A program made the position numbers and the translations under genes. From positions 1,799 to 65,798 of the IMG/VR virus record IMGVR_UViG_2924810865_000002: a DNA stretch of 64,000 bases; one strand, given 5' to 3'. Positions 1 to 64,000 of this stretch are shown here, piece by piece; the stretch's first letter is position 1; every line of letters starts with the position of its first letter. Source of the DNA: a virus. Its lineage: Duplodnaviria; Caudoviricetes. Under the pieces are notes generated by a model. That model did no database searches, had not been told where the DNA came from, and was given only the letters and a program-made list of their open reading frames with translations.

Positions 1-1530
1 GTTTTGAGCTTCTGTTAATTCCAATTTAGGGAGTTTTACTTGCATTGCAGAAGTATCGAATAAATATCCTAAACCGACGGCATTAGACGCAGAATTAAAT
101 AATGACAAAAAGGACGATAATCCTTGAGCAAGATAATTTAAACCACGCTCGATAATTGAAATAAGCGAATTGATAGCAGATTTACCAATTGCTGAGAAGG
201 CATTCGGTAAATCCCCCCAAATAATTGAAATGGCATTGTAACCAGCAACAAATAAACCAATTATTGCATTTGTGCGTTGTTGCCAAGCCTCTACAATGAG
301 ATGAGCTACACTAATAACAGCCGAAAGAGCACTTTCCCAAAAGCCCGAAGTTTGTTTTGTTGCATCGTCCCAATAAGAAATAACCGCTTTAGCCGCATTA
401 CTCATCAATGAGGTAAAATCTTGCCAAACACCTGTTGCCACATCACCCCACGTGGTACCAATTTCAGAAGCCCCAAAGGTCATATCTGATAAAAAGGCAT
501 CAAAAGCGAAAGCGGCAGCAGTAATTGCAACCGTAAGTGCACCAAGAGGATTAGAAAGAACTGCCACCGTTGCACCACGAATTGCAGTAGTTAATCCTAC
601 AAAACCTGTTTTCAGTAGCCCCAAAGCATTGATACCTTGCGTCATATTCGCTAATTTTGATGTAGCAACCCAAGAGAGATAAGCAACTATCGTATAACCT
701 ATTGATTTTGCCAATACATCAAAATGCTGTGCCAGAAAACTAACTGACTGTGCTAAGGCACTCATTACCCCACTGCTATTTAAGCCATCAACAAATTTCA
801 GCCACGCATTTTCCATTTGCTGCATTGCCTGCCCGAAGGTCATGGGCATTTCGTCAAACTTCGCGGAAATTTTACCGCTTGCACCGCTGATTGCTTCAAA
901 TAAAACTTTAGAGGTAATTTTCCCATCAGAAGCTAATTTCTTTACTTCTGCACGGGTTTTGCCCATATATCCCGCCACCACATCTAAAATAATCGGGGCA
1001 TTTTCTGCAATAGAGCGGAATTCATCGCCTTGCAACACGCCAGAACCTAATGCCTGTGAAAGTTGCAATAATGCCGATTTTTGACTTTTGGCATTCACAC
1101 CGCCCACTGCCATTGCTTTATTTAGTGTTTCGGTGAACTTGAGCGTTTGATTCGTGGTAACGCCCATTTCCGCTAATGCCCGTTTTGTACTCACAAAGGC
1201 TTGCGTGGTCGCTTCAAGGCTTGCGGTGGTGCGTTGACTAATCTCAAATAACGCCTTTTCTGCGTGAGTGTAATCAGTCATCCCGCTCGTCACTTGCTTG
1301 AGCTGACTGTGTAGCGATTGCATTTTATCAGCAGCATCTAATACCTGTTTTCCCAAGCTCGCTAAACCACCAATCGCCAAAAGTTTTTGCATTCGGTTTA
1401 GTTGTGTTTCCACTGCGGCAACTGCCTGTTCCGCTTTGCTAGATTGACGGGCGAGATGGCTTAAATCATTGCCTGCGGTTCTTGCCCCGTTTGCGGTTAC
1501 ATTGACCGAAAGTGTTGCTGTAGTAACCAT
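1..1530 (-). CDS. Phage tail tape measure protein, N-terminal part (runs off the window start)
   Basis: Manual translation from ATG at 1530: MVTTATLSVNVTANGA...LLQLSQALGSGVLQGDEFRSIAENAP, the tape-measure domain signature. Absent from the ORF track because no stop lies in the window. Confidence 0.9.
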   Translation of the reverse strand, partial: MVTTATLSVNVTANGARTAGNDLSHLARQSSKAEQAVAAVETQLNRMQKLLAIGGLASLGKQVLDAADKMQSLHSQLKQVTSGMTDYTHAEKALFEISQRTTASLEATTQAFVSTKRALAEMGVTTNQTLKFTETLNKAMAVGGVNAKSQKSALLQLSQALGSGVLQGDEFRSIAENAPIILDVVAGYMGKTRAEVKKLASDGKITSKVLFEAISGASGKISAKFDEMPMTFGQAMQQMENAWLKFVDGLNSSGVMSALAQSVSFLAQHFDVLAKSIGYTIVAYLSWVATSKLANMTQGINALGLLKTGFVGLTTAIRGATVAVLSNPLGALTVAITAAAFAFDAFLSDMTFGASEIGTTWGDVATGVWQDFTSLMSNAAKAVISYWDDATKQTSGFWESALSAVISVAHLIVEAWQQRTNAIIGLFVAGYNAISIIWGDLPNAFSAIGKSAINSLISIIERGLNYLAQGLSSFLSLFNSASNAVGLGYLFDTSAMQVKLPKLELTEAQN

Positions 1531-1540
1531 ATTCCCTCAC

Positions 1541-1576
1541 AAATAAAAACCCCGAAGTGCTTGTCACGCTTCGGGG
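1541..1576 (-). terminator. Rho-independent terminator upstream of the tape measure gene
   Basis: CCCCGAAG...CTTCGGGG hairpin followed by a T-run on the minus strand. Confidence 0.6.
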
Positions 1577-1582
1577 AGTACC

Positions 1583-1876
1583 TTACACCTCAATCATTCC
1601 TTGCTCTTTCATATAGCTGTAAATTCGGTTGAGCATTAAATCTTGGAACGATTTGCCAATATCACCCTGTGTGAGAGGGGCGAACATAATGGCGTGTGTT
1701 TGTGTGCTATCTAGGTATTTGTATTCCGTTACAAGCGGTCGAAATTCAGTGATTTGTTCCGCCTCTTCCGTACCTGTGCCGATAGCGTAAGTCACGTTCA
1801 TTGAACCGTCTGAATTCATGGTAAAACCAGAGATGGTTGAATAGACTGGGTTTAAGATTTTGTTGAATGTTGCCAT
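1583..1876 (-). CDS. Phage tail-region hypothetical protein (97 aa)
   Basis: ORF with AGGAG RBS, same strand as the tail genes. Confidence 0.75.
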   Translation of the reverse strand: MATFNKILNPVYSTISGFTMNSDGSMNVTYAIGTGTEEAEQITEFRPLVTEYKYLDSTQTHAIMFAPLTQGDIGKSFQDLMLNRIYSYMKEQGMIEV

Positions 1877-1892
1877 AAAGGACTCCTTGCTG

Positions 1893-1920
1893 TTGATAAA
1901 ATCCCAAATTGGGATATAAT
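1893..1920 (+). promoter_or_regulatory. higBA promoter with palindromic operator
   Basis: TTGATA-16-TATAAT with TCCCA-AAT-TGGGA (1902-1914) in the spacer. Confidence 0.7.
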
Positions 1921-1947
1921 AAAAGAAAGGTTATAAAAGGAAACACA

Positions 1948-2250
1948 ATGCGGATTATTTCAATCTCTACCCTTGTTGCTTATTGGGAAAAACACCCTGA
2001 TGCAGAACAACCACTAAAAGCGTGGATTGCAGAAGTAAAAAAGGCGAATTGGCAAAATGCCCACGAAATTAAGGCACAGTATAAATCCGCTAGTATTTTA
2101 AAAAATCGTCGCGTTGTGTTTAATATAAAAGGCAATGATCATCGTTTAGTCGTTGCTATTGCCTTTCAGTTTGGGGCGGTTTACGTCAAGTTTATCGGTA
2201 CACATACCGAATATGATCGTATTAACGCCAATGATGTTGAATTAAATTAG
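1948..2250 (+). CDS. higB: HigB toxin (RelE superfamily, E. coli HigB type)
   Basis: MRIISISTL...RVVFNIKGNDHRLVVAI...FIGTHTEYDRI; ATG at 1948 follows an AAGG RBS. Confidence 0.9.
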   Translation: MRIISISTLVAYWEKHPDAEQPLKAWIAEVKKANWQNAHEIKAQYKSASILKNRRVVFNIKGNDHRLVVAIAFQFGAVYVKFIGTHTEYDRINANDVELN

Positions 2251-2259
2251 AGGTTTGCT

Positions 2260-2619
2260 ATGTATCAAATTAAGCCTATTCGTAATGAGCAGGACTATCA
2301 AGCTGCATTGAAAATCGTTGAGCCGTTCTTTGATAAAGAGACCTTTTCTTCTGATGAAGCTGATTTTTTCGATGTAATGCTTACGCTGATTGAGAACTAC
2401 GAAGCAAAACATTATCCTGTCGACCTGCCCGACCCGATTGAGGCGATTAAGTTCCGAATGGAACAGGAAGGGCTAGCGATTAAAGACTTAGATACTATTA
2501 TCGGTAAGCCCAATCGTGTCTATGAAGTCTTTAATCGTACCCGTCCATTAACGCTCAATATGATCCGAAAAATCCATAAACAAATGGGAATTAGTGCAGA
2601 TGTGTTGATTCGAGTTTAA
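2260..2619 (+). CDS. higA: HigA antitoxin (HTH)
   Basis: IKPIRNEQDY...PDPIEAIKFRMEQ...RPLTLNMIRKIHK, directly downstream of the toxin. Confidence 0.9.
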   Translation: MYQIKPIRNEQDYQAALKIVEPFFDKETFSSDEADFFDVMLTLIENYEAKHYPVDLPDPIEAIKFRMEQEGLAIKDLDTIIGKPNRVYEVFNRTRPLTLNMIRKIHKQMGISADVLIRV

Positions 2620-2665
2620 GCTTATCTATTAAACAAGTGCGGAATTGATCGCACTTTGTTTATAG

Positions 2666-3349
2666 TTATCTTAAAACAATATAAGTTCCTCTTTTTTTCA
2701 CTGTCTCCTCATCTGCAATAGATGGGGCTTTAATAGATAATATAGGCGTATCTAACTGATAATATGACGGCTCTGTATTTCCTGTCATCATTTCAGCTCT
2801 AACTAACCCACCTTGTGCATCTGAAGCATAAAATTTTCGAATATTTCCAGCTAAAGCATAACTTGATGATAAATATAATCGATTATTACCCACATTTCCT
2901 ATTTTGAAATCCTCAGCATAAGAAAACTCACCATTTGATCCCTGAATATAAATAATTTCATTATTTGAATTTCTTATAGATATACCATATCCAGTCTCAA
3001 CCATTGTTTTTAATGGGTGATAAAAATAAAGTTTAAAATTAAAAAATGGACTTCCTTTAAATTGAAGGAATTTATCAATTCCAGAACGAGCTACAAGTTC
3101 AAAATTCATACCTTGAACTTCTATTCCATAATTCTTATCAATATATTGTGAACCATTAAACTTTAAAAAAACCAAACATCTTTGATTATCATTAATAAAT
3201 TTATTTAATTTACTATACATTTCTACTGAAGAAATAGATTTATATCCATTTTTAGCAGTAACTAAGTTAATATCAAATATAGTCGATAAAAAAAGACATG
3301 GCATTTCTTGTGTAGATAAATTGCCAATTTGAACACCATAATTACTCAT
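2666..3349 (-). CDS. AT-rich tail-tip-associated hypothetical protein
   Basis: 227 aa with two YG(V/I)xI motifs (NYGVQI, GYGISI), like the small genes that follow J in many lambdoid phages. Confidence 0.55.
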   Translation of the reverse strand: MSNYGVQIGNLSTQEMPCLFLSTIFDINLVTAKNGYKSISSVEMYSKLNKFINDNQRCLVFLKFNGSQYIDKNYGIEVQGMNFELVARSGIDKFLQFKGSPFFNFKLYFYHPLKTMVETGYGISIRNSNNEIIYIQGSNGEFSYAEDFKIGNVGNNRLYLSSSYALAGNIRKFYASDAQGGLVRAEMMTGNTEPSYYQLDTPILSIKAPSIADEETVKKRGTYIVLR

Positions 3350-3803
3350 ATATCACCACCATAAATTCAGTACCTGCTCCATCATTAATGTTTGAGGTAA
3401 TAATATCAAAGTATGTTTCAGAAATTTTATCTAGGGAAAATAGAATGGCATCCCTATCAATTTTATGATAAAACCTAAATACCTTTGGTGAATATGTATA
3501 AGCATAAGTTGGCATATCTTCAAGCATTCTTACAATAATTTGATATTTTTTACCTTGAATTTTATAAGGCATTTGGATACGTTTACTTTTTTGAGAATTA
3601 CTTAAACTTACCTGACCTTGAAATAAAAAACGCACTTTATTAGATAAATTAAGTGGCTCTAAGTTACCTGAATTAGAACGAATATTAAAACCATAATTCA
3701 CATTCTCCTCCTTAGCCTTAACGCTTTTCTTAGTTTTTAGCCAATAAAAAAGCAGTCCTAAGACTGCTAACAAAATCACTACAATTAAAAGTGCAACTAT
3801 CAT
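3342..3803 (-). CDS. AT-rich hypothetical protein with N-terminal membrane anchor
   Basis: MIVALLIVVILLAVLGLLFYWL then KTKK; NYGFNI motif; overlaps the next ORF. Confidence 0.6.
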   Translation of the reverse strand: MIVALLIVVILLAVLGLLFYWLKTKKSVKAKEENVNYGFNIRSNSGNLEPLNLSNKVRFLFQGQVSLSNSQKSKRIQMPYKIQGKKYQIIVRMLEDMPTYAYTYSPKVFRFYHKIDRDAILFSLDKISETYFDIITSNINDGAGTEFMVVIYE

Positions 3804-3881
3804 ATTTTTCTCCTTTATTGTATCGAGTCACTTTACAAACCACTTTTAAGATGTATACTCACTCTATACAAAGAGGCTAAA

Positions 3882-4160
3882 ATGATTCTATCGTTTAAAC
3901 ACAAAGGGCTTGAGCTCTTTTTTACCACAGGTTCTATTGCAGGTATTCAAGCCAAGCACGCAACGAAATTAAGATTGCAGCTGGATGCTCTCAATCGTGC
4001 AACTTGCCCGCAAGATATGAACGCACCCAGTTGGCGATTGCATCCATTAAAAGGTAATCTTAAAGAGCATTGGTCGATTACCGTAAATGGAAACTGGCGA
4101 ATTACCTTTAAATTTGAAAATGGACACGCTGAAATCGTTGATTATCAAGATTACCACTAG
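3882..4160 (+). CDS. higB: HigB toxin (plasmid maintenance killer type)
   Basis: MILSFKHKGLELFF...LHPLKGNLKEHWSITVNGNWRITFKFENGHAEIVDYQDYH. Confidence 0.92.
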   Translation: MILSFKHKGLELFFTTGSIAGIQAKHATKLRLQLDALNRATCPQDMNAPSWRLHPLKGNLKEHWSITVNGNWRITFKFENGHAEIVDYQDYH

Positions 4161-4168
4161 GAGTTATT

Positions 4169-4441
4169 ATGAAAATGTACAATCCACCGCATCCAGGTTT
4201 AGTGTTAAGAGCATATATTGAGGGAATGAAAATTGGTGAAGTTGCCCAAAAATTAGGGGTTTCCCGTATTTCACTCTCTCGCATTCTTAACGGTAAAACT
4301 GCCATTACGCCAGAAATGGCAGCACGTATTGGGCTTGCGTTAAATAACAGCCCTAGTATGTGGCTTGGTATGCAGGCTGATTATGATTTATGGCAAATTG
4401 AACAAAATCAAACTTTTCATATCACGCCTATTTACTCCTAA
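4169..4441 (+). CDS. higA: HigA antitoxin (VapI type)
   Basis: MYNPPHPG...AITPEMAARIG...WLGMQADYDLW. Confidence 0.92.
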   Translation: MKMYNPPHPGLVLRAYIEGMKIGEVAQKLGVSRISLSRILNGKTAITPEMAARIGLALNNSPSMWLGMQADYDLWQIEQNQTFHITPIYS

Positions 4442-7182
4442 AGCTGCCCAATTTTTACCCGTACATTTCCTCGCTCGTCATACACAATAATCTGGTTATT
4501 GTTGATGACGAGTCCTACATTTCCTGCCGCTGCACGCATTTCTACTTGCCCTTGATTGCTCACTTTAAAGCGGTTGTTGATATTCAACGAACCACCTGTG
4601 ATATTACCCAAATCCGCACTAATCGCCGATAAGCTTTCCACATTCAACTCTTTCGCCGTAATAGACTTACTCACAATATGATTTGCAGTGATGGTCTTGC
4701 CTGCAATATGTTTCCCCGCAATCGTGCCACCAACAATCTCATTGCCTGTAATTGTCCCTGCCGCAATTTGCTGAGCGGTAATCGAATTGGTCACAATCGA
4801 GCCACCGTGAATTGAGGTTACACCTGCATTTTGCCACGAGCTAGGTTCTTTAGTAAATTCAGTACATTCTTCAAGCATAGGGCGTAAAACAAAAGCCCAC
4901 GGATTAACTCCACCGTTAACACTATTCATCTGAATAGCAAAACGAATATGTCCTGTGTCAGGAGCAGTGAATTTGACCCACACTCTACGGTATTTACTAA
5001 AATCTCGGTTGACTGCATTAGCTTGACTTTCTGTTACCCAGTCAGTACCACCAATCCAACTAATATAAGCACTGCTATCTTTAGCTAATTCTTCAATGGA
5101 AATTTTAACCTTACCTCTATGTACCGCTAAATAACAGCTCGCCATATAGGTTTTTCCTGCAATTACTCGTACATCTTGATTAAACCACCCGATACGTTCA
5201 TCAACATTTCGAGTATTGTTTATTTGCCGTGTAAATGACGCTGTATTTTCGTTGTCTAAACCACCTAATAAAGACCAATCATCAGTACCACCTGCTTTAC
5301 GATATAGGAATCCTCCATAACTACCATTAAATGTTGGACTATCTCCGACCCAATACGACCACCCGTGAGGTAAATCTCCGCCCGTGTTATCTTTACCTGC
5401 TGTTGCAAAAATCGGATTAGTGAGCAAATTCCCCCCAAGCCCAATCGCCAGTTTATCCGCTGAAATCTCCCCTGCAACAAAATGATCTGCTCGGATTGCA
5501 CCCGCAGAGAGTTTCGGCCCAGTAATTTGCCCATTAGCAATTAAATCACCGTTAAGTGCTATCTGATCGTTGACTACCGATAACATGGGTTTTGGCGACC
5601 CATCTTGTGCGTTTTTGACCACTTGGAACTTATCCGCCATCACAATCACTGAACTTTGCTCTTTATTTGCACCAAGAGAAATCCCTGCAATCGCGGTATG
5701 GTTACCTGAAATAGTTTGAGTTTTAATCGTATGGGTTGCGGTCAATTGACCTTTGACATCCGCTACAACTTTGCTCACAGTAGAGATTTGATCCGTTGCA
5801 CCATTCACTGAAGCAGTGATTTTCTTCAGCTCATCCGCTTGAGCTTTATTCTCATTTGCTCGGGCAGTTTGTTCTGCAGTAATCTTGGCACCTAAATCCT
5901 CTTTCGCACTGTTTAAGTTCGCTTCCAACTGGCTAAACTTGGTAGTAGCGGTGCTATTGAGCGTACTAATCGATCTCTCAGCATGGGCAATTTTCCCTTC
6001 TGCTCCATCAACACGGGTGGTTAACGCCGTGAGCTTCCCTGCTTGAGCTTTATTCTCATTTGCTTGAGAAGTGGCTAATTGCTGAATGGTTGCCTCTGCA
6101 CTTCCCATACGAGAGTTAGATTCGTTTTCCCACGCTATCCTCGTATTCGATTCATTTGTAAGCGATCGCTTAATGTCTTCAAACTGGATAGTTGTCGTCA
6201 AATCTTCTGGGGCTGGGCTCCAGTCAGTTGCAACATTACCAATCTCTAATTTGGGATACGTGGCAACACAAGTTCCTCCGCCCACTTCAACCTTAAATGA
6301 GCAGTGTGAAATACTTTTAATCGGCTTATCGAGTAATTGAACTGTTGATTTTAATCTACCTTGATAATCCCCCTGATGGTTGCTTAACCAACACTCAATC
6401 CACGTATACGTATTATCGGTGTAGTACAAAAACATAGATAAACCGACACGATTACGCCCGCCCCTGATAATGCCTTTCGCGTTAAGACTAAAAGAAAGCG
6501 TGAGTTTTTTACCTTGCCAGCTTTCTTTTGCAGATTGTGACACTGTCCACGATGTTCTATTTTCCGCTGAATGAAGCAGATAGTTACGAGCACCTACATC
6601 AAAGTTAATATTATTAAATTCAGACGACAGCTCTGCGACTTTACGTTTAGCCTCTTGAGATTGTGCTACGACTTGTGTCGCAGAATCTTGTGCTGTGGTG
6701 AGTTGGTTAATTAATGCATGATCAAGTTGATTTTGACTTAATTGACCCGCTATTTCAGAGGCTTGTATTTTTGATGTGTACTGACTGCCATCCCAGCGAT
6801 ACAACTTGCCGTCTCTTTCATTGTAAACCTGTTTTACTCCTTGGAACTGGTTTACATTAAGGTTCGCTACGGTTTTCACCATCTCCAACTTCCGTGCTGG
6901 AGCTGCAGTATCAAACACTTCGTTGATGATGTTTTGGCTGAGCTTTTCATTCAGCAGTTTCAGCTCTTTATCAATATCTACCGAACTTTCGCCCCGCACG
7001 CCCGCTTGTTGATAAAACGCCCCCACATTTTGCCCACGCACGTGTCTAAGCCAGTAATAACGCACCTGTTTTGCACCGACTTCATGGCTGTACATTTTAG
7101 CGTTGAGTTTAACCAAACGATGTGCGGTTTGAATCTCATCACGTTCACTCACCATTTGACCGCTTGCATTTTTAATTTTCAA
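4438..7182 (-). pseudogene. Host-specificity tail tip protein J, 5'-truncated
   Basis: YSHEVGAKQVRYYWLRHVRG near the start, DUF1983-like IAGISLGA...VIVMADKF, and terminal VYDERGNVRVKIGQL. The N-terminal several hundred residues expected after gene I are absent; the TTG start lies in non-J sequence. Confidence 0.8.
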
Positions 7183-7207
7183 GTAATTCTTCAGTTTTAT
7201 TTCTGCC

Positions 7208-7242
7208 TTGTTACTTATAATCCGTTGTTTTATAACCTACAA
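7208..7242 (+). promoter_or_regulatory. C-box operator for a restriction-modification controller protein
   Basis: TTGTTACTTATAATCCGTTGTTTTATAACCTACAA aligns over 35 bp with the recalled C.Esp1396I operator ATGTGACTTATAGTCCGTGTGATTATAGTCAACAT. Confidence 0.75.
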
Positions 7243-7278
7243 AAAGGATAATCAGCAAAAATTTTGGGAGATTCTTTT

Positions 7279-7485
7279 ATGATTTTGGAACAGATAGGCA
7301 GCCGAGTGCGTGAGTTACGGAAAGCCCAAGACTTAAGCCAAGAAAAATTTGCATTGAAAGCTGAAATTGACCGTACTTACCTTGCAGGAATTGAGCAAGG
7401 CAAACGAAATCCATCTATTAAGAGCTTAGAGAAAATCATTAATACGCTTGGTGTAACTTTTCATCAATTTTTTGAAGGAATGTAA
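7279..7485 (+). CDS. Controller (C) protein, XRE HTH
   Basis: IGSRVRELRKAQDLSQEKFALKAEIDRTYLAGIEQGKRNPSIKSLEKI, preceded by the C-box. Confidence 0.88.
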   Translation: MILEQIGSRVRELRKAQDLSQEKFALKAEIDRTYLAGIEQGKRNPSIKSLEKIINTLGVTFHQFFEGM

Positions 7486-7530
7486 TTGTTGATTATAAGT
7501 AACAAAAATACTATAATTTAGGAGCTAAAA

Positions 7531-8418
7531 ATGGCACATTTTGGAGAAGCCGAAAGAAGTATTCAGCAGTATTTTGTGGTTGGTGAGTACGTTGAGTTCA
7601 ATTCGCAGAATTACATTATCAAGAAATCAGGAAAGCCTACTTGTAAGAACGGTGAGCCGAAAACAGATATTTATATTTTGCTTGCTAATGAGCAGTCTGG
7701 TGAAGTTGAAATCAAAATTTCATACAAGAAAGAAAATGCAGATTTCTTGGAAAACAAAATCAAGGCTGAACGTGCAGAACAATTATTTGGAAGTAAATGG
7801 TATTCTTTAATTGAACAATCTACATCAAAAATCAAAGATAAATTCTTTGCCAAACCCCTGATTTATAAAAACAAGAACAAAAGAACTGAAAAAGGGGCGA
7901 TAACATTAGGCTGGAAATTTGAGCTAATGAATAAATTAAGTGGAGAATTATCGGGTGAAATGCTGTTAAACAAAGAACAATATCTTGATGTCTATGCAGG
8001 GAATAATTTACCACCTGATAAGCGAAATTCATTTGTAAACGGTGAGAAAATCGATAATTCAGGCGTGGCAAATTATATTTTGATTGGTAATCAGTTTTCA
8101 TCAGCTCAGGCTATTCTAGCTAAAATAGAACACGTTGAAGATTATGTCACTCATTGTCCAAAAATCTATTTTGCCTGCAAAGCATTGAATTACCGAACTT
8201 TTGCGAGTAAATATGATGGCGATAGACCGCTCGCAGTTCAAGTAAAATGGGGTCATCAAAATGGAAAATTAAGTCCAACTTTGACGTTTAATCAGCCTTT
8301 ACAGATAAATGGCAAAGAAGTTAAAGAGCAATTGTTGACTTGTTTAAAAACATTAGAAATTGAAACAACAGATGATATTAATGAAAACAATGCAGAAATG
8401 TCTTGCGTTCATCAATGA
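7531..8418 (+). CDS. Putative type II restriction endonuclease, PD-(D/E)xK fold
   Basis: PKTDIYILL...EIKISYK motif; lies between the C gene and the C5 methyltransferase. Confidence 0.7.
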   Translation: MAHFGEAERSIQQYFVVGEYVEFNSQNYIIKKSGKPTCKNGEPKTDIYILLANEQSGEVEIKISYKKENADFLENKIKAERAEQLFGSKWYSLIEQSTSKIKDKFFAKPLIYKNKNKRTEKGAITLGWKFELMNKLSGELSGEMLLNKEQYLDVYAGNNLPPDKRNSFVNGEKIDNSGVANYILIGNQFSSAQAILAKIEHVEDYVTHCPKIYFACKALNYRTFASKYDGDRPLAVQVKWGHQNGKLSPTLTFNQPLQINGKEVKEQLLTCLKTLEIETTDDINENNAEMSCVHQ

Positions 8419-8427
8419 AAGGAAAAA

Positions 8428-9498
8428 ATGAAAGTTATTAGTTTATTTTGTGGATGTGGTGGCTTAGATTTAGGTTTTGAAAAAGCAGGTTTTGAAGTCC
8501 CAGTGGCGAATGAATATGATAAAACCATTTGGGCAACATTTAAGGCTAATCATCCTAAAACTCAATTGATTGAGGGCGATATTCGCAACATTAAAGAAGA
8601 AGATTTTCCAGACGAAATTGATGGAATAATCGGTGGGCCACCATGCCAGTCTTGGTCTGAAGCGGGAAGTCTGCGTGGTATTGATGATGCTCGCGGGCAA
8701 CTTTTTTTTGACTATATCCGCATTTTAAAAAGTAAACAACCAAAGTTCTTTTTAGCTGAAAATGTCAGTGGAATGCTTGCTAATCGCCATTCGGAAGCAG
8801 TACAAAATTTGCTGAAAATGTTTGATGAGTGTGGCTATGACGTAACCTTGACTATGGTTAATGCGAAAGATTATGGCGTAGCACAAGAACGTAAGCGTGT
8901 ATTTTACATTGGATTTAGAAAAGATCTAAAAATTGATTTTCAATTTCCAAAAGGTTCAACTATTGATGATGAAAAGAAAATTTCATTGAAAGATATTATT
9001 TGGGATTTAAAAGATAGTGCTGTTCCAGCATTAGAACGAAATCAGACGAATCCGCAAGCGGTCAATAATAACGAATATTTTACAGGTAGCTTTTCTCCAA
9101 TTTTTATGAGTCGAAATCGAGTGAAAGCGTGGCATGAACAAGCTTTTACTGTTCAAGCATCGGGACGACAATGCCAATTACACCCACAAGCTCCGAAAAT
9201 GGAAAAGCATGGAACAAACGATTACCGTTTTGTAGCGGGAAAAGAAAATTTATATCGTAGAATGACAATTCGTGAAGTCGCTCGAGTACAAGGTTTTCCT
9301 GATGATTTTAAATTTATTTACAAGAATACAAATGACGCCTACAAAATGATTGGTAATGCTGTGCCTGTAAATTTGGCGTATGAAATTGCAGTTGGAATTA
9401 AAAAGGCATTAGAAACGCTAAAAGAAAAGCCAATTGATTTGCCTCCTAATTTAGTGCAGTCTAAACCTAAGGTAGCTCATCAGCTTTCTATGTTCTAA
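8428..9498 (+). CDS. DNA cytosine-5 methyltransferase, probably GGCC-specific
   Basis: Motifs [29 protein letters not shown]; target-recognition region FMSRNRV...[16 protein letters not shown] matches recalled M.HaeIII/M.NgoPII. Confidence 0.93.
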
Positions 9499-9526
9499 AA
9501 ATGTTGCTTGAAGAAATCTTACCAAT

Positions 9527-9670
9527 AATCACGTGATTTTTAATATTAAAGGCAATCATTACCGCCTTGTCGTTAAGGTGCATTACGTCAATGGCATTGT
9601 AAAAATCGAATGGGTTGGCACATTGAATACGATTAAACAGCAATTTTAGGAATGGTTATGACACAAATTC
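9527..9670 (+). pseudogene. HigB 3' fragment plus first codons of higA
   Basis: Degenerate copy of 11657-11810 (VIFNIKGNHYRLVVKV...ATGACACAAATT). Confidence 0.8.
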
Positions 9671-9688
9671 TCTTATTTTTCCTTATTT

Positions 9689-9862
9689 ATGCCCGACCCA
9701 GAGCACTCTTTTGATGAAGAACGCTTTTTAGTGCTCGGATTGAGTGAAAAAAATCGAACTTTAGTGGTTGTTCATTGTGTACGTGATCAAAATATTCGCA
9801 TTATTTCAGCCAGACGAGCAACGTTACGAGAGACAAAACAATATCAGGAGCAAATACGATGA
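9689..9862 (+). pseudogene. brnT: BrnT toxin, C-terminal half only
   Basis: PDPEHSFDEERFLVLGLS...IRIISARRAT; N-terminus missing. Confidence 0.8.
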
Positions 9863-10074
9863 AAGAAGAATATGATTTCAGCCACGCGGTGCGTAATCCT
9901 TATGCCGCAAAACTTAAAGCGAAAAAGGTTATCACGATTCGCCTTGATGACGAGTCTGTCGATTATTTCAAATCACTCTCCGCCGAAATAGGGATTCCTT
10001 ATCAAACGCTTATTAACTCTTACCTCAAAGATTGTGCGATCAACCATCGTAGACCCAACTTAAACTGGGCGTAA
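9859..10074 (+). CDS. brnA: BrnA-family antitoxin (orphaned)
   Basis: MKEEYDFS...ITIRLD...GIPYQTLINSYL; ATGA overlap with the brnT fragment. Confidence 0.8.
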   Translation: MKEEYDFSHAVRNPYAAKLKAKKVITIRLDDESVDYFKSLSAEIGIPYQTLINSYLKDCAINHRRPNLNWA

Positions 10075-10112
10075 AATAACCCGAAGTATGAGAATGCTTC
10101 GGGTTATTTTTT
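10073..10112. terminator. Bidirectional terminator between brnA and gene I
   Basis: AAAATAACCCGAAG...CTTCGGGTTATTTT. Confidence 0.7.
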
Positions 10113-10697
10113 CTCTTCCACCACATCAAAGGTCTCAATCCCTTGCGAGATAATCAACGCCCCCACCAAAATTCGCCCGTAAGCCAGTGGCATGGCTTGC
10201 CCTTGTGCGACCCGATTTTGTAGCCCGCTGAATGCCGTCGAAGATTTTTTCTCTTGCTCGTTGAAACTCCCCATACTCGGCGTTTTAGTCAGCATTTGTG
10301 CCACACCACCAAGCAGCATCGACGCCCCCATTCCGCCTAACATCATTGCCGTTTGTGAAGCGATAATCCCCCCCACAGGACCGAGTAACACTGCCGCACC
10401 AATCAAAGCAATACCCGCAATCACGCCAAATACGCCACCACGCTTCGCCCCTTTTAACACTGGAGTAAAATGCACCGTCATTCCCGCTCTCAAGCGGTAA
10501 TGCAAGCCTTTTTCCAAGTATCGATTATCTAAATATTGCGAACCAATACGGACTTTATACATCCCTTGTTGCATCATATGACGCAGTCCTTCTAGTTGGC
10601 TCATCAAGGCTTTTAACACCTCTGCCACCGTTTGGCAATCTAGCTGAAAATCCGTGCCAAAACGCTTGAGTGAGCCGTAAAATTTAATCTTGATCAT
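10104..10697 (-). CDS. Tail assembly protein I
   Basis: MIKIKFYGSLKRFG...NRVAQGQAMPLAYGRILVG, lambda gpI pattern. Confidence 0.9.
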   Translation of the reverse strand: MIKIKFYGSLKRFGTDFQLDCQTVAEVLKALMSQLEGLRHMMQQGMYKVRIGSQYLDNRYLEKGLHYRLRAGMTVHFTPVLKGAKRGGVFGVIAGIALIGAAVLLGPVGGIIASQTAMMLGGMGASMLLGGVAQMLTKTPSMGSFNEQEKKSSTAFSGLQNRVAQGQAMPLAYGRILVGALIISQGIETFDVVEEKK

Positions 10698-10706
10698 AGT
10701 GATGTC

Positions 10707-11441
10707 CTATAAAGTAGAAAGCGGAATGGAAAAATCCAACTGCTCGGCATTGTGGTGTCGCCAAATCGAGTGCGTATGTTTGAGCCAGTAGCCATCATAT
10801 AAATCTCGCTTGCTAAGTCGTTTTGGGCTGTGGTGCAATACTTGCTGTTCGCCTAAGTAAATGCCTGCGTGATTCGGCACGTTCGCCCCTACCTGCATCA
10901 AAATCACATCGCCAATTTGCAAAGTTTCCTGAAAATCTAACCGCTTGAATCCCTGCCCTTCGAGATTATCTAAGTAAAGATTTTGCCCGTTGTGCCACCA
11001 CTCATCGGGGCGATTGAACTCGTCCATATCTAAACCCGCTAAAAAGTAGAAATCTTTAAACAACGTGTAGCAATCGGTTTTGCCGTGCTCAAAGGTTCTG
11101 CCAACAAGCGGGGCAATTTTCGGGAAACGTTGCAATTTACCCTCACAGACTAAAAGCCAATCGCAATCGGTGTGGGCGAACATCTGACGGTCAGCAAGCG
11201 ATAACACAGGTTCGCCATTCGGGTGTGAATGAACAATCGCCTCAATCCACCCCAATTTTTCCGCCTCGATTTGTTCTTCTGGAGCAATCTCAAAATAGTT
11301 TTCAGGATCTTGTGCTACATTGTGGCAAGGATAATAAAACCGTTCGCCCGCCATATGGTCTCGCAAAATAAAACCGCAACATTCGTGCGGTTCTGTGGAT
11401 TTGGCGTAGTCAATAATTTGTTGTTCAATAGATTCTTTCAT
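10707..11441 (-). CDS. Tail assembly protein K (JAB plus NlpC/P60)
   Basis: EAIVHSHP, DCYTL, NHAGIYLG...LHH. Confidence 0.92.
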   Translation of the reverse strand: MKESIEQQIIDYAKSTEPHECCGFILRDHMAGERFYYPCHNVAQDPENYFEIAPEEQIEAEKLGWIEAIVHSHPNGEPVLSLADRQMFAHTDCDWLLVCEGKLQRFPKIAPLVGRTFEHGKTDCYTLFKDFYFLAGLDMDEFNRPDEWWHNGQNLYLDNLEGQGFKRLDFQETLQIGDVILMQVGANVPNHAGIYLGEQQVLHHSPKRLSKRDLYDGYWLKHTHSIWRHHNAEQLDFSIPLSTL

Positions 11442-11448
11442 TTTATTT

Positions 11449-11474
11449 TCCCATTTTGGGAAATTATGTTATAA
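11449..11474 (+). promoter_or_regulatory. higBA promoter/operator
   Basis: TCCCA-TTT-TGGGA (11449-11461) upstream of TATAAT. Confidence 0.6.
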
Positions 11475-11502
11475 TTTCACCAAATAAAGAGAGGATAACA
11501 AG

Positions 11503-11787
11503 ATGCTTGTTGTGGGAATTGATAAACTCGTTGCTTTTAGCCAAAAACACGCCAATGCCGAAAAGGCATTGAAAACGTGGCTTAAAAGTGTGGAATTGTC
11601 TCAATGGAAAACACCGCAAGATATTAAAAATAGCTATCGCAGTGCGGATTTTCTTGCCGACAATCGAGTTATTTTCAACATTAAAGGCAATCATTATCGC
11701 CTTGTCGTTAAGGTGCGCTATGTCAATGGCATTGTCAAAATCGAATGGATTGGCACGCACGCAGAATATGACAAGCAACAATTTTAA
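11503..11787 (+). CDS. higB: HigB toxin
   Basis: WKTPQDIKNSYRSADFLADNRVIFNIKGNHYRLVV...WIGTHAEYDK. Confidence 0.9.
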   Translation: MLVVGIDKLVAFSQKHANAEKALKTWLKSVELSQWKTPQDIKNSYRSADFLADNRVIFNIKGNHYRLVVKVRYVNGIVKIEWIGTHAEYDKQQF

Positions 11788-11796
11788 GGAGGCGTT

Positions 11797-12162
11797 ATGA
11801 CACAAATTCGCTTAATTACCAACGAAGAAGATTATCAACAAGCCCTTACCCGCTTAGATACGCTAATGGATTTAGACCCACCTGAAGAAAGCGAAGCGGC
11901 ACTAGAGCTTGAAGCCTTGGCGTTGTTGATTCAATCCTACGAAAAAAAATATTATGCATTCCCAACCGATGATGTGAGTGTGCTGGATATGATCCAGTTC
12001 AGAATGGAACAAAACAACTTAACCACCAAAGATATGACGGCTTATTTAGGCTCACCTTCTAAAGTCTCTGAGGTGTTAAGTGGCAAGCGTCCATTAAGCC
12101 TGACGATGATCAAGAAACTTTATCACGGCTTAGGTATCCCAGCACAGTTGTTGTTAGCCTAA
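11797..12162 (+). CDS. higA: HigA antitoxin
   Basis: ITNEEDYQQAL...IQFRMEQ...SKVSEVLSGKRPLSLTMIKKLYHGLGIPA. Confidence 0.9.
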   Translation: MTQIRLITNEEDYQQALTRLDTLMDLDPPEESEAALELEALALLIQSYEKKYYAFPTDDVSVLDMIQFRMEQNNLTTKDMTAYLGSPSKVSEVLSGKRPLSLTMIKKLYHGLGIPAQLLLA

Positions 12163-12867
12163 TTTATTCACCCCAATAAACCCACCATAATTGAGGGTGT
12201 TATGACGTAGCTGACAACCCCGCAAGCACCCTGAGCATTTGTCTTTTTTCGGGTCGGTGGTCGGTTGGTCTTTTTCATCTGCAACAGGTCTGCCCGTATA
12301 ACCGCATTCTGTTGAGCGATACACCCACGGGCACGTGACTAAAATCGTTCGCTTGTTAATCACGGCATTATCGGTTTCCGTCGGCAACGCCAGCGTAAAG
12401 GTCGCCATATCTTGCGTGAGCGTGGTTAATTGCTCAATCAGGTAATAACTCACTCGCTCTTGCTGTGGATCGGCATTGCGATTACCCGCTTTAAAGTTTG
12501 CGGCATCTAAAAACTGGGCATACACTTGCCGTCTGCGGACAATCGCACCTAAGCATTGCTCGAAGTTGTTCGAGAGGGCGGTCACAAAGCCATCAAAATT
12601 GATGACCGTGAGCGTGGGTCGATTGCTTGCCCCCTGCCCTGACATTTCAAAGCCTTCTGCCTTGACCCCAAAGGGCGTATAGCCGTTACCTTGCCAAATA
12701 ATCGGCTGGGTAAGTTCATTCGTGCCCGCATAAAAACGGAACAGCTCACCACGATTGCCGTCTTTGCCCGTAAGCTGTCGCATATCGACCTCAAACAAGT
12801 CAAGCAACGCCGTTTGTTCGAGCTTTGCCAGTTCAAGCTGAAATGTTGGAGTGATATTTGCGGTCAT
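12154..12867 (-). CDS. Minor tail protein L
   Basis: C-terminal Cys motif CPWVYRSTECGY...CSGCLRGC...YGGF. Confidence 0.92.
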   Translation of the reverse strand: MTANITPTFQLELAKLEQTALLDLFEVDMRQLTGKDGNRGELFRFYAGTNELTQPIIWQGNGYTPFGVKAEGFEMSGQGASNRPTLTVINFDGFVTALSNNFEQCLGAIVRRRQVYAQFLDAANFKAGNRNADPQQERVSYYLIEQLTTLTQDMATFTLALPTETDNAVINKRTILVTCPWVYRSTECGYTGRPVADEKDQPTTDPKKDKCSGCLRGCQLRHNTLNYGGFIGVNKLG

Positions 12868-13193
12868 GAAACGACCTCCTCAAACTCGCCAGTCAATTGC
12901 CCATAGGCTTGCTGATAAATGACTTGATGCTCTTTACATCTGTATTTGCCTTGCTTGCCGAAAGGGGGCGTCCAGAGGAAGGTTTTATAACCGCCGTGGC
13001 GAGTGAGGAAATCATCAATCTGCTTGATCTTGGCAATATTGCCGCTAAAAGTCAGGCTAAATGTCGCTCGATTATGGTTCAACCCTTGCGGGCGAGATTG
13101 GGTATAGCCATCACCAAAATCAACTTCACTCAATTTCGGGCTTTGCTTTTTACTCGCTTGATAATCAGGACTAAAATTTAAGGTTTCCATCAA
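12864..13193 (-). CDS. Minor tail protein M
   Basis: VDFGDGYTQSRPQGLN...FLTRHGGYKTFLWTPP. Confidence 0.92.
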   Translation of the reverse strand: MMETLNFSPDYQASKKQSPKLSEVDFGDGYTQSRPQGLNHNRATFSLTFSGNIAKIKQIDDFLTRHGGYKTFLWTPPFGKQGKYRCKEHQVIYQQAYGQLTGEFEEVVS

Positions 13194-13522
13194 TGCTCCA
13201 TTTGCGTGTTGAGATAAATTAAATCCAATTGTTTAATCACATCAATTTCCCAACTGTCGAGCTTCATTTTATAGAGCCTGCCCCACGCCTCTATTTCCGT
13301 AAAAGTCAGCGGGTTCAAGCTCATTCCGCACTGCCTTGCCGTGGAAAGTTGTTGGAAATAACCCAATAAATAAGCCACCGCATCATTCGGTGGCTCATTG
13401 TCAAGCTCGACGGGCATTTCGCCTGTCTGCTCATACAGCGAGAGTAAATGTGCCCGCAAGGTCGCTTTACTCTCTTTGGGGTGTTTATCCAGCTCAAACT
13501 CTTTTTTTGCGTAACGCAGCAA
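13190..13522 (-). CDS. Tail assembly chaperone T segment (expressed as a GT frameshift fusion)
   Basis: NPLTFTEIEAWGRL...WEIDVIKQLD; the -1 frame is open from the slippery site in G. Confidence 0.8.
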   Translation of the reverse strand: MLRYAKKEFELDKHPKESKATLRAHLLSLYEQTGEMPVELDNEPPNDAVAYLLGYFQQLSTARQCGMSLNPLTFTEIEAWGRLYKMKLDSWEIDVIKQLDLIYLNTQMEH

Positions 13523-13530
13523 ATCGTCAA

Positions 13531-13932
13531 TTAAGCCGTCAAGAACTTTCCCAAATCGTTGGAATGTTCCAGAATTTGGTCAATCATCCAATCGCATTCA
13601 CTCAATACCATACGGGCATTTTCTTCGCTAAAGGCAAGCGGTTTACCTTCCCATTCTAAACCGTCCCAATTCTCTAAGCGGCTTAAGGCAAGCTCTAAGG
13701 TTTCTGTGCGTAATTCATCTAAGCCTTTTAATTGAGGCTTGCGACTTTTGGCATTTTCAATTTCACGCAACTGCTCTTTTTTCAGTTTTTTCTGCAAGTA
13801 AGCAAATGCCTTGTCTGATTTTGCCGACACCACACTGATTTTTACCCCCAATTCATCACTCGTTTCAGGATGAAGCAAGTTAAAGGTAAAGGTTTCTGCT
13901 AAAGCTGATTTTGATAAGTTTTTTAAGTCCAT
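13531..13932 (-). CDS. Tail assembly chaperone G
   Basis: Follows the major tail gene; ends with G-GGA-AAG slippery heptamer. Confidence 0.82.
   Translation of the reverse strand: MDLKNLSKSALAETFTFNLLHPETSDELGVKISVVSAKSDKAFAYLQKKLKKEQLREIENAKSRKPQLKGLDELRTETLELALSRLENWDGLEWEGKPLAFSEENARMVLSECDWMIDQILEHSNDLGKFLTA
13546..13552 (-). other. Programmed -1 frameshift site GGGAAAG
   Basis: Same heptamer as lambda gpG/GT, in X XXY YYZ phase. Confidence 0.85.
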
Positions 13933-13985
13933 AAAATTTCCTTATGTTGCAAAAAAACGGTCAACATTGACCGCTTGTAAAGGTA

Positions 13986-14999
13986 TTAAGCCAACGTATC
14001 TTGCACAATCATTGTCGTTGCAGTTTTTAAGCGGTCATCAATCGTGCTGGCTGCATCCCACACCCCTGGGAACGCATCAAAATTAAGGGTTTGCATTAAG
14101 TTTTTCGCCCCGTCATCGATTTCAGAGGACGTTACCTTAATTGCTGGTAAGATAATTGCCATATAATCGCTGTCGTTGCTTGTTTCGGCATCCATACGTA
14201 ATGCCAAAGAAAGGTTAGTGCCAAGACGTACCGCATCAATCATCGCTTTGTTTTGCAGATACATGGTAAACGAACCACTGACGGCAACAGTGCCAATAAA
14301 TACATCGGGGGCATAAGTCGCTCCTAGCACGGCTTCACTGGATGCATTCAAATCAATATCGAGCTTAAACGAGGTAATCAGTGCCATCTGTTGTTTATTC
14401 AGTTGAAGCGAACCTTTCACGCCCGCTAATTTACCTGATTGGGCGATATTCGGTGGACTCGTGAAATATTGCGTTGCACTTTCTTCACCACGTTGCCCTA
14501 AAAAGGTGACGGTAACAGAGGCAATACCATTCGGCTCCACTTCCAGTGATAATTTTGATACACGGCAACCGAGATATTGACGGGATAAGCCAATATCTTT
14601 AAACCAGTCTTCAATCGTGAAGCTATCCGTCGAATGTGCGGTTTGTGGTACAACTAAAATCTTGCCATTTTTCTCACCTTGCCCGTTTGCGGTTTTCTTG
14701 ATAATCGGCGGTTTCGCTTCAGCACCGAAAGCCCCCCGTAAAGCCGCGGCAAATGCCCACGCCCATTGCCCTGCGGCAAGTTCACCTTTTACATCGCCTT
14801 CCACTTTTTCAAACCCGACAATCGAAGCCGCACGTTGCATATCGTCGCGAATTTCTGCCGATTGGAATGACTCAAAATTAACGTTAAGTGAAGTTTCAAT
14901 GCGAGGCAATAATTTCGCCGTGTTTTTGGCAGGTTTCATGCCGAAGGTGGTTTCTTTAGACAGTGCCACCGAACGCTGTGTCCCTTGTGAATTTGCCAT
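13986..14999 (-). CDS. Major tail tube protein
   Basis: MANSQGTQR...ETTFG...SAEIRDDMQ...SFTIE; GGAGG RBS precedes ATG at 14999. Confidence 0.85.
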   Translation of the reverse strand: MANSQGTQRSVALSKETTFGMKPAKNTAKLLPRIETSLNVNFESFQSAEIRDDMQRAASIVGFEKVEGDVKGELAAGQWAWAFAAALRGAFGAEAKPPIIKKTANGQGEKNGKILVVPQTAHSTDSFTIEDWFKDIGLSRQYLGCRVSKLSLEVEPNGIASVTVTFLGQRGEESATQYFTSPPNIAQSGKLAGVKGSLQLNKQQMALITSFKLDIDLNASSEAVLGATYAPDVFIGTVAVSGSFTMYLQNKAMIDAVRLGTNLSLALRMDAETSNDSDYMAIILPAIKVTSSEIDDGAKNLMQTLNFDAFPGVWDAASTIDDRLKTATTMIVQDTLA

Positions 15000-15030
15000 A
15001 CAATTCCTCCATAATGAAAATTTTGGCAAT

Positions 15031-15074
15031 AAAAAAACCGCTTGTAAGCCAAATTCTTACAAGCGGTTACTTTT
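15031..15074. terminator. Terminator formed by an inverted pair of uptake signal sequences
   Basis: ACCGCTTGT (15037) and ACAAGCGGT (15059) flanked by A/T runs. Confidence 0.8.
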
Positions 15075-15081
15075 AAAATTT

Positions 15082-15780
15082 TTATTTTATTTCTGTAATC
15101 TTTATATCTGCTGTTCGATTATGCTCATAAAAGCTACATTCTGCATTATATTTGCCTTCTACGCCAAATGCATTTTTTGCCGAAAATTCTAATTGAACAA
15201 CAATATCCCCAGTAACACTAGGGCGAACTATTTTATTAAAAATACTTGAATCGACAGTTGCAGGGAAATTGGCTCTTTTTTTTACCATATCTAAGCAATA
15301 ACGATAATATTCATATTGATCAATTTTCCCAAACTTTTCCTTAACAGATTGTACAGTTAATTTTGATTTTATATCATTCTCGCTAATATAAAAGCGTTCC
15401 TTATTTTTACAATCTACAAAAAATACAATTCTAGATTTCGGCTCGCTTTGGTTATCAGATAAACTAACATCTATAATCTCATCACATCGCTTAGATTGAT
15501 AAGCAAGTTTCGCAGCATCATACGCTAAGGCGTTGATTTTATGAAAACCATCATCCCCCCATTTTTTATGAGCTTTAGGATAAGCCTTTTTCGTCATAGG
15601 TAAATACACCTTTTCAAAATCGCTTTGGGAAAGTGTTCTTTCTGTTTCATCCTTGTTTTGATTTTGGGATTTTCCTTCTCCATTAGAACTCGTTAGGCTT
15701 TTAATTACACCTATTACAAAAGGAAAAACAAAAAAAATCACAAATAGAATTTTAAAAGTTTTTTTCATTTTAGCCTCCAA
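15082..15780 (-). CDS. AT-rich membrane-anchored moron of unknown function
   Basis: N-terminal hydrophobic segment, four Cys, low GC, inserted between tail terminator and tube genes. Confidence 0.7.
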   Translation of the reverse strand: MEAKMKKTFKILFVIFFVFPFVIGVIKSLTSSNGEGKSQNQNKDETERTLSQSDFEKVYLPMTKKAYPKAHKKWGDDGFHKINALAYDAAKLAYQSKRCDEIIDVSLSDNQSEPKSRIVFFVDCKNKERFYISENDIKSKLTVQSVKEKFGKIDQYEYYRYCLDMVKKRANFPATVDSSIFNKIVRPSVTGDIVVQLEFSAKNAFGVEGKYNAECSFYEHNRTADIKITEIK

Positions 15781-15824
15781 TTTTTCTAAAATTATACAAT
15801 AGAAAGATTAAGACTTACATCAAA

Positions 15825-16223
15825 TTATGCTCCTAATTCATAGGCAGTGAAAGAAATTGTGATCGGCAACGCAAGGCTATTGCCTGATAAAAAAAGCCCA
15901 CCGATTTGCGGTGGGTGATGAATAATCAGCTGAATGTGGGATTCAACCACACTCAAGCCGTAGAAATGTTGGCGTAGCTGACTCGCTCTCTGCTCAATCG
16001 CTTTTGTGCCTTGCCCGTTGTCAAAAAATAAGGTGAGCTGTAAAAAGCCCGTTTCTGTCGCAAGCGGTTTATCGGAAATCGTACTGGTCTTTGCTGTATT
16101 GACCGTTAAATAGACCGCTTGATAAGGCAGTTTATGCTCTGTTTTCACCCCTTCCCAAGCGGTCGGAAAAGTATCCAATTTTGCTAAATGACTTTCTAAA
16201 ATGCGTCGAATTTGCGGTTTCAT
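15825..16223 (-). CDS. Tail terminator-like protein (DUF4128 type)
   Basis: Position, size and GFLQLTLFFDNGQG motif. Confidence 0.65.
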   Translation of the reverse strand: MKPQIRRILESHLAKLDTFPTAWEGVKTEHKLPYQAVYLTVNTAKTSTISDKPLATETGFLQLTLFFDNGQGTKAIEQRASQLRQHFYGLSVVESHIQLIIHHPPQIGGLFLSGNSLALPITISFTAYELGA

Positions 16224-16231
16224 TGCCTACC

Positions 16232-16630
16232 TCATAGATGTGAATGTTGAGCATAATACGCATTGATTTCATCCACGGAAATGCGAATCATCCCTTGAGG
16301 GGCTTGCACAGAATAACCACGTCGTATCTTCCCTGTTTTAGAAGGACTAGGATATAAGCCATATTCCAGCATCGGGGCATAAGGTTTGTCCGTCGCAATC
16401 ACTATCGTATCGGACAACCGAGCCTGAGCAATGGCGATTTGACTGCCATCGTAATTGCTCGGTACAGCATTCAAAGCAACCGTCCACGAACGTCGCAACG
16501 CGCCACTATCAACAGGGGTTTTCTTCTGTACCTTGTTGAGGGTATCTAACGCAATTTTGCGAAAGCCTTGTGTTTGAGCCAATAATGCGGAATCCACAAA
16601 GCCATCAATGGTGGCACTAAATCTACCCAT
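16232..16630 (-). CDS. HK97 gp10-like tail completion protein
   Basis: TPVDSGALRRSW...PYAPMLEYG...QAPQGM. Confidence 0.85.
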   Translation of the reverse strand: MGRFSATIDGFVDSALLAQTQGFRKIALDTLNKVQKKTPVDSGALRRSWTVALNAVPSNYDGSQIAIAQARLSDTIVIATDKPYAPMLEYGLYPSPSKTGKIRRGYSVQAPQGMIRISVDEINAYYAQHSHL

Positions 16631-16982
16631 AACGTCTTCCTTGTGCTTGATAATAAATCGCTTGTTGTGCAGGACGAATCGGCTGCACCCGAATCACTTG
16701 CCACTTTTCGCCATTGACCGACACAATGTCGTTCACATCAGCTTTTTCAGTGAGTAACATCAACACATCGCCCACTTGAACATCGGCATGAGTGGTCTGA
16801 CGGCTAAAATCATAGGCAAGCGTATCAAATAAACAGGATGCCGACACACTGCGTTTTAATTGGCTGACCTCGCCCGTTTCGGGGTTATATTTGCCCGTTT
16901 TTACTTGTGAAATCACACAAGGGCTGCCAAACTGGCGAATAAGCTTGGTCGATACTTGCTGTAAGTTTTGATAAAGTTGCAT
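16623..16982 (-). CDS. Head closure / head-tail connector protein
   Basis: LIRQFG...GKYNPETG, position in the neck cluster. Confidence 0.65.
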   Translation of the reverse strand: MQLYQNLQQVSTKLIRQFGSPCVISQVKTGKYNPETGEVSQLKRSVSASCLFDTLAYDFSRQTTHADVQVGDVLMLLTEKADVNDIVSVNGEKWQVIRVQPIRPAQQAIYYQAQGRRYG

Positions 16983-17419
16983 TAGCCACGCTCCAATTTC
17001 ACCACGCCAAAGCTACTGCGATCTAACCAAGCGACTAACAGTTGTCGCACATAATCAAAGCGGTTACTGCTATCGGCAATCGTTGAACGGTTGTCATAAT
17101 TGACCGATAAACTGCCGACTTTCACGCTGGTCATCTTCTGCTCTGCGTTTTGGTTGAGATTTTCTTGTAATGCCAGTTCACATACGGCATAGATAATAGC
17201 GGTAGGGATTTTTAACGATTCAAATCCTTTACGCGGAAATTGGCGTAGCTGCATTGGGTCGGCTTTTTCGCCCATAAAGCGATAATTCACATCTAAGAAA
17301 TCTGACGCACTCACCAAGCGGCGAGCCTTTTCCTCTTCGTCTAACGCGGCCCACGCCGCTTTGCTCATTCGCAAATTGTGATACGCATTGGCTTCTTCTA
17401 CGGAAAGATAAGCGGTCAT
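16982..17419 (-). CDS. Head-tail adaptor (DnaT-like family)
   Basis: AYLSVEEANAYH...LVSASDFLD...QLRQFPR...SVKVGSLSVNY. Confidence 0.75.
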   Translation of the reverse strand: MTAYLSVEEANAYHNLRMSKAAWAALDEEEKARRLVSASDFLDVNYRFMGEKADPMQLRQFPRKGFESLKIPTAIIYAVCELALQENLNQNAEQKMTSVKVGSLSVNYDNRSTIADSSNRFDYVRQLLVAWLDRSSFGVVKLERG

Positions 17420-17513
17420 TTTTGTTCCTTAATGTAACAATACTGAAAGAATATCAGGTAAGAAATAAGCCCCAAGTAATTCGCGTTACTTGGGGTTTCG
17501 CTTTTTATTACCG

Positions 17514-18463
17514 TTACTTGGTTTTCACCAACACGCCTGCAGTATCTTTCAATGAGGTAGCCGTTTTACGCCAGTTGGCTGATGCCCCTAATTTAGTATC
17601 ATCAGGAGATTTACCGCCTGCGGTCATATCCCACTCATAACCGAGAATACCTAAGTTATAAGTCCATTCTGCTTGATAAACCGCTGCGATATTTTCACCG
17701 CCTAATTTTGGCTGCATTTCGCTGTTGAAGTCGTTGTTACCGCTCACCATCACCGCATTTTCTTGAAACCTAGCGTGTTATAAGCCGCACCAGTGCTATC
17801 CACTAATGCAGGGCTGTCTGTAACCACAAACAAGCGACCAAACGGATCACGCATCACACTCACGTTATCGTAAGTAAACAAGCGTTCTGCGTTGGTTAAG
17901 GCATTGTCGTACAAGGTGTGTAAGGTGGTTGAATGCACAATCCACGCTTTTAATGCACTAGAGCGGTCGCCAAATAATGCGGCGGCTTTGTTAAGCGTGC
18001 GGAAATTCGGGGCATTTTTCTTGTCGTCTAACACGACTGCTGTTTGTCCGCCAATCGCAGCAACCGCCCCTAAAATTGCGGTGTTTAACATATCTGCCAA
18101 GCGTGCTTTCGCTAATTGTTGCCCGATTTCTACCGCAGCAAGCTCAGGGTTTTGCAATACCCAGCGATATTGTTGCGGTTCGTACTCAATCGGGTGCGTA
18201 CCTGCAGCCACTTTTACTGCGACATTGAGTAATTGCTCTAGGCGTTTCGCTTGCACCGTACCACTGCCATACGCATTACGACGACGCACTAAGCCTTGAA
18301 TCGCTTTAAAGCTCGCACGAATGTCAAAATCACCTTGTGTTGGGGCGTTTTGCAAGGTAATCACGCCACCTGAGGCTTGATTGAATTTTTCAATATCTTG
18401 ATCGACGGTTTCTGTTAACGCTAAATGCGTTTGTTTGTTGAAGACTTGTAAGTCAAAAGCCAT
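17514..18463 (-). pseudogene. Major capsid protein split by a 1-nt deletion
   Basis: 237-aa and 79-aa ORFs rejoin as YNTLG(L)QENAVMVSGNNDF if one base is restored near 17767. Confidence 0.8.
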
Positions 18464-18528
18464 AATAAGCTCCTATGTTATGGTGCGATTGCACCGTAAA
18501 TAAAAAAGGTGCAATCTCTTGCACCCGA

Positions 18529-19269
18529 TTATGAATGTTGTTGCATATACGCAATTTTTTCTGCGTCAGTTTTACATTCGGCAAGGGATTTCGGGGCATT
18601 GCCACCGCCTGTTCCTGTGCCTGCACCTGAACCTGATGTGCCTGATGGTTTTAAAATCGCATCTTTATTTGGATACGCCCCGACTAACGCCTCTAATGCT
18701 TCCTCAAAATCGGCTTTTTCACCTGGGCGTGAACGGCTGTAAATTTCATTGCCATCGGCGAACTTCGCCACCACTTTACCTTCATCTGAAATACTGAAAT
18801 GCTTACCAAAGAAGGCTTGCACCACATCAGAAGGTAAATTTAAATGTTCTGCTGCATATTTAGAACGAGCAAACGAACCACCAATGAGTTCCGCGTGCAA
18901 TTGCGATTGCAGTTTTTCAGCGTGAGATTTGGATTCTGCCAATTGTTCATCAAAAGTTTTACGCATTTCTGCTTTGACCTTCTCCACTTCGCCCGCATCA
19001 ATCAGCTTCTTATCATCGAGATTTTTCACCGTTTCCAAGGCTTTGATAGCGGCTTTCGGATCGGCAATCCCTTCAAACGCTTTCAATTTGGCTTCCACCG
19101 CCTCTTTTGCCTCGCGATGTTGTTTGGCTTCGCTGTTTAATTCTGCGATTTTGACGGTTGCCTTGTTCGCATCAAAGGGAATTTCCTTTCCGTCTGCGTG
19201 AACATACACAGGCATTCCGTCTTTCACTACCACATTGTTGTTTTCATCAAGTTTAAGTTTCATTGTCAT
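18529..19269 (-). CDS. Capsid scaffolding protein (DUF6651 type)
   Basis: MKLKLDENNNVVVKDGMPVY...LNSEAKQHRE...YPNKDAILK, directly upstream of the capsid gene. Confidence 0.8.
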   Translation of the reverse strand: MTMKLKLDENNNVVVKDGMPVYVHADGKEIPFDANKATVKIAELNSEAKQHREAKEAVEAKLKAFEGIADPKAAIKALETVKNLDDKKLIDAGEVEKVKAEMRKTFDEQLAESKSHAEKLQSQLHAELIGGSFARSKYAAEHLNLPSDVVQAFFGKHFSISDEGKVVAKFADGNEIYSRSRPGEKADFEEALEALVGAYPNKDAILKPSGTSGSGAGTGTGGGNAPKSLAECKTDAEKIAYMQQHS

Positions 19270-19363
19270 AATGGATTTCCTTCCAGTTTAGTGAGAGTTG
19301 CCTTTTCCAAGGCGTAAAAAAAACCGCCTACATTGCTGTAAGCGGTTAAATTTTTCAGTTTGT

Positions 19364-19717
19364 TTACAATGCCAAGCTAATTAAATTCGTTGCGACTGTT
19401 TTGATAACGTCAAATGACAAATCAAGGCTTTTACTTTGCACAGTTGTTTTCACTTTTTGCCATAAAGTATCGTTACGGATTTTATCGAGAAATTCGTGCC
19501 CTTGCCAGGTCAGCCCCGTGACATAAAAATCAAACTGCCCAATTGAAGAGCTATCCATTCCTTCGATTAAGCCTGCTTGATGCAGTAATTTAAAATGGTA
19601 AGCGACAGTTGCACGATCAACGCCTTGAATCTGATCGGACATCAAAAAATCTTCAGGAACAGCCTTTTCTTCCAGTTTAAGCAGAATGCGACGGATTAAA
19701 TCCCAGTTGCGTTTCAT
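19364..19717 (-). CDS. DUF2513-family protein
   Basis: MKRNWDLIRRILLKLE...LTWQGHEFLDKIRNDTLW. Confidence 0.88.
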   Translation of the reverse strand: MKRNWDLIRRILLKLEEKAVPEDFLMSDQIQGVDRATVAYHFKLLHQAGLIEGMDSSSIGQFDFYVTGLTWQGHEFLDKIRNDTLWQKVKTTVQSKSLDLSFDVIKTVATNLISLAL

Positions 19718-19725
19718 TTGATTGC

Positions 19726-20004
19726 CTAACTACGCTTAATAGCTTCAATCGCTTCTTCCACCGTTAAATTGTAATTATCAGTTACTCTGCGATAAAAATG
19801 GATAGCGTTCGGATTTTTTCGAAGTGCTTTTATTTTTTCAGCTTTTTCTTCTTCCGTTGGTTTGTGATTTTTGAGTTCTTCTTGAAACTCATCACATTCT
19901 TTAAGTACTTTTTTTGTATGCAACACCCATTCCTCAAAAGGCATTCCATCTTCTTCGGCTAATTTTTTTTGCTCCTCTAAAGGTAAATCAAGCACTGATG
20001 TCAT
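19726..20004 (-). CDS. Small acidic protein, possible orphan immunity protein
   Basis: 92 aa, Glu/Lys rich, own GGAGG RBS, downstream of the toxin-immunity pair. Confidence 0.6.
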   Translation of the reverse strand: MTSVLDLPLEEQKKLAEEDGMPFEEWVLHTKKVLKECDEFQEELKNHKPTEEEKAEKIKALRKNPNAIHFYRRVTDNYNLTVEEAIEAIKRS

Positions 20005-20017
20005 TTTTCCTCCAGTG

Positions 20018-20413
20018 TTATTTTTTAGGGTTTAAATTATTTATTTCCTTATCTGTTAAACCAATATTCTGCCAAATAGCCCGATAATCATCATTCACAG
20101 CTAATTTAACCGCTTCTTTCAATTCATCAATATTTCTAGGGTAGAAGTCAGGGTATTCATCGTCATCAGATAATGGAAAATCTTCACAACAACGCCATAT
20201 TGCCCAATGAGTTAAACCACTTAATCCATTTAATATTGCTAATTTATTCCAAGTCCAAGCAACTAATAGAACAAAGTAATCTACACTTATTTTTCCTTCT
20301 GAAAAATCAAGGCAATGCTTTTTAAAATCTAATTTCGATTGCGTTGCTTTTAAATGGGATAAAGTGTCACTTGCTTTATCCCATTCTTGTCTAGCAAATT
20401 CTTCATTCATCAT
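20018..20413 (-). CDS. Candidate colicin D immunity (ImmD)-like protein
   Basis: Start overlaps the toxin stop; CLDFSEGKISVDYF...EDFPLSDDDEY...IDELKEAV resembles recalled ImmD FLASKITAIEF...[23 protein letters not shown]. Confidence 0.65.
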   Translation of the reverse strand: MMNEEFARQEWDKASDTLSHLKATQSKLDFKKHCLDFSEGKISVDYFVLLVAWTWNKLAILNGLSGLTHWAIWRCCEDFPLSDDDEYPDFYPRNIDELKEAVKLAVNDDYRAIWQNIGLTDKEINNLNPKK

Positions 20414-21819
20414 TGTAAATACCCATTTTCTAAATAGTTAGATAATTGGAATCTATTTTCATCAGGATCATCTTTTGGAATAAATGCTGTAATAAATTGA
20501 TTGTCATTACCTATAACCACAGCCATTCCAGTTCGTTTATTATAAAACACTCTAGATCCATCTTCCCTATATTTGCCAAACTCAACTGTTTCAGCATCAT
20601 TTAAATGCTCAATAATTGAGATTTGATATTGTTTCAACATTTTAGGATTTTTCTTACTATTGTCAAAACCAAAATCCTCAATATGCTTAAATTTTCTATC
20701 TAATTGTTTTTTAGTAAATTTAGTTCCTTTCAATGCTAATGTATCCACGTCTAAGCGAATATAATTTGGATCTGTTTTTTCTCTTAGTTGCTCAACAGTT
20801 AAAGGTCGTCCTGATTGATCTAGCATATCCGAAAAAGTGATTTTGCCACCTCTCCACATATTTACTTTATCTTTACCTAAAACCTCTTGCTGTTCGTCAA
20901 AAGTTTTCTCTCTCAACCACGATTCATAATTGATTCGCTCATCGACCTGCCCATTCATTGAAGCACGGGTGCTGGTGGGCATTTCTTGCATTCCTTGCAC
21001 GCCTAATTCTTCCCAGCTTTTGGTCACAAGCTGAAGAATGCTACGACAACGTGGGTGCAACGGTGGGCGTTTGTAGGGAATCTTATGCCCGATTGGCTTT
21101 TTGTCTAAATCCCATCGCTTGCCATCACGCACTTGGCAAACGGTAGAAGTTCGCATATCAAGGGTGGAAAGATGCTCTTCGCCTTGCAGAATATCAAGAT
21201 TGGCATCACGCAAAGCTTCGTGAGCCGTATCAGCCACTTTTGCCACAGCAGTAATGACTAAAGTATCTGCTGTGCGACGGCTAACGCTCATTAACTCACG
21301 CACTTCGGTAGCAAGTTGTCCGTTTTGTTTGCCTTCTGCTACACCAGAGCGGATAATCCCCTCAAATTTAAAGGCTAAATCGGCACGCTGTTTATTCCAC
21401 CACGCTTCTAACGGTTGCCCTTCAATCACGGCAACGTTTTTAATCGCTTTAATCCGTTCTTTTGGTACATCATTAAACAAATCAAAGCCGATTTCATCAT
21501 TATAAAGCTGGCTGATTTTGGCTGCTTCAAGCAATAAAAAACCGCTTAACTCATATTGAGTGTAAGCGGTCGTTTCTTGATACGTTTTTGCAATTTCCGT
21601 TTGCAGTTCGGTGAGCAGTTTATCCAGTTTTTTAGCGGGCAAGGCTTCGACACCGATAGCACTGATGCGGTTAATCAGCAATTTTTGCAGTGCATTTAAC
21701 CGCTTGTACACCTGCTGGCGTAAATGGGCATCATAGCGAAAATGCAAGATTTTACGGTCAGTTAAAGCGTGGGCAATGCGTTGTCTAAGTGTTTGTTTCT
21801 GATGTTTCTTCGAGGTCAA
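20410..21819 (-). CDS. MuF/SPP1 gp7 minor head protein with C-terminal colicin-D-like tRNase domain
   Basis: TLDMRTSTVCQVRDG...PPLHPRCRS MuF motif, then KFTKKQLDRKFKHIEDFG...IIEHLNDAETVEFGKYR...GSRVFYNKRTGMAVVI matching the colicin D catalytic domain. Confidence 0.88.
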   Translation of the reverse strand: MTSKKHQKQTLRQRIAHALTDRKILHFRYDAHLRQQVYKRLNALQKLLINRISAIGVEALPAKKLDKLLTELQTEIAKTYQETTAYTQYELSGFLLLEAAKISQLYNDEIGFDLFNDVPKERIKAIKNVAVIEGQPLEAWWNKQRADLAFKFEGIIRSGVAEGKQNGQLATEVRELMSVSRRTADTLVITAVAKVADTAHEALRDANLDILQGEEHLSTLDMRTSTVCQVRDGKRWDLDKKPIGHKIPYKRPPLHPRCRSILQLVTKSWEELGVQGMQEMPTSTRASMNGQVDERINYESWLREKTFDEQQEVLGKDKVNMWRGGKITFSDMLDQSGRPLTVEQLREKTDPNYIRLDVDTLALKGTKFTKKQLDRKFKHIEDFGFDNSKKNPKMLKQYQISIIEHLNDAETVEFGKYREDGSRVFYNKRTGMAVVIGNDNQFITAFIPKDDPDENRFQLSNYLENGYLQ

Positions 21820-23173
21820 AATGCATTCCCTCCGACTGCAGGCGTTCTTGCTCTGTCTCCCATTCTAAGCCGTCTGCTAATAAGCCACGGCGTTTGGCTT
21901 CGTCAAAGGTGGATTGATTCGAAATCACGCCCGCATTACGCAACTGAATCACGCTTGCCATTGAAGCAGCAGGGTCAAGATCGTTTTCAATGTTGCCTGA
22001 AATCTGCACGTTACCCACTTGCTCTTTGGCAATGCCAAGCCAATGCCCTGTATATTCCAAGGCTAAATCAATCGCATCTTCAAAACGATTAGCAAGCAAT
22101 CGCAATTGGGAAATTTCCTTGCCCGCTTCATCACGGGCTTGGCTGTCAGTCATTGCTAAGGCGGTTTTGGTCAGCAACTTCGCCCCTGCGGTTTTCATTT
22201 GCTCTTCTAAATCTTTCAGGCTTTCCACACCTGAAGCAATAGCTTGTCCAGAGTGTTCGACAAATTGCATTGAGCTACCCGTTGGAAGATGAACCGCACT
22301 GCCACCAATAGCAAGCTGTTTCACTTCATCATTAGAATAAATCGCTAACAATGGCACGCGAGCAATGTTAGTGATGTTGTCCTGATCGGATTGGCTTTGC
22401 CAGTGTTTTACATTCAAATACGCCAATTCCATTAAAGGCGGCTCAATGGCATGGGTAAGTTCGTTACGCTTGGTGATAAACGGCACAACAGGCACAAAAT
22501 CAAGCGGTCGATTTTGTGCCGTCAGTTGCAATTCCGATTCAAAACGAAATTCACCTTCCGCCTCGCTAAATTTCCGCACTTTGCCGATTTCATACACATA
22601 AACGTGCTTCACGGTTTTCACACCAAATTCACCATCCTCAACCTGTTCATTGACAACATAGCGAAATTGAGTAATTGCTTGTTTACCATTGACTCGTGCG
22701 GTTTTAATGCCTAACACTTGATGCGGTTTAATATGCACCCAATAAGGACGGGCATTTAAGGCTTTCTCTTCCGCACGGCTTTTCACCGCTTCAACACGCG
22801 TGAAATCAATCAAAGCAAAAGAGCAACCATATGCCAAGGCGGAATAAAACCAGCGGGAGGCAAACACATCAAGGTTATTGCCGACTAAATCCACATCATC
22901 AAAAAGGGCTTGTACTGTTTCTGTTACATCGGCAACGTCAATCGGGTTGAAGAATACGCGACCTGTCATTTGCGAAAGGGTTTCCGACAAGGCAGGATAA
23001 AGGGTTGAACGCTCAAGGCGTTTGCGGTAACTATCGGGCTCTTCCATTTCCATTTGGAAAAGGTAGGTTTGTGCGGCTTTTCGCATTGTTGCCGTGCCAC
23101 CGAGTAAATCATCAATGATTTTAGTTTTCTTGGTTAACTCCACCATTTCAGCGGTGGGAAGATGAACTGACAT
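21785..23173 (-). CDS. Portal protein (DUF4055 type)
   Basis: 462 aa after terL; LLELAYLNVKHWQSQSDQDNI-like motif. Confidence 0.85.
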   Translation of the reverse strand: MSVHLPTAEMVELTKKTKIIDDLLGGTATMRKAAQTYLFQMEMEEPDSYRKRLERSTLYPALSETLSQMTGRVFFNPIDVADVTETVQALFDDVDLVGNNLDVFASRWFYSALAYGCSFALIDFTRVEAVKSRAEEKALNARPYWVHIKPHQVLGIKTARVNGKQAITQFRYVVNEQVEDGEFGVKTVKHVYVYEIGKVRKFSEAEGEFRFESELQLTAQNRPLDFVPVVPFITKRNELTHAIEPPLMELAYLNVKHWQSQSDQDNITNIARVPLLAIYSNDEVKQLAIGGSAVHLPTGSSMQFVEHSGQAIASGVESLKDLEEQMKTAGAKLLTKTALAMTDSQARDEAGKEISQLRLLANRFEDAIDLALEYTGHWLGIAKEQVGNVQISGNIENDLDPAASMASVIQLRNAGVISNQSTFDEAKRRGLLADGLEWETEQERLQSEGMHFDLEETSETNT

Positions 23174-23182
23174 AGTGAATCC

Positions 23183-24544
23183 TTAATAGAGTTTGAGAGC
23201 GGTTTGTTTGAGCACATCGCGTCTAATTGGGGCAAAGCACATCACGAGTGCATCCGCTTTATTCGGCGAGGGAATGCCACGCTTACGCATATCTTTCTTA
23301 CTTTCTACCCGCACTTTGCCGTTATTATCGTAATCTACGCGAGGGCGAGAGAGTTCTGCTTTTAAATAGTCCAAATCAGGTATATCGCTACTGAGTGAAA
23401 TCATTTCATCAACGGGATAAACATCGCCATATTTGATCGCACGATAGGTCTTATAAAAACGGTCTCGTAATTGCCACCACGCTTGAGCTTTAATATTGGC
23501 GAACATATCACCGTTTTTCTTGCCTTGTGTGTAAAAGGAATCAGGATTAAACACTGCAGCACCTGCATTAAAGCCGATACAGTTGATTTGATTCGTCTCA
23601 ATTTCTCGGTATTTTGCTTTCACACCTGCCCCCACACCGATAGAGTCGAAAACGATCTCATCTGCTTGCCATTCCACTGCTTTTGAATGGGTGCGTAATG
23701 CTGATTTAATCACATCTTCGCCCCGCCACTCCTCTAAACCAAGCACCACAGAACCGTGTGCAAAACAGATAGCATTCGCATCAGCCCCATCATCGGCAAC
23801 GTCAAAGCCCACAATTTTTCGACCGCTTGCAGCGAAATTTAACCGCTTGTGAGCATCCACCGCAGATTCAATCCAAATCGGCTTAATAATTGCCAAATCA
23901 GAATCAGCGACAGGTTCGCCCTCGTAAACGTGACGATAAAGCTCATAATCACGCTCACGCATTTGTTCCAAATCTTCTAACAGCTCTTTAGGAAAATAGG
24001 GGTTATCTTGCCAATTCACTAAGACCGATTTACACCGTTCAGGCGGATGAATCACAAAACGCTGATAGGTATCATCAAGAATATTCTTCGGGTTGAAACT
24101 CACAATAATTTGCGAGCCATCTTCACGAATAGTCGGAATCAACACATCCCAGCTTTCTTTTGAAACATTCTCGCCTTCTTCTACCCAAACCACATCAATA
24201 CCCGTCATTGACTTGATTGAAGTGATGTTGGTTTTCAGCCCCGCAAAGGTAAAACGTGAACCGTTTTGCCCGATAATTTGCGTTTTCTGTACATCAAAAA
24301 AGGCTTGCAAGCCAAGCATTTCAATCTGATCTGCCAACATCTGAATCACAGAATCAGAAATCGATTTCTGAATTTCACGACAACACAACACCCGAATCGG
24401 TTGAGTATAAGCACGTAGCACTAACGCACGAGCAATACTGAAACTTTTCCCAGAACCACGTCCGCCATAGAAAATAATAAAACGCCAAATAGATTCAAAA
24501 AGCGGTCGGAATTTCGTAGGAAATTTAAGGTTCTTCTGGTTCAT
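23183..24544 (-). CDS. terL: Terminase large subunit (PBSX family)
   Basis: YGGRGSGKS Walker A, VWVEEGE Walker B, GFDVAD nuclease motif; likely start MNQKNL at 24544. Confidence 0.93.
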
Positions 24545-25043
24545 CGCTAAAACTAATGTTAATGACTGCAGGTAACGCATTACCGCCTGAGGTCACATCG
24601 ACTCTATCTTTAAACATACCAAGATGTTTGCCGAGTAACTCAAGGGCTTTGTTTGCACCTGTCGGTTCAAAAACAAAACATTCGGTATTAACGCTTTGTG
24701 CCGTTCCTTCTTGAGCATTTTTTACCACGGTGGTAATGGTAAGCGGCTTTCTTCCCATACAAATATCACGATACTCTTGCAAGTCCGCAATGATGTTATC
24801 TACGGTAAGATTATGGCGTTGTCTGTGCTCTTGTTGCAGTTCTTCAATACGGTCCGTGATCGGACCGTTCTTTAATAATTCTTTTGCTTTTGTATTGATG
24901 GTGCTCGTTTGCATTTTTGAGCAATCATAACTCTGCCGATACGCTTCACTCGCATTCCCCAGCTCAATATAAAGCTGACAAAATTTTTCTTGTTTAGGCA
25001 TTAATCCACGTCCAGACGTGGATTTTCCTTTCACGTCTGACAT
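24525..25043 (-). CDS. terS: Terminase small subunit
   Basis: [23 protein letters not shown]...[15 protein letters not shown]. Confidence 0.92.
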
Positions 25044-25119
25044 AGAAAATCCTTAAAACAACTTGTAAAAACTTATAAATCTTATAAAATGCTCTTCATA
25101 AACAATTGGTCTTATTACT

Positions 25120-25371
25120 ATGAAAGAACTCATCTACCAACCGAAAGCATTAAAGCAATTAAGAAAAATCCCGAGCAAAGCCCACATTATTGAGAAATGC
25201 GAAATGCTCAAAAATTTTCCTGATTGCACTAACATTAAGGCATTAACAAACCATACTTATGAATATCGTTATCGAGTTGGCGATTACCGAATTTTCTTTA
25301 ATATCGTAGGTAATACAATGAACATTGTTTCTATTGAAGAGGTTAAAAAAAGAGATGAACGCACTTACTAA
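25120..25371 (+). CDS. RelE-family toxin
   Basis: YQPKALKQLRKI...IKALTNHTYEYRYRVGDYRIFF. Confidence 0.88.
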   Translation: MKELIYQPKALKQLRKIPSKAHIIEKCEMLKNFPDCTNIKALTNHTYEYRYRVGDYRIFFNIVGNTMNIVSIEEVKKRDERTY

Positions 25372-25702
25372 TATCCAATATATCAATAATGAGCAGGGCG
25401 TACCTGCTTTTGCTGTACTCCCTATTGCTACCCTTAATTGGCTGAAACAAAAAGCCAACTTTGCCGAACCGCTTGAGACAGGTATTCCAGAAGCGGTTGC
25501 TAAATTGGCTTTATTGAATGATTACTCTGCCCTTCGAGCGTGGCGTGAACACTTAGGTTTAACCCAAGCGGAAGTTGCAAGCCGTTTAGGCATTTCTCAA
25601 GCTGCCTATTCACAGCACGAAAATTCACAGACATTGCGGAAAACAACTCGCATAAAAATGGCAAATGCTCTTGGCATCAATCCAAGTCAATTAGATTTCT
25701 AA
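25325..25702 (+). CDS. HTH antitoxin partner of the RelE toxin
   Basis: LRAWREHLGLTQAEVASRLGISQAAYSQHEN; probable true start MNALTNIQ overlapping the toxin stop. Confidence 0.85.
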   Translation: MFLLKRLKKEMNALTNIQYINNEQGVPAFAVLPIATLNWLKQKANFAEPLETGIPEAVAKLALLNDYSALRAWREHLGLTQAEVASRLGISQAAYSQHENSQTLRKTTRIKMANALGINPSQLDF

Positions 25703-25840
25703 ACAAAAGCCCTTATTGGGCTTTTTTTCGGTCGAGCTTAAACTCACGAGAACGCCAAGAAATCGGGTATGTACACTCTCCGACTCTCTCCTACGATAGT
25801 GTCTAGCACTAGCCCCGTCTTCAATTTTTCTTATTTTTTT

Positions 25841-26056
25841 CTACATATTACGAATATTATCCACCTGGGTCGCACACAAATCCCGCTCGCTCATTACTAC
25901 AACTAGGTAATCTATTGCATCTCCGTAAGTCTCGCCTGTAAACATTGTTTGCGGACAAGGCGTGAGATAAGCTTGCGGTGGTGTGAGGTAAACGGTCTTA
26001 ATGCGTGGACTGCTTCAGCTGCTCAATAGCAGTACGAGGCATAGGCACACGAGCAC
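25841..26056 (-). pseudogene. o-spanin (Rz1-like) with a nonsense codon at the lipobox cysteine
   Basis: VLVCLCLVLLLSS*SSPRIKTVYLTPPQAYLTPCPQ...; TGA at 26015-26017 where TGC is expected. Confidence 0.75.
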
Positions 26057-26330
26057 ACGGCTCTTTAACCAAAATCGTTTTAATGCTTTCACGTTTTACC
26101 TCTGCTTGTTTGCGTAACTCAATTGTAATCGCTTGCTGATGTCTGACCGCTTCAATCTCTTGCTCAAGCTGAATGGTGAGATTGGCATTCGCTTGTTCTT
26201 GCTCAACAATCGTTTGGGCTTGTGTGAGGTTTTCGGCTCTTAAGTGTAATACCGTCTGATGCTGACCCCATAACCAAACACACAATCCCAAAATTACTGC
26301 GGTTAATGCGACGCTAAATCGACTAAACAT
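25998..26330 (-). CDS. i-spanin (Rz-like)
   Basis: N-terminal TM, coiled coil, terminal EPCARVPMP; follows the endolysin. Confidence 0.8.
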   Translation of the reverse strand: MFSRFSVALTAVILGLCVWLWGQHQTVLHLRAENLTQAQTIVEQEQANANLTIQLEQEIEAVRHQQAITIELRKQAEVKRESIKTILVKEPCARVPMPRTAIEQLKQSTH

Positions 26331-26860
26331 AATGCTTTCTCTTTCTCACGTCGTGCAGCTAAACCAGGTAGCTTACGCCCGCCAGCATAGACCCAACGAG
26401 GAAATTCATTACACGCTTGCTTGTAATTGCCTGTTTGTAAATGCTTAAACATCGTGGACCTACTTACTGCACCGCAACCTACATTAAAGGTAATCGACAC
26501 TGCAGCATCAAATACCGATTGTGGCAGCTGTTTACCATTACCATATTTATTTACACATTGCTCGGCAATCACAATATCGTTCTTCCAACGTTCGGCAATT
26601 TCCAAATCAGAATATCTGTGTTTTGGATCGATTTTTTCACCGCTTGCTGCTGTTGAACCAATCCCCACCGTAAGTACATCCGCTGGGCATTGATACGGGT
26701 CTCGTCTACACCCTTCCGCATCACCAATAATTTCCAAACCTTGCTTAGAGGTGCGAATTTCACCACCAAAATTGGCAAACAATAACGTAATAATCGCCCC
26801 CACAGAACAGACACCCGTGCCGAATCCTAAAGCGGTTCTTGTTTTAGATAACTTCATCAT
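26303..26860 (-). CDS. SAR-type endolysin (T4 lysozyme family)
   Basis: Gly/Ala-rich N-terminal anchor then E-8aa-C-5aa-T triad (EGCRRDPYQCPADVLT); WVYAGGRKLPGLAARR. Confidence 0.92.
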   Translation of the reverse strand: MMKLSKTRTALGFGTGVCSVGAIITLLFANFGGEIRTSKQGLEIIGDAEGCRRDPYQCPADVLTVGIGSTAASGEKIDPKHRYSDLEIAERWKNDIVIAEQCVNKYGNGKQLPQSVFDAAVSITFNVGCGAVSRSTMFKHLQTGNYKQACNEFPRWVYAGGRKLPGLAARREKEKALCLVDLASH

Positions 26861-27098
26861 CTAATCCCTTCTTCAATCTAGCCATTCTAACTTGATGCAA
26901 TTCTTCTTTTCGCTCATTTTCACGCTTGAGCATTCGTCCTTCTATGCACTTAGAATACGCATTCACTACCGCTGTGATAATACCAATTGTGATACTGAGC
27001 AACATCAGGTTATTCTGATCGCCCAACCACGCAAGCAGTCCAGAAAAAACCGACCAAAGATAACTTTGATTTCCTGGGTCTTTAAACATTGATTTCAT
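26844..27098 (-). CDS. Holin
   Basis: Hydrophobic core, basic C-terminus, possible dual start M-K-S-M, first gene of the lysis cassette. Confidence 0.8.
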   Translation of the reverse strand: MKSMFKDPGNQSYLWSVFSGLLAWLGDQNNLMLLSITIGIITAVVNAYSKCIEGRMLKRENERKEELHQVRMARLKKGLDDEVI

Positions 27099-27120
27099 AC
27101 TCCACCCCGTTTCGAGGCAT

Positions 27121-27153
27121 AAAAAAGCCCCGACTGGAAAACCAATCAGGGCT
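27121..27153 (-). terminator. tR'-like terminator between Q and holin
   Basis: AGCCCTGATTGG...CCAGTCGGGGCTTTTTT on the minus strand. Confidence 0.75.
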
Positions 27154-27239
27154 GTAAAATTCTTCTGCGGAATTAGCTATGCTTGTAACCGCAACTTACC
27201 ATAAGTGATATAGTTTTACCGTGCGGTAATCAAGACTTT

Positions 27240-27605
27240 TTACACAAAAATTTTGATTTCTGCACCAATCAACGCACCTTCAACAAAATATTCAGCCAAA
27301 GCTAATTGCCCATCATAAGTACGACTAGACATTCCTGTTCGTTTCACTGCCTGCTGATAGTCCAACCCACAAACATAACGACTGAAAAGAATGTCAAAAT
27401 GCTGTTCATTTTTCTCTTTCAGTTTCCGCACCTGCTTATCTACCTTCTCCAACGTCTCATCATCTAACCGCATCAAATATCTACGCTGAGTTCGCATCTC
27501 AGGACTCTCACGCATAAACGACTGCATTGTCGGATACCCCCTGCAATCCGTAAATCGAACATAGCCACCCCACAACATCAATACACGCTTTACATCAATC
27601 TGCAT
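27240..27605 (-). CDS. Late antiterminator Q
   Basis: VLMLWGGY...LDDETLEKVD...RYVCG...AEYFVEGAL, immediately upstream of the late leader. Confidence 0.8.
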   Translation of the reverse strand: MQIDVKRVLMLWGGYVRFTDCRGYPTMQSFMRESPEMRTQRRYLMRLDDETLEKVDKQVRKLKEKNEQHFDILFSRYVCGLDYQQAVKRTGMSSRTYDGQLALAEYFVEGALIGAEIKIFV

Positions 27606-28067
27606 CTATACTTCCTCAATCGTTACCACAACACCCGCATTTTCCTTACTCACGCCCACCGCTTTCATCGCGATGCTTAGTACTTTCTGCCAGCAGTCAT
27701 CTTCAATAATCTTCGCCTTCGACAAACTGTCTAACAGCACTTTCCACAAATTATCGAGATCTCTTGCCCGATTATCGGGCATCGTAACGTCTACAGAAAT
27801 TCCGACCGCTTGCGTACGGAATACGCCTTCTGCGTGAAACAGCCGCAACTGCTCACGGTCATATTTCGTTTTAGTTCGCCCATCTACTGCATCGTGGCAA
27901 GCAGAACACGCCCACGCCCCGAAAATATCATCAGGCTTCATACCCATACCGTTTAATCCGCCCATACGATAATGAGCCAGTACTACCGTTTCAGGATTAC
28001 CATTACACACTCCCACGATACGGACTTGGCATTCACGCCCTTTAGCTTCTTTTCTTAAATTTGTCAC
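27606..28067 (-). pseudogene. In-frame chimera of DUF1364 and the C-terminal half of RusA resolvase
   Basis: ECQVRIVGVC...AWACSACHDAVDGR...EGVFRTQA joined to VGISVDVTMPDNRARDLDNLWKVLLDSL...IIEDD; GTG start with GGAGG. Confidence 0.75.
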
Positions 28068-28142
28068 TTTTACCTCCTGCATAGTTGCATTGTGCAATCG
28101 TTTAATATAAGATGTTGTTATCCATAACCACAATGAAAAACT

Positions 28143-28448
28143 ATGATTAACCTAACCGCCTCGCACTTTCGTGATGATTATCTCTACCGCTTTTACCAAT
28201 TTGGCGAAAGCCACAGTAAAATTCCTGCGAACCTAACCAATGTGCTTGCTCGCAAATTGGATATGATCAACGCAGCCGAAAACATCAACGATTTACGAAT
28301 GCCACCAGCTAACCACCTTGAACTACTCGAACCGAAAGAGAATAAAATCTATTCCATTCGAGTGAATAAACAGTACCGCCTGATTTTCAAATTTGAAAAC
28401 GGCACACTGTCCGATTTATTTTTAGATCCTCATACATACGCACTATAA
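28143..28448 (+). CDS. higB: HigB toxin
   Basis: LARKLDMINAA...DLRMPPANHLELL...YSIRVNKQYRLIFKF; promoter TTGCAT-17-TAAGAT at 28085-28113. Confidence 0.9.
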   Translation: MINLTASHFRDDYLYRFYQFGESHSKIPANLTNVLARKLDMINAAENINDLRMPPANHLELLEPKENKIYSIRVNKQYRLIFKFENGTLSDLFLDPHTYAL

Positions 28449-28457
28449 GGACGAACA

Positions 28458-28787
28458 ATGAACATTACAGAACGCAAACCAACCAGTGTAGGCGAAATCC
28501 TACTAGAAGAATTTTTAGAACCACTTAACTTAAAAGTAGGCGATTTAGCTCAAATTTTGGATGTACACCGTAACACCGCCAGCAGCCTAATCAATAATAA
28601 CACTCGCATTAGCTTAGAAATGGCGGTTAAACTCTCAAAAGCATTCAGTACCAGCCCTGAATTTTGGCTGAACCTACAAACTGCTGTGGATTTATGGGAA
28701 CTCAACCACAACAAACGCTTTCAGCAAACATTAGCGAACGTGCGAGTAGCGAATCAATGGCAAGCAATGCCAGTTTTTGCAATGTAA
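28458..28787 (+). CDS. higA: HigA antitoxin
   Basis: PTSVGEILLEEFLEPL...ISLEMAVKLSKAFSTSPEFWLNLQ. Confidence 0.9.
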   Translation: MNITERKPTSVGEILLEEFLEPLNLKVGDLAQILDVHRNTASSLINNNTRISLEMAVKLSKAFSTSPEFWLNLQTAVDLWELNHNKRFQQTLANVRVANQWQAMPVFAM

Positions 28788-28799
28788 ATCCCCCTACGC

Positions 28800-29087
28800 T
28801 TGACAAGCTCCTCATTCAAGCGTAGGATGTTTCTTACAGGGTCTCAAAAGCTCTTATAACGAACGGTAATTCACCCCGTCAGCGTGATTTTTTTGTGCCT
28901 GCAATTTAGTGGACTAAGCCTTACTATTACTTAGCTCATTACAGGCGGTCAAAAAGTACAAATTATTTTCAATGGTCGAGAGTGCGAGGAATACAACACC
29001 GCAAGGGAATAACTCCGCTCGATTCGTTACGAGTTTTGAGCTCTCGACCGCCCAATTATTGGGACTTCCCTCAAAAGGAATAACGAC
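28800..29087 (+). promoter_or_regulatory. Antirepressor promoter and structured ash/c4-like leader
   Basis: TTGACA-17-TAGGAT; complementary blocks 28840-28863 and 29023-29049. Confidence 0.65.
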
Positions 29088-29720
29088 ATGACAACTCAAA
29101 ATCAACTTTCAACCTTCAATTTCCACAATTCTCCCGTTCGTACAATCACAGATCCAAAAGGCGAAATCTGGTTTTGCGGCACAGATGTTTGCAACATTCT
29201 CGGTTATCAAAACTCAAGAAAAGCATTGCAAGATCACTGTAAAGAAGCTGGTGTAACGAAACGTTACACCCCTACCACAAGCGGAAATCAAGAAATCACA
29301 TTCATCAACGAACCGAACCTTTACCGCCTGATCATCAAATCTCGCAAACCTGAAGCAGAACGATTTGAAGCGTGGGTCTTTGAAGAAGTCCTCCCACAAA
29401 TTCGCAAAACAGGCAGTTATTCGCAAAACACACACGAAATCAGACCGCTTGAAATCACGCTCAAAGTACAAATGCTTGATAACCTCTACTATATGGCAAA
29501 AAACGCAAGCGAACTTTGCCACCAATACCGCAAAATGATGAACGACATCATCAACACATTAAACATCGAATACTTCCGACCATCGAAACCTGATTACAAA
29601 TATCAGTTGGTTTCAGAGATGCAATTCGCCCTTGATGATGTAGAAGTTATCCTAAAAACGCATACACGAGAGCAAACCGCAAAAAACATTGAGCTCGCCA
29701 GACTACGCCGCTCATTCTAA
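29088..29720 (+). CDS. BRO-N domain antirepressor
   Basis: WFCGTDVCNILGYQNSRKAL...FINEPNLYRLIIKSRKPEAERFEAWVFEEVLPQIRKTGSY. Confidence 0.9.
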   Translation: MTTQNQLSTFNFHNSPVRTITDPKGEIWFCGTDVCNILGYQNSRKALQDHCKEAGVTKRYTPTTSGNQEITFINEPNLYRLIIKSRKPEAERFEAWVFEEVLPQIRKTGSYSQNTHEIRPLEITLKVQMLDNLYYMAKNASELCHQYRKMMNDIINTLNIEYFRPSKPDYKYQLVSEMQFALDDVEVILKTHTREQTAKNIELARLRRSF

Positions 29721-29843
29721 CCACACCGCCCTACGGGGCGGTTTGCCTTTCTTTATGCTTGCAAGGCTCAAGCCCTCTCTTGTTTGCTACAACCTCGAGG
29801 AATATAATGTTTTCGCTACAACCAAAACAAAGAGGAAAACATT

Positions 29844-30120
29844 ATGAAAAACTATCTCATCAGCTACGATTCTGCATTCCCCAAATAGAAACTACTCTCC
29901 CCTTATAGAAAAAATCCAAACTGCACCTTACTGGGCAAAAGTCAATGAATCTGCTTGGTTTGTGAAATCGTCTCTGACAACAGTTGAACTCAAAAACATT
30001 CTTGAACAAACCATAGATGTCGATGATGTTCTTTTCGTAGCAGAAATGAATAGCTGTGCGTGGACAAAATCACTCAAGCAAGAAGTTCAAGAACATATTT
30101 TTAACTGCTGGAACTTATAG
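29844..30120 (+). pseudogene. Small Cas2/VapD-like ferredoxin-fold protein with a +1 frameshift
   Basis: MKNYLISYD(L)HSPNRNYSPLIEKIQ...VNESAWFVKS...DDVLFVAE; span is 92 codons plus one base. Confidence 0.6.
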
Positions 30121-30340
30121 CGCTCCCTTGACTATCTACACCACAAATACCGCTAACAACACAAGAATTGTGTTTGTTCACACGCTCTATCGCATTGATT
30201 AAGCGACAAACTAAATTTTCAGGATCGGTATTTCCATTCTCAACCGCTTTTAAAATAGCCTGTTTAATGTCGTTTTTATCCGTCTCAGACAGACTTTTGT
30301 TTTGTTCACACATATTCATCATCTCAATAAAAAAACGCAT
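30101..30340 (-). CDS. Phage hypothetical protein
   Basis: ORF co-oriented with and overlapping the upstream nin-region gene. Confidence 0.45.
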   Translation of the reverse strand: MRFFIEMMNMCEQNKSLSETDKNDIKQAILKAVENGNTDPENLVCRLINAIERVNKHNSCVVSGICGVDSQGSAISSSS

Positions 30341-30776
30341 ACAAGCGGTCTAAAATCCGCTCATCATTGCAACCTTTAAAAATATTTTGCATTGCCGCAT
30401 TGATTAACGCTGAATAACACCGCTCAAATTCGTCTTGTTCCATATTGCCGTAAGAGAGTGATTGAGCTTCCACCCGCATTCGCCCATCAATCGTATAACT
30501 CGCCACCTTGTAGCCCGCTAGCACCGTCAGATTTTTGCGGAAGGTGTCGAATTGAGTACGTTCATCAAAATATCGCCATTTGGTTTTATCCGCTGCCCAA
30601 TGGTCAAAACAGAACTTGAAGAAAGCGAATACCTTACGATGAAAAGCAGGATTGCGAACCTGTTTAATCTCCACTTGGTACTGCTCGCCCGTCTTGAACT
30701 TCATCAAGGCTTCGGCTTGCATATCGTCGAGTGGGGCAAGCATACCGCCTGCCATTTTGAGCATTTCAAGTTGCAT
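30324..30776 (-). CDS. DUF1367 / NinB-like protein
   Basis: RNPAFHRKVFAFF...AQSLSYGNMEQDEFERCYSALINA. Confidence 0.8.
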   Translation of the reverse strand: MQLEMLKMAGGMLAPLDDMQAEALMKFKTGEQYQVEIKQVRNPAFHRKVFAFFKFCFDHWAADKTKWRYFDERTQFDTFRKNLTVLAGYKVASYTIDGRMRVEAQSLSYGNMEQDEFERCYSALINAAMQNIFKGCNDERILDRLYAFFY

Positions 30777-30787
30777 AACCTCTTGCC

Positions 30788-31102
30788 TTAATTCAAAAAC
30801 TCACAGCTAAAATAGTTCGCTTGCTTGCCATCAAGTGGACAACCCGCTAAATGACGCACCGCAAATTGCTTCCCGAAAATACCTTTTACAATTTTGGTAC
30901 TTTTTTCCAAATCAGCCTTACCATCAATGGAAACAGATACCGTTAAATTAGAACCCATCCAGCTGCAAACAAAACTTTCATACTGCTTGCCATTTCGGTA
31001 GGCATAAACCATGACCCCTTCTGATTTTGGGTGAATAACCACGCCCGCTTTCTGTAATAATTGCTTTACTAGCTCAATGTTGCTGTTATTACTCATACCC
31101 AC
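30788..31102 (-). CDS. Phage hypothetical protein
   Basis: Tightly packed in the minus-strand early-right operon. Confidence 0.6.
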   Translation of the reverse strand: MGMSNNSNIELVKQLLQKAGVVIHPKSEGVMVYAYRNGKQYESFVCSWMGSNLTVSVSIDGKADLEKSTKIVKGIFGKQFAVRHLAGCPLDGKQANYFSCEFLN

Positions 31103-31649
31103 CTACCTTCTTCACAAAATCCAAACTTACCGACCGCTGCACAAAATCTTCCATTGTTGGATCGAACACCACAATCATCTGTCCTTTACTGTTGCCTTTG
31201 ATTTCCTTGCCTGTAACAGGGTTAATAAACGCTATGCGACCACCCATAAGATCAATCACCTCATTTGCCACACCGTGAACGCATTGCTGATACCACTGCG
31301 TAGATTTGTCGTTGTTAAGTAACATCACCACTAAATGCCCTGCATCACGCAAGCGTTTTGCCTGCTGCAAAAATGGCTTAACGTCGGAGTAAGGGGAATT
31401 GACGAAAATGCTATGTGAACCGCTACCCCAATCACTTAAAAACTCTGGTAAACCATCGGCTAGAAAATCCGTTGCAACGTTCAAATAATCCCGATCTCCG
31501 CCAGATTTCGCACCAGTCCAATGCCCGAATTTTTTATTTTGCAAAGTCGCACAGCCGTCCATATTGCAATGCCAACGTTTACCCACCCACTGGGTTAAGT
31601 ATTGAGGCGTTTCCCAAGTATCGCGGTCAAATTCTTGTTCTTTAGCCAT
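31089..31649 (-). CDS. Phage N6-adenine methyltransferase (Dam-like), copy 1, motif IV reads NSPY
   Basis: DTWETPQ...IFVNSPYS...GRIAFINP; near-identical to 45731-46309. Confidence 0.85.
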   Translation of the reverse strand: MAKEQEFDRDTWETPQYLTQWVGKRWHCNMDGCATLQNKKFGHWTGAKSGGDRDYLNVATDFLADGLPEFLSDWGSGSHSIFVNSPYSDVKPFLQQAKRLRDAGHLVVMLLNNDKSTQWYQQCVHGVANEVIDLMGGRIAFINPVTGKEIKGNSKGQMIVVFDPTMEDFVQRSVSLDFVKKVGGYE

Positions 31650-32277
31650 TCCAACCTTCCTGTTTCATACTTCTCCGCTTTCTCAATTCCGCTTCCACCA
31701 ATGGATGAGCGGGGATATATTCTTTCGGCTTCTCAATCGCCTTTGCACGCTCTGGGATGTTTTCGCCCGCTTGTATGCGTTTTGCCATCTTGAGTAAAGC
31801 CTGTTCTGCTTGACTCCGCAACGTGCTTTCTTGCCACAAATACCGCCGTTCTCGACGATACAAATCGGTAATCAGCCAGTATTCCGCATCGTTTTTGAAC
31901 GTGAATTTGTCAGCTTCCTCCAGTCCATAGGCGGCAAAGTGATTTAACCGCTTGAGCAGTTTTTCAAGCGTTGGTAAACCTAACTGAGTGTAATCAACCA
32001 CCTTGCACCAACCGATAAATTTCCCCACGCTCGGTACAAAATCATCTTCCTTCGCTCGCAAGGCTTTCATACCCTGTTTAACTTACTCAACGGTTGTAAT
32101 CCCGTTTTCTGCAAAGCCTAAAATCCATTGTTGCTTAGCCGTTGCCACTTGCTCAGCGGTGTAATACGACAATCTCGGACAACTCGCCAGCAATTGCTCA
32201 AACACACGATTTACCAAGCGTTCAGCCGTCTCGTTCACAAGCGGTCGATTTTGTGTAATAGTTTGCAACTGGCTCAT
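31642..32277 (-). pseudogene. Replication protein P with an in-frame nonsense codon
   Basis: KQQWILGFAENGITTVE*VKQGMKALRAKEDDFVPSVGKFIGWC; TAA at 32083-32085 where CAA fits. Confidence 0.85.
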
Positions 32278-32716
32278 AGCACGTTCTCCCACGCCTCAAC
32301 GGTATTCCATTCCATGCTTAGGTTATCCCCACGAGGTTTAGCTTGGCGGTTGCGTTGCAATACCAGCACATCCCATTTTTCCCGCAACTTGCGAGGGCTG
32401 AGAATGTTTGCTTGCCAGAAACGGTCTTGATTTGCCCACTCGAACAACTCAATGATTTCAGGATGGCTCTTGCCGTCTCGCTCTCCTAGCAGTCGGATAT
32501 CATTCGCCCATGCTTCAAAATTCGGTTGCTTGTGATTCGGGTTGAGTTTTTGAATGCGAGCAAACATCTCTTTCGCCATCGCCAAATCCATTTCAGTAAA
32601 ACTGAATTTTTTGGCAGGTGAAGTTGCAGGCGTTTTCGTCTGCAACGATAAATCAATATGGTTAATTGACTGGTTAATAGAGTGATTGGTTATGGGTGAA
32701 ATATTTTCACTAGGGG
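32274..32716 (-). pseudogene. Replication protein O, C-terminal remnant
   Basis: PNFEAWANDIRLL...FWQANILSPRKLREKWD; 5' part replaced at 32717. Confidence 0.8.
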
Positions 32717-33530
32717 TGTAAGCTCGCAAAAATTTTTGCATAGTTTCGCAAATTATTTTGCATAGATAATCTCCAAAACCCTATGCAAAATAAAATGCAA
32801 AAACCCTCTTTAAATTGGCTTTAAAGAGGGTTTAAATTTAGAACTTATAAATCATATTATCTTCATAAATCCCATCTTTGGAAGCAGATGCTTTAACCAC
32901 AATTCGCTCATATCCCTCAAACTCCGGCCAATTATCTGTCTTGCTCTCCTGCATATAATCCAGATAGCGAATAAACTCACTTTTCGTACTGCTGAAGAAG
33001 ATATAAGGCGGTTTGGTGAGATTGATAAGTCGCAAGAAATCAATCAAATCAAAATAAGTCGCTTGTTTGTAGCTCTCTTGGCGAGTGCATAAATAAGGCG
33101 TATCAAGCAATAAAAGCACCTTTTCTTGGCTTTGATAACGAGGAATGAGCTTGTGGAAGGACTCGCTGACAATCTCAATGCCATCTAAATAAGCCTCAGC
33201 CGAAGGATAATCACTTTGGCGAACACAGTTCCAGAAATCTTTAGCAAATAACGCCTCAAAACTACCAACTTGCTGACCTGAAAATAGCAACCAAGAAGCC
33301 AAGCAATTTAGGTCTTTATAACCTTGAAAATTATTGATTTTACTGATAATTTTCGCTTTAATTTCTTTGCTTAATCGTCCGTTTTTTGGTATAATACCAT
33401 GTAAGTAATTAAAGATAATTTGGCGTAATTGATTGGTGTCGTCAATGTGTTTTAATCACTCTGTGTAGCCATCAAAATCGTTATAAATTACGGTTGGCTT
33501 GAGCTGTTTTGCTGTATGGCTTAATAGGCG
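32717..33530 (-). mobile_element. Terminal remnant of a Mu-like transposable phage with a decayed D12-class adenine methyltransferase
   Basis: Starts TGTAAG at the O breakpoint; repeats TTTTGCATAG twice plus inverted CTATGCAAAA; terminator; ORF LLLLDTPYLCT...YEDNMIYKF extends upstream with stops (IYNDFDGY). Confidence 0.6.
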
Positions 33531-33539
33531 TTTTTTAGT

Positions 33540-33767
33540 ATTCGAGAAAAAGCGGCTCAGCACTACCCTGAACTTGCAGATGAAATAAACAACTTGCAAC
33601 TACGAGATTTAAGGGCAAAAGCTGCAACCGATCTTTCTCTCTTCGCAAGTAACGAGCAGGCTCAAAAAACGCTCGGTCACACTTCTCAACAAATGACTAA
33701 ACATTACATTCGAAAAGAAAAAACACTCAAACCGTTAGATGAAATAATATCCACAAAAATAGAATAA
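33540..33767 (+). pseudogene. Tyrosine integrase C-terminal fragment
   Basis: QLRDLRAKAATD...AQKTLGHTSQQMTKHYIRK with catalytic R, H and Y positions. Confidence 0.85.
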
Positions 33768-33779
33768 TTATGCAATTTA

Positions 33780-33930
33780 ACCTCAAAAATCATTTACGAA
33801 ACTATTTTGTAAGTTATTGATTTTTCTACTACAAAAACCACTAAAATACGTTATAGTTTCGGAAACGAAAACAGCGTTTAATCATTGGTATTGCTAGAAA
33901 GTGATTTTTTAAACCCCAAAGAAAACCTTT
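33780..33930. other. Probable prophage attachment region at the holA 3' end
   Basis: Between integrase stop and holA; IHF consensus AATCAATAACTTA on the minus strand near 33810; short repeated GAAAC motifs. Core not identifiable without the partner site. Confidence 0.5.
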
Positions 33931-34927
33931 CTAGCTCCATCCACACATCATCACTAAATTCTTGCTTCACTGCTTTTTCAAGCTGAGCTAAGTCTTGAAT
34001 CAGTCTATATAATTTTGCGTAGGTAAATCGCTGGCAGGCTTGAATATAAAAAGCTCGGCGGTTTTGCCAGATTTTCAAGCGGTCAAATTCGGTGCGTAGA
34101 TTACCTGTAAATAATGGTTGATTAGGCATCACAGGCGTGGGAGAACGTGTAATTTCTAACAGGATAAACAGCTCTTTTTGAATAATACGCAACAATACGA
34201 CAGGCTGTACTTCTTCATTTTGTAGATGTTGTAGAATGTGAACCGCACGGCTTGTTTTACCTTCAAGTAAAGCATCAATCCATTGAAATGGGGTAAATTG
34301 AGCAGAAAGTTCCACTACTTCTTTCGCTCGGTTTAGCGTAATTTTTCCGTCGGTAAAACGCAGTTGGAGCAATTGAAGAATCTGTTTAAAGGCAAGTAAA
34401 TTGCCTTCATAGCTATAACAAAGAAGTTGTGCTGCTTCAGATTCAATCTGCAAATCCATTATTTTCGCACGAGCGGCTAACCAATTAGGTAGCTTTCCTA
34501 TTTCTGGCGTTTGGCAATTCACTTGCACTAATTGCGACTCAATTTTGGTAAACCACGCCTGTTTTTCGACCGCTTTACTAAATTTAGGTAAGCTGAAAAT
34601 CAGCAATAAATCACTATGAGCAAGCTGGTTAAGGGTTTCTAGCTGTTTGGCAATTGCAGCGGTCAGATTTTCAGGTAAGTTGAGGATGATGATTTGACGA
34701 TTAAAAAACAGCCCCATTGATTGTGCCATTTCAAAAATTTCATCCCATTTGGTGTCATTTCCCACAGTAATATCGGTCTTTTCATCAAAACCTTGTGTCC
34801 AAGCGGTGTGAATAATCAGATCTTTACTTTCATTAAGCAGGAGTAAATCGCTACCTGTAAGCAGATAGAACGGAGAGAGGTTTTTAGAGAGTTGCTGAGA
34901 AAGTGCTTCTGGGAAAAGTTTTAGCAT
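33878..34927 (-). CDS. holA: DNA polymerase III delta subunit
   Basis: FYLLTGSDLLLLNE...EGNLLA...FTPFQWIDALLEGK, in the leuS-lptE-holA operon. Confidence 0.96.
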   Translation of the reverse strand: MLKLFPEALSQQLSKNLSPFYLLTGSDLLLLNESKDLIIHTAWTQGFDEKTDITVGNDTKWDEIFEMAQSMGLFFNRQIIILNLPENLTAAIAKQLETLNQLAHSDLLLIFSLPKFSKAVEKQAWFTKIESQLVQVNCQTPEIGKLPNWLAARAKIMDLQIESEAAQLLCYSYEGNLLAFKQILQLLQLRFTDGKITLNRAKEVVELSAQFTPFQWIDALLEGKTSRAVHILQHLQNEEVQPVVLLRIIQKELFILLEITRSPTPVMPNQPLFTGNLRTEFDRLKIWQNRRAFYIQACQRFTYAKLYRLIQDLAQLEKAVKQEFSDDVWMELERFSLGFKKSLSSNTND

Positions 34928-34953
34928 AAGCGTTAAATCTAGTCTATCTTTCT

Positions 34954-35010
34954 GTAGGGTAGGCTTTCAACCCACCAGATAATAAAATGGTGAGCAAAAG
35001 CCCACCCTAC
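34954..35010. repeat. Inverted pair of GTAG-type REP-like palindromes
   Basis: GTAGGGTAGGCTTTCAACCCACC ... GGTGAGCAAAAGCCCACCCTAC; degenerate relative at 35537-35611. Confidence 0.6.
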
Positions 35011-35012
35011 TT

Positions 35013-35519
35013 TTATTTTTGTTGATTAAGCTCTTTATGCAGCCCCGCCATTTTGATAATCAATTGGCGAGAAGCTTGTTGATACATATCTCGCATAATC
35101 ATCTCTTGTTCAGCAGATTTTGCCAATGCCGCACGAGAATCATCAAAGAAGGTACGATGCACAGAAACTTCTAAAGGATAAGCACCTTTACTTGGCACTT
35201 CAATAATCACTTGAACGGTTAAGCTTAATAATTTTTCGGCTTCACGTGCTTGTTTAAAGACCGAAACCACTTTGCTGCTAGTTGAAGCATTTACTAAACG
35301 TAATTTAGCAATATTCTCTTGTCCTTTTACCAAAGTAACATCATTTAATTGAAGCTGTTGGCGAAGTGTGTGTGAAATATCACTATGCTCATCAGCACTT
35401 TCAAAGGTTAATGTGCGAAGTTCTTGAGGAAGAACTTCATTGTTTTTAAAATGCCAGCCACAAGCGGAAATCGTTGCTACTGTTGCCACAAGCAGTAATG
35501 TTTTGATTGATTTAATCAT
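35013..35519 (-). CDS. lptE: LPS assembly lipoprotein
   Basis: Lipobox ISAC-GWHF; RTFFDDSRAALAKSAEQEMI; probable ATG at 35519. Confidence 0.95.
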   Translation of the reverse strand: MIKSIKTLLLVATVATISACGWHFKNNEVLPQELRTLTFESADEHSDISHTLRQQLQLNDVTLVKGQENIAKLRLVNASTSSKVVSVFKQAREAEKLLSLTVQVIIEVPSKGAYPLEVSVHRTFFDDSRAALAKSAEQEMIMRDMYQQASRQLIIKMAGLHKELNQQK

Positions 35520-35621
35520 AAAAATTATCTTTATTATAGGGTATGTGTAAAATGTAAACATTTCAAGCGTGTGTAAAAATGGTGCGTGGGTTTTCAACCC
35601 ACACACCCTACAGACTACATA

Positions 35622-38207
35622 TTATGATTTCACTACCACATTCAACAATTTACCTGCCACATAAATCACTTTCACGATTTGTTGGCCGTCGGTAAATTTC
35701 TTCACATTTTCATCAGCAAAAGCGATGGTTTTCACAGTTTCTTCATCCGCATCTGCTGCCACAGTGACTTTACCACGCACTTTACCATTTACTTGCACCA
35801 CAATAAGCTTTTCATCTTCCACCATTGCAGATTCATCGGCTTTTACCCATTCTGCAGTGTCGATCGCTGTTTCATTACCAAGTGCTTGCCACAATTCAAA
35901 ACAGATGTGCGGAGTAATTGGGTAAAGCATACGCACTACGGCACTTAATGCTTCAGCCATCACGGCACGATCTTGTTCACTTTCAAGTGGCGCTTTGGTG
36001 AGTTTGTTCATCAACTCCATAATGGCTGCAATCGCGGTGTTGAAAGTTTGACGGCGACCAATGTCATCGCTCACTTTCGCGATAGTTTTGTGTACTTCAC
36101 GGCGAAGGGCTTTTTGATCTGCAGAAAGTGCGGTCACATCTAAAGCCGTTTTTGCTGGATTTTGTTGGTATTGATACACCAAATTCCACACACGACCTAA
36201 GAAGCGTTTTGCCCCTTCCACGCCAGACTCTTGCCATTCAAGGGTCATTTCCGCAGGCGATGCAAACATCATAAACAAGCGAACGGTGTCCGCACCGTAT
36301 TTTTCCACCATTTCTTGTGGGTCGATACCATTGTTTTTCGATTTTGACATTTTGGTCATACCCGTGTGAACTAGTTCACGACCTTCAGGATCGGTTGCTT
36401 TAATGATACGACCTTTCTCATCACGCTCAAGGGTCACTTGCGTTGGGCTTACCCAAATACGCTCATTGGTTGGGCTGGTGTAGTAAAACGCATCTGCAAG
36501 CACCATACCTTGACATAGCAATTTCGTTGCTGGCTCATCACTGGTTACAAAACCTGCATCACGCAAGAGTTTGTGGAAGAAACGGAAGTAGAGCAAGTGC
36601 ATGGTAGCGTGTTCGATACCACCAATGTATTGATCCACCGGCAACCAGTAATTCGCTTCATCTTTGTCTAGCATTGCTTCGGCAAATTTTGGTGACGTAT
36701 AACGTGCGTAATACCAAGAAGATTCCATAAAGGTGTCGAAGGTATCGGTTTCTTTTAATGCCGATGCGCCGTTGAAGGTGGTTTTCGCCCAGTTTGGATC
36801 CGCCTTAATTGGGCTTTTCACACCGTCCATCACTACATCTTCAGGCAGAATAATCGGTAAATCTTCCATTGGTGCGGGCACCACATCACCGTTTTCAAGA
36901 GTAAGCATTGGAATTGGTGCACCCCAATAACGTTGGCGAGACACGCCCCAGTCACGCAGACGGTAATTAACTTGGCGTTTACCCACGCCTAATTGTTCGA
37001 GTTTGTCCGCAATGCCGTTGAATGCACCATCGAAATCTCTGCCGTCAAATTCTGCAGAGTTGATTAATGTGCCATGTTCAGTAAAGGCTTCTTTCGCTAA
37101 ATCAATTTCTTGACCTGCAAGCGGTGCAATTACTTGTTTGATTTGCAAACCGTATTTATTGGCAAATTCGTAGTCGCGTTGATCATGTGCTGGCACTGCC
37201 ATTACCGCACCTGTACCGTAGTGCATTAATACGAAGTTTGCGACCCAAATTGGTAATTTTTCACCTGTGAGTGGGTGAATGGCAAACAAGCCTGTTGCCA
37301 TTCCTTTTTTCTCCATGGTCGCGAGATCAGCTTCTGCTACTTTGGCATTTTTCGCTTCTTGAATGAAAGCCGCGAGTTCAGGATTATTTTGAGCTGCGAG
37401 TCCAGCTAATGGGTGCGCTGCGGCAATGCCTAAATAGCTCACACCATAGAAAGTGTCTGGGCGAGTCGTGTAAACCGCCACTTTTTCATTAGTATCCGCC
37501 ACGTCAAAGGTGATTTCGACCCCTTCAGAACGACCGATCCAATTGCGTTGCATCGTTTTCACCATATCTGGCCATTGTGGAAGGTTGTCTAAACCGCCTA
37601 ATAATTGTTCCGCGTAGTCAGTAATTTTGATGAACCATTGTGGAATCTCTTTTTGTTCCACTGGGGTATCACAACGCCAACAGCAACCGTCGTGCACTTG
37701 TTCGTTCGCAAGCACAGTTACATCGTTCGGACACCAGTTTACGGTTGAGTTTTTTTTGTACACCAAACCTTTTTTATAAAGCTCCGTGAAGAACCATTGT
37801 TCCCACTTGTAGTAATCGGGTTTGCAAGTCGCAATTTCGCGATCCCAGTCAAAACCAAAGCCTAAAAGTTGAAGTTGTTTCTTCATATAGGCGATGTTTT
37901 CGTAAGTCCATTTTGCTGGTGCGGTTTTGTTTTTAATTGCCGCCCCTTCAGCAGGTAAACCAAATGCATCCCAACCAAAGGGTTGCAACACGTTTTTACC
38001 CAGCATACGTTGATAGCGTGAAACCACATCGCCGATAGTGTAGTTACGCACGTGCCCCATATGCAGACGACCAGACGGATACGGGAACATAGAAAGACAG
38101 TAATATTTCTCTTTTGATTCGTCTTTGATCGCTTTGAAAACTTTATTTTCTGCCCAGTATTGTTGAACCTTCGGTTCAATTTCACTTGGATTATATTGCT
38201 GTTGCAT
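35622..38207 (-). CDS. leuS: Leucine--tRNA ligase
   Basis: HMGH and KMSKS motifs, 861 aa. Confidence 0.99.
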
Positions 38208-38337
38208 AAACTTTAACCTTTACTTGAAATTACAAAAAATTGTCGTGATTTTACCGTAAAAACGTAGGTTTTTAAATTGGTAATTTTCCGTATAAGATTT
38301 GTTTCAAAATAGGATTCACCAATGCAGCAAAACTAAA

Positions 38338-39882
38338 CTACTTAATCAACGCCTTAAGTTGCTTCAATTTCTCTTCCTTACTCATCGTCTGTTCTGCAAC
38401 TTTATTTAAATCATCCACCAAATGCGGTTGCGTAGTTTCTCTCTTTGCATAAACAGGTTTCGCTTCTGAAAGCTCTTCAGCATAAGCCATCAGTTGCTCA
38501 AGCCATTGCAGTTTTTCTGGGTCATCGTGATAAGTTTGCGAAAGCGTTTCGATCGATTGGGCAAACTGCTCTGCTTTGGCATCAATCTGCTGATTGCAAT
38601 ATTTCTGCCATTTAACCTGCTCTGCTCGGACTAAGGTTTCAGGATAATGGCGAGCACGATAATGGAATAACAATTGTTCCACGCGCGGATCGGCAAATTT
38701 TAAGCCGTGATGTGCCAATTCTTCAGGTTTAAGTGTACGTAAAATTGCCATATTATTTTTATCTGCTGGCGAGAAAAAACGATCATAAAGCGTGGTTTCC
38801 ACATTCTCACTCGAGGCAAAAGTTCGTTCATCGCTAAAAATTTCGCTCACTTTTTGGCGTAATAAACTTTTATGCTGTTTTAATGCTTTTAAATTTTGCA
38901 AGCAAAGTTCACGATCGATGCCTAAACGTTCGGCATTTTCAGGTAAAAGTACTTTTGCAGGGGCTAAAATTGGGCATTTATTAATATGCACTAATTTCAA
39001 CGGCACAGGCAATTCGCTGTCGGCTAAATTTTCACGCTTGGTGTAAAGACGAGTTTTGAGGGCTTCAGCATCATCATTCAGTAAACCTTGAATATCGCCC
39101 GATAAATCGCACACAATGACGGCGTTTTTATTGGTTGGATGCCACTCAATCGGCACTACCCACGCAGTATTACCACGATAATTACCAAGCATACCTGATA
39201 CGTGTACAAGCGGTGTCATTTCGCCCGTATCTATCAAACTTTCTACTTCTTTTTTGCCACGATGTTCAAAGAAATAATTGAACAATTTAGGTTGTTTCTC
39301 TTTAAGTAATTTCGTCATTGCGATAGTTGCATACACATCCGCCATCGCATCGTGGGCATTTTCGTGCTCAATCCCATTCGCTTTGGTAAGATTTTCCAAT
39401 TTAAAATTAGGAATCCCCTCTTCGTCAGTAACCCAATTGATGCCATCTGGACGTAACGCATAGCACGCTCGTACCACATCTAACAAATCCCAACGCGAAT
39501 TGCCGTTTTTATAGCTGTATTCATAAGGATCAAAAAAATTACGAAAGAAGGTATAACGTGTCATTTCATCATCATAACGGATATTGTTATACCCCATCAC
39601 ACAAGTATTAGGCTGGCTAAATTCAGCGTGAATTTTTGCCGAAAATTCAGGCTCTGACAAACCCTCTGCATTGCATTGTTGAGGCAAAATCCCCGTTACC
39701 ATAACGGCTTCAGGGGCTGGCAGATAATCAGGTGTTTGTTTGCAATAGAACATGACAGGTTCGCCAATGATGTTAAAGTCGCTATCGGTGCGAATGCCTG
39801 CAAATTGGGCGGGACGATCCGAGGCAGGATTAACGCCAAAACTCTCGTAATCGTAGAAAAAGAAGGTTTGGTTTTTGTTCAT
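38338..39882 (-). CDS. sbcB: Exodeoxyribonuclease I
   Basis: FFFYDYESFG...DRPAQFAGIRTD...HENAHDAMADV. Confidence 0.97.
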   Translation of the reverse strand: MNKNQTFFFYDYESFGVNPASDRPAQFAGIRTDSDFNIIGEPVMFYCKQTPDYLPAPEAVMVTGILPQQCNAEGLSEPEFSAKIHAEFSQPNTCVMGYNNIRYDDEMTRYTFFRNFFDPYEYSYKNGNSRWDLLDVVRACYALRPDGINWVTDEEGIPNFKLENLTKANGIEHENAHDAMADVYATIAMTKLLKEKQPKLFNYFFEHRGKKEVESLIDTGEMTPLVHVSGMLGNYRGNTAWVVPIEWHPTNKNAVIVCDLSGDIQGLLNDDAEALKTRLYTKRENLADSELPVPLKLVHINKCPILAPAKVLLPENAERLGIDRELCLQNLKALKQHKSLLRQKVSEIFSDERTFASSENVETTLYDRFFSPADKNNMAILRTLKPEELAHHGLKFADPRVEQLLFHYRARHYPETLVRAEQVKWQKYCNQQIDAKAEQFAQSIETLSQTYHDDPEKLQWLEQLMAYAEELSEAKPVYAKRETTQPHLVDDLNKVAEQTMSKEEKLKQLKALIK

Positions 39883-40126
39883 AGAATGTCACTTGCTTAA
39901 AATAATTGGCATTATTGTAACATATTGAAATCACGATGAAATACGCAAAAAAAAGCCCGTAATCAAAAATCGAAAACGGGCGGAGGTCTTATTAAGAAAA
40001 TGAAAAAAACTTTGCTGATAATTTCAATCAGTTAGCGATTTATCTGACTAAGTCATTTTTATAAAGTTCACTATTTTTTCAAAAAATGTAAAAAAATTTT
40101 TAAACTTGCAATAAGTGATTGTTTTA

Positions 40127-41524
40127 TCAACAATCTTTTTGTTCTTTCGCCTCTTCTTGCACGCGTTGGCGGAAACATCCTGCGGCGAAGTGATAGAACG
40201 GTTTCGGGCAGAAATAACGAGAGACCATTGAAGCAATGAGGCTACCGACCAGCACCCAAAATAATACAGGCTGACTTCCTGTCATTTCCATCACAACGAC
40301 ACTGGCGGTAATTGGGGATTGCGTTCCGCCTGCAAGAAAAGCAGCCATACAGAGCAACACCAACAAACGCTGATCGACAATCCCACCTGTAAGCGTTGCA
40401 ATTTCCGCCCCAATGCCTGCACCAACAGTTAAGGATGGTGTAAAAATCCCGCCTGCAATACCAGTCCAATAGGTTGTTACCGTTGCAAAAAGTTTAGCAA
40501 TTCCAACCGCTTGCGGGTCTATTACCTCTCCATTCAATGCTCGACTCACGACCTCATAGCCCGTACCGTAAGTTTGTCCTGAAGTATAACGCCCTAATCC
40601 TGCAAGAATAAGCCCCAGCATTAACGCCATATAAATAGGATGGCGACGAACCCAACCACGAATTTTAGCAGGCGAAACGCCTGCCACGCCTTTTGCCAAC
40701 AAGCGGGCAAATAATCCCCCTATAATGCCACAAATCACTCCGCACAATGCAACCCATAAAATCATTTTAGGCACAGTTGTAGCCCCTTGATATTGCGGGA
40801 AATAGGGATTATTGCCTTCAATCGCCACCAAAATAAAACCTGAGGCAAGCACGCCAAGTACAACACGTCTTCCCCAACGGAGCACCATTCCTCGACCTAA
40901 TTCTTCAATCGCAAAAATCACACCTGCAAGCGGTGCATTAAATGCTGCCGCTAAACCACCGCCTGCCCCTGCTGCCATCAGTTCGTTTGCCGTTAAACCT
41001 TTAAACGCATAGCCATGCTTATGACAAAAATTTCCCCAAGCTAACATGACAGCAGCCCCTACTTGCACTGAAGGACCTTCACGCCCTACCGATGCACCAA
41101 TTAACATTGCCAAAAAAGTGAGTGGAATTTTCCAAATCGTCTGCCAAAAAGTCACCAAGCGGCTTTTAAGCGAACCGTGCGGCAGGCTCATTGAGGCAAT
41201 CACTTGCGGAATACCACTGCCCGATACATAAGGTGTATATTTTGCGGTAAACCACGCGAGTAACGCCATTCCAAGCGGTAAAATAAACCAAACCGCTAGC
41301 GGATATTTTGCTGTCCAAATGCTATTCCAATGCAAACCAAGTTCGGCTAATTTGGCAAAACCCAATGCCGAAAGCGAAACAAAACTCGCTCCGATAAGCA
41401 GACAAGCAAATTCAATGCTTTTACGTGAAATGCGATTCGTTTGGCGAAGTTTTTTGTGTAACCCTCGCCGAAATTTTGTGATAAAGGATTTTAGATACTG
41501 GGTTATCATATTCGTGACTACCAT
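40127..41524 (-). CDS. CLC-family chloride channel / antiporter
   Basis: GSGIP, GREGP and GIFTP signature motifs. Confidence 0.93.
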   Translation of the reverse strand: MVVTNMITQYLKSFITKFRRGLHKKLRQTNRISRKSIEFACLLIGASFVSLSALGFAKLAELGLHWNSIWTAKYPLAVWFILPLGMALLAWFTAKYTPYVSGSGIPQVIASMSLPHGSLKSRLVTFWQTIWKIPLTFLAMLIGASVGREGPSVQVGAAVMLAWGNFCHKHGYAFKGLTANELMAAGAGGGLAAAFNAPLAGVIFAIEELGRGMVLRWGRRVVLGVLASGFILVAIEGNNPYFPQYQGATTVPKMILWVALCGVICGIIGGLFARLLAKGVAGVSPAKIRGWVRRHPIYMALMLGLILAGLGRYTSGQTYGTGYEVVSRALNGEVIDPQAVGIAKLFATVTTYWTGIAGGIFTPSLTVGAGIGAEIATLTGGIVDQRLLVLLCMAAFLAGGTQSPITASVVVMEMTGSQPVLFWVLVGSLIASMVSRYFCPKPFYHFAAGCFRQRVQEEAKEQKDC

Positions 41525-41702
41525 AACGAGAAGAATTTAGGCTTTAGCATAAAACGAATAGCAAAATTTTCTAGTTAATTCGATCAAATTTCTAGCATTT
41601 TTGTAAGAAAATGTAAAAAATCCCCCATTCATTGCGGAATTTCTTGTAAAATAAGCAACGATTTTTTATTAAAAATTGATCAAAATAATTTTGAGGTATT
41701 CA

Positions 41703-43106
41703 ATGTCTAAATTTCCATCAATTTCAGAAATTCTTTCAGGCAAAGTTGCCGTAGGAGAAGAAGTTTCTGTGCGCGGTTGGGTGCGTACCCGTCGCGATTC
41801 AAAAGCAGGTTTATCATTCTTAGCCGTATATGACGGTTCTTGTTTCGATCCAATCCAAGCAATCATCAATAACGATTTACCAAATTATCAAGATGAAGTG
41901 TTACGCTTAACTGCAGGTTGTTCTGTGATTGTGACTGGTAAAATCGTAGAATCACCTGCAGAAGGTCAAGCGGTTGAATTACAAGCTACCAATGTTGAAG
42001 TGGTGGGATGGGTAGAAGATCCAGATACTTACCCAATGGCAGCAAAACGCCACTCTATTGAATATTTACGCGAAGTGGCTCATCTTCGCCCACGCACAAA
42101 CTTAATCGGTGCAGTGGCACGTGTTCGTCACTGCTTGGCACAAGCGATTCACCGCTTCTTCCACGAACAAGGTTTCTACTGGGTGGCAACCCCGTTAATT
42201 ACGGCATCTGATACAGAAGGTGCAGGTGAAATGTTCCGCGTTTCAACCCTTGATTTAGAAAACCTACCACGTACAGAAGAAGGCAAAGTAGATTTTAGCC
42301 AAGATTTCTTCGGTAAAGAGTCTTTCTTAACCGTATCAGGTCAGTTAAATGGTGAAACTTATGCATGTGCATTGAGCAAAGTTTATACCTTCGGACCTAC
42401 ATTCCGTGCTGAAAACTCAAACACAACCCGCCACTTAGCGGAATTCTGGATGGTTGAACCTGAATTTGCATTCGCTACTTTAGCGGACAACGCAAAATTA
42501 GCAGAAGATATGTTGAAATATGTGTTCAAAGCGGTATTAGCAGAACGTCCTGACGATATGGCATTCTTCGCAAAACATATCGACAAAGAGGTGATTACCC
42601 GCCTTGAGAACTTCATCGCTTCGCCATTTGCGCAAGTAGATTACACAGATGCAATTGAGATCTTATTAAAATCAGGCAAAGAGTTTGAATTCCCAGTTTC
42701 TTGGGGTATCGATCTCTCTTCTGAACACGAACGTTTCTTGGCAGAAGAATACTTTAAATCCCCAGTGGTGGTGAAAAACTATCCGAAAGATATCAAAGCG
42801 TTCTATATGCGTTTAAATGATGATGGCAAAACTGTGGCAGCAATGGACGTATTAGCACCAGGAATTGGTGAAATCATCGGTGGTTCACAACGTGAAGAGC
42901 GTTTAGACGTGTTAGATAAACGTATGGTTGAAATGGGCTTAAACCCTGAAGACTACTGGTGGTATCGCGATCTTCGCAAATACGGTACCGTGCCACACGC
43001 TGGCTTTGGTTTAGGTTTCGAGCGTTTAATCGTGTATGTAACGGGTTTACAAAACATTCGTGAAGTAATCCCATTCCCACGTGCTCCGCGTAATGCGAAC
43101 TTCTAA
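41703..43106 (+). CDS. asnS: Asparagine--tRNA ligase
   Basis: [14 protein letters not shown]...[21 protein letters not shown]...GFGLGFERL. Confidence 0.99.
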
Positions 43107-43162
43107 TTTTGCTTATTAACAAGCGATAAAGAATCCCATTTAAAAAGGAAACGGCGGAAATT

Positions 43163-43870
43163 TAATCTGCTCCCAAAAGTTAGACTTATTTAGTTCAAGG
43201 ACTGAGTTCTGCATTCACAGGGCTCTGTCCTTTTAGTTTTCCCTGAATGCACTTATGGTTGTAATAATGAATGTACTCGTGGATTGTTTTTTCCAGTTGT
43301 TCTAATGTCTCAAATCATTTACCGTAATAACATTCCGTTAATCGTCCAAAGCAGCGTTCCATCGCACTGTTATCTAAACAATTTCCCTTCCTTGACATAC
43401 TCTGTTGAATACCATTCTCCATGAGTATGTTTTGATAGCCTATCATCTGATACTACCAACCTTGGTCGGAATGTAAAGGGTTGTCGATTTTTCATTATGG
43501 TTGTGTTGCCGTAAAATTGCGTTGTAATAGATTATCCACTTTTAGGTTTAGGGTATTTCGGTTTCATGGTTGGGCGACCTTTAGCTTTGGGCAATAAACC
43601 GTTTATACCTTGTTTTTCAAAGACTTGCAACCATCGGTTAATCACACTTGAATTGGTAATGCCAAAGTATAAATAGGCAGTTCTGCAGAAAATTGCCTAT
43701 TTTTAACCGCTTGTATCACGTTAAGTTTAAATTAAGGTGAATAAGTGAACGATTCTTACTATTTTGAAGATAAAACTCAATGACTTGTTGTTTGAAAAGA
43801 AACTTGTATTTGTCCATAAAAAATCTGCACCTTAGTTAATTATTTAGTCCAACTTTTGGGGTGCAGATCA
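43163..43870 (-). mobile_element. Internally deleted IS3-family element
   Basis: Imperfect terminal inverted repeats TAATCTGCTCCCAAAAGTTAGACT / TGATCTGCACCCCAAAAGTTGGACT; degenerate OrfA from 43817 and integrase-core fragments; no target duplication. Confidence 0.8.
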
Positions 43871-44015
43871 TTTTTAAATCCTGTTAGTCTTACAAATAGA
43901 AAAATCACTTAAAATACTTACCATAATACCAAATTTATGAGATGAAATGATAGAGCTTGATAGGGATTGAGAGAATTAAAACAACTAATAGCTTGATTTA
44001 GCTAAATAAAAACCC

Positions 44016-44534
44016 TCATTTGAGAGGGTTTGATATGGTCCGAAATAAATATATGGTGCGTTCCACCCGTTCCAGCCCGATTTTCTCAATCAGCCCCAAA
44101 CGATACTCTAAAATGTTACCGCTTAGGTGCGAGTTACAGGCAGAACATTGCTTGTGGACGTTATCCTCATTAAACCGCAATTCAGGACAAGCCCCCACAC
44201 TACGATAATGCCCTGCGTGCCATTGCCCTTGATGATAGCGACCGCACGAAATGCACGGCAAATCTTTATCTCGTAGCCGAATAAACTCATTAAACGCCTT
44301 TTGAGCTTCCTTCAGCCAATCAGAGCGACTTTTCAACGCCTCTTTTCTCGCTCGCATTCTTCGCCCTGCTTCCAAGCGGTCTGATTTCTCTTGCTTTTTG
44401 CGTTTTTCTTCCGCTTTCCGCTTGCTGTATGCAATCGCACATTTCATCGAGCAAACCTGCTGAGTGGATTGCGACTTCACATAGTAACCGTCGCATTCTT
44501 TGCACTTGTGCTGTTTTGGAAGTTTATTTCTCAC
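44016..44534 (-). pseudogene. ninG: NinG (Rap) endonuclease, 3'-truncated
   Basis: PCISCGRYHQGQWHAGHYRSVGACPELRFNEDNVHKQCSACN; homology ends at IGLERVE near 44065. Confidence 0.85.
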
Positions 44535-44739
44535 TTTCGTAACCTCTCAAAACATACATCACAATTCCAAGCATACCAAACATACTAGAGATAACTAATG
44601 GAAATATGGTAAGCAAACTAACAAGCAAACCTAGCCAAACATTACTGATTGCCTTACTTACCAAATCCCCAAATAAAAATAGAATGAAAGGTGTAAGCCC
44701 GACTATCGCAATGGCAAAAACCGTTAAAACATCTTTCAT
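44524..44739 (-). CDS. Small two-TM phage protein
   Basis: Hydrophobic ORF packed in the operon. Confidence 0.6.
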   Translation of the reverse strand: MKDVLTVFAIAIVGLTPFILFLFGDLVSKAISNVWLGLLVSLLTIFPLVISSMFGMLGIVMYVLRGYESEK

Positions 44740-44741
44740 TA

Positions 44742-45113
44742 TTATTTCTCCTGATTCTTGTTAATCATACTATCCAATTGCACTTCAATTGCCTTAATTG
44801 ACTTATCAAACAACGCCTGAGCCTTCGGATTTGCTATAATCTCCTGCCCAGCGTAAACGCCCAACATTGCGTAATACGTCTTTTGACTTGGCGTGATTGC
44901 AGTTAAAACGGAAAAAGTTAAAATCAAGCCAACTATTTTTTTGTATTGTGCCTTTAGGTTAACCATAGCAGGATTACCGATTCTGTCCGTACTCCACACT
45001 ACTGCAATAACAACCCAAATTAACAGCACACCAAGTAACCCACTAAGAGCAGATGCGAACATCAGCTTCAGTGTTACAATTACTTCACTAAACCAAACTA
45101 AAAAAACCAACAT
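44742..45113 (-). CDS. Phage membrane protein
   Basis: Two hydrophobic segments then ITPSQKTYYAM. Confidence 0.65.
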   Translation of the reverse strand: MLVFLVWFSEVIVTLKLMFASALSGLLGVLLIWVVIAVVWSTDRIGNPAMVNLKAQYKKIVGLILTFSVLTAITPSQKTYYAMLGVYAGQEIIANPKAQALFDKSIKAIEVQLDSMINKNQEK

Positions 45114-45114
45114 C

Positions 45115-45750
45115 TTAAAACCCCATCAACTGACTAATTTTATTCTCTAACGCCCATTCGTCCTGATAGACATTACAGAGCGTTTCATTCCAAATCACAC
45201 CAAATACACCGCGATAAACCTCATTGAATTGTTCTTGCGGCATATTATCGAACGAGATTGACCAGCGTTCTTTAATCGTGCCACCATCTTGGCTAGGGCG
45301 AACATCGTAGAAGCCAGCCTTTTTCATCGTATGGTTTAAGTAGGCTTCTCGCGTTTTCATCGCCTCATAATCCAGCTTTGCTAACCGCCGCTTTGTAATA
45401 CGTGCAACCAAATCATCTAAAAATTCACGCAACCACGTCTTTAGCGTGCTGGTCGGTAAAACCTTGCAAACGTCCTTGTAAATTTCATCACAGATCCAAA
45501 CTTCCATATCAGATAACACCTGAAATTTTGGCTCCCAGTATTCAAAACCGCATTCCAGCAACGCAAAGAATTTCTTGTGATGTTGGTAATTTCGGTTATT
45601 TCGCATCGGCTCAATTTTCACGGCACAACCAATCGGCAGATTTTTCAGCAGATTGCGATCGTATTCCGTTTCCGCAACCACTACACCGTTTTCACATTTC
45701 ACCGCGTGGATCACCGTTTTGCGTTTAGTTTTAGCTGCCATTCCCACCAA
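45115..45750 (-). CDS. DUF1367 / NinB-like protein
   Basis: RNYQHHKKFFALL...SISFDNMPQEQFNEVYRGVFGVIW. Confidence 0.82.
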   Translation of the reverse strand: MVGMAAKTKRKTVIHAVKCENGVVVAETEYDRNLLKNLPIGCAVKIEPMRNNRNYQHHKKFFALLECGFEYWEPKFQVLSDMEVWICDEIYKDVCKVLPTSTLKTWLREFLDDLVARITKRRLAKLDYEAMKTREAYLNHTMKKAGFYDVRPSQDGGTIKERWSISFDNMPQEQFNEVYRGVFGVIWNETLCNVYQDEWALENKISQLMGF

Positions 45751-46309
45751 CTTTCTTCACAAAATCCAAACTTACCGACCGCTGCACAAAATCTTCCATT
45801 GTTGGATCGAACACCACAATCATCTGTCCTTTACTGTTTCCCTTGATTTCCTTGCCCGTAACAGGGTTAATAAACGCTATGCGACCACCGACAAGATCAA
45901 TCACCTCATTTGCCACACCGTGAACGCATTGCTGATACCACTGCGTAGATTTGTCGTTGTTAAGTAACATCACCACTAAATGCCCTGCATCACGCAAGCG
46001 TTTTGCCTGCTGTAAAAATGGCTTAACGTCGGAGTAAGGGGGATTGACGAAAATGCTATGTGAACCGCTACCCCAATCACTTAAAAACTCTGGTAAACCA
46101 TCGGCTAGAAAATCCGTTGCAACGTTCAAATAATCCCGATCTCCGCCAGATTTCGCACCAATCCAATGCCCGAATTTTTTATTTTGCAAAGTCGCACAGC
46201 CGTCCATACTGCAACGCCAACGTTTACCCACCCACTGGGTTAAGTATTGAGGCGTTTCCCAAGTGTCGTGGTCAAATTGTTGCTCAGTCATCTTCTGTAA
46301 CTCACCCAA
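45731..46309 (-). CDS. Phage N6-adenine methyltransferase (Dam-like), copy 2
   Basis: DTWETPQ...IFVNPPYS intact. Confidence 0.88.
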   Translation of the reverse strand: MGELQKMTEQQFDHDTWETPQYLTQWVGKRWRCSMDGCATLQNKKFGHWIGAKSGGDRDYLNVATDFLADGLPEFLSDWGSGSHSIFVNPPYSDVKPFLQQAKRLRDAGHLVVMLLNNDKSTQWYQQCVHGVANEVIDLVGGRIAFINPVTGKEIKGNSKGQMIVVFDPTMEDFVQRSVSLDFVKKVGGNGS

Positions 46310-47130
46310 TCAAACGCAATCATTGCACCGCCACCTTCTCGCATACGGTCAACAATTCGCTCGCCCACATACGCCCCAAGTTCTTGCTGTGATAGATTGC
46401 TAATTAAAATCGTCGGTTTCATCGCTTCGTAACGCTCGTTAATAATTTCAAACAAAATGATTTTTTCCGCTTCGCTCCCGAACTGCACCCCAATTTCATC
46501 AATCACCAGCAAATTAGGTGCAATGTAGATTCGCATCACTTGCTCTTCGCTCTCTTCCGCGTTTTTGTTCCACGAGGATTTCACTTTACGGGCAATGCGT
46601 AACGCCGTGGTAAGCAAGGCTTCGTCTTGGTATTGTTCGATTACGTGATTGATAATCGCACAAGCTAAATGATTCTTACCCGTACCAGGTTTACCGCATA
46701 AAATCAGCCCACCACCTTTCGCCTTACGCTCTTGCCACTTGTTCGCATAGGCTTGGCAGAATCGTTTTGCTTTGGCGTTTGCCTCCGTCTGCTCGTAGTT
46801 CTCAAAGCTCGCTTGCTCAAAACGTTTTGGCACGCCAGAGTGATATTTCAAATCAGCAATCAAGCCCACTTGCACCCGTGCTTTCCGCTCCGCTTCACGC
46901 TGCTTTAACCGAGCAATCTCGCCTTGCAGACATTGCGGGCAGTCGGTTCTGGTCGTCCGTTCAATCGCATCAAATCGGCGTACCCATTGGCGATAATTAC
47001 CGTGATGTTCACAGCTTGCCACCGATTCCGATGTCACACAGCCGTCCAGCGGTTTGAAACCTTGCAACGCTGCCTGCAAACGGCTCTCAAGGTTTTTAAG
47101 TTCCTCTTGGAATTTTTCTTCATGGTTCAT
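46288..47130 (-). CDS. DnaC/IstB-like replication ATPase
   Basis: CEHHG...CPQC zinc motif, GKPGTGKNHLA, LLVIDEIG, RIVDRMREGGG. Confidence 0.93.
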   Translation of the reverse strand: MNHEEKFQEELKNLESRLQAALQGFKPLDGCVTSESVASCEHHGNYRQWVRRFDAIERTTRTDCPQCLQGEIARLKQREAERKARVQVGLIADLKYHSGVPKRFEQASFENYEQTEANAKAKRFCQAYANKWQERKAKGGGLILCGKPGTGKNHLACAIINHVIEQYQDEALLTTALRIARKVKSSWNKNAEESEEQVMRIYIAPNLLVIDEIGVQFGSEAEKIILFEIINERYEAMKPTILISNLSQQELGAYVGERIVDRMREGGGAMIAFDWVSYRR

Positions 47131-47944
47131 ACCAAGTCCTTAGCCCAATCAGGCATGTCTGTCGTGCCATAATCTCGCTCTGCAAAGCCAACGTGGGCGT
47201 TTGGCTTGGTAGAAGCGGTCGAATGTTGCGGATTTTTTGCAACAACGCCCGAGCTAGGCTGCTCATCACGCCATTGCCAATCTGCCTTAAAGCCTTTCCA
47301 ACCACGCTCAATCGCAATCGTGATCGCCTCACGCAGAGAAATCCCTGCCTTGCCAGCCTCACGCTCAAAGCCTTTTATCGCCGTGTCTGTAATCGGGCAT
47401 TTCAACGCCTTGCGATGTTTTACAAAATCCGTTGCTAGTTCGCCATCAATGCCGAATTTTTCCAAAATCTCAAAATCATCAGATTTTTTCGCCTTCGTGC
47501 GTGTGTGTGCGTTACTACCCGTTAGGGTAGTATTATGATCTTTAGTATTTTTATAATTAGTATTATTATTTGTCGGATTCAAATCCGAGCTTTTTCGGAT
47601 TGAGATCCGAGTTTGCTCGGATTTATTTCCGAGTTAAATTCATTCCACGTTTTGCCTTTTTCGGTTAAACGAATAAGGTCTTTGTCACCGTGTTTTAAAT
47701 ACTCAATCAATTCTTTTTTGCTGAAGTCAACAAAATGGCGATAAACCGTATCAGGTTTGGCGTAAAATAACGGTAATTCTTCGATCACCGCATTGCGAGA
47801 GACCCAGTAATAAACCTTACCTTCAATTACAATCTCTTTCGCCCAGCTTGAAGCCTGATTAAGTAAGTCAAATAATGCACCTTGATTCGCATTTAATTTC
47901 CATTCAAGGCATTTTGCGTTGTTAATGTAAGTACTGAATCTCAT
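47127..47944 (-). pseudogene. Replication initiator split by a 1-nt loss in an A-run
   Basis: 121-aa and 151-aa ORFs rejoin as SEK(S)SDLNPTNNN if the A5 at 47591-47595 is A6. Confidence 0.8.
47573..47632. repeat. Phage origin iterons
   Basis: Three TCGGA-N6-TCCGA palindromes with 22-bp period inside the initiator gene, next to an AT-rich tract. Confidence 0.8.
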
Positions 47945-48687
47945 AGCCCTACCGCCTTATCTTGTGTAAATTCACCGTTCCAATTGGATTTCATTGTTAA
48001 TTTCTGTTGCGTGTACCACTTATAAATTTTGGCTGCCCCTTTTTGCAGCAACACAGGGCGATAAGTGAAAAACGGCTCTTTGCCATGTGGTGAAATAGGC
48101 ACAGGCTCTTCCGTCATATAGCGATCACGTGCGTAAGAAGTCACCCGCCAATCGTTATTGCCATCTTTGTAAAGCCATTTCACCTGCTGTAAATGATCGT
48201 TAATTTTCTGAGAATTCACACCATTCAAGCCTTTCGCAAATTGCGGTGCAGTAATACCATTGCGGAAATAACTTTCCATCGAGGTAATCTGGGTTGATTG
48301 CTGCTGGTTCTTGAGCAACAACGCCTGTTTTTGTTCTTCCAAATCTGCTGCCAAACGCAAGGCTTCCGCAAAAGTCTGCGGTAATTGCACCGCTTGTTTT
48401 GCTTCTAACTCTTGCCAGCGGTCAACAACAGCGGCGGTAAACTCAGGAGATAAGCGAGCGACAACAACAAAAGTATCTCGCTTGTTTAATTCGTAATAAT
48501 CAAACCATTGATTTCTATACTCAAATTTTAGCGGCTCAATTTGAGCGACTAAATTTTGCTCAATTAAATCACGAATAACGCGTAATACGTTTTTATGCTC
48601 TTTATGTGTAAGCTCCGCAATCTCACGACTACTCATCGTTAAACTTGCATTTTTTTCGGTAATCGGTAATAATTCTGTCGTTTTCAT
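47941..48687 (-). CDS. Rha-family regulator / antirepressor
   Basis: TMSSREIAELTHKEHKNVLRVIR...LPQTFAEALRLAADL. Confidence 0.85.
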   Translation of the reverse strand: MKTTELLPITEKNASLTMSSREIAELTHKEHKNVLRVIRDLIEQNLVAQIEPLKFEYRNQWFDYYELNKRDTFVVVARLSPEFTAAVVDRWQELEAKQAVQLPQTFAEALRLAADLEEQKQALLLKNQQQSTQITSMESYFRNGITAPQFAKGLNGVNSQKINDHLQQVKWLYKDGNNDWRVTSYARDRYMTEEPVPISPHGKEPFFTYRPVLLQKGAAKIYKWYTQQKLTMKSNWNGEFTQDKAVGL

Positions 48688-48735
48688 TAAGGATTTATTC
48701 CTGTATAGAGCCCGTGTTACTGCACGGGTTTTCTT

Positions 48736-48954
48736 TTATTTCCCATTTGAATTACGTAACACACCCCAATTCACATCAGGGCGTAGCTCTTCGCAAGTTA
48801 CCTTGCCTTCTGTGATGCGTTCGATTTCTGGACAGCGTTCTGCTGGAACACCTGATTTTCTCCATTTCGCAACTGCCCACGGTCTAATACCGAAATGCTT
48901 TGCTAATCCAGACTGACCGCCAACGAGTTCAAATACTTTTTCTATTGGTTGCAC
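48736..48954 (-). CDS. cro: Cro-like repressor
   Basis: GGQSGLAKHFGI...VPAERCPEIERITEGKVTCEELRPD, divergent from cI. Confidence 0.9.
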   Translation of the reverse strand: MQPIEKVFELVGGQSGLAKHFGIRPWAVAKWRKSGVPAERCPEIERITEGKVTCEELRPDVNWGVLRNSNGK

Positions 48955-48974
48955 AGATCTTTCCTTTGTTTATT

Positions 48975-49052
48975 CTACTTAAAGTAGCGTTTTACTATTT
49001 AAAATAGCATTGTTGCAAGTTTATTTTCGTTTTAAAATTCTACCTAAGGTAG
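48975..49052. promoter_or_regulatory. OR operators (three)
   Basis: CTAC-TTAAA-GTAG (48975), CTAT-TTAAA-ATAG (48995), CTAC-CTAAG-GTAG (49040). Confidence 0.8.
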
Positions 49053-49076
49053 AAACCATAAAAGGGGAATACGAAA

Positions 49077-49967
49077 ATGAGTACAGAAAATACACTTGCT
49101 ACAAGATTAAAAGCAGTGATGGATGAAAAAGGCGTAGGAATTCCAGAACTCAGTAAAGCACTTGGAATCACTTATGAAATGGTGCGTAGATACGTAATGG
49201 GTGTAGCAAAACCTAGAGAGAAAAAGTTAAAACTAATCGCTGATTATCTTGGCGTATCTCCAGCCTGGTTAGAATATGGAGAGGGATCAAGCCTTGCTGT
49301 GGTAAAACCAGAAGTACACCTGCTGGATAACATCAAATTCTTAATGCGTAAAAAAGGCATCTCACTCCCACTTTTGGCAGAGCGAACCGAGATTGAAGAA
49401 AGCCGCTTGTTAGAGCTGCTAAACTCCGACAACGTGGAAAATGAAAAACTCTTTTTAAGCACGCTTGAGCAATTATTTCTCGTGACTGCAGACCGTTTGC
49501 TTTATGACGACCTCAGCCAAAACCCGAAAGGCATGAACTTCCTGAAAATGCGTTCCGTACCCGTGAACCGTGTACCTATTCGCGGCTACGCCCAATTAGG
49601 TGCTGAAGGGCATTGGGTCGATTTAGAATACCCCGTAGGCGAAGGCGATGGCTACATCTGGTGGCCAAGCCGTGATGAAGATGTGTATGCCCTAAAATGC
49701 CAGGGCGATTCGATGACCCCACGCATTAAGCACGGTGAATACGTGATTATTGAACCAAATCACGAAATTAAAAATGGGGATGAAGTGCTTGTCGTTACCG
49801 ATGAAGACCAAGTGATGGTTAAAATCTACGCCTACGAACAAGGCGGTAGACTTACGCTCTATTCCGTGAATGAAAACCACGAGCCGATCAACCTTTACCA
49901 AGAAAATATCCGCAAAATGCACTATATGGCAGGCATTGCAAAAGAAAGCTTGGTGTTGGATTTGTAG
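49077..49967 (+). CDS. cI: CI repressor with S24 peptidase domain and two HTH-like segments
   Basis: N-terminal XRE HTH; VPIRGYAQLG, GDSMTP serine motif, VMVK lysine motif. Confidence 0.92.
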   Translation: MSTENTLATRLKAVMDEKGVGIPELSKALGITYEMVRRYVMGVAKPREKKLKLIADYLGVSPAWLEYGEGSSLAVVKPEVHLLDNIKFLMRKKGISLPLLAERTEIEESRLLELLNSDNVENEKLFLSTLEQLFLVTADRLLYDDLSQNPKGMNFLKMRSVPVNRVPIRGYAQLGAEGHWVDLEYPVGEGDGYIWWPSRDEDVYALKCQGDSMTPRIKHGEYVIIEPNHEIKNGDEVLVVTDEDQVMVKIYAYEQGGRLTLYSVNENHEPINLYQENIRKMHYMAGIAKESLVLDL

Positions 49968-50022
49968 CGGTGGAGCATAGGAGTTATTTTTAATAATATC
50001 TTAATTCATTAAGGACATAATT

Positions 50023-50922
50023 ATGAGAAATGAAGCATTAGAAGAACAGTAAAGAAGATATAGAGTCAAGGCTAAAGCTCCTTTTAATAAAAAGGTAACA
50101 CTTTTTAGTTTTGAACTATCTCACACTAACAATAGTAATTTTTCTAAAATTGATTTAATTAAAAAAGAACTAAACACCTCAACAATTTTAACTCTTGAAA
50201 ATTTATCTGGAAAGGTAAGAAAGCTAGAAGAAATAAAATATAAAGATAAAAATTCCTTATATTTATTTATCAGTCTTTATGATAAAATACTAGATGTTTC
50301 AACAACTAATGAGAATGCTAATGATAACATAACTGCTGAAACAGTAAATAATGCAGATCATAAGCATATTTTCTTGAAAGTTACAGAGGAGAACATTTGG
50401 GCATTCTCAACTATATCTGCAGGTTATCTTTATCAAACCTTAGCAAGACTATTCGAAAAAGTTTTGCCTGTCGGTTATATGCTTACTCAAACGATAAACA
50501 AAGATATAGCTCAAATTATTCGAGATGAGAAAGTGGAAAATCTCACCTTAATAACAGGAGTTGATCCTCTTGCACTAGGTTTCCCAAAAAGTTGTTTGAT
50601 AGAGCGATTTTTCGCAAAAACAGAAAAGTCAACATCTCCTTATGCTAGAGTGATATTAGATAGAAAACTACATCTTACAATGATGGAAGCTATTGAATCC
50701 TCTCCAACAGAAGCAATTGAGTGCTTATCTCAGGATCAGGCTACTTTATCAGGAGATATTTACCTTGTTACTAAAACAGGTAGAAAAATCAAAGGTGAAG
50801 ATTTAAAGCTAAATAAAATCTGTTATTTAGAGCCTTTTGGTAAAACAAAAACGGTGTCGTGGTCTGACGCAGTAGATTTGCTTAAAAATATAGAGAAGGA
50901 GCTTTTATACTTTGAGGAGTAA
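50023..50922 (+). pseudogene. AT-rich 299-codon ORF with a single early stop
   Basis: ATG at 50023 with AAGGA RBS is in frame with the 182-aa ORF; only interruption is TAA at codon 10. Confidence 0.7.
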
Positions 50923-50924
50923 TA

Positions 50925-51413
50925 ATGCTAGATAAAAAGTTTATAGCCTACTTAATAAGTGACATTATCATTTCTCTGTTACTTACTATATTATTAACAG
51001 ATATTATTATAAAAAGTACTGATGCCATGAACTTAATTGCAAGTACATTTTCTATTTTATCTGGTGTTGTTTTAATGATATTAACAACAGTAGGTGAATT
51101 ATTTCTGTTTTCACCTAACGATAGTAGTGCAAAAAAAATAGCAAAATATAAGAACTTTGAAACTAGATTTTCAAGGCTATCATTATTATTTATCAGTTAT
51201 CTAATTATTTTAGTTCTCATCTTGATTTATTATCTTATTAAAGATATTAGTCAAGATGTGATCACTTTTAAAATAAGTGAGCTTACAATCAACCTCCAAA
51301 ATTGGACAGCTTACTTAATTATACTTTTTTCTTTCTTCTGGTTTATTATATCAATTTGTTTACCTTGGATATATAAACAACTTTTGAAAGAAAAAAATGG
51401 TATTTATGATTAA
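50925..51413 (+). CDS. Small multi-pass membrane protein
   Basis: Four hydrophobic segments; starts 2 nt after the upstream stop. Confidence 0.8.
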   Translation: MLDKKFIAYLISDIIISLLLTILLTDIIIKSTDAMNLIASTFSILSGVVLMILTTVGELFLFSPNDSSAKKIAKYKNFETRFSRLSLLFISYLIILVLILIYYLIKDISQDVITFKISELTINLQNWTAYLIILFSFFWFIISICLPWIYKQLLKEKNGIYD

Positions 51414-51490
51414 ACCGCCCTCGTAGCGGTTTTCTTTTGCTTGCAATAATACAAAGTAAGAGTATAATGCAAAGCATAAGGATAAAACCA

Positions 51491-51802
51491 ATGTACACCA
51501 TCATCGAACACGAAAAATTCAAGCAGAAAGCTGAACAAATTTGGACAACTGAAGAACGTCTTGAATTTTTCACCTACCTTGCGCAAAACCCACTAGCAGG
51601 CGATGTCATCCCGCACGCTCAAGGGCTGCGTAAAATTCGCTGGCAAGCTAATGGCAAAGGCAAGCGTGGTGGTGTACGAATAATTTACTTCAACTTACTT
51701 AATGATGGTTTAATCGTTGCGCTTGATATTTATGCCAAAAACGAAAAAGAAAACCTAAGCAACCAAGAAATTAAACAACTTAAGGGGCAGAAAAATGGAT
51801 AA
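51491..51802 (+). CDS. RelE/HigB2-type toxin
   Basis: NPLAGDVIPHAQGLRKIRW...GKRGGVRIIYF; promoter TTGCAA-16-TATAAT upstream. Confidence 0.9.
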   Translation: MYTIIEHEKFKQKAEQIWTTEERLEFFTYLAQNPLAGDVIPHAQGLRKIRWQANGKGKRGGVRIIYFNLLNDGLIVALDIYAKNEKENLSNQEIKQLKGQKNG

Positions 51803-52160
51803 CCTCTCACAAAAAATTGAACAAGCCACCAAGGACTGGAACATTGAAGCTATTGTTAAAGCGGTGATAGTAGACGATCCTGATATGGCAGAACACGCTG
51901 AAGATTTCCGTGAAACCTTGGTGCAAATGAAAAACGGAGACTATAAAAACTGGCGAACTACTCAAATTCCAGTCTCGCCCATTGTTGAAACTCGCCAAAA
52001 AGCCAACCTCTCACAGCCCAAGTTTGCAGAAAAGCTCGGTATTTCGGTTAATACCTTGAGATCGTGGGAGCAAGGCTTACGAAAACCAAGCGGTGCAGCC
52101 AAAACCCTATTAGACCTTCTCTCCCGCAAACCTGAACTGATTAACGAATTACACGCCTAA
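51795..52160 (+). CDS. HigA2-type HTH antitoxin
   Basis: LSQPKFAEKLGISVNTLRSWEQGLRKPSGAAKTLL. Confidence 0.9.
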   Translation: MDNLSQKIEQATKDWNIEAIVKAVIVDDPDMAEHAEDFRETLVQMKNGDYKNWRTTQIPVSPIVETRQKANLSQPKFAEKLGISVNTLRSWEQGLRKPSGAAKTLLDLLSRKPELINELHA

Positions 52161-52299
52161 TTTCTCTATTCAGCCCTCCCCGAGGGCTTTTTTATCTCCC
52201 CGATATCAATGTCGTCCACATCTTCCTACCCCCGAAAAAATGTAAGCGGTCAAATTCCGCCAATTTTTTGCAAAATAAAACCCTCCGAAGAGGGCTCAA

Positions 52300-52590
52300 T
52301 TAGGCGTGGTTAGCTTGCTTTACCTCAAAAGTTAAATTCAACGCCCGCATCACTTTTAATACGGTTGAAAAGGTTGGATTCCCCTTGCCTGAAAAGGCTT
52401 TGTATAATCCCTCACGGCTCACACCTGCTTCTCTGGCAATCTGGCTCATATTACGTGCTTTCGCAATATCACCTAAAGCAGACAAGATTAAATCCACATC
52501 ATCCTCTTTCAGCACCTCATTTAAATAAAGCTGAATTTCCTCTTCTGTTCTTAAATGTTCCGCCATTTCAAAATCTTGCAATTCAACCAT
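52300..52590 (-). CDS. Addiction module antidote protein
   Basis: FEMAEHL...ALGDIAKARNMSQIAREAGVSREGLYKAFSGKGNPTFSTVLKV. Confidence 0.92.
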   Translation of the reverse strand: MVELQDFEMAEHLRTEEEIQLYLNEVLKEDDVDLILSALGDIAKARNMSQIAREAGVSREGLYKAFSGKGNPTFSTVLKVMRALNLTFEVKQANHA

Positions 52591-52591
52591 T

Positions 52592-52888
52592 TTACACTCC
52601 TAATTCTTTCGCTAAGGCTTTCGCCTTTTTAATATCATTCTCTTGACTGGCTTTATCGCCCGCACAAAGTAAAATTACAATCACGCCATTCTGGTTTTTC
52701 AAATAAACCCGATAACCTTTGCCTTCCGTAATTCGTAATTCTGATACCCCTTCGCCCACAGGCTTTACATCGCCAAAATTCCCCATCTGCAACCGCTTAA
52801 TTCGAGTTTGAATTTTTGCCCTTGCTCGCAAGTCTTTTAAATTATCAAGCCATTGTTTAAAGATGGTGGTCGATTTTATTTGAATCAT
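52592..52888 (-). CDS. Addiction module killer protein (RelE/ParE superfamily)
   Basis: GNFGDVKPVGEGVSELRI...GYRVY...ILLCAGDKASQENDI; TATAAT flanked by TAGGCT/AGCCTA inverted repeat upstream. Confidence 0.92.
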   Translation of the reverse strand: MIQIKSTTIFKQWLDNLKDLRARAKIQTRIKRLQMGNFGDVKPVGEGVSELRITEGKGYRVYLKNQNGVIVILLCAGDKASQENDIKKAKALAKELGV

Positions 52889-53102
52889 AATGCCTCCGAA
52901 TAGGCTTATTATAGCCTAATATTGTGATTGTGCGAACTATAATTCACAACTTGATCTTTCTGTATTCTTTCGTTTAAATCCGTCTAACCAAAATCCTTGC
53001 TTATTTCCCTTCAAATCTTGCTTAACTCGTCTAAACCGCTCAAAAAACCATCAATCAAACCATCTCGCTTAAAATTTATTTCCTTAAAAATCAAACGTTT
53101 AT

Positions 53103-53118
53103 CTACTTTAAGTAGAAT
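53103..53118 (+). promoter_or_regulatory. OL operator overlapping the pL -10
   Basis: CTACTTTAAGTAGAAT, identical over 16 bp to the reverse complement of the cro-proximal OR site. Confidence 0.8.
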
Positions 53119-53280
53119 GTACCCATCAAAACAAAACAGCCTGATAACAAAAATCAGGCGTTATCTAAAACAGCTTTAACGGAGAGCCAAACCCTTAGCC
53201 ATCAATGCGGAAACATTCGCAACGACCGCCAAGCGTTGAAGCAAACGGAAGATGAAAGCTGTTTTAAATAATCAACTTAA

Positions 53281-53292
53281 TGCTCTTTAACA
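53281..53292 (+). promoter_or_regulatory. boxA antitermination element
   Basis: Perfect TGCTCTTTAACA consensus in the pL leader. Confidence 0.8.
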
Positions 53293-53566
53293 ATTTAAAC
53301 ACGCATATCGCCAAACCAACGATGAAAGTAACGCTCGGCAGACTGATTGAGTTAGCGTAAGGTCAATTCGCACAATCAGCCAACGGGTTCTAAGTAGCAA
53401 CGGCAAAGACCGCCTACTGCCTCAGCCTGCGAGAAACGGAGAACGTGCAACGATATGCCGCGTAGGATTACAACTTACAGCAGCCGTCTTGGACGAGCGA
53501 AGCACAATAAGACCTATGCAAAACACCGCCCCAAGCCGCAGGGCACGAAATAATGCGGCATCTTTA

Positions 53567-53651
53567 GGCTCTAGGTTTCACCCTTTGCAGAAAAGGGTAA
53601 GTCCAGGTTGATATAGCATAAGACTGGGTGCAACTCCCACTAGAGCCACCA
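53567..53651 (+). ncRNA. tRNA-like element (85 nt), not a canonical tRNA
   Basis: GGCTCTA/TAGAGCC acceptor stem, ACCA end, TGGG-TGCAACT-CCCA T-arm; internal arms non-canonical. Confidence 0.6.
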
Positions 53652-53735
53652 TTTAAAACAGCATACGTAAGACGTGTGTTTTTTTAATGTTTGGCACGCA
53701 GTGTGCTGTTTTAAATGGTAAACAAGGAGCAACTT

Positions 53736-53966
53736 ATGATAGGTTACGAAGATTACAACGCATTAGGCTTACCGACTGAATATGCAATGCAAGACCGCAT
53801 TGAGCAAATGGAAAATAAAGTGCTTAAAAAGCTGAAATCATCAGGTTTAGACATCTTAGCCGACAAGCTGATAGATACAGAAGTGTGGCATAACGCCATT
53901 GATGCGATGATGAAAAGGAAAGCAAATGAGCCTAAAGCAATGTATTATTTTTCTACTCGCGGTTAA
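53736..53966 (+). CDS. First pL-operon hypothetical protein
   Basis: AAGGAG RBS, ATG at 53736. Confidence 0.7.
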   Translation: MIGYEDYNALGLPTEYAMQDRIEQMENKVLKKLKSSGLDILADKLIDTEVWHNAIDAMMKRKANEPKAMYYFSTRG

Positions 53967-54276
53967 TCTCAACCCGCTCGGATTGTGGCTCAACGCTTCC
54001 ACGTTTGAAAAATTTTTCGAGCAAAAGAGCTGCAACATCCAACAAGATGAAGAACATTTGCCAAAAGCTAGTTGCGGCAACCAAGTAGAAAAGGTAAACC
54101 AGAGCATAATCAGGTAAAGCAGGTAGTGGTCTTGCCATTAGCTCAATCTGAATATGAACAGGAATAAGCAACCAACAAAGAATAAACGACAAAAACCACG
54201 TTGTAATACGCATAATCACCTCATCAAAATGAGATTTGAGGATGGAAAAGATGGAAGTAATTAACGCTTCCCACAT
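53953..54276 (-). CDS. SieB-like superinfection exclusion membrane protein
   Basis: Two TM segments with LIPV...P..LPDY...YLFY pattern recalling P22 SieB; antisense within the pL operon as in lambda; ATG at 54276. Confidence 0.55.
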   Translation of the reverse strand: MWEALITSIFSILKSHFDEVIMRITTWFLSFILCWLLIPVHIQIELMARPLPALPDYALVYLFYLVAATSFWQMFFILLDVAALLLEKFFKRGSVEPQSERVEINRE

Positions 54277-54460
54277 AATAAATTCCTGTAATTGTTGAAG
54301 TAAGACACAACAATTATATTCCTTGTTTGAAGTAAGACACAACAAGGCGAGTTTTGCGGTTCTCGTTAAAAAACCGTTTGACAACACCGCTCACATCAGA
54401 TTAAGATACCCCCACTTTCAAGCCGTCTCAAACGGCTTTTTTTGTATCTGAGAGGTAAAA

Positions 54461-55291
54461 ATGACTAATGTAATCATTGTAAAAGATGCTGAAATTCGCG
54501 TAATGGAACAAAATGGTGAAGATTACATCAACCTAACGGATATGCTCAAAGCAAAAGATGGGGAATTTTTTATTAGCGATTGGCTCAGAAACCGTAATAC
54601 GCTTGAATATATCGGTATCTGGGAAGAGCTAAACAATCCTAATTTTAATTATGGCGAATTCGCCCTAATTAAAAGTCAATCTGGTTTAAATCGATTTAAA
54701 ATTAGCGTTAAAGAGTTTGTTGCTCAAACTAATGCTATCGGTTTACAAGCCAAAGCAGGGCGTTATGGTGGGACTTACGCTCACAAAGATATTGCATTAG
54801 AATTTGCAATGTGGATAAGCCCAGAATTCAAACTCTACCTAATCAAAGAATTCCAACGCTTAAAACAAAAAGAAGCCGAAGATAACAAATTAGAATGGAA
54901 CGTTAAACGCATTCTTAGCAAGGCAAATTACCGCATACATACTGATGCCATCAAAGCCCACCTCATTCCCAAATTACTTAACACAAAGCAACATCAATTT
55001 GTGTATGCCACTGAAGCTGATATTTTAAATCAAGCCTTATTTGGACAAACGGCTAAACAATGGAAAGATGCCAACCCCAAATTAAAAGGTAATATGCGTG
55101 AACACGCTACTATTGAACAATTAACCGTATTGGCAGGTTTAGAAAGCCAAAACGCCCTATTAATTCAGCAAGGATTTCCGCAAGAAGAACGGCTGGCAAT
55201 CTTAAATCGCCTTGCCATTCAACAAATGAGCTCGCTCTTACAAACAGCCGCACTCACGCAGCTTAAAGAAAAACCCTTGTTGGAAGAATAA
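54461..55291 (+). CDS. KilA-N domain protein
   Basis: DYINLTDM...WLRNRNTLEY...GRYGGTYAHKDIALEFAMWISPEFKLYLIKEFQRLK. Confidence 0.92.
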   Translation: MTNVIIVKDAEIRVMEQNGEDYINLTDMLKAKDGEFFISDWLRNRNTLEYIGIWEELNNPNFNYGEFALIKSQSGLNRFKISVKEFVAQTNAIGLQAKAGRYGGTYAHKDIALEFAMWISPEFKLYLIKEFQRLKQKEAEDNKLEWNVKRILSKANYRIHTDAIKAHLIPKLLNTKQHQFVYATEADILNQALFGQTAKQWKDANPKLKGNMREHATIEQLTVLAGLESQNALLIQQGFPQEERLAILNRLAIQQMSSLLQTAALTQLKEKPLLEE

Positions 55292-55618
55292 AAAATAATT
55301 TGACACCCACCGCCCAATCATTTAGGATACCCCCAATTTCAACAGAAAGTCGGGATTGGTCTCCTGAATTGACAAAGAGCGGTGAAAAAGATAGTCGCTC
55401 AAAGCGGCTTTTTTTATAGCCGAAAATCAGTAAATCATACCTTTAAAGGTCGGATCAAATCGATCCCCCCTTCAAAAGTTGTCAATGATGAGCTGAATAG
55501 AAGTCCGAAAGGACGCCGTTCACTCTTTGTCGCGGTAAGACCAATTCTGTTCAGTTCATCACCAATGATTGGTCTCTAGGTGATGAGTTTTAAAAACTTT
55601 GACAAAGAGAAACACAAA

Positions 55619-56233
55619 ATGACAACTTTAACTTTTCAAAACACTACTCTTTCGGTTATCAACCAAAATAATCAAACATTCTTAACAGCAAGCGATTTAG
55701 GCAAAGCATTAGATTATTCTGACGCTGATCGTAGCGTTCGCAGACTTTATACCGCCAATGCAGACGAATTTACCGCAGAAATGACCGCACTTATCGAAAT
55801 GCCTACCGCAGGCGGACTACAAAAAGTGCGTATCTTCTCGCTTCATGGTGCACACCTGATTGCCATGTTCGCTCGTACCAAAGTCGCCAAAGACTTCCGC
55901 AAATGGGTACTCGATATTTTAGATCGTGAAGTTTCGCAAAAAATGAAAGAAATCCAACCGCTTGCAGATGAACCCCTAAACCTACTGGTGCAAGCCTATC
56001 ATTTTCTTTACCAGGCAAGCGACTTACGTACTAAAGTGCAACCAACCTTTATCGGTATAGATATCGACCGCCACTTTGGTAGCCATTACCTCCACAACTT
56101 AGGCAAACCACTCAGCCAATGTATGGAAAACATCCAAGCCTACATTCACGCCAGCGCCGAACGCCTTATGTTCGTACAAGGTATGGCAAGCCTGCTTGAA
56201 ACGCCAACAACTAAAAAAGCAGTATTTAAATAA
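55619..56233 (+). CDS. P22 antirepressor N-terminal / BRO-like protein
   Basis: MTTLTFQNTTL...DEFTAEMT...VRIFSLHGAHLIAMFARTKVAKDFRKWVLDILD. Confidence 0.88.
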   Translation: MTTLTFQNTTLSVINQNNQTFLTASDLGKALDYSDADRSVRRLYTANADEFTAEMTALIEMPTAGGLQKVRIFSLHGAHLIAMFARTKVAKDFRKWVLDILDREVSQKMKEIQPLADEPLNLLVQAYHFLYQASDLRTKVQPTFIGIDIDRHFGSHYLHNLGKPLSQCMENIQAYIHASAERLMFVQGMASLLETPTTKKAVFK

Positions 56234-56335
56234 TCCTTACTCCCACCGCCTCACACTCCACCTTTTCTGTGGGGCGGTTTTTTGCACCCTAAATTTAAGC
56301 TTTTGATGAAATTTCCACCGAAAGAGGAAAGAAAA

Positions 56336-56482
56336 ATGAACGCACAACAAGCCCTTAAAAAATACCAAATCGCCTTGAAGTTAGCCCAAAGAAACTACCA
56401 AAGCAATCCCACCTACGCCCGCAGACTCGAAATCTACGAGCTAGAAGAATTAGTTAAACACGCCCAGAAGTGGGTGCATTGA
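56336..56482 (+). CDS. Small phage hypothetical protein
   Basis: MNAQQALKKYQ..., GAGG RBS; low certainty. Confidence 0.45.
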   Translation: MNAQQALKKYQIALKLAQRNYQSNPTYARRLEIYELEELVKHAQKWVH

Positions 56483-56492
56483 GGAGAGAAAA

Positions 56493-56648
56493 ATGCAAAC
56501 CTTGCTTAAAGTCCTGACAGGCATTTTCTTCGCCCTGCTCTTTTGTGCAGTATTAAGCCTTGGAGGTTGCCTCGACAGCCAGCCTGCCTCTGTTTTTCCC
56601 CAAAATATCCCCACTTGCCACTTGTGTGAATTTAGGAGCCCCGCATGA
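56493..56648 (+). CDS. 51-aa peptide with signal sequence and possible lipobox
   Basis: MQTLLKVLTGIFFALLFCAVLSLGGC; GAGGAG RBS; stop overlaps next ATG. Below ORF-track cutoff. Confidence 0.55.
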   Translation: MQTLLKVLTGIFFALLFCAVLSLGGCLDSQPASVFPQNIPTCHLCEFRSPA

Positions 56649-56950
56649 TTGACGCCACCTGTGAAATCACCCATCGAAACGGAGGGCTTTGGTACGCACG
56701 AGTTCGATACAACCGCATCATTGTGTACAACTCCAATTTCAAAAGTAAAGAATCCGCAATAGCACATCTTGCCCGTGAAATCGAAAGACGAAATGCCCTC
56801 GACGGCTTTCGTTTCAAGCAACCACTTGAAATGCCGCAATCCAGAAAAACGCCCGAAACAGGCGTGATTGCTAAACGACGACCACCCCCAAAATGGGATA
56901 ACACTTGTTATTCGGTCAATCCGATAACGGGCGAACGCAAACCATTGTAA
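56645..56950 (+). CDS. Phage hypothetical protein
   Basis: 101-aa basic ORF followed by a terminator. Confidence 0.65.
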   Translation: MIDATCEITHRNGGLWYARVRYNRIIVYNSNFKSKESAIAHLAREIERRNALDGFRFKQPLEMPQSRKTPETGVIAKRRPPPKWDNTCYSVNPITGERKPL

Positions 56951-57046
56951 GAATTTAACCGCTTGCCTTCCCTTAAACTTAATCAGCTTGAGGTATTAGT
57001 AAAATTGCAACGGGCAGGCGGTTAATCTAATTAAAAGGAAATCAAA

Positions 57047-57891
57047 ATGACAAACCAAGTTCAACAAACCAAACCGCAACAAGACAAATTCCCGATTAAA
57101 ACCTTGTTTGAAAGCCCCGCGGTAAAACAAAAACTACAAGACTTGCTTAATAAGAATGCAGCAAGTTTCACAACTAGCGTACTTCAAATTGTGAATAGCA
57201 ACTCAATGCTGCGTAATGCCGATCCGATGAGCGTATTTAACGCCGCTTGTATGGCAGCCACTTTGCAGTTACCGATTCAAAATGGTTTAGGCTTTGCCTA
57301 CATCGTGCCTTATAACGGGCAGGCTCAATTCCAACTAGGCTATAAAGGCTTAATCCAACTGGCACAGCGTTCTGGGCAGTTTAAGCGATTGGTTGCAGTT
57401 CCCGTGTATGAAAAGCAACTTATCGAAGAAGACCCGATCAACGGCTATGTGTTCGACTGGAAACAAAAGCCAGAACCGACTGAAAAGCCAATTGGCTACT
57501 ACGCTTATTTCCAACTGGTTAATAGCTTTACCGGGCGAAGAGTGTGTGGGCAAATAACTTTGAGGCGATGGCGTTGAAAACGGTGATGAAGCTCCTGCTC
57601 TCAAAACAAGCACCATTATCGGTGGAAATGCAACAAGCCCTGTTAGCCGATCAAGCGGTGGTAAAAAGCGTGGAGAATGCAGAATTTGATTACCCTGATA
57701 ATCAAGTGGAAGAAGCGGATTTTGTAGCGTTGAATGTATCGGATGAGCAATTTGAAAACTTCAAACAAACCATTCAAAACAAAGAAACCACGCTCCAAGA
57801 GCTTTGTGATAACGGCTACGAATTCAGCAAAGAACAGTTCCAAATTTTAGAGGCAATGGAAAATGCAGCACCTGTATCAAATGAAAGCTAG
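57047..57891 (+). pseudogene. recT: RecT recombinase with internal deletion and frameshift
   Basis: GLGFAYIVPY...AQFQLGYKGLIQLAQRSGQF, break near 57530, resumes WANNFEAMALKTVMKLLLSKQAPLS. Confidence 0.88.
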
Positions 57892-58534
57892 ATGCTCAAT
57901 GCTACATCGCTTAATCGGTGAGCCGAAAACGAAAGCCGACCGAGAAGCGGGCAAAATTACCGACACAGCAAAATCTGCCGTGCGAGAAATTGCCAAGTTC
58001 GACCTCTTCGGCTGGCAACAATTCGAAGGCAATAAGTTCACCGAAAAAGGCTTAATGCTAGAAAATGAAGCGATCAAACTCAGCGGCTTAAAACGGGGCT
58101 TACCACTCAAAAAGAACATCGAAAGACGAGAAAACGATTGGATTACGGGCGAGTGCGATATTTATGTGCCCACCCGTAAGCTGATTATCGACACCAAATG
58201 TTCCTTTGATATTGGCACACACCCGTTCTTTGCTGATGAAGCGGAAGACAAAGCTAAAAAAGCAGGCTACGACATTCAAATGCAAGGTTATATGTGGTTG
58301 TGGGATTGCGAAGAGGCACAAATTGATTTCGTGCTTTTCCCTACGCCAGAAGAGCTATTAGGTTATGGACAATCAGCAGAGCGTTATATCGATTTAGTCG
58401 AACAAATCCCCCAACACCAACGCATCACCACCGTTACCATTAAGCGAGACGAACAAATCATCAAAAAAATCCAAGAGCGTGTGAGTGCTGCTAAAACCTA
58501 TTATGATGATTTGATTAAGCAGATGGTGAGTTAG
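57863..58534 (+). CDS. YqaJ/lambda-exonuclease-like nuclease
   Basis: KGLMLENEAI...TGECDIY...IIDTKCS...YDIQMQGYMWL, adjacent to recT. Confidence 0.8.
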   Translation: MQHLYQMKARCSMLHRLIGEPKTKADREAGKITDTAKSAVREIAKFDLFGWQQFEGNKFTEKGLMLENEAIKLSGLKRGLPLKKNIERRENDWITGECDIYVPTRKLIIDTKCSFDIGTHPFFADEAEDKAKKAGYDIQMQGYMWLWDCEEAQIDFVLFPTPEELLGYGQSAERYIDLVEQIPQHQRITTVTIKRDEQIIKKIQERVSAAKTYYDDLIKQMVS

Positions 58535-58703
58535 TCTTCAACATCTCAACCGCCTGAATAATCAGTTGGTTCTGAGGAATACCCCGCTCACGGCTTAATT
58601 GCTCAATATCTGCAATCACTGCGAGCGGTAACTTAAACGCCTTGAGTTTAATCCCGTGTTTTTCCTCAGAGCGTTTCACAATTTCGGTTCTTGACAATGC
58701 CAT
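58515..58703 (-). CDS. Ribbon-helix-helix DNA-binding protein
   Basis: IKLKAFKL beta strand then IEQLSRERGIPQNQLIIQAV; AAGGA RBS. Confidence 0.75.
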   Translation of the reverse strand: MALSRTEIVKRSEEKHGIKLKAFKLPLAVIADIEQLSRERGIPQNQLIIQAVEMLKTNSPSA

Positions 58704-58860
58704 AATAAATCCTTAGTATTGGTTTTGAAGAGTAGGAGGATTTCTCCCCCTACTTAGTTGCATTCAATTAGTAAGCCGGCAAGCTAATCACTAAGAGAAT
58801 GATAACTAGGATAATGCGGTAAAGCATAGGTTATCCCTCCAAAAGTTGGGGGGATTAAAG
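58691..58860 (+). ncRNA. Sib-like antisense RNA with its promoter
   Basis: TTGACA-17-TAGTAT (58691-58719); transcript begins with hairpin AGTAGGAGGATTTCTCCCCCTACT and covers the peptide ORF and RBS. 3' end uncertain (about 58860 or terminator at 58947-58974). Confidence 0.65.
58768..58827 (-). CDS. ibs: Ibs-like type I toxin peptide (19 aa)
   Basis: MLYRIILVIILLVISLPAY versus recalled IbsC MMRLVIILIVLLLISFSAY; GGAGG RBS; promoter TTGATT-17-TATAAT at 58933-58905. Confidence 0.82.
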   Translation of the reverse strand: MLYRIILVIILLVISLPAY

Positions 58861-58946
58861 GTCGCACCCAGCTCGTTTTCAACAGTATTGCTGAAAACAG
58901 GATTATTATAGATTAGTTAACTAATTAAATCAAGAACCAATTCATT

Positions 58947-58974
58947 AAGCCATCGTTTTTACGGTGGCTTTTTT
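58947..58974 (+). terminator. Rho-independent terminator
   Basis: AAGCCATCGT-TTTT-ACGGTGGCTT followed by TTTT. Confidence 0.8.
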
Positions 58975-59028
58975 ATTGCCTAAATGCCCTCCTCGTGAGG
59001 GCTTTTTTGTACCTAAAGGAAACCAAAA

Positions 59029-59565
59029 ATGACACAGAAAAAATACGAATTGCTCAAAAACGATACTATTACCGCACCAAACGGAAAAACACTCTACCGC
59101 ATTAAAGCCCTTATTGATTTTGGTGTAGTTTTAGCTGGCTCTCTCGGTGGCTATATCGAAAAAGAAGATAACCTAACTCATACTGGCAATGCTTGGGTGT
59201 ATGGTGATGCTCGGGTGTATGGCAATGCTCGGGTGTCTGGTGATGCTCGGGTGTATGGCGATGCTGAGGTGTATGGTGATGCTCGGGTGTATGGTGATGC
59301 TCAAGTATCTGGTGATACTCGGGTTTCTGGTAATGACGATCTAGTTTGGTTCTCAAATGTTGGAACGGAGCAAGGCACACTTACGGTTTATAAATCCAAA
59401 GATGATTCATTACTTGCTACTCGTGGTTGTTTTAGTAGAACGGTCGATGAATTTTTAGCGAAATCAGCAAAAGTTCACAATGAACGAGTCAAACGAGAAT
59501 ACCAGTTACTCATTGAAGTTGCAAAATCTCGCCTTCTTGGAGAAAGCTATGTACCTAACCTTTAA
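59029..59565 (+). CDS. Phage protein with hexapeptide G(D/N)ARV(Y/S) repeats
   Basis: KKYELLKND...LYRIKAL...GGYIEKEDNL; eight 18-bp units at 59185-59328. Confidence 0.85.
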   Translation: MTQKKYELLKNDTITAPNGKTLYRIKALIDFGVVLAGSLGGYIEKEDNLTHTGNAWVYGDARVYGNARVSGDARVYGDAEVYGDARVYGDAQVSGDTRVSGNDDLVWFSNVGTEQGTLTVYKSKDDSLLATRGCFSRTVDEFLAKSAKVHNERVKREYQLLIEVAKSRLLGESYVPNL

Positions 59566-59857
59566 CCCCTTTACCCTCCGCAAACGCCTACGGGAGTACA
59601 TCAATAAATACGCCAAACAGGCACGTGTGATCGTGCATCTCAAAGGCAACCTTGCCAAATTACATCACGAAAACGACCGCTTGTTACGAGAAAATCATCA
59701 GTTTAAGCGAATGATAAAAGAGAAAGATGAGCGGATTACCCAAATGCACACCACGCTAACCAACAACCTCGATCTTGCCCGCACGATTGAATTTAATAGT
59801 CTACCGCGGAAGATGAAAAGAGAGGTAGAAAGACAAATCAAAAGAGGGAAAAAATGA
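59549..59857 (+). CDS. Phage coiled-coil hypothetical protein
   Basis: GGAG RBS before MYLTFNPF; stop overlaps next ATG. Confidence 0.6.
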   Translation: MYLTFNPFTLRKRLREYINKYAKQARVIVHLKGNLAKLHHENDRLLRENHQFKRMIKEKDERITQMHTTLTNNLDLARTIEFNSLPRKMKREVERQIKRGKK

Positions 59858-60135
59858 CCATTATTCGCACTCAAACACATGAACGCCGTGATACTGATCC
59901 TGTTGATTACATTCTGCAATTTATCAAAGACACTAAACGCCTAAAAAAAGAAGCCGCGGAAAACAACCGACAAAGTCTTGTTGATTATTTAGAAAGCGTC
60001 CTTGATTTTATTACCTACGCCAGAGCTGACAGCGATCGCATTAACTTCTTAATGGATACCCCCCAATGGCTTAACGTGCAAACGGAAGACCTACGCCACT
60101 TTATTGATCAACAAATTGAAAAAGGAACAAAATAA
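59854..60135 (+). CDS. Phage hypothetical protein
   Basis: Overlapping starts and stops on both sides. Confidence 0.65.
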   Translation: MTIIRTQTHERRDTDPVDYILQFIKDTKRLKKEAAENNRQSLVDYLESVLDFITYARADSDRINFLMDTPQWLNVQTEDLRHFIDQQIEKGTK

Positions 60136-60779
60136 TGCAGGCAACTTCTACCTCTCCCTTTTTAGCTCACCTCTCACCTGAAGCCTTGCAAGCGAATCAA
60201 GCGATTCTTGCTCGCCAAGCAAAACAAATGGCTCGCCAAGCAAAAGCACGGCAGAACCTTGAACAAACCATTCGGGATATGGAATTCAGAGAAAAGAAGC
60301 AAAAGCAAGTGAAGCACACACAGGCGATCAACATTGCTCAAGCTAAACGTAAACGCATCACTCGCACCAAAGCCGATGATGCCTTTAGCCTTTGCGTCCG
60401 ACTGCGTGCGAATTGCACCTGTGAACGCTGTGGTGAACAATTCCCGCATAATGCTATGAAGCATCTGCACTGCTCGCACAATTACAGCCGCGAATATCAA
60501 CAAGTACGATTCCACCCAGACAACGCCTTTGCTCTCTGCAAAGATTGCCACCGCTGGTTTGCAAATGCCAAACTGGAATCGACCGCTTGGAAAAATGAAA
60601 TGCTCGGTGAAGAACGCCTACGCCGCACCTTCCAAGCCTTGCAACAATCCCCCCAGAAAATCAGTAAAGCTGAAGAGGCTCGCATTGCAGCCTATTACCG
60701 CATTGTAGCCCGCTACTTGCTCACAGAGCGAGAAAAAGGCAATACGACTTATTTATCGTTTAAAGGTTATGAGGGGTGA
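60135..60779 (+). CDS. NinG-like zinc-binding nuclease
   Basis: ADDAFSLCVRLR...CERCG...HCSH...VRFHPDNAFALCKDCH. Confidence 0.7.
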   Translation: MQATSTSPFLAHLSPEALQANQAILARQAKQMARQAKARQNLEQTIRDMEFREKKQKQVKHTQAINIAQAKRKRITRTKADDAFSLCVRLRANCTCERCGEQFPHNAMKHLHCSHNYSREYQQVRFHPDNAFALCKDCHRWFANAKLESTAWKNEMLGEERLRRTFQALQQSPQKISKAEEARIAAYYRIVARYLLTEREKGNTTYLSFKGYEG

Positions 60780-61384
60780 ATGATTTACTCAAGCTGATTC
60801 AACAACTCGGACGCAAGCACGATAACCTGCGTGTCTTTCAAGACTTCGTGGAAATTTGTGCTTGCAGTATTAGCCGACCTTTTATCAATCGGGAAGACCG
60901 CTATTTTGCCCTCTATTCCCTCTACACCGATGAAGAGATGCAACAATTCCATCAAATGGGGCAAATCTTACTCCATGAGTTAGAAAAAGCACCACAAGAT
61001 ATTCTCGGGCAATGCTATATGCAGTTAGAACTTGCCAACAAACAACGTGGGCAATGTTTCACCCCGCTCAGCATCGGCAACCTAATGGCAAATTGTTTAT
61101 TCCACCAAGCAATTGAACAACAAGGCTACTACACCTTAAACGAACCTACCTGCGGAAGCGGTGCACTTATCATCGCCTTTTGCAAAACAATGCGAGAAAA
61201 AGGCTACAACCCACAAACACAATTGCACGTAATCGCACAAGATATTGACTTAAAAAGCGTGCAAATGTGCTTTGTTCAGCTTTCCCTACTGGGCATTCCC
61301 GCAGAAATTCAACACGCTAACCCCCTCACGGGTGAAGTAATAGATTGTTACTTTACCCCGTTTTATTACTTACAAGGAGCTTAA
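60776..61384 (+). CDS. Phage N-6 DNA methylase-family protein
   Basis: GQCFTPLSI...LNEPTCGSGALI...AQDIDLKSVQMCFVQLSLLG; no NPPY motif visible. Confidence 0.75.
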   Translation: MNDLLKLIQQLGRKHDNLRVFQDFVEICACSISRPFINREDRYFALYSLYTDEEMQQFHQMGQILLHELEKAPQDILGQCYMQLELANKQRGQCFTPLSIGNLMANCLFHQAIEQQGYYTLNEPTCGSGALIIAFCKTMREKGYNPQTQLHVIAQDIDLKSVQMCFVQLSLLGIPAEIQHANPLTGEVIDCYFTPFYYLQGA

Positions 61385-61759
61385 ATGCCCAAATACCAAC
61401 TCACGCTTACCGAAAAACAAGCTCGCATCGTCCGAGATGCGTGCGAGCTTTATGAACGCCTACACGCAGGGCAATGGCATGCAATGAAACACCTTATCCC
61501 TATCAAAAAAGAATTCAACTGGGCGATTTTAGAAGAGCGGTTTCGCCTATTCATTCAACCTTATTGTGATACCACGAAAATGAAGTTTGAACGCAACGCG
61601 GGCGATATTAAGCAAGTGCTCCGCCATCGTCTAGCATGGGATAGAAATCCAGAAGGTGGGGACGACTATAAATTCCGAAAGCCTTACATTGAAGGAACAG
61701 AACCCTCAGCACAAATTAAGCGGATTGAAGAACATCATTTAATTCATCAAAAGAAATGA
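61385..61759 (+). CDS. Phage hypothetical protein
   Basis: Packed in the operon. Confidence 0.65.
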   Translation: MPKYQLTLTEKQARIVRDACELYERLHAGQWHAMKHLIPIKKEFNWAILEERFRLFIQPYCDTTKMKFERNAGDIKQVLRHRLAWDRNPEGGDDYKFRKPYIEGTEPSAQIKRIEEHHLIHQKK

Positions 61760-61836
61760 AGGAGGCGTTAAATGAGTAACTGGATTAAATGTTCGGAAAG
61801 ATTGCTAAAAGAATTTAATAGTATTAAGGAACGACT

Positions 61837-62049
61837 ATGAGCAAAGAAAATAACGGTTGGATTAGTGCGAAAACCCAACCAGTCCCTTATGACGGCTATT
61901 TTTTAGCTTGTACTTATAAAAAGGACATAAAGATTTTATTTCGAACATCTGAATATGAATGTCTTGTTAAAGACAATTCTTTTTATACAGTAGATGTGAA
62001 AGATATTACCCACTGGCAACCACTCCCAGAACCACCAAGGGAAAAATAA
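61837..62049 (+). CDS. DUF551-like protein
   Basis: NNGWISAK...ITHWQPLPEPP. Confidence 0.8.
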   Translation: MSKENNGWISAKTQPVPYDGYFLACTYKKDIKILFRTSEYECLVKDNSFYTVDVKDITHWQPLPEPPREK

Positions 62050-62050
62050 C

Positions 62051-62326
62051 ATGGGCGATGTTGGCGAAGATTTCAGAGCATATCGAGCTTGGCGACGAGA
62101 AAAGAAAAAATCTAATGCTGAATAATTAGATGAGTATGGTATTAGCTATCAAACGAAGAACTATACGCATTACATTATCACACACAACGGCAAAACGTTG
62201 GATTACTATCCTTCGACTGACTTATGGTGGGATAGAGCGAACAAAAAACAACGCAGAGGAATACGACAACTACTTAATCATTTAGAGATTACGCGGGTTA
62301 AAGAGGAAATAGAAAATGAAAATTGA
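62051..62326 (+). pseudogene. Phage hypothetical protein with one in-frame stop
   Basis: MGDVGEDFRAY...NAE*LDEYGISY...DYYPSTDLW. Confidence 0.6.
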
Positions 62327-62510
62327 AGCAACATTATTTTGTGAATACTTAAAGTCCGCTATTTCGTTAGCCGAAAAAATCGGATACAACAAAGATGATT
62401 TAGTTTACGCAGGCATTGCTGAAGATGGCGTAAGGTTAGAAATTAAAGTGGTCGCCCAAAGCTCTGACACATTATTACGCTTCACTTTCCCCTGTCCTGT
62501 ATCAAACTAA
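62316..62510 (+). CDS. Phage hypothetical protein
   Basis: 64-aa ORF followed by a hairpin. Confidence 0.55.
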   Translation: MKIEATLFCEYLKSAISLAEKIGYNKDDLVYAGIAEDGVRLEIKVVAQSSDTLLRFTFPCPVSN

Positions 62511-62555
62511 CCCAACGCCCTTAGTTTTAAGGGCGTTATTATTTGGAGAGAAATA

Positions 62556-62756
62556 ATGGAACAAATAGAACGCCGATTATATAATTTAAAATCCGTTGCA
62601 AATATACTCGATGTGAGTGTGGCAACGATTTATAGACGCTTAGATAGCGATCCATTCTTCCCCAAACCTAAACTGGTTGGAGGGAAGAACTTTTGGTCGG
62701 ATATTCAGATTAAAGAGTATATTGAATTTATTGAGCAAGGAGGCTATAACAATTAG
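62556..62756 (+). CDS. AlpA-family excisionase
   Basis: LDVSVATIYRRL...FPKPKLVG...W; convergent with the integrase. Confidence 0.85.
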   Translation: MEQIERRLYNLKSVANILDVSVATIYRRLDSDPFFPKPKLVGGKNFWSDIQIKEYIEFIEQGGYNN

Positions 62757-64000
62757 CAGCACATCAATGCTCGCCCCTCTGTCGATTTTTCGACAAAATC
62801 TCCCCACCATTGCATATATTCGATCCTTTGTGGCATATACTTTGCTTTATTGTATGTGCCACGCACGGAGGAATATTCAAAATGAGCTAAACATACCTCT
62901 ATTATTTCGCTATTAAACTCAGCCTCATTCATCACAGTACTAAAAATCGAACGCAAGCCGTGTGCCGTTAAAATATTCTTATAACCAATCCGACTCAATG
63001 CCTTATTTGGCGTTTCTTTCGAGATAGGTTGATGAGGATTTTTCTTACTTGGAAACACAAAAGAGCTATTGTAACGATTCAACTTTTGTAATAACCGCAA
63101 TACATTTATTGCTTGCGAAGAAAGCGGTAAAGTAAAATCCTGTACCTTTCCTTGTCTGCCTTTCATTTTTTCTTTCGGGATTTCGATTAAAGCATTTTCA
63201 AGATCGACTTCTCGCCATTCTAATTGCGTAATTGCACCTGCACGTCCTGCAGTTAATAGCAAAAGCTCTAATGCACAGCGTGTTTCAATTTCTAGCGTAC
63301 TATCTTGTAAATTAGTAAATAATTGGGGTAATGCTTCGGGTCTAATCGTTGGATTATTTTCCGCAACTGGCTTAATAAATACCCGTCCAATGTCAGCGGT
63401 TGGGTTGTATTGAATAACTCCACGATTAACCGCATAAACCATAATCTGATTCAAATAGCCAATCATGCGATGAAGTGTATCAAGTTTCCCTTCTCTTTCT
63501 AATGGTTTTAATTTCTCAATGGCTAATGGAGCTGAAATGTCTGAGATAGGATAATGCCCTAATATTTTTAGTAAGTGACGATCTAGCCGCTTACCAATAT
63601 CTTGAAATGTCACTAATTTTAATCGCCCAGTATCTACCTCATTCTGTTTGAGTAAAAGCCATTCTTTTGCCATCGCTGATAATGTGAATTTTTGTTCACT
63701 TAATGCCTGTTGTGTCTGTTGCAAGCGATAATCTTGCGGATCAATATTTTTTGCAAGCAATGAACGATATAAATCTCTAACTTCTCTTGCCTCTTTTAAT
63801 GAAATCTCAGGAAAAGCCCCCAAGCTGATCAATGTTCTTTTTTTTGTAAAAGGCTTGTAATATTGGAAACGCCAAATTTTAGATCCTGTTACTCTTACTA
63901 ATAAAAATAAACCGCTGCCATCAGATAATGAATAATCTTTTTCTTTTGGCTTAGCATTATTGATTTCTGAGTTGCTTAATGGTTTTACCGAAACCGCCAT
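62753..64000 (-). CDS. int: P4-like tyrosine integrase
   Basis: YSLSDGSGLFLLV...KIWRFQY arm-binding domain; AHGLRSIFST, EVCLAH, Y. Confidence 0.95.
   Translation of the reverse strand: MAVSVKPLSNSEINNAKPKEKDYSLSDGSGLFLLVRVTGSKIWRFQYYKPFTKKRTLISLGAFPEISLKEAREVRDLYRSLLAKNIDPQDYRLQQTQQALSEQKFTLSAMAKEWLLLKQNEVDTGRLKLVTFQDIGKRLDRHLLKILGHYPISDISAPLAIEKLKPLEREGKLDTLHRMIGYLNQIMVYAVNRGVIQYNPTADIGRVFIKPVAENNPTIRPEALPQLFTNLQDSTLEIETRCALELLLLTAGRAGAITQLEWREVDLENALIEIPKEKMKGRQGKVQDFTLPLSSQAINVLRLLQKLNRYNSSFVFPSKKNPHQPISKETPNKALSRIGYKNILTAHGLRSIFSTVMNEAEFNSEIIEVCLAHFEYSSVRGTYNKAKYMPQRIEYMQWWGDFVEKSTEGRALMCC

Follow-up and report, generated by a model that had tools for sequence, protein, structure and literature searches.

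Antisense HigBA pairs and a restriction-modification operon as probable moron cargo in the tail operon of a defective lambda-like prophage

The distal tail module of a decaying prophage

Within the window, that is, the whole 64,000-nucleotide stretch of viral DNA that was analysed, M, L, K, I and a remnant of J form the distal tail module of a lambda-like prophage from the Haemophilus parahaemolyticus group, and all of these tail genes lie on the minus strand. L (12154-12867; Phage_tail_L, 5e-74) and M (12864-13193; Phage_min_tail, 1.4e-32) are intact, as are I (10104-10697; Lambda_tail_I) and K (10707-11441; NLPC_P60 and Prok-JAB), which match the copies of relatives over their full length, with dN/dS values of 0.07 for I and, for K, of 0.19 or 0.13 when compared with relatives L007 or L005, respectively. 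Beyond J lies p97 (1583-1876, minus strand; phrog_14212, 7.5e-31; dN/dS 0.07), a conserved small gene found in relatives after J, next either to J itself or to cargo; it does not belong to the recognised tail genes. No tape measure gene occurs between T and M, and this gene is found downstream of J instead. The prophage is defective and decaying, since both J and a capsid ORF are truncated and the host core genes holA, lptE and leuS fall within the “provirus” record.

Three HigBA pairs opposite the tail genes

Three complete HigBA pairs, with the toxin gene first, lie on the plus strand: TA1 (1948-2619), TA2 (3882-4441) and TA4 (11503-12162). An earlier, sequence-only reading had proposed three intact pairs opposite the tail strand, and this is borne out by toxins covering their profiles, each with a partner antitoxin. 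In TA1, the toxin HigB1 (1948-2250, 100 aa), of the E. coli K-12 (YgjN) type, matches PF09907 (6.3e-33, profile positions 1-74 of 74) and, over its full length, PDB 5IFG_A/5YCL_B (1.7e-6), while the antitoxin HigA1 (2260-2619, 119 aa), with a predicted C-terminal HTH, matches PDB 5IFG_B (3.6e-4, residues 7-115). The toxin of TA4, HigB4 (11503-11787, 94 aa), is again of the K-12 type (PF09907, 1.5e-30, positions 1-73 of 74), and its partner HigA4 (11797-12162, 121 aa) was assigned solely through its 40% identity to HigA1. HTH_3 is weak and under the cut-off on both K-12-type antitoxins, for which the NCBIfam search gave no match.

TA2 carries the sequence hallmarks of HigBA, namely a toxin matching both a profile and a solved HigB, a HigA equivalog above its cut-off and the toxin-first order. 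HigB2 (3882-4160, 92 aa), of the Rts1/Proteus vulgaris type, matches PF05015 (2.9e-22, positions 2-91 of 91) and PDB 4MCT_B (1.8e-25, residues 1-92) and retains LHPLKG and the C-terminal DYH; it thus keeps what we take to be the equivalents of His54 and Asp90-Tyr91-His92 of P. vulgaris HigB. HigA2 (4169-4441, 90 aa) scores 91.9 bits against TIGR02607 (1.7e-26; cut-off 47.7) and also matches HTH_3 (1.7e-9). Two pairs are assigned to the E. coli K-12 type (TA1 and TA4; 44% identity between HigB1 and HigB4, 40% between HigA1 and HigA4) and one, from another family, to the Rts1/Proteus type. As for the origin of the K-12-type toxins, PF09907 HigB is present in 29 of 201 sampled Pasteurellaceae genomes, and tail-gene neighbours were detected for 5 of the 30 retrieved loci, three of these being close relatives; such rarity near tail genes points to a generic module captured by the phage.

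Each intact pair also has its own promoter-like sequence, as had been claimed: the best plus-strand matches in 1400-13000 fall 20-30 nt upstream of HigB1, HigB2 and HigB4, and each is overlapped or flanked by inverted repeats. The TA1 site (TTGATA-16-TATAAT, 1893-1920, 11/12) is overlapped by an inverted repeat (1893-1923) centred on TCCCAAATTGGGA, which is likely to be the HigA operator. The TA2 site (TTTACA-16-TATACT, 3832-3859, 10/12) lies among repeats (3818-3871) with 20-nt inverted arms on both sides, and the TA4 site (TTCCCA-16-TATAAT with TG, 11448-11475, 10/12) is overlapped by the palindrome TTTCCCATTTTGGGAAA (11444-11485); this putative promoter/operator begins 7 nt from the start codon of K.

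The low dN/dS ratios (0.05-0.20 across the TA genes; 0.05-0.18 for those of TA1 and TA4, with 0.05 for HigB1 and 0.12 for HigA1; 0.08 for HigB2) show that the TA genes are under purifying selection. These ratios speak against the possibility that the pairs consist of chance ORFs, or of inactive remnants, without a function today. A decaying prophage, a neighbouring slot holding TA relics and a HigB2 copy that is split in the metagenome-assembled genome L016 would all be in keeping with it; however, each of the six proteins aligns with its profile or PDB homologue over the entire length, each of the six genes has a Shine-Dalgarno motif ahead of it and the promoters and operators are intact, so that we regard this possibility as barely credible.

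Regarding the junctions themselves, stops had been described as abutting or overlapping the ends of tail genes, and this is what was found: HigA4 and L, on opposite strands, overlap by their final three codons (9 nt), the stops of HigA2 and J overlap by 4 nt, BrnA and I have a common terminator (see below) and 46 nt separate the end of HigA1 from the neighbouring gene. Terminator-like hairpins were found only after TA1 (2635-2656, plus strand) and after BrnA, and none after TA2 or TA4, whose transcripts would therefore run on into J and L at their 3′ ends.

The position of the pairs between consecutive tail genes does not stand in the case of TA1 and TA2, since these flank two overlapping orphan genes on the tail-gene (sense) strand (2666-3803, 28% GC). 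The orphans encode proteins of 153 aa (3342-3803), with a hydrophobic N-terminal segment read from the DNA, and of 227 aa (2666-3349), and gave no match in Pfam, PHROG, NCBIfam or PADLOC. A library of 1.8 billion contains just 14 representatives, and a structure model (pLDDT 66.6) gave weak matches to uncharacterised phage proteins and no fold match in the PDB. We interpret the pair as putative moron cargo and not as tail genes.

Restriction-modification operon and truncated J in the fourth slot

The junction between I and J (7183-10103) had been read as a slot of TA relics. The relics do exist, in the form of a HigB stump and a truncated BrnT; the slot is, however, chiefly occupied by an intact type II restriction-modification (C-R-M) operon, and BrnA is intact as well. 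The operon, on the plus strand, encodes a small HTH controller protein C (7279-7485; HTH_3, 5e-16), a type II restriction endonuclease of 295 aa (7531-8418; PADLOC REase_II, 3.1e-55) and a C5 cytosine DNA methyltransferase of 356 aa (8428-9498; PF00145, 6e-106; PADLOC MTase_II, 2e-125). A promoter-like site ahead of the restriction enzyme (7489-7517) is the fourth of the best plus-strand matches, and copies of the motif GTTACTTATAA precede C (7210) and, in inverted form, R (7493), the motif count alone not being significant; with this repeated operator motif, the operon has the composition of controller-type systems.

Downstream, on the same strand, lies a K-12-type HigBA relic (9517-9678), consisting of the 3′ third of the toxin and about 8 first antitoxin codons, which is 81% identical to 11652-11817, the 3′ end of HigB4 with the first codons of HigA4. 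This is followed by the C-terminal 57 aa of BrnT (9689-9862; PF04365 positions 33-77 of 77) and by BrnA (9859-10074; PF14384), which shares with I a bidirectional terminator hairpin (10073-10110). A full BrnTA module was ruled out because BrnT is 5′-truncated: relative L004 has a BrnT of the full 96 aa, compared with which the promoter and the first ~40 codons have been replaced here.

Nor is the slot a clean intergenic position. The adjoining remnant of J, the central tail fibre gene (4438-7182, minus strand), is 5′-truncated to 914 codons, compared with ~1280-1650 in relatives; Phage_Tail_Tip and phrog_31 align with it at C-terminal positions only, and the first ~730 aa of the relatives’ J have no match anywhere in the window. 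The loss of about 730 N-terminal J codons coincides with the arrival of the restriction-modification operon.

Cargo slots in relatives and comparison with known systems

The same junctions were surveyed in 49 non-redundant relatives, in which they are either empty or hold other cargo. In particular, lambda-like prophages of Pasteurellaceae and Neisseriaceae repeatedly carry cargo at L|K, K|I, I|J and J|p97, and their TA cargo in these slots includes Gp49/HTH, ParE/HTH, HicAB and an intact BrnTA. TA positions are therefore non-random relative to tail-gene boundaries, and TA cargo in these junctions is always antisense. Of 63 antisense ORFs, 13 matched toxin families, as against none of the 61 sense ORFs (Fisher p=1.2e-4, an optimistic value because the relatives are phylogenetically non-independent). 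Two sense-oriented TA units occur in relatives upstream of the tape measure gene (L011/L048/L053 and L035), so that the antisense rule is strict for the distal slots only.

Empty L|K, K|I and I|J junctions and short J|p97 junctions are also found, which identifies the cargo as extra DNA in the sense used for morons. At the empty L|K site (L006, L007, L016, L028 and L029) the stop of L is separated from the start of K by 4 nt, and at the occupied site the final codons of L are synonymously recoded and overlap the stop of HigA4. Furthermore, the base composition of the cargo deviates from that of the neighbouring genes, with GC contents of 0.38-0.40 for the TA cassettes, 0.35 for the restriction-modification operon and 0.28 for the orphan pair, against 0.45-0.50 for L, K and I. 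The cassettes, lower in GC than the backbone, are missing from near-identical relatives: backbones that are 96-98% identical carry from 0 to 3 cassettes in differing combinations of slots.

The locus probably represents phage moron cargo of a known kind, at high density, and not a designed array. The preferred explanation, to which we assign a probability of about 0.72, is that self-promoted addiction or defence morons accreted at permissive tail junctions of a decaying prophage, their antisense orientation insulating them from late transcription. Junctions of tail genes would serve as insertion slots for foreign cargo; three would have received HigBA modules, each with its own sigma-70 promoter and palindromic operator, and the fourth a controller-regulated restriction-modification operon layered on the wreckage of HigBA and BrnTA pairs, where insertion or deletion events would have taken out the 5′ 2.2 kb of J. 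While the prophage is repressed, the TA modules may be expressed and serve in addiction and/or defence against phages. Their antisense orientation could persist both because it keeps an autoregulated TA unit off the antiterminated late transcript and because, in the lysogen, tail genes are thereby shielded from transcription starting at the TA promoter. Homologous recombination in the conserved tail genes on either side may carry cassettes from one prophage to another, in a host with 12 uptake signal sequences in the window, and the density of the cassettes would reflect accretion in a decaying prophage in which addiction modules outlive structural genes. The read-through expected from TA2 and TA4 weakens a picture of purely insulated units.

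The orientation could also be accounted for by coupling to the late operon, in which convergent TA transcription would, in the lysogen, damp leaky expression of the tail genes, or late transcription would collide with TA promoters; in the collision version, on induction or superinfection, the labile antitoxin would be depleted and HigB released, as a late shut-off or an abortive-infection trigger. Strict antisense placement in the distal slots, the unterminated TA2 and TA4 overlapping the 3′ ends of J and L, and the closeness of the TA4 promoter/operator to K would agree with such coupling. However, this evidence is positional, insulation accounts for the orientation equally well, and both the BrnTA unit and the cassettes of Mannheimia phage 587AP2 lie between bidirectional terminators, so that read-through would not seem to be required; we therefore consider it very unlikely, and because this prophage is defective the coupling would have no current role here.

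The sequence-only reading, although largely upheld as to the TA genes, with its three complete antisense pairs, and corrected as to the relic slot and the tail-gene flanks, had further inferred a regular spacing and a distributed design in which the loss of a tail segment would remove an antitoxin. In such an anti-deletion array, TA pairs at several junctions would kill any deletant by freeing a toxin, the deletions arising, for example, from transformation-mediated “chromosomal curing” in naturally competent hosts, in a manner similar to the Vibrio superintegron. The three pairs are mutually divergent, which makes cross-neutralisation unlikely, and relative L005, whose J appears complete, likewise has three pairs distributed over three slots. 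The slot-using relatives belong to Pasteurellaceae and Neisseriaceae, families known to be naturally transformable, the slots of the more distant relatives in Providencia and Pseudomonas being empty, and the window contains 12 Apl-type uptake signal sequences against 0.39 expected. The concepts involved are already published, both for integron TA cassettes (PMC13108822) and for chromosomal curing (PMC4774983, PMC12637031). On the other hand, the spacing is irregular, with cassette centres ~1.9, 5.6 and 2.1 kb apart; the near-identical backbones follow no fixed slot pattern; and the multi-TA prophages all fall in one clade, and thus do not point to more pairs than independent gains would supply. 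Moreover, two wrecked TA pairs adjoin the 2.2 kb deletion in J, so that the pairs were not protective there, a partial effect being still compatible. An anti-deletion array is thus unlikely, and a weaker anti-deletion role for the TA pairs may exist.

A bolder proposal, which we hold to be quite improbable, would be that lambda-like phages of Pasteurellaceae and Neisseriaceae evolved their tail junctions as docking slots in which TA cargo is tolerated in antisense only, with several mutually non-cross-reacting pairs acting as an anti-curing device that kills cells from which recombination has removed prophage segments, or releasing toxin when triggered by late transcription. If true, orientation and multiplicity would be a selected phage trait rather than a product of accretion.

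The accretion of morons preferred here has precedents. Antisense TA cargo in the late operon of Pasteurellaceae lambda-like phages is already known from hicAB of the inducible Mannheimia haemolytica phages 535AP2, 3927AP1 and 587AP2 (Niu et al., 2015, PMC4553209; KP137435), which is antisense to tail genes, has its own promoter and was proposed to be a prophage stabiliser (PMC4553209). Both cases involve a Pasteurellaceae lambda-like siphophage with a self-promoted type II TA pair opposite the tail strand; however, the Mannheimia phages, induced as virions, have a single HicAB cassette between the major tail protein and chaperone/tape measure genes, whereas three HigBA pairs, a restriction-modification operon and relics occupy the distal M-L-K-I-J region of a defective prophage here. 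The moron definition itself was reviewed together with gene 15 of HK97, a moron in the tail operon, lom and bor of lambda, and morons of Burkholderia phages with predicted TA pairs and restriction enzymes (PMC3594210). Like lambdoid morons, the cassettes are extra putative transcription units with promoter-like sites of their own and deviant GC, inserted in a late operon between genes that are adjacent in relatives. That review is silent on cargo orientation, the word itself being absent; in the present locus, TA cargo is antisense throughout and as many as four junctions are filled simultaneously.

As to the modules, the toxin-first order and full-length matches are those of HigBA of Rts1/Proteus vulgaris (PDB 4MCT), whose LHPLKG and C-terminal DYH are kept in HigB2, and of E. 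coli K-12 YgjN/YgjM (PDB 5IFG); sequence similarity to the K-12 pair is limited (E 1.7e-6 and 3.6e-4), and the pairs described here differ from both systems in lying inside a phage tail operon. In the Vibrio cholerae superintegron, TA cassettes are likewise distributed through a mobile array (PMC13108822), as several self-promoted units among other genes with a proposed penalty for segment loss; that system has an integrase, attC cassette chemistry and experimental support, whereas here no recombination sites were identified and a deletion occurred despite the TA pairs. Finally, variable defence cargo at fixed sites of a conserved phage backbone is shared with the hotspots of P2-like phages and P4-like satellites (PMC9122126), from which the present slots differ in phage family and positions and in holding mostly small TA pairs.

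Antisense HigBA pairs in the distal tail module

The IMG/VR 'provirus' record from which the window is taken (bases 1799-65798) is 65.8 kb long, and the L protein encoded in it is 96-98% identical to the products of prophage genes in Haemophilus parahaemolyticus and H. paraphrohaemolyticus genomes; a megablast comparison of window positions 1-12900 with GenBank phages gave no matches. The lambda-like tail module is on the minus strand and comprises G (13531-13932), T (13190-13522), M (12864-13193), L (12154-12867), K (10707-11441), I (10104-10697) and a J-like ORF of 914 codons (4438-7182), followed by two genes of 28% GC (3342-3803 and 2666-3349), the conserved 97-codon gene p97 (1583-1876) and the start of a tape measure gene of 981 codons, which crosses the left window edge. 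All of the features flagged in an earlier, sequence-only reading are on the plus strand, between these minus-strand genes.

The three toxin-antitoxin (TA) pairs described in that reading are intact and belong to two HigBA families. In TA1, the toxin HigB1 (PF09907) runs from its true ATG start at 1948 to 2250 and is followed after 9 nt by the 119 aa antitoxin HigA1 (2260-2619); the solved HigB and HigA of E. coli K-12 align with them over nearly the full length (E 1.7e-6 and 3.6e-4, respectively). TA4 (HigB4 at 11503-11787, HigA4 at 11797-12162), of the same type, is a paralogue of TA1 with 44% identity in the toxin and 40% in the antitoxin; the NCBIfam search returned nothing for K-12-type HigB or HigA. 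TA2 (3882-4160 and 4169-4441) represents the other family: its toxin matches PF05015 and, from the first to the last residue, the HigB of Proteus vulgaris (4MCT, 1.8e-25), retaining the LHPLKG and C-terminal DYH motifs, and its antitoxin scores above the cut-off as a TIGR02607 HigA.

Shine-Dalgarno motifs precede all six TA genes, and the best plus-strand promoter matches between 1400 and 13000 are found immediately upstream of HigB1 (11/12), HigB2 (10/12), HigB4 (10/12, the -10 extended by TG) and the restriction enzyme described below. Since the total number of promoter-like sites in this interval does not exceed that of shuffled sequences (39 vs 30.6 +/- 6.4), only the placement of the best matches is informative. 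Inverted repeats overlap or flank the TA promoters, which is the usual layout of autoregulated type II modules. As the earlier reading had noted, the TA stops meet the ends of tail genes, with overlaps of 9 nt between HigA4 and L and of 4 nt between HigA2 and J. Toxins and antitoxins are under purifying selection (dN/dS 0.05-0.20), which argues that the encoded proteins are probably active.

Each HigBA probably behaves as an ordinary autoregulated type II module, expressed while the prophage is repressed, and its benefit could be addiction, anti-phage defence or both. The antisense orientation may uncouple the ratio of toxin to antitoxin from the antiterminated late transcript and, in the lysogen, may stop a constitutive TA promoter from reading into the tail genes, while sense cargo would ride on the late transcript. 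It has also been considered, on the basis of published concepts (PMC4774983, PMC12637031, PMC13108822), that, in hosts with natural competence, several non-cross-reacting TA pairs make recombinational curing more costly, a role that we regard as improbable. Further TA pairs occur elsewhere in the record (28143-28787, 51437-52160 and 52300-52888): another PF05015 HigB together with an HTH protein, in antisense orientation to the adjacent genes; a RelE-like/MqsA-like pair; and a Gp49/HI1420-type pair.

The statement that the pairs separate consecutive tail genes did not hold throughout, because what lies between TA1 and TA2 is the low-GC pair (2666-3803), orphan genes that are sense-strand cargo after J and not part of the tail. 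The pair encodes proteins of 153 aa, with a hydrophobic N-terminus, and 227 aa, for which Pfam, PHROGs, NCBIfam and PADLOC searches found nothing; PADLOC also gave no match for p97 and for the sense cargo of relatives. A full HMMER search against 1.8 billion library proteins yielded only 14 representatives of the 227 aa protein, a word-index search found four near-identical proteins, and the Atlas search returned hypothetical clusters only. Its AlphaFold model (pLDDT 66.6) has only weak BFVD matches, to uncharacterised phage proteins, and no match in a PDB fold search. At the same position, relatives carry other, unrelated sense pairs, several of which start with a similar M-x-(N)-Y-G N-terminus.

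A restriction-modification operon and a decaying prophage

The slot between I and J had been described as containing TA relics. Remnants of two TA units are indeed present, but the slot is mostly occupied by an intact plus-strand restriction-modification (C-R-M) operon encoding an HTH controller protein of 68 aa (7279-7485), a type II endonuclease (7531-8418; PADLOC 3e-55) and a C5 methyltransferase (8428-9498; Pfam 6e-106). On its 3' side (9517-9678) are the last third of a HigB4-like toxin and about eight antitoxin codons, 81% identical to TA4; this remnant is joined directly to BrnT at about codon 40, an intact BrnA comes next, and a bidirectional terminator is common to BrnA and I. The type-strain relative L004 has a complete BrnTA unit with an identical right-hand border. 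Four relatives (L005, L006, L007 and L029) have a J of about 1280-1650 codons, of which the first ~730 match nothing anywhere in the window, so that the J ORF of the window is a 5'-truncated stump. The slot, where two TA pairs have disappeared along with 2.2 kb of J, is thus an insertion-deletion scar rather than a clean intergenic position.

The same scar, with the C-R-M insertion and the J-truncation junction (window 7183-9498), is found in a metagenome-assembled locus, L016 (13405-16976), in which the R and M genes are split and the C-terminal part of the J remnant is only 55% identical to that of the window. Two histories would account for this: replacement of the receptor-binding end once the insertion was in place, or transfer of the junction from one prophage to another.

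Damage is not limited to J. The major capsid ORF (17750-18463) covers only 235 of 313 profile positions, and host core genes lie inside the record at 33.9-43.1 kb (33878-43106), including holA, lptE, leuS and genes for an exonuclease I-like protein, a ClC channel and an Asn/Lys-type tRNA synthetase. Close relatives are also damaged: L004 ends after codon 88 of J, and K and J of L029 carry frameshifts. The dN/dS values between copies are 0.06-0.21 for L, K, I, M, p97 and the displaced tape measure gene, indicating that the lineage was a working phage until recently. The cargo outlives the phage, with structural genes broken and TA and restriction-modification units intact and constrained.

The position of the tape measure gene is itself unusual. 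In the window and eight related assemblies, T directly adjoins M (12864-13522) without an intervening tape measure gene, and the intact 981-codon gene lies downstream of J, with p97 on one side and a 126-codon gene on the other (window 1-1876; L003:1-3328); in other relatives these last two genes are neighbours. A second tandem prophage or a misassembly was rejected as its source in view of the T-M adjacency in the eight assemblies and of the order of p97 and the tape measure gene in three. With a dN/dS of 0.21, the displaced gene is probably functional. In another relative (L049, 1870-6148), M precedes the tape measure gene, and Mannheimia phage 587AP2 (KP137435, 8968-10162) has two successive minor tail protein L annotations, of 156 and 238 aa.

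Recurrent slots and cassette orientation in related loci

The window genes were mapped onto 100 related loci, reduced to 49 non-redundant ones; matches of HigB1 and of the C protein in this mapping, and in the Pasteurellaceae locus set, denote DNA homology only. The same four junctions, L|K, K|I, I|J and J|p97, recur as cargo slots. In most loci L|K is empty (L stop, 4 nt, K start); it carries HigBA4 in the window, L005 and L031, HicAB in L011 and L036, and lipoprotein or unknown genes elsewhere. K|I is empty in the window, and contains Gp49/HTH in L004, L005, L016 and L029 and ParE/HTH in Alysiella and Simonsiella prophages. I|J holds BrnTA in L004 and ParE/HTH in one Neisseria prophage. At J|p97, HigBA1 is present in L005 and L029, a HigBA2 with 78%/58% identity in Rodentibacter, sense-strand gene sets in many other loci, and Gp49/HTH with a factor-H-binding-protein-like lipoprotein in L006. 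The latter, from H. paraphrohaemolyticus (L006:15912-17368), is antisense, adjoins the antisense Gp49/HTH pair and has FHBP_C and TbpB beta-barrel domains; it is possibly a host-interaction moron.

Among backbones of 96-98% identity, the number of TA cassettes ranges from none to three, in differing combinations. This variability bears on the stronger idea of the sequence-only reading, by which regularly spaced pairs form a distributed design penalising any deletion in the tail region: slot occupancy differs among relatives and the I|J scar records such a loss, and both count against it. The observation made in that reading is partly confirmed, and its interpretation partly supported.

Orientation was tallied for every non-redundant ORF of at least 50 aa inside the four slots. 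Toxin-family matches were found for 13 of 63 antisense ORFs (three ParE and two each of HigB_toxin, HigB-like, BrnT, Gp49 and HicA) and for none of 61 sense ORFs (Fisher p = 1.2e-4); HicB, BrnA and nine HTH_3 proteins were further antisense matches, and sense ORFs matched only DUF4376, KilA-N and T5orf172. A hand count of cassette/slot combinations gave 15 antisense vs 2 sense (binomial p = 0.002); non-independence of the relatives makes both p-values generous. Antisense placement is less strict upstream of the tape measure gene, where two sense TA units occur beside antisense HicAB, HigBA and MazF units.

Origin of the cassettes and comparison with known phage cargo

Compared with L, K and I (GC content 0.45-0.50), the cassettes are poorer in GC (0.38-0.40). 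PF09907 HigB is confined to this prophage in five close host genomes; among sampled Pasteurellaceae species genomes it is found in 29 of 201, and neighbouring tail genes (within ~1.5 kb) were detected at only 5 of 30 retrieved HigB loci, three of which are close relatives already compared above. The PF09907-type module is thus a general Pasteurellaceae TA unit captured by phage slots. In these loci (L112-L127 vs window 1948-2619), HigA1-like antitoxins are 60-76% identical and the adjacent toxins 42-55% identical to HigB4, or 38-55% if the HigB1 values, unreliable because they come from an out-of-frame query, are included; the gap suggests faster toxin evolution or partner shuffling. One Pasteurellaceae genome (G035) has 20 PF09907 HigB matches about 7.87 kb apart on many contigs (e.g., L118, L139), a spacing that points to a putative tandemly repeated or concatenated element.

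The sequence next to the occupied L|K site is also unlike that of the empty alleles: K of the window is 87-90% identical to that of relatives with an empty L|K vs 95% to K of L005, with which the cassette is shared, and it departs from the empty-site allele in its first codons. By-eye inspection of the cassette borders revealed no convincing direct repeats or target duplications. The pattern fits an exchange of cassettes by homologous recombination through the conserved tail genes. Apl-type uptake signal sequences (ACAAGCGGT) occur 12 times in the window vs 0.39 expected (e.g., at 1731, 13970, 15037 and 15059) and Hin-type ones twice vs 0.38 expected; with the whole window counted, none is inside the TA or restriction-modification cassettes.

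The locus reveals no new mechanism, but is a well-resolved example of addiction and defence cargo colonising a phage late operon. The four-slot and antisense results may help prophage annotation and the mining of defence hotspots, and the orientation result suggests a testable rule on which way TA units must face if they are to coexist with late transcription that is antiterminated. Elements of this kind are already known: the definition of morons came from the HK97 tail operon, and their predicted cargo includes TA pairs and restriction enzymes (PMC3594210), and inducible lambda-like phages of Mannheimia were reported to carry hicAB in the late operon, with a suggested role in prophage stabilisation (Niu et al., 2015; PMC4553209). 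In KP137435, hicAB is annotated as antisense, with its own promoter and flanking terminators. Compared with these systems, the window adds density, with three apparently live pairs, one restriction-modification operon and two wrecks in 10 kb, and the comparison with relatives adds four recurrent slots and strictly antisense TA cargo in the distal tail module.

Follow-up and report, generated by a model that had tools for sequence, protein, structure and literature searches.

What occupies the roughly 600 nt between the early-left promoter of a lambdoid prophage and the first gene of its operon, when no N gene is found there? The question was raised by the window, by which we mean the whole 64,000-nt stretch of viral DNA that was analysed; a first-pass annotation had placed in it a highly structured leader behind OL/pL, and had proposed that this leader could be an RNA-based platform for antitermination or processing, analogous to but different from HK022 put. 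Close relatives of the window were found in Haemophilus parahaemolyticus, H. paraphrohaemolyticus and metagenome-assembled genomes of oral Haemophilus; in H. parahaemolyticus CCUG 3716 (L012) the leader is nearly identical. Its early region was laid out as follows:

48975-49052: divergent OR region with three related palindromes, beside the cI-type repressor gene
49077-49967, + strand: cI-type repressor gene (HTH and peptidase S24), by profile match
Between cI and OL/pL: two unknown genes and two toxin-antitoxin pairs, by gene content
53103-53118, + strand: OL operator palindrome (53103-53115), an exact copy of an OR palindrome, overlapping the pL -10 TAGAAT (53113-53118)
3' of OL/pL, + strand, in this order: a 76-aa ORF, a KilA-N gene, a C4 antisense RNA with a Bro-N antirepressor, recT, an exonuclease gene

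The best of the OR palindromes, CTACTTTAAGTAG at 48975-48987, had one further exact copy only, at 53103-53115, and with this copy overlapping a TAGAAT -10 the OL/pL of the annotation proved to be real. Because genes and operators follow the layout of lambda, 53103-53118 was read as OL/pL and the region beyond it as its leader. The -35 of pL was poor (ATCAAA), and the transcript probably starts at ~53121-53126, just 5' of the conserved CCCATCAAAAC. Operator, -10 and the transcript start CCATCAAAAC were all common to at least nine other Pasteurellaceae prophages, and CCATCAAAAC was kept behind three promoter/operator types, two of them unrelated to that of the window (L001, L011); this sharing, and the retention of the start behind unrelated promoters, support transcription of the + strand from ~53121-53126. 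A single OL operator with no good -35 was present in the window (53076-53118), in L074 and in L077; L010 (700-800) carried three operators and a TTGCAT -35. Judged against L010, the single operator of the window looks like the product of a deletion between identical operator repeats, so that pL may be weak here. The recT gene (57047-57891) was split, probably by a frameshift, in two ORFs that overlap and that each match a portion of the RecT profile, and with its single operator, poor -35 and split recT this copy of the prophage may be partly defective.

Several neighbouring elements were recorded in passing. The toxin-antitoxin pairs (51437-52888) were a RelE-like protein with an MqsA/HTH antitoxin (+ strand) and a Gp49/HigB-like protein with an HI1420-type antidote (- strand). 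Ahead of the KilA-N gene, at 54295-54438, two exact 19-nt direct repeats (54295 and 54327) were followed by a TTGACA-18-TAAGAT promoter-like site and, directly behind it, a strong terminator (54420-54438), a combination that suggests an attenuator or a small RNA; the same region gave a weak isrK-like match. In the other prophage segment of the window, Rfam sRNA-Xcc1 matched at 28974-29057 (66 bits), with a similar match in L002 (3800-3885).

About 30 related leaders were collected by flanking-gene, word and genome searches, and they shared a common plan, consisting of the start, a hairpin, a boxA or near-boxA, variable non-coding modules, a long terminal hairpin, a Shine-Dalgarno (SD) sequence and the first ORF. 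The chain of modules in the window was:

53139-53159, + strand: H0, a small hairpin with a 7-bp stem and 7-nt loop, abutting S1, from the minimum free energy (MFE) fold
53160-53272, + strand: S1, a 113-nt three-tier stem-loop with a 12-bp (17-bp) closing stem, from folding energy (with H0) and covariation
53281-53293, + strand: boxA TGCTCTTTAACAA, 13/13 against the consensus UGCUCUUUAACAA
53294-53524, + strand: cargo A, a GC-rich and A-rich non-coding stretch, from comparison
53535-53559, + strand: M3, a hairpin with a 6-bp stem and a conserved 13-nt loop GGGCACGAAAUAA, from comparison
53567-53651, + strand: tRNA-like cloverleaf with an 8-bp acceptor-like stem, three arms, a T-loop-like UGCAACU and a 3' ACCA (53648-53651), from folding energy
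53648-53719, + strand: long terminal hairpin with a 16-19-bp outer stem and an inner stem, from folding energy and covariation
53724-53966, + strand: SD AAGGAG (53724-53729) and first ORF (ATG at 53736; 76 aa, acidic), from sequence

Whole modules were exchanged between leaders: L002 and L011 had the S1 and boxA of the window with a different (B-type) middle, and in L001 and L080 cargo A was interrupted by 130 nt of inserted sequence and S1 was preceded by two small ORFs. The first ORF matched PHROG 17268 (function unknown), and its relatives, at 75-79% identity, sat behind the same leader. No ORF longer than 40 aa was found in 53180-53715 and no N-like protein in the leader, which agrees with the annotation's statement that an N-like gene of normal size is missing. 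Rfam searches on the leader (gathering thresholds and E up to 10) returned chance-level matches only, ARAGORN called no tRNA gene in the window, blastn of the leader against 50,697 phage records gave no match, and exact-word scans of viral contigs yielded mostly the same two contigs plus chance coding matches (L007, L008).

As a whole, the 616-nt leader folded better than its shuffles (z -3.35), and unusual folding energy was located in three modules only, namely H0 with S1 (z -5.4, 53136-53272), the tRNA-like element (z -2.6) and the terminal hairpin (z -5.2). The cargo A region between them (~235 nt, 53295-53530) was no more structured than shuffles (z +0.4 and +0.6). The several further hairpins that had been described are accordingly, for the middle, unsupported beyond chance. 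Base composition also set the middle apart, with a GC content of 0.53 at 53300-53600 against ~0.38 around it.

The module that recurred most widely was boxA; with few exceptions, the start of the related leaders was followed by a boxA or near-boxA irrespective of the cargo. The annotation had called the boxA perfect; in the window the 13-nt site exactly matched the boxA of Pasteurellaceae rrn leaders, and the exact GCTCTTTAACAA occurred once in the 64 kb, at this position. The 15-mer GCTCTTTAACAATTT was identical to multi-copy sites of the Pasteurellaceae, with 4-6 copies per complete genome, located in rrn leaders (with a long hairpin 5' and ...TGTGTGGGCAC 3') and in 16S-23S spacers after a tRNA. 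Within the phage leader it lay ~160 nt past the predicted start, preceded by H0 and S1, on an ORF-free transcript, and was in this sense promoter-proximal with an upstream hairpin. No boxA or nutR was found in the pR operon, including the position after cro. A boxC-like GU-rich element (UGUGUGGG) was absent after the boxA of the window, which is followed by AAACACGCAUAUCGCC, where the rrn leaders of the family have ...TGTGTGGGCAC. Confinement of boxA to a long ribosome-free leader, without a nutR, fits the protection of an untranslated transcript from Rho and fits a two-site N system less well; with no boxA in the translated pR operon, its role would be tied to the untranslated leader rather than to a general nutL/nutR system. 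A second exact match to boxA, in the H. parahaemolyticus genome, lay inside a gene and was rejected as a further nut site. Prophages of another type, from the same genus and family (L038, L040, L041, L042, L044, L053, L062, L065), had TGCTCTTTAACAATTTGG and a second boxA-like CGCTCTTTA directly after a cro-like gene, in the position of nutR, which indicates that early-operon use of boxA is common in these hosts. The part played by boxA and NusB/E in the assembly of rrn and lambda antitermination complexes is described in the literature (PMC12360218, PMC4807359), and in other contexts boxA can stimulate Rho-dependent termination (PMC12360218). A search of the literature on boxA in Pasteurellaceae prophages and on N-independent lambdoid antitermination returned nothing relevant.

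The presence of an rrn-identical boxA in nearly all related leaders points to antitermination of the rrn type by host Nus factors, that is, by proteins. We reasoned, at a probability of about 0.5, that the region is the untranslated early-left (pL) operon leader of a lambdoid Haemophilus (parahaemolyticus-group) prophage without an N gene, in which boxA/Nus antitermination of the rrn type shields an untranslated RNA array, with processing to follow. In such a leader, boxA on the nascent RNA would recruit host NusB/NusE and with them NusA, NusG and SuhB, and the resulting termination-resistant polymerase would cross ~600 nt of ribosome-free RNA while escaping Rho. The long paired stems and the tRNA-like element would then signal processing or insulation, with RNase III and RNase P the likely enzymes, and stable small RNAs would be separated from the downstream mRNA as in the maturation of rRNA and tRNA operons. 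The freed RNAs (S1, cargo A and the tRNA mimic) would act early after induction or infection. Of the platform proposed at the outset, the processing half fits the covarying stems, the ACCA-bearing tRNA-like element in a slot for tRNAs and the cassettes bounded by hairpins; antitermination by a put-like RNA is not supported, the near-universal element being an rrn boxA.

One close likeness is to the rrn leader itself (boxB-boxA-boxC; NusB/E/A/G, SuhB and S4), with which the leader shares the boxA 15-mer, a long hairpin just 5' of it, and a promoter-proximal place on a long untranslated transcript that bears a tRNA or tRNA-like element and long stems of the processing type. It differs from the rrn leader in belonging to a phage early operon under cI control, in lacking the boxC-like element, and in carrying ~0.4 kb of small modules instead of rRNA, followed by mRNA. 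Sites resembling intrinsic terminators on the + strand, in and after the leader (53660, 54420, 55393, 56256 and 58947), count against the boxA/Nus reading. Complexes of the rrn type mainly counter Rho and are weak against intrinsic terminators; boxA alone may thus not be enough, and a further factor, RNA or protein, may act beside it. Also counted against this reading were the absent boxC, the lack of structure and covariation in cargo A, the dispensability of the tRNA-like element, the possibly defective copy, and the capacity of boxA to favour Rho termination elsewhere (PMC12360218).

Both long stems were found as annotated. In S1, 53166-53177 is the exact reverse complement of 53255-53266, giving the 12-bp closing stem; if one mismatch is allowed, the helix spans 17 positions (53161-53177 with 53255-53271). 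S1 has 37 predicted pairs and conserved internal loops (CAUCAAUG and CAACGACC); 11/37 pairs showed compensatory changes, most of them contributed by L001, in which the inner helices were rewritten and still pair. With the addition of L050-L052, whose S1-like module is found 3' of boxA, the closing stem covaried in 7/18 pairs. The neighbouring H0, which reads as a terminator-like site on the minus strand, had given way in L001 to another hairpin built on the same GCCU...AGGC pattern. At the other end of the leader, 53648-53663 was exactly complementary to 53704-53719, the predicted 16-bp stem, extending to 19 nt at 95%. Among 16 diverse leaders, 93.8% of the cells of this hairpin were paired, compared with 29-51% when the partner was slid; compensatory changes affected 9/16 pairs, and the covariation score was 0.47 against 0.20 in shuffles, a value reached by 0/500 of them. 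The covariation among homologues that had been named as the check on the leader was accordingly present in S1 and in the terminal hairpin. A weak terminator-like hairpin with a U7 tract (53660-53685) lies inside the latter.

The two stems also share a 12-mer, as had been noted: GCTGTTTTAAAT has three exact occurrences (53258, 53705 and the complement of 53651) and one copy with one mismatch (53163), where 1.4 were expected for the whole window. Their length and this shared word make it plausible that they are duplicated RNase III sites. Against the roughly 20 bp or more of near-perfect double-stranded RNA, with compensatory change, by which RNase III stems were judged, the predicted helices measured 17 bp in S1 and 19+7 bp in the terminal hairpin, and on sequence both qualify. 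Pairing of the 3' arm of S1 with the 5' arm of the terminal hairpin, as in the enclosing stems of rRNA, was considered and rejected; in L010 both terminal arms had changed together while S1 was unchanged, which means that each long stem pairs locally and not with the other. An inverted 12-nt match between 52925-52936 and 53367-53378 was judged to be chance (estimate ~0.08 for a region of this size).

The modules between boxA and the terminal hairpin were of unequal standing. Cargo A showed 0 compensatory pairs, its eight near-identical copies mixing compatible and disruptive single changes. It was present in 1/236 Pasteurellaceae species genomes and in most of the metagenome contigs retrieved through the tRNA-like motif, and was confined to the H. 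parahaemolyticus group; the idea of a widespread family was dropped on the count of 1/236. A GCGUGGAAGCCC-like word of the cargo, which we take to be shared with E. coli tmRNA, drew attention to the host tmRNA, a likeness that was rejected because only chance words of 9-11 nt matched the tmRNA of H. parahaemolyticus. Directly after boxA, many other Pasteurellaceae prophage leaders had instead a B-type cargo, a structured RNA motif of ~165 nt (L002 at 2015-2180, L045, L047, L049, L081, L010), in which 9/27 pairs were compensatory and which had no match in Rfam. B-type cargo is thus a real structured RNA, and the cargo slot can hold a functional RNA. Further recurrent cargo types were seen, designated C (L025/L027/L070-L072/L050), E (L023/L069) and F (L051/L052). 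The M3 hairpin was found after both cargo A and cargo B, and its third pair was C-G in the window, U.G in L076 and U-A in L002, L081 and L010.

The tRNA-like domain that the first reading had pointed out took the form of a cloverleaf with an ACCA tail at 53567-53651. Tests of this segment with tRNA models gave no ARAGORN call and no RF00005 match at E up to 10, and its tRNA features were limited to the acceptor-like stem, the T-loop-like arm and the ACCA. In three relatives the same slot held true tRNAs: L049 had a canonical tRNA-Met whose ACCA borders directly on the terminal hairpin, the very junction seen in the window, L046 an odd tRNA together with a tRNA-like element with a canonical T arm, and L050 an Rfam-positive tRNA. 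The element of the window is accordingly the positional equivalent of a tRNA. Its common polymorphisms were G.U-compatible, yet two singletons broke pairs, L077 carried a 12-nt deletion, and L002 lacked the element entirely; the cloverleaf is plausible, short of proven. An acceptor-like stem, a T-like arm and an ACCA are features that RNase P uses, and by analogy the element may be a substrate of this enzyme.

Two known arrangements resemble this element. Like the P1/P7 C4 and P4 CI RNAs, which are cloverleaf-like, cut from a leader and processed by RNase P, it has a closing stem that leads into ACCA and lies within a regulatory leader of a phage; unlike them, it gave no match to the C4 model RF01695 (clan CL00128) even at E up to 10, and no complementary target sites were identified for it. 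The same model matched 55481-55566 (51.9 bits), 1.8 kb downstream in the same operon. This downstream C4 antisense RNA belongs to a P1 immI-like module (55385-56233), in which an Rfam match to AaHKsRNA82 (55385-55462) precedes it and the Bro-N antirepressor gene (55580-56233) directly follows; a promoter-like site lies nearby at 55300. Antiterminated lambdoid operons can also carry tRNA genes, for example upstream of stx in 933W, and the present leaders are similar in having tRNA-type genes in an untranslated leader, real tRNAs in L049, L046 and L050. They differ in that the operon is the early pL operon, not a late one, and in that the element of the window is a mimic which fails tRNA models.

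The exchange of modules admits another explanation, which we consider unlikely, in which the hairpins mark the limits of recombination, stabilise the transcript or insulate exchangeable cassettes (morons) from one another. Cargo A and the tRNA-like element would then be remnants in decay, without a function as RNA. In L002 (2280-2985) and L011 (5930-6640) a TerD-family gene cassette was inserted between the leader and the first ORF, flanked on both sides by hairpins ending in the same linker TTTTAAATGGTAAACA, which suggests that exchange of this cassette takes place at the hairpins, precisely at the repeated linker. The unstructured, non-covarying cargo A, the loss of or damage to the tRNA-like element in some copies, and the damage to the prophage (split recT, single operator) all suit such a mosaic. 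It does not account well for cargo A of independent genome and metagenome copies, which showed scattered substitutions only, without a frame to conserve, nor for a GC content of 0.53 within a genome of 0.38, as in stable RNAs; and the compensatory evolution of S1, M3, the terminal hairpin and B-type cargo is evidence of selection on RNA pairing.

Rather less probable is antitermination of the put type, in which S1, or H0 with S1, would bind the polymerase directly from the nascent transcript, with no protein factors and boxA as an auxiliary. HK022 offers a precedent, being an N-less lambdoid phage with RNA structures in the leader just past its early promoter, and the window has two adjacent stem-loops just past the start, with conserved internal loops and strong covariation. 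S1-like modules also occur at varied places in other leaders, as expected of a portable cis element; the intrinsic terminators downstream call for more than rrn-type antitermination; and no N gene was found. Yet put acts without Nus factors or boxA, whereas boxA is the conserved core here and S1 is optional, many C-type leaders (L025, L027, L070-L072) having only a short hairpin and boxA. HK022 has both putL and putR, and no copy of S1 was present in the pR operon of the window. Rfam holds no put model, and Rfam on the HK022 immunity region found nothing.

We give slightly less credence again to a conventional N-type system, with a small, fast-evolving and unrecognised N binding a hairpin near boxA and the leader acting as an oversized nutL. 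The lambda nutL/N leader with its RNase III site does resemble the present one in position (pL to the first gene), in its boxA and in a large hairpin 5' of the first ribosome-binding site; the window has no N gene, no lambda-type boxB next to boxA and no nutR partner, and its leader is ~3x longer and modular. Being short and highly diverse, N proteins are beyond the reach of profiles, so that an unrecognisable N could escape the searches for it (Pfam, PHROGs and an arginine-rich-motif scan of the operon strands), which found no antiterminator match and no arginine-rich-motif ORF. A 32-aa Arg-rich ORF within cargo A (53455-53553) was considered as a mini-N and rejected on account of a stop in L080, of non-synonymous changes, and of the insertion in L001 and L080 that takes the place of its C-terminus. 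The first ORF, moreover, is acidic. In A- and B-type leaders alike, boxA is followed, at about the spacing known from lambda, by a small hairpin (53307-53323 in the window, 13 nt downstream); its loop there is a 9-nt CCAAACCAA, against the boxB with a GNRA-like pentaloop within ~10 nt of boxA that characterises lambda nut sites. A boxB-like arm with a GNR(N)A-like pentaloop GCAGA was present at 53580-53598, but ~290 nt separate it from boxA, and L002 lacks it. In other prophages of the genus a boxA does follow cro, in the nutR position, as an N system would use; the pR operon of this phage has none.

It is very improbable that the leader is instead a brake on the pL operon, with boxA-bound Nus factors promoting Rho termination or blocking translation as in suhB. 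In favour of a brake, boxA is able to stimulate Rho termination in certain settings (PMC12360218), shows complementarity, amounting to 8 pairs of the MFE fold, with the SD region of the first ORF, and is followed by a terminator-like hairpin with a U7 tract ahead of that ORF. Against it, 440 nt separate boxA from the SD, L011 and L002 have lost the pairing through an intervening cassette, and the architecture follows that of rrn leaders, in which boxA antiterminates.

Returning to boxA/Nus protection of a processed RNA array, a broader and more tentative form of this reading extends it to the family: it is possible that lambdoid prophages of the Pasteurellaceae carry an rrn-mimicking, boxA-antiterminated pL "RNA operon" of interchangeable processed small RNAs, in which host Nus factors alone replace N. 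Its products, on the same tentative footing, would include S1, several families of cargo (the covarying B-type among them) and either tRNAs or mimics of tRNAs with a terminal ACCA, and they might act within the first minutes of the lytic cycle as decoys or regulators, for example against tRNA-targeting defences.

The RNA modules of the leader are undescribed and absent from Rfam, and S1, M3, the terminal hairpin and B-type cargo are conserved by compensatory evolution. If the boxA/Nus reading is true, these prophages would add a third way for lambdoid phages to achieve early antitermination to the two that use the N protein and the put RNA, one in which the phage copies the boxA signal of host rRNA and needs no factor of its own; the leader would also offer a natural system for studying how Nus factors protect non-coding transcripts. 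The modules, which would be transcribed from the promoter that fires earliest on induction and which include tRNA mimics where relatives keep tRNAs, are candidate phage RNAs for host takeover or counter-defence in oral and respiratory Haemophilus.

What the first reader, a model, noticed from the sequence alone, without database searches (positions are those of the whole stretch)
58515..58974. Hidden Ibs/Sib type I toxin-antitoxin locus extended by a ribbon-helix-helix gene
Invisible to the ORF track: a 19-aa Ibs-like peptide whose GGAGG is sequestered in a hairpin, a consensus promoter whose spacer is the perfect palindrome ATTAGTTAACTAAT, and an opposing TTGACA-17-TAGTAT promoter making a Sib-like RNA. 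Unlike E. coli ibs/sib, an RHH gene follows the toxin on the same strand and the antisense -35 lies inside its first codons. This suggests a hybrid circuit with both antisense RNA and protein autoregulation, which I do not know to be described.
Basis: partly seen in the sequence, partly recalled or inferred. Interest (0 to 1): 0.8.

Follow-up and report, generated by a model that had tools for sequence, protein, structure and literature searches.

The report
Prophage Ibs/Sib toxin cassette with repressor
A Haemophilus-type prophage carries a small membrane-toxin gene silenced by an antisense RNA (Ibs/Sib type), followed by a small DNA-binding protein gene. This three-part layout recurs across Pasteurellaceae, Moraxella and Gilliamella and probably adds protein control of the toxin promoter, which I found described in no paper.

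Summary
The 19-aa ORF MLYRIILVIILLVISLPAY (58827-58771, minus strand) is the only Ibs_toxin match in the record, at E 0.002-0.006. The opposite strand matches Rfam SIB_RNA end to end (45 bits, E 5e-7). Both scores fall below the curated cut-offs.

A 62-aa ribbon-helix-helix (RHH) gene (58703-58518) follows on the toxin strand. The antisense promoter's -35 lies in its codons 3-5.

The RHH linkage is not an accident of this window. Nearly all of 119 RHH loci carry an Ibs-like ORF upstream; the exceptions are a frameshifted copy, a deletion variant and a contig end. In 151 Pasteurellaceae genomes, 68 of 78 RHH genes sit directly behind an ibs/sib hit. About a third of the sampled remaining ibs/sib loci carry a second, distantly related RHH family in the same slot.

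The toxin promoter spacer is palindromic in RHH-bearing loci (T-N-R-G N4 C-Y-N-A) but not in stand-alone loci. Palindrome class tracks RHH class, not Ibs class.

Best reading: a type I toxin-antitoxin with a co-transcribed, Arc-like autorepressor. Ibs in Pasteurellaceae has been known since 2010, but I found no paper on the RHH coupling. This is a new variant of a known kind. No step has been tested experimentally.

The parts
58947..58976 (+). Intrinsic terminator in the Sib direction, just upstream of the toxin promoter. It is the probable outer 3' limit of the antisense RNA and also insulates the cassette.
   Evidence: 10-bp stem, 5 GC pairs, T-run. A comparable hairpin precedes the promoter in most related loci.
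58986..59008 (+). Second plus-strand terminator.
58905..58933 (-). P(ibs): TTGATT-17-TATAAT.
   Evidence: 10 of 12. The same position and 17-nt spacing recur in related loci.
58912..58925 (.). Palindromic putative RHH operator ATTAGTTAACTAAT inside the promoter spacer.
   Evidence: unique in the window. Enrichment and covariation.
58828..58898 (-). About 70-nt ibs 5'UTR. It holds 5' hairpin 58898-58875 and a hairpin 58855-58833 that sequesters SD GGAGGG (58840-58835).
   Evidence: The two-hairpin 5'UTR architecture is kept with different sequences in relatives.
58768..58827 (-). ibs-like ORF, 19 aa MLYRIILVIILLVISLPAY plus stop. An internal anti-SD AUUAUCCU lies at 58815-58807.
   Evidence: An identical peptide occurs in Mannheimia phage 587AP2.
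58731..58754 (.). GC-rich hairpin AGTAGGGGGAGAAATCCTCCTACT between ibs and the RHH gene. It forms the 5' stem-loop of the Sib-like RNA. On the sense strand it has no U-tail, so it is not a terminator there.
   Evidence: it aligns to the conserved SIB_RNA hairpin; stem kept with different sequences.
58691..58719 (+). P(sib): TTGACA-17-TAGTAT, overlapping the RHH SD, ATG and codons 3-5.
   Evidence: Conserved in 55 of 55 unique loci.
58726..58976 (+). Predicted Sib-like antisense RNA. The start is inferred about 7 nt after the -10. The 3' end is either about 58900 (complement of the 5'UTR hairpin plus a U-rich tract) or the terminator at 58976.
   Evidence: Rfam match 58691-58841. Fold z -5.3. 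Both ends are inferred, not mapped.
58515..58703 (-). 62-aa RHH gene with SD AAGGA at 58714-58710. Its 3' end overlaps the convergent exonuclease gene (end 58534).
   Evidence: phrog_3887 at E 1.8e-28; homologues are named CopG-family RHH; AF2 model and Foldseek matches to CopG and Arc.

Best explanation
This is a self-contained three-component cassette inserted, against the direction of transcription, in the early recombination region of a Haemophilus-type prophage.

Proposed sequence of events:
1. The strong promoter P(ibs) makes one mRNA. It has a 70-nt structured leader, then the 19-aa Ibs membrane toxin, a hairpin, and the 62-aa RHH protein.
2. The ibs SD is masked by intramolecular pairing, so the primary transcript is poorly translated.
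3. A convergent promoter, P(sib), is built into the RHH ribosome-binding site and first codons. It makes a structured antisense RNA fully complementary to the ibs ORF and leader. As for E. coli SibC/ibsC, this RNA blocks translation and triggers decay.
4. RHH dimers bind the palindrome in the P(ibs) spacer and repress their own operon, as P22 Arc does at Pant. The supply of toxin mRNA is therefore capped by a product of that same mRNA.

What is shown: the sequence elements, their homology, their conserved linkage, and the covariation between operator and RHH.

What is inferred: co-transcription, the RNA ends, RHH binding, and toxicity.
For: Ibs/Sib identity:
- Rfam SIB_RNA matches full length at E 5e-7. 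Ibs_toxin is the only hit in the record.
- Ibs is reported in Haemophilus (PMC2887945).

Linkage between ibs and the RHH gene:
- 37 of 39 genome loci and essentially all 80 viral loci that encode the RHH have an Ibs-like ORF 58-120 nt upstream on the same strand. These include Gilliamella and Moraxella.
- In 151 Pasteurellaceae genomes, 68 of 78 RHH genes directly follow an ibs/sib hit.
- A second RHH family fills the same slot. hhalign against the first family gives probability 81% and E 1e-5. Its profile hits CopG, NikR, ParG and DinJ in the PDB.

No separate RHH promoter:
- No usable sense promoter and no sense terminator lie between ibs and the RHH gene.
- The depositors of PHL101 annotated the same upstream promoter for ORF49.

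Operator:
- Perfect inverted-repeat arms of 6 nt or more occur in 50% of 40 unique spacers, against 6% of shuffles.
- Stand-alone ibs loci are at background (mean arm 4.1 against 3.7 for shuffles).
- Half-site TCGG goes with K-S-Y in the RHH strand across 3 Ibs classes. TTAG goes with [LV]-K-[AS]-F-K-L-P across at least 6 classes. TTGG goes with KLHEST or Q20.
- Adjusted mutual information between operator class and RHH class is 0.19 (p 0.017). Between operator class and Ibs class it is -0.05 (p 0.86).
- Partial Mantel for operator against RHH, controlling for the middle segment: r 0.23, p 2e-4.
- Mosaics point the same way. The window and phage 587AP2 share an identical Ibs but differ in both operator and RHH residues from position 26 on. 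The window and L005 share operator and RHH but differ in Ibs.

Other points:
- The RHH fold is supported.
- P(sib) is conserved over the RHH start in 55 of 55 unique loci.
- The operator is unique in the window, which fits an autoregulator.
Against: - No transcript, binding or toxicity data exist.
- Both family matches are below curated cut-offs (45 against 56 bits; 17 against 27 bits).
- The RHH beta-strand is nearly invariant (G-I/V-K-x-K-x-F/Y-K-L) while the operators differ, so the specificity code is unclear. The TAGG class pairs with several different strand variants.
- The operator also correlates with the intervening segment (partial r 0.35), and Mantel tests over-call on related sequences.
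- Moraxella-type spacers carry a direct TAGGC repeat rather than a palindrome.
- The RHH-2 spacers are AT-rich, which raises their palindrome background.
- About a quarter to a third of Pasteurellaceae ibs/sib loci work, or at least persist, without any RHH.
Confidence: 0.6

Rival explanations
1. The RHH is an ordinary phage transcription regulator with targets elsewhere. The ibs/sib unit merely sits in its leader as a hitch-hiker, with no regulatory coupling between them.
For: PHROG and the depositors call it a 'transcriptional regulator'. The cassette always lies in prophage DNA. A 2-mismatch operator-like site exists at 51192-51205.
Against: - 87% of RHH genes are adjacent to ibs/sib.
- Two distant RHH families occupy the same slot.
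- The only exact operator is in the cassette's own promoter, and near-matches are at chance level.
- The cassette is found in unrelated phage types: lambda-like 587AP2 after Q, and P2-like PHL101 next to int.
Confidence: 0.12
2. The RHH does act on the cassette but not as a simple P(ibs) autorepressor. For example, it could control P(sib), whose promoter overlaps the RHH start, or it could act as a switch between the two convergent promoters.
For: P(sib) is embedded in the RHH translation start region in every locus. The two promoters converge about 170 nt apart.
Against: No operator-like repeat lies at P(sib) in the window or in 587AP2. The palindromes sit in the P(ibs) spacer.
Confidence: 0.1
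3. The 19-codon ORF here is no longer a toxin. It is a leader peptide or structured leader that tunes RHH expression, with the antisense RNA regulating the RHH.
For: The ORF always precedes the RHH in one transcript. The A. seminis variant keeps the promoter and a truncated RHH without ibs.
Against: The peptide is conserved at the amino-acid level with Ibs hallmarks (...ILLV.S.PAY) across divergent DNA. Stand-alone ibs/sib loci with the same peptides exist without an RHH. SD sequestration and full antisense cover are typical of toxin control.
Confidence: 0.08
4. The RHH is an orphan type II-like antitoxin, or a protein antitoxin acting on Ibs directly.
For: Many type II antitoxins are RHH proteins. 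The RHH-2 family weakly resembles BrnA. The Foldseek list includes MazE and VapB RHH domains.
Against: No protein toxin gene follows the RHH: the next gene is a convergent exonuclease in the window and a terminator in PHL101. The 62-aa protein has no C-terminal toxin-binding tail.
Confidence: 0.05

Closest known systems
E. coli ibs/sib (IbsC/SibC) type I toxin-antitoxin; Rfam RF00113, Pfam PF13956
   Same: A 19-aa hydrophobic peptide with a ...IS.xAY C-terminus. A fully overlapping antisense RNA with a TTGACA promoter and a conserved GGAGGAUUUCUCC 5' hairpin. Loci can occur as tandem arrays, as in H. somni (L127).
   Different: - Scores are below both curated cut-offs.
- An RHH gene is co-oriented and apparently co-transcribed downstream.
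- The Sib promoter lies inside the RHH start region.
- The toxin promoter carries a palindromic operator.
- The cassette is prophage-borne.
Pasteurellaceae Ibs homologues listed by Fozo et al. 2010 (PMC2887945)
   Same: The same peptide family in Haemophilus and Histophilus, with multiple copies per genome.
   Different: In the passages read (a term search for Ibs, Pasteurellaceae, Haemophilus and Mannheimia), that paper reports only the peptides and their duplication. Those passages mention no downstream RHH, operator or phage context.
Phage P22 immI: Pant-arc-ant with sar antisense RNA (from my own knowledge, not checked here)
   Same: An RHH repressor autoregulates a strong promoter through an operator lying between -35 and -10. 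A small antisense RNA starts at the beginning of the second cistron and runs back over the intercistronic region.
   Different: The gene order is reversed, with effector first and RHH second. The effector is a membrane toxin rather than an antirepressor. Arc appears only among weak Foldseek matches (E about 3), so nothing beyond the shared RHH fold is shown.
Type II toxin-antitoxin operons with RHH antitoxins (CcdA, ParD, RelB, CopA)
   Same: A small RHH protein is encoded with a toxin, and a palindrome overlaps the operon promoter, which implies negative autoregulation.
   Different: There is no protein toxin partner and no toxin-binding tail. Neutralisation is expected to be by RNA.
LexA-controlled type I systems (tisB/istR-1, symE/symR, dinQ/agrB)
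   Same: Transcription of the toxin mRNA is under a protein repressor in addition to an antisense RNA.
   Different: In those systems the repressor is a host global regulator encoded elsewhere. Here it is dedicated and encoded on the toxin mRNA itself.

Membership tests
Ibs toxin (Pfam PF13956) | An 18-19-aa hydrophobic peptide that matches the Ibs_toxin profile | tested here: inconclusive
   19 aa. E 0.0064 and 16.9 bits against a cut-off of 27. It is the only match in the 65.8-kb record, at E 0.0023. Ibs homologues in Haemophilus were accepted by PSI-BLAST in PMC2887945.
Sib antitoxin RNA (Rfam RF00113) | A match to the SIB_RNA covariance model on the strand opposite ibs | tested here: inconclusive
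   45.2 bits against a gathering score of 56. E 5e-7, model positions 1-147 of 147, on the correct strand and in register with the ORF.
Type I toxin-antitoxin (general) | Convergent promoters that give a toxin mRNA and a fully complementary antisense RNA | tested here: met
   Both promoters score 10 of 12. The antisense promoter is conserved in 55 of 55 unique loci. This is sequence-level evidence only; no transcript has been mapped.
Type I toxin-antitoxin (general) | Peptide toxic on over-expression; toxicity relieved by the antisense RNA | not testable with these tools
   Requires expression assays.
Ribbon-helix-helix (CopG/Arc/MetJ) superfamily | A beta-alpha-alpha fold that forms a dimer | tested here: met
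   AF2 model with pLDDT 75: extended segment 17-26, helices 27-40 and 44-58. Top Foldseek hits are CopG (TM 0.72, rmsd 1.8 A), Arc, AmrZ, PutA and NikR, all with weak E-values. Pfam RHH_1 gives only 14.5 bits against 20.5. Sources name the homologues as CopG family.
Ribbon-helix-helix (CopG/Arc/MetJ) superfamily | Sequence-specific binding to repeated or palindromic operator half-sites | not testable with these tools
   Indirect only: palindrome enrichment and covariation with RHH class.
Type II toxin-antitoxin | A protein toxin gene adjacent to, and neutralised by, the protein antitoxin | tested here: not met
   No ORF follows the RHH on its strand. The next gene is a convergent exonuclease, and PHL101 has a terminator there.

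The most novel reading that the evidence does not exclude
Ibs-Sib-RHH would be a distinct, widespread three-component toxin-antitoxin class of prophages in Pasteurellaceae, Moraxella and Orbaceae. A dedicated repressor encoded on the toxin mRNA sets toxin-promoter activity, and the antisense RNA sets translation. The diversified operator/RHH specificity classes (TTAG, TTGG, TCGG, TAGG, and the RHH-2 AT-rich type) would act as 'immunity groups'. That would let several cassettes coexist in one genome without cross-repression, as in the 12 copies in one Pasteurellaceae genome and the tandem mixed arrays in H. somni. They might also mediate prophage addiction or exclusion of incoming phages.
Probability: 0.35. 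Interest if true: 0.75.

Novelty: new variant of a known kind. Interest (0 to 1): 0.62.

Why it matters
Type I toxin-antitoxins are usually described as two-part RNA-controlled modules. Where a protein repressor is involved, it is a host global regulator such as LexA. Here a dedicated DNA-binding protein is encoded on the toxin mRNA, with its start region doubling as the antitoxin promoter, and this layout is conserved across three bacterial families.

This would be a natural circuit that layers transcriptional feedback on antisense control. It gives a testable case of how mobile elements keep a lethal peptide silent on entry and during lysogeny. It also supplies a set of naturally diversified operator/repressor pairs for studying RHH specificity.

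There are practical annotation consequences. Many small CopG-family RHH or 'transcriptional regulator' genes in these prophages mark an unannotated toxin gene. The 200-nt 'leader' of PHL101 ORF49 contains one.

Tried and rejected
- RNAalifold on the Sib-strand alignment gave no consensus pairs, because the hairpin arms were out of register. Model R1 is therefore sequence-only.
- I looked for an RHH-specific promoter or a sense terminator between ibs and the RHH gene. The only hit is TTCAAA-16-TATTAT, whose -10 ends after the ATG, so it cannot serve.
- I looked for further operator copies in the window. Only chance-level near-matches turned up.
- I first took the Moraxella palindrome GGTAAGATGG..CCATC for an operator. 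It is the second 5'UTR hairpin, and the real promoter lies upstream.
- A simple one-residue recognition code (position 20 or 22 against half-site base 2 or 3) does not hold for the TAGG class.
- NCBIfam and PADLOC gave nothing useful for the RHH.
- Three literature searches combining ibs/sib with RHH, Haemophilus, Pasteurellaceae or prophage found no description of the coupling. Absence from this library is not proof of absence.
- Earlier-scan look-ups by words and by sequence returned nothing.

Full report
**What is there**

On the minus strand of 58515-58976 lies a compact cassette.
- A plus-strand-oriented terminator hairpin sits at 58947-58976.
- The promoter TTGATT-17-TATAAT spans 58933..58905. 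Its spacer contains the perfect palindrome ATTAGTTAACTAAT (58912-58925).
- A leader of about 70 nt follows.
- A 19-codon ORF encodes MLYRIILVIILLVISLPAY (58827..58771).
- A GC-rich hairpin (58754..58731) has no U-tail.
- An AAGGA Shine-Dalgarno sequence precedes a 62-codon ORF (58703..58518).
- On the plus strand, TTGACA-17-TAGTAT (58691..58719) overlaps that SD, the ATG and codons 3-5.

The cassette is inserted in the opposite orientation between a phage exonuclease gene (57863-58534, phrog_5715) and a beta-solenoid gene (59029-59565). Consistent with a Haemophilus host, the closest genomic relative of the RHH is a H. parahaemolyticus MAG (L005).

**Is it Ibs/Sib?**

The plus strand 58691-58841 aligns to Rfam SIB_RNA over all 147 model positions. 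The alignment includes the promoter, the GGAGGAUUUCUCC hairpin and the UAGUAAGC complement of the Tyr-stop codons. The score is 45.2 bits at E 5e-7, against a gathering score of 56.

The peptide matches Pfam Ibs_toxin at E 0.006, below the cut-off. It is the only such match in the 65.8-kb provirus record.

Fozo et al. 2010 already counted Ibs homologues in H. influenzae 86-028NP (one) and H. somnus 2336 (seven) (PMC2887945). So the toxin-antitoxin part is a diverged member of a known family, not a discovery in itself.

**The leader**

The minimum-free-energy fold buries the SD (z -3.8 and -4.5). Folding ten relatives showed a shared architecture: a 5' hairpin at +1, a second hairpin, and then the SD paired. 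In most relatives the SD pairs with codons 5-7 of the ORF (GGAUAA with UUAUCC). In the H. influenzae type the two sides change together (GGAAAAU with AUUUUCC).

The window also retains the in-ORF partner at 58815-58807.

The predicted antisense RNA is strongly structured (z -5.3).

**The RHH gene**

It matches phrog_3887 'transcriptional regulator' at E 1.8e-28. Its 57 homologue clusters are all about 60 aa, and where a source names them the name is CopG-family RHH. The AF2 model (pLDDT 75) shows an N-terminal helix, an extended segment at 17-26 and two helices. Its best structural matches are CopG, Arc, AmrZ, PutA and NikR.

**Is the linkage real?**

- Scanning one genome per species returned 39 RHH loci, from Pasteurellaceae plus Gilliamella and Moraxella. 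Of these, 37 have an Ibs-like ORF upstream on the same strand. The two exceptions are a frameshifted copy and an A. seminis deletion that fuses the leader to RHH codon 21.
- Eighty further IMG/VR loci behave the same way. Apparent exceptions are variant peptide endings, the same deletion, or a contig end.
- The cassette sits in unrelated phage backbones: lambda-like Mannheimia phage 587AP2 after Q, and P2-like PHL101 beside int. In PHL101 the depositors annotated the upstream promoter for ORF49 and left a 200-nt 'leader' that contains the unannotated toxin gene.

For the converse question I used a sequence model (R1) built only from the SD-ibs-hairpin segment.
- It found 131 loci in 60 of 151 Pasteurellaceae genomes. 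Of these, 68 are immediately followed by this RHH family.
- 68 of the 78 RHH genes found in those genomes follow such a locus.
- I inspected 40 of the remaining loci. About 13 carry a different 70-79-aa protein in the same position (MANAMTEHSKKLRAKTA...). This is itself an RHH: its profile hits CopG, NikR, ParG and DinJ, and hhalign against the first family gives 81% probability at E 1e-5.
- About 20 of the 40 are stand-alone, E. coli-like loci. Several lie next to tRNA genes, and some are visibly decayed cassettes.

H. somni has a tandem array of three cassettes that alternates between the two RHH families.

**Is the palindrome an operator for the RHH?**

- Forty unique spacers from RHH loci have perfect inverted arms of 6 nt or more in 50% of cases, against 6% of shuffles.
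- Nine unique spacers from stand-alone loci are at background (mean arm 4.1 against 3.7).
- The palindromes are variations on T-N-R-G N4 C-Y-N-A, and they fall into classes that follow the RHH:
  - TCGG goes with K-S-Y in the predicted DNA-facing strand, in three different Ibs classes.
  - TTAG goes with [LV]-K-[AS]-F-K-L-P in at least six Ibs classes.
  - TTGG goes with KLHEST or Q20.
- Operator class shares information with RHH class (adjusted mutual information 0.19, p 0.017). It shares none with the Ibs class that lies physically between them (-0.05, p 0.86).
- A partial Mantel test gives r 0.23 (p 2e-4) for operator against RHH, controlling for the middle segment.
- Mosaics illustrate the same point. 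The window and phage 587AP2 have identical Ibs and near-identical leaders, but differ in both operator (TTAG against TTGG) and RHH residues from 26 on. The window and L005 share operator and RHH but carry different ibs/sib cores.
- The exact operator occurs once in the window.

Caveats on this point:
- The sequences are related, so the statistics are optimistic.
- The operator also correlates with the intervening segment (partial r 0.35).
- The TAGG class has no clean residue code.
- Moraxella spacers hold a direct repeat rather than a palindrome.

**The antisense promoter**

In all 55 unique loci the best antisense promoter (8.5-12 of 12) has its -35 either at nucleotides 8-13 of the RHH ORF or over the RHH SD. 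It starts 32-83 nt beyond the ibs stop, 35-46 nt in the Pasteurellaceae-type loci and about 65 nt in the Moraxella-type loci, just before the conserved hairpin. The RHH translation start region and the antitoxin promoter are therefore the same DNA throughout the family.

**Mechanism proposed**

P(ibs) makes one ibs-RHH transcript. The ibs SD is masked. Sib pairs across the ORF and leader. RHH represses P(ibs) through the spacer operator, as Arc does at P22 Pant (recalled from my own knowledge).

Shown:
- the sequence elements;
- their homology;
- the conserved linkage;
- the covariation between operator and RHH.

Inferred:
- co-transcription;
- the RNA ends;
- RHH binding;
- toxicity;
- the biological role, which may be prophage maintenance or exclusion.

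My confidence is about 0.9 that this is an Ibs/Sib homologue, about 0.8 that the RHH is functionally part of the module, and about 0.6 for the full model.

**Novelty**

Four searches of the held literature found the 2010 report of Pasteurellaceae Ibs. They found no paper coupling ibs/sib to an RHH or to any dedicated repressor. I class this as a new variant of a known kind.

Noticed in passing
window 57047-57891: RecT appears split. ORF 57047-57577 (176 aa) matches RecT profile positions 2-127 of 198. A second ORF, 57544-57891 (115 aa), continues in another frame. This could be a frameshifted recT or two genes.
   Followed up: no
window 59029-59565: A 178-aa protein with GDARVYG-type heptad repeats. 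It matches the YdcK beta-solenoid repeat at E 2e-10 and phrog_7964, a family of unknown function. It lies directly after the cassette's two terminators.
   Followed up: partly
L127 (H. somni DSM 23850, G002:C8:29900-32500): A tandem array of three ibs/sib cassettes about 480-560 nt apart. Each has its own downstream RHH, and the cassettes alternate between the two RHH families.
   Followed up: partly
L008-L017, L040, L041 (Pasteurellaceae bacterium Macca): Twelve cassettes in one genome. Ten are near-identical over about 1.25 kb (450 nt upstream and 800 nt downstream of the RHH start) and lie beside phage recombination-type genes, suggesting many related prophage copies or fragments. One copy (L017) is frameshifted in both ibs and the RHH gene.
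   Followed up: partly
L038 / L086 (Actinobacillus seminis): A natural deletion joins the 5'UTR hairpin region directly to RHH codon 21 or so. It removes ibs and P(sib) but keeps the palindromic promoter, leaving a toxin-less, N-terminally truncated RHH.
   Followed up: partly
L132, L154, L156 and similar stand-alone loci: Stand-alone ibs/sib loci lie about 130 nt from tRNA genes (the tRNA reads as the spurious ORF MAEWTGLEPATPCVTGRYSNQLNYHS). They may be remnants left at phage attachment sites. L142 keeps an RHH N-terminal remnant (MSINEI...) and a degenerate TTCGG operator.
   Followed up: no
window 51192-51205: The best non-self match to the operator is ATCAGTTATCTAAT (2 mismatches), in the region downstream of cI. 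It is within chance expectation.
   Followed up: no
L002 2652-2880 (Mannheimia phage PHL101): The published annotation gives ORF49 a promoter about 200 nt upstream. The intervening 'leader' holds an unannotated Ibs ORF (MFKYIILVVFLLVLSSPAY) and a Sib promoter.
   Followed up: yes
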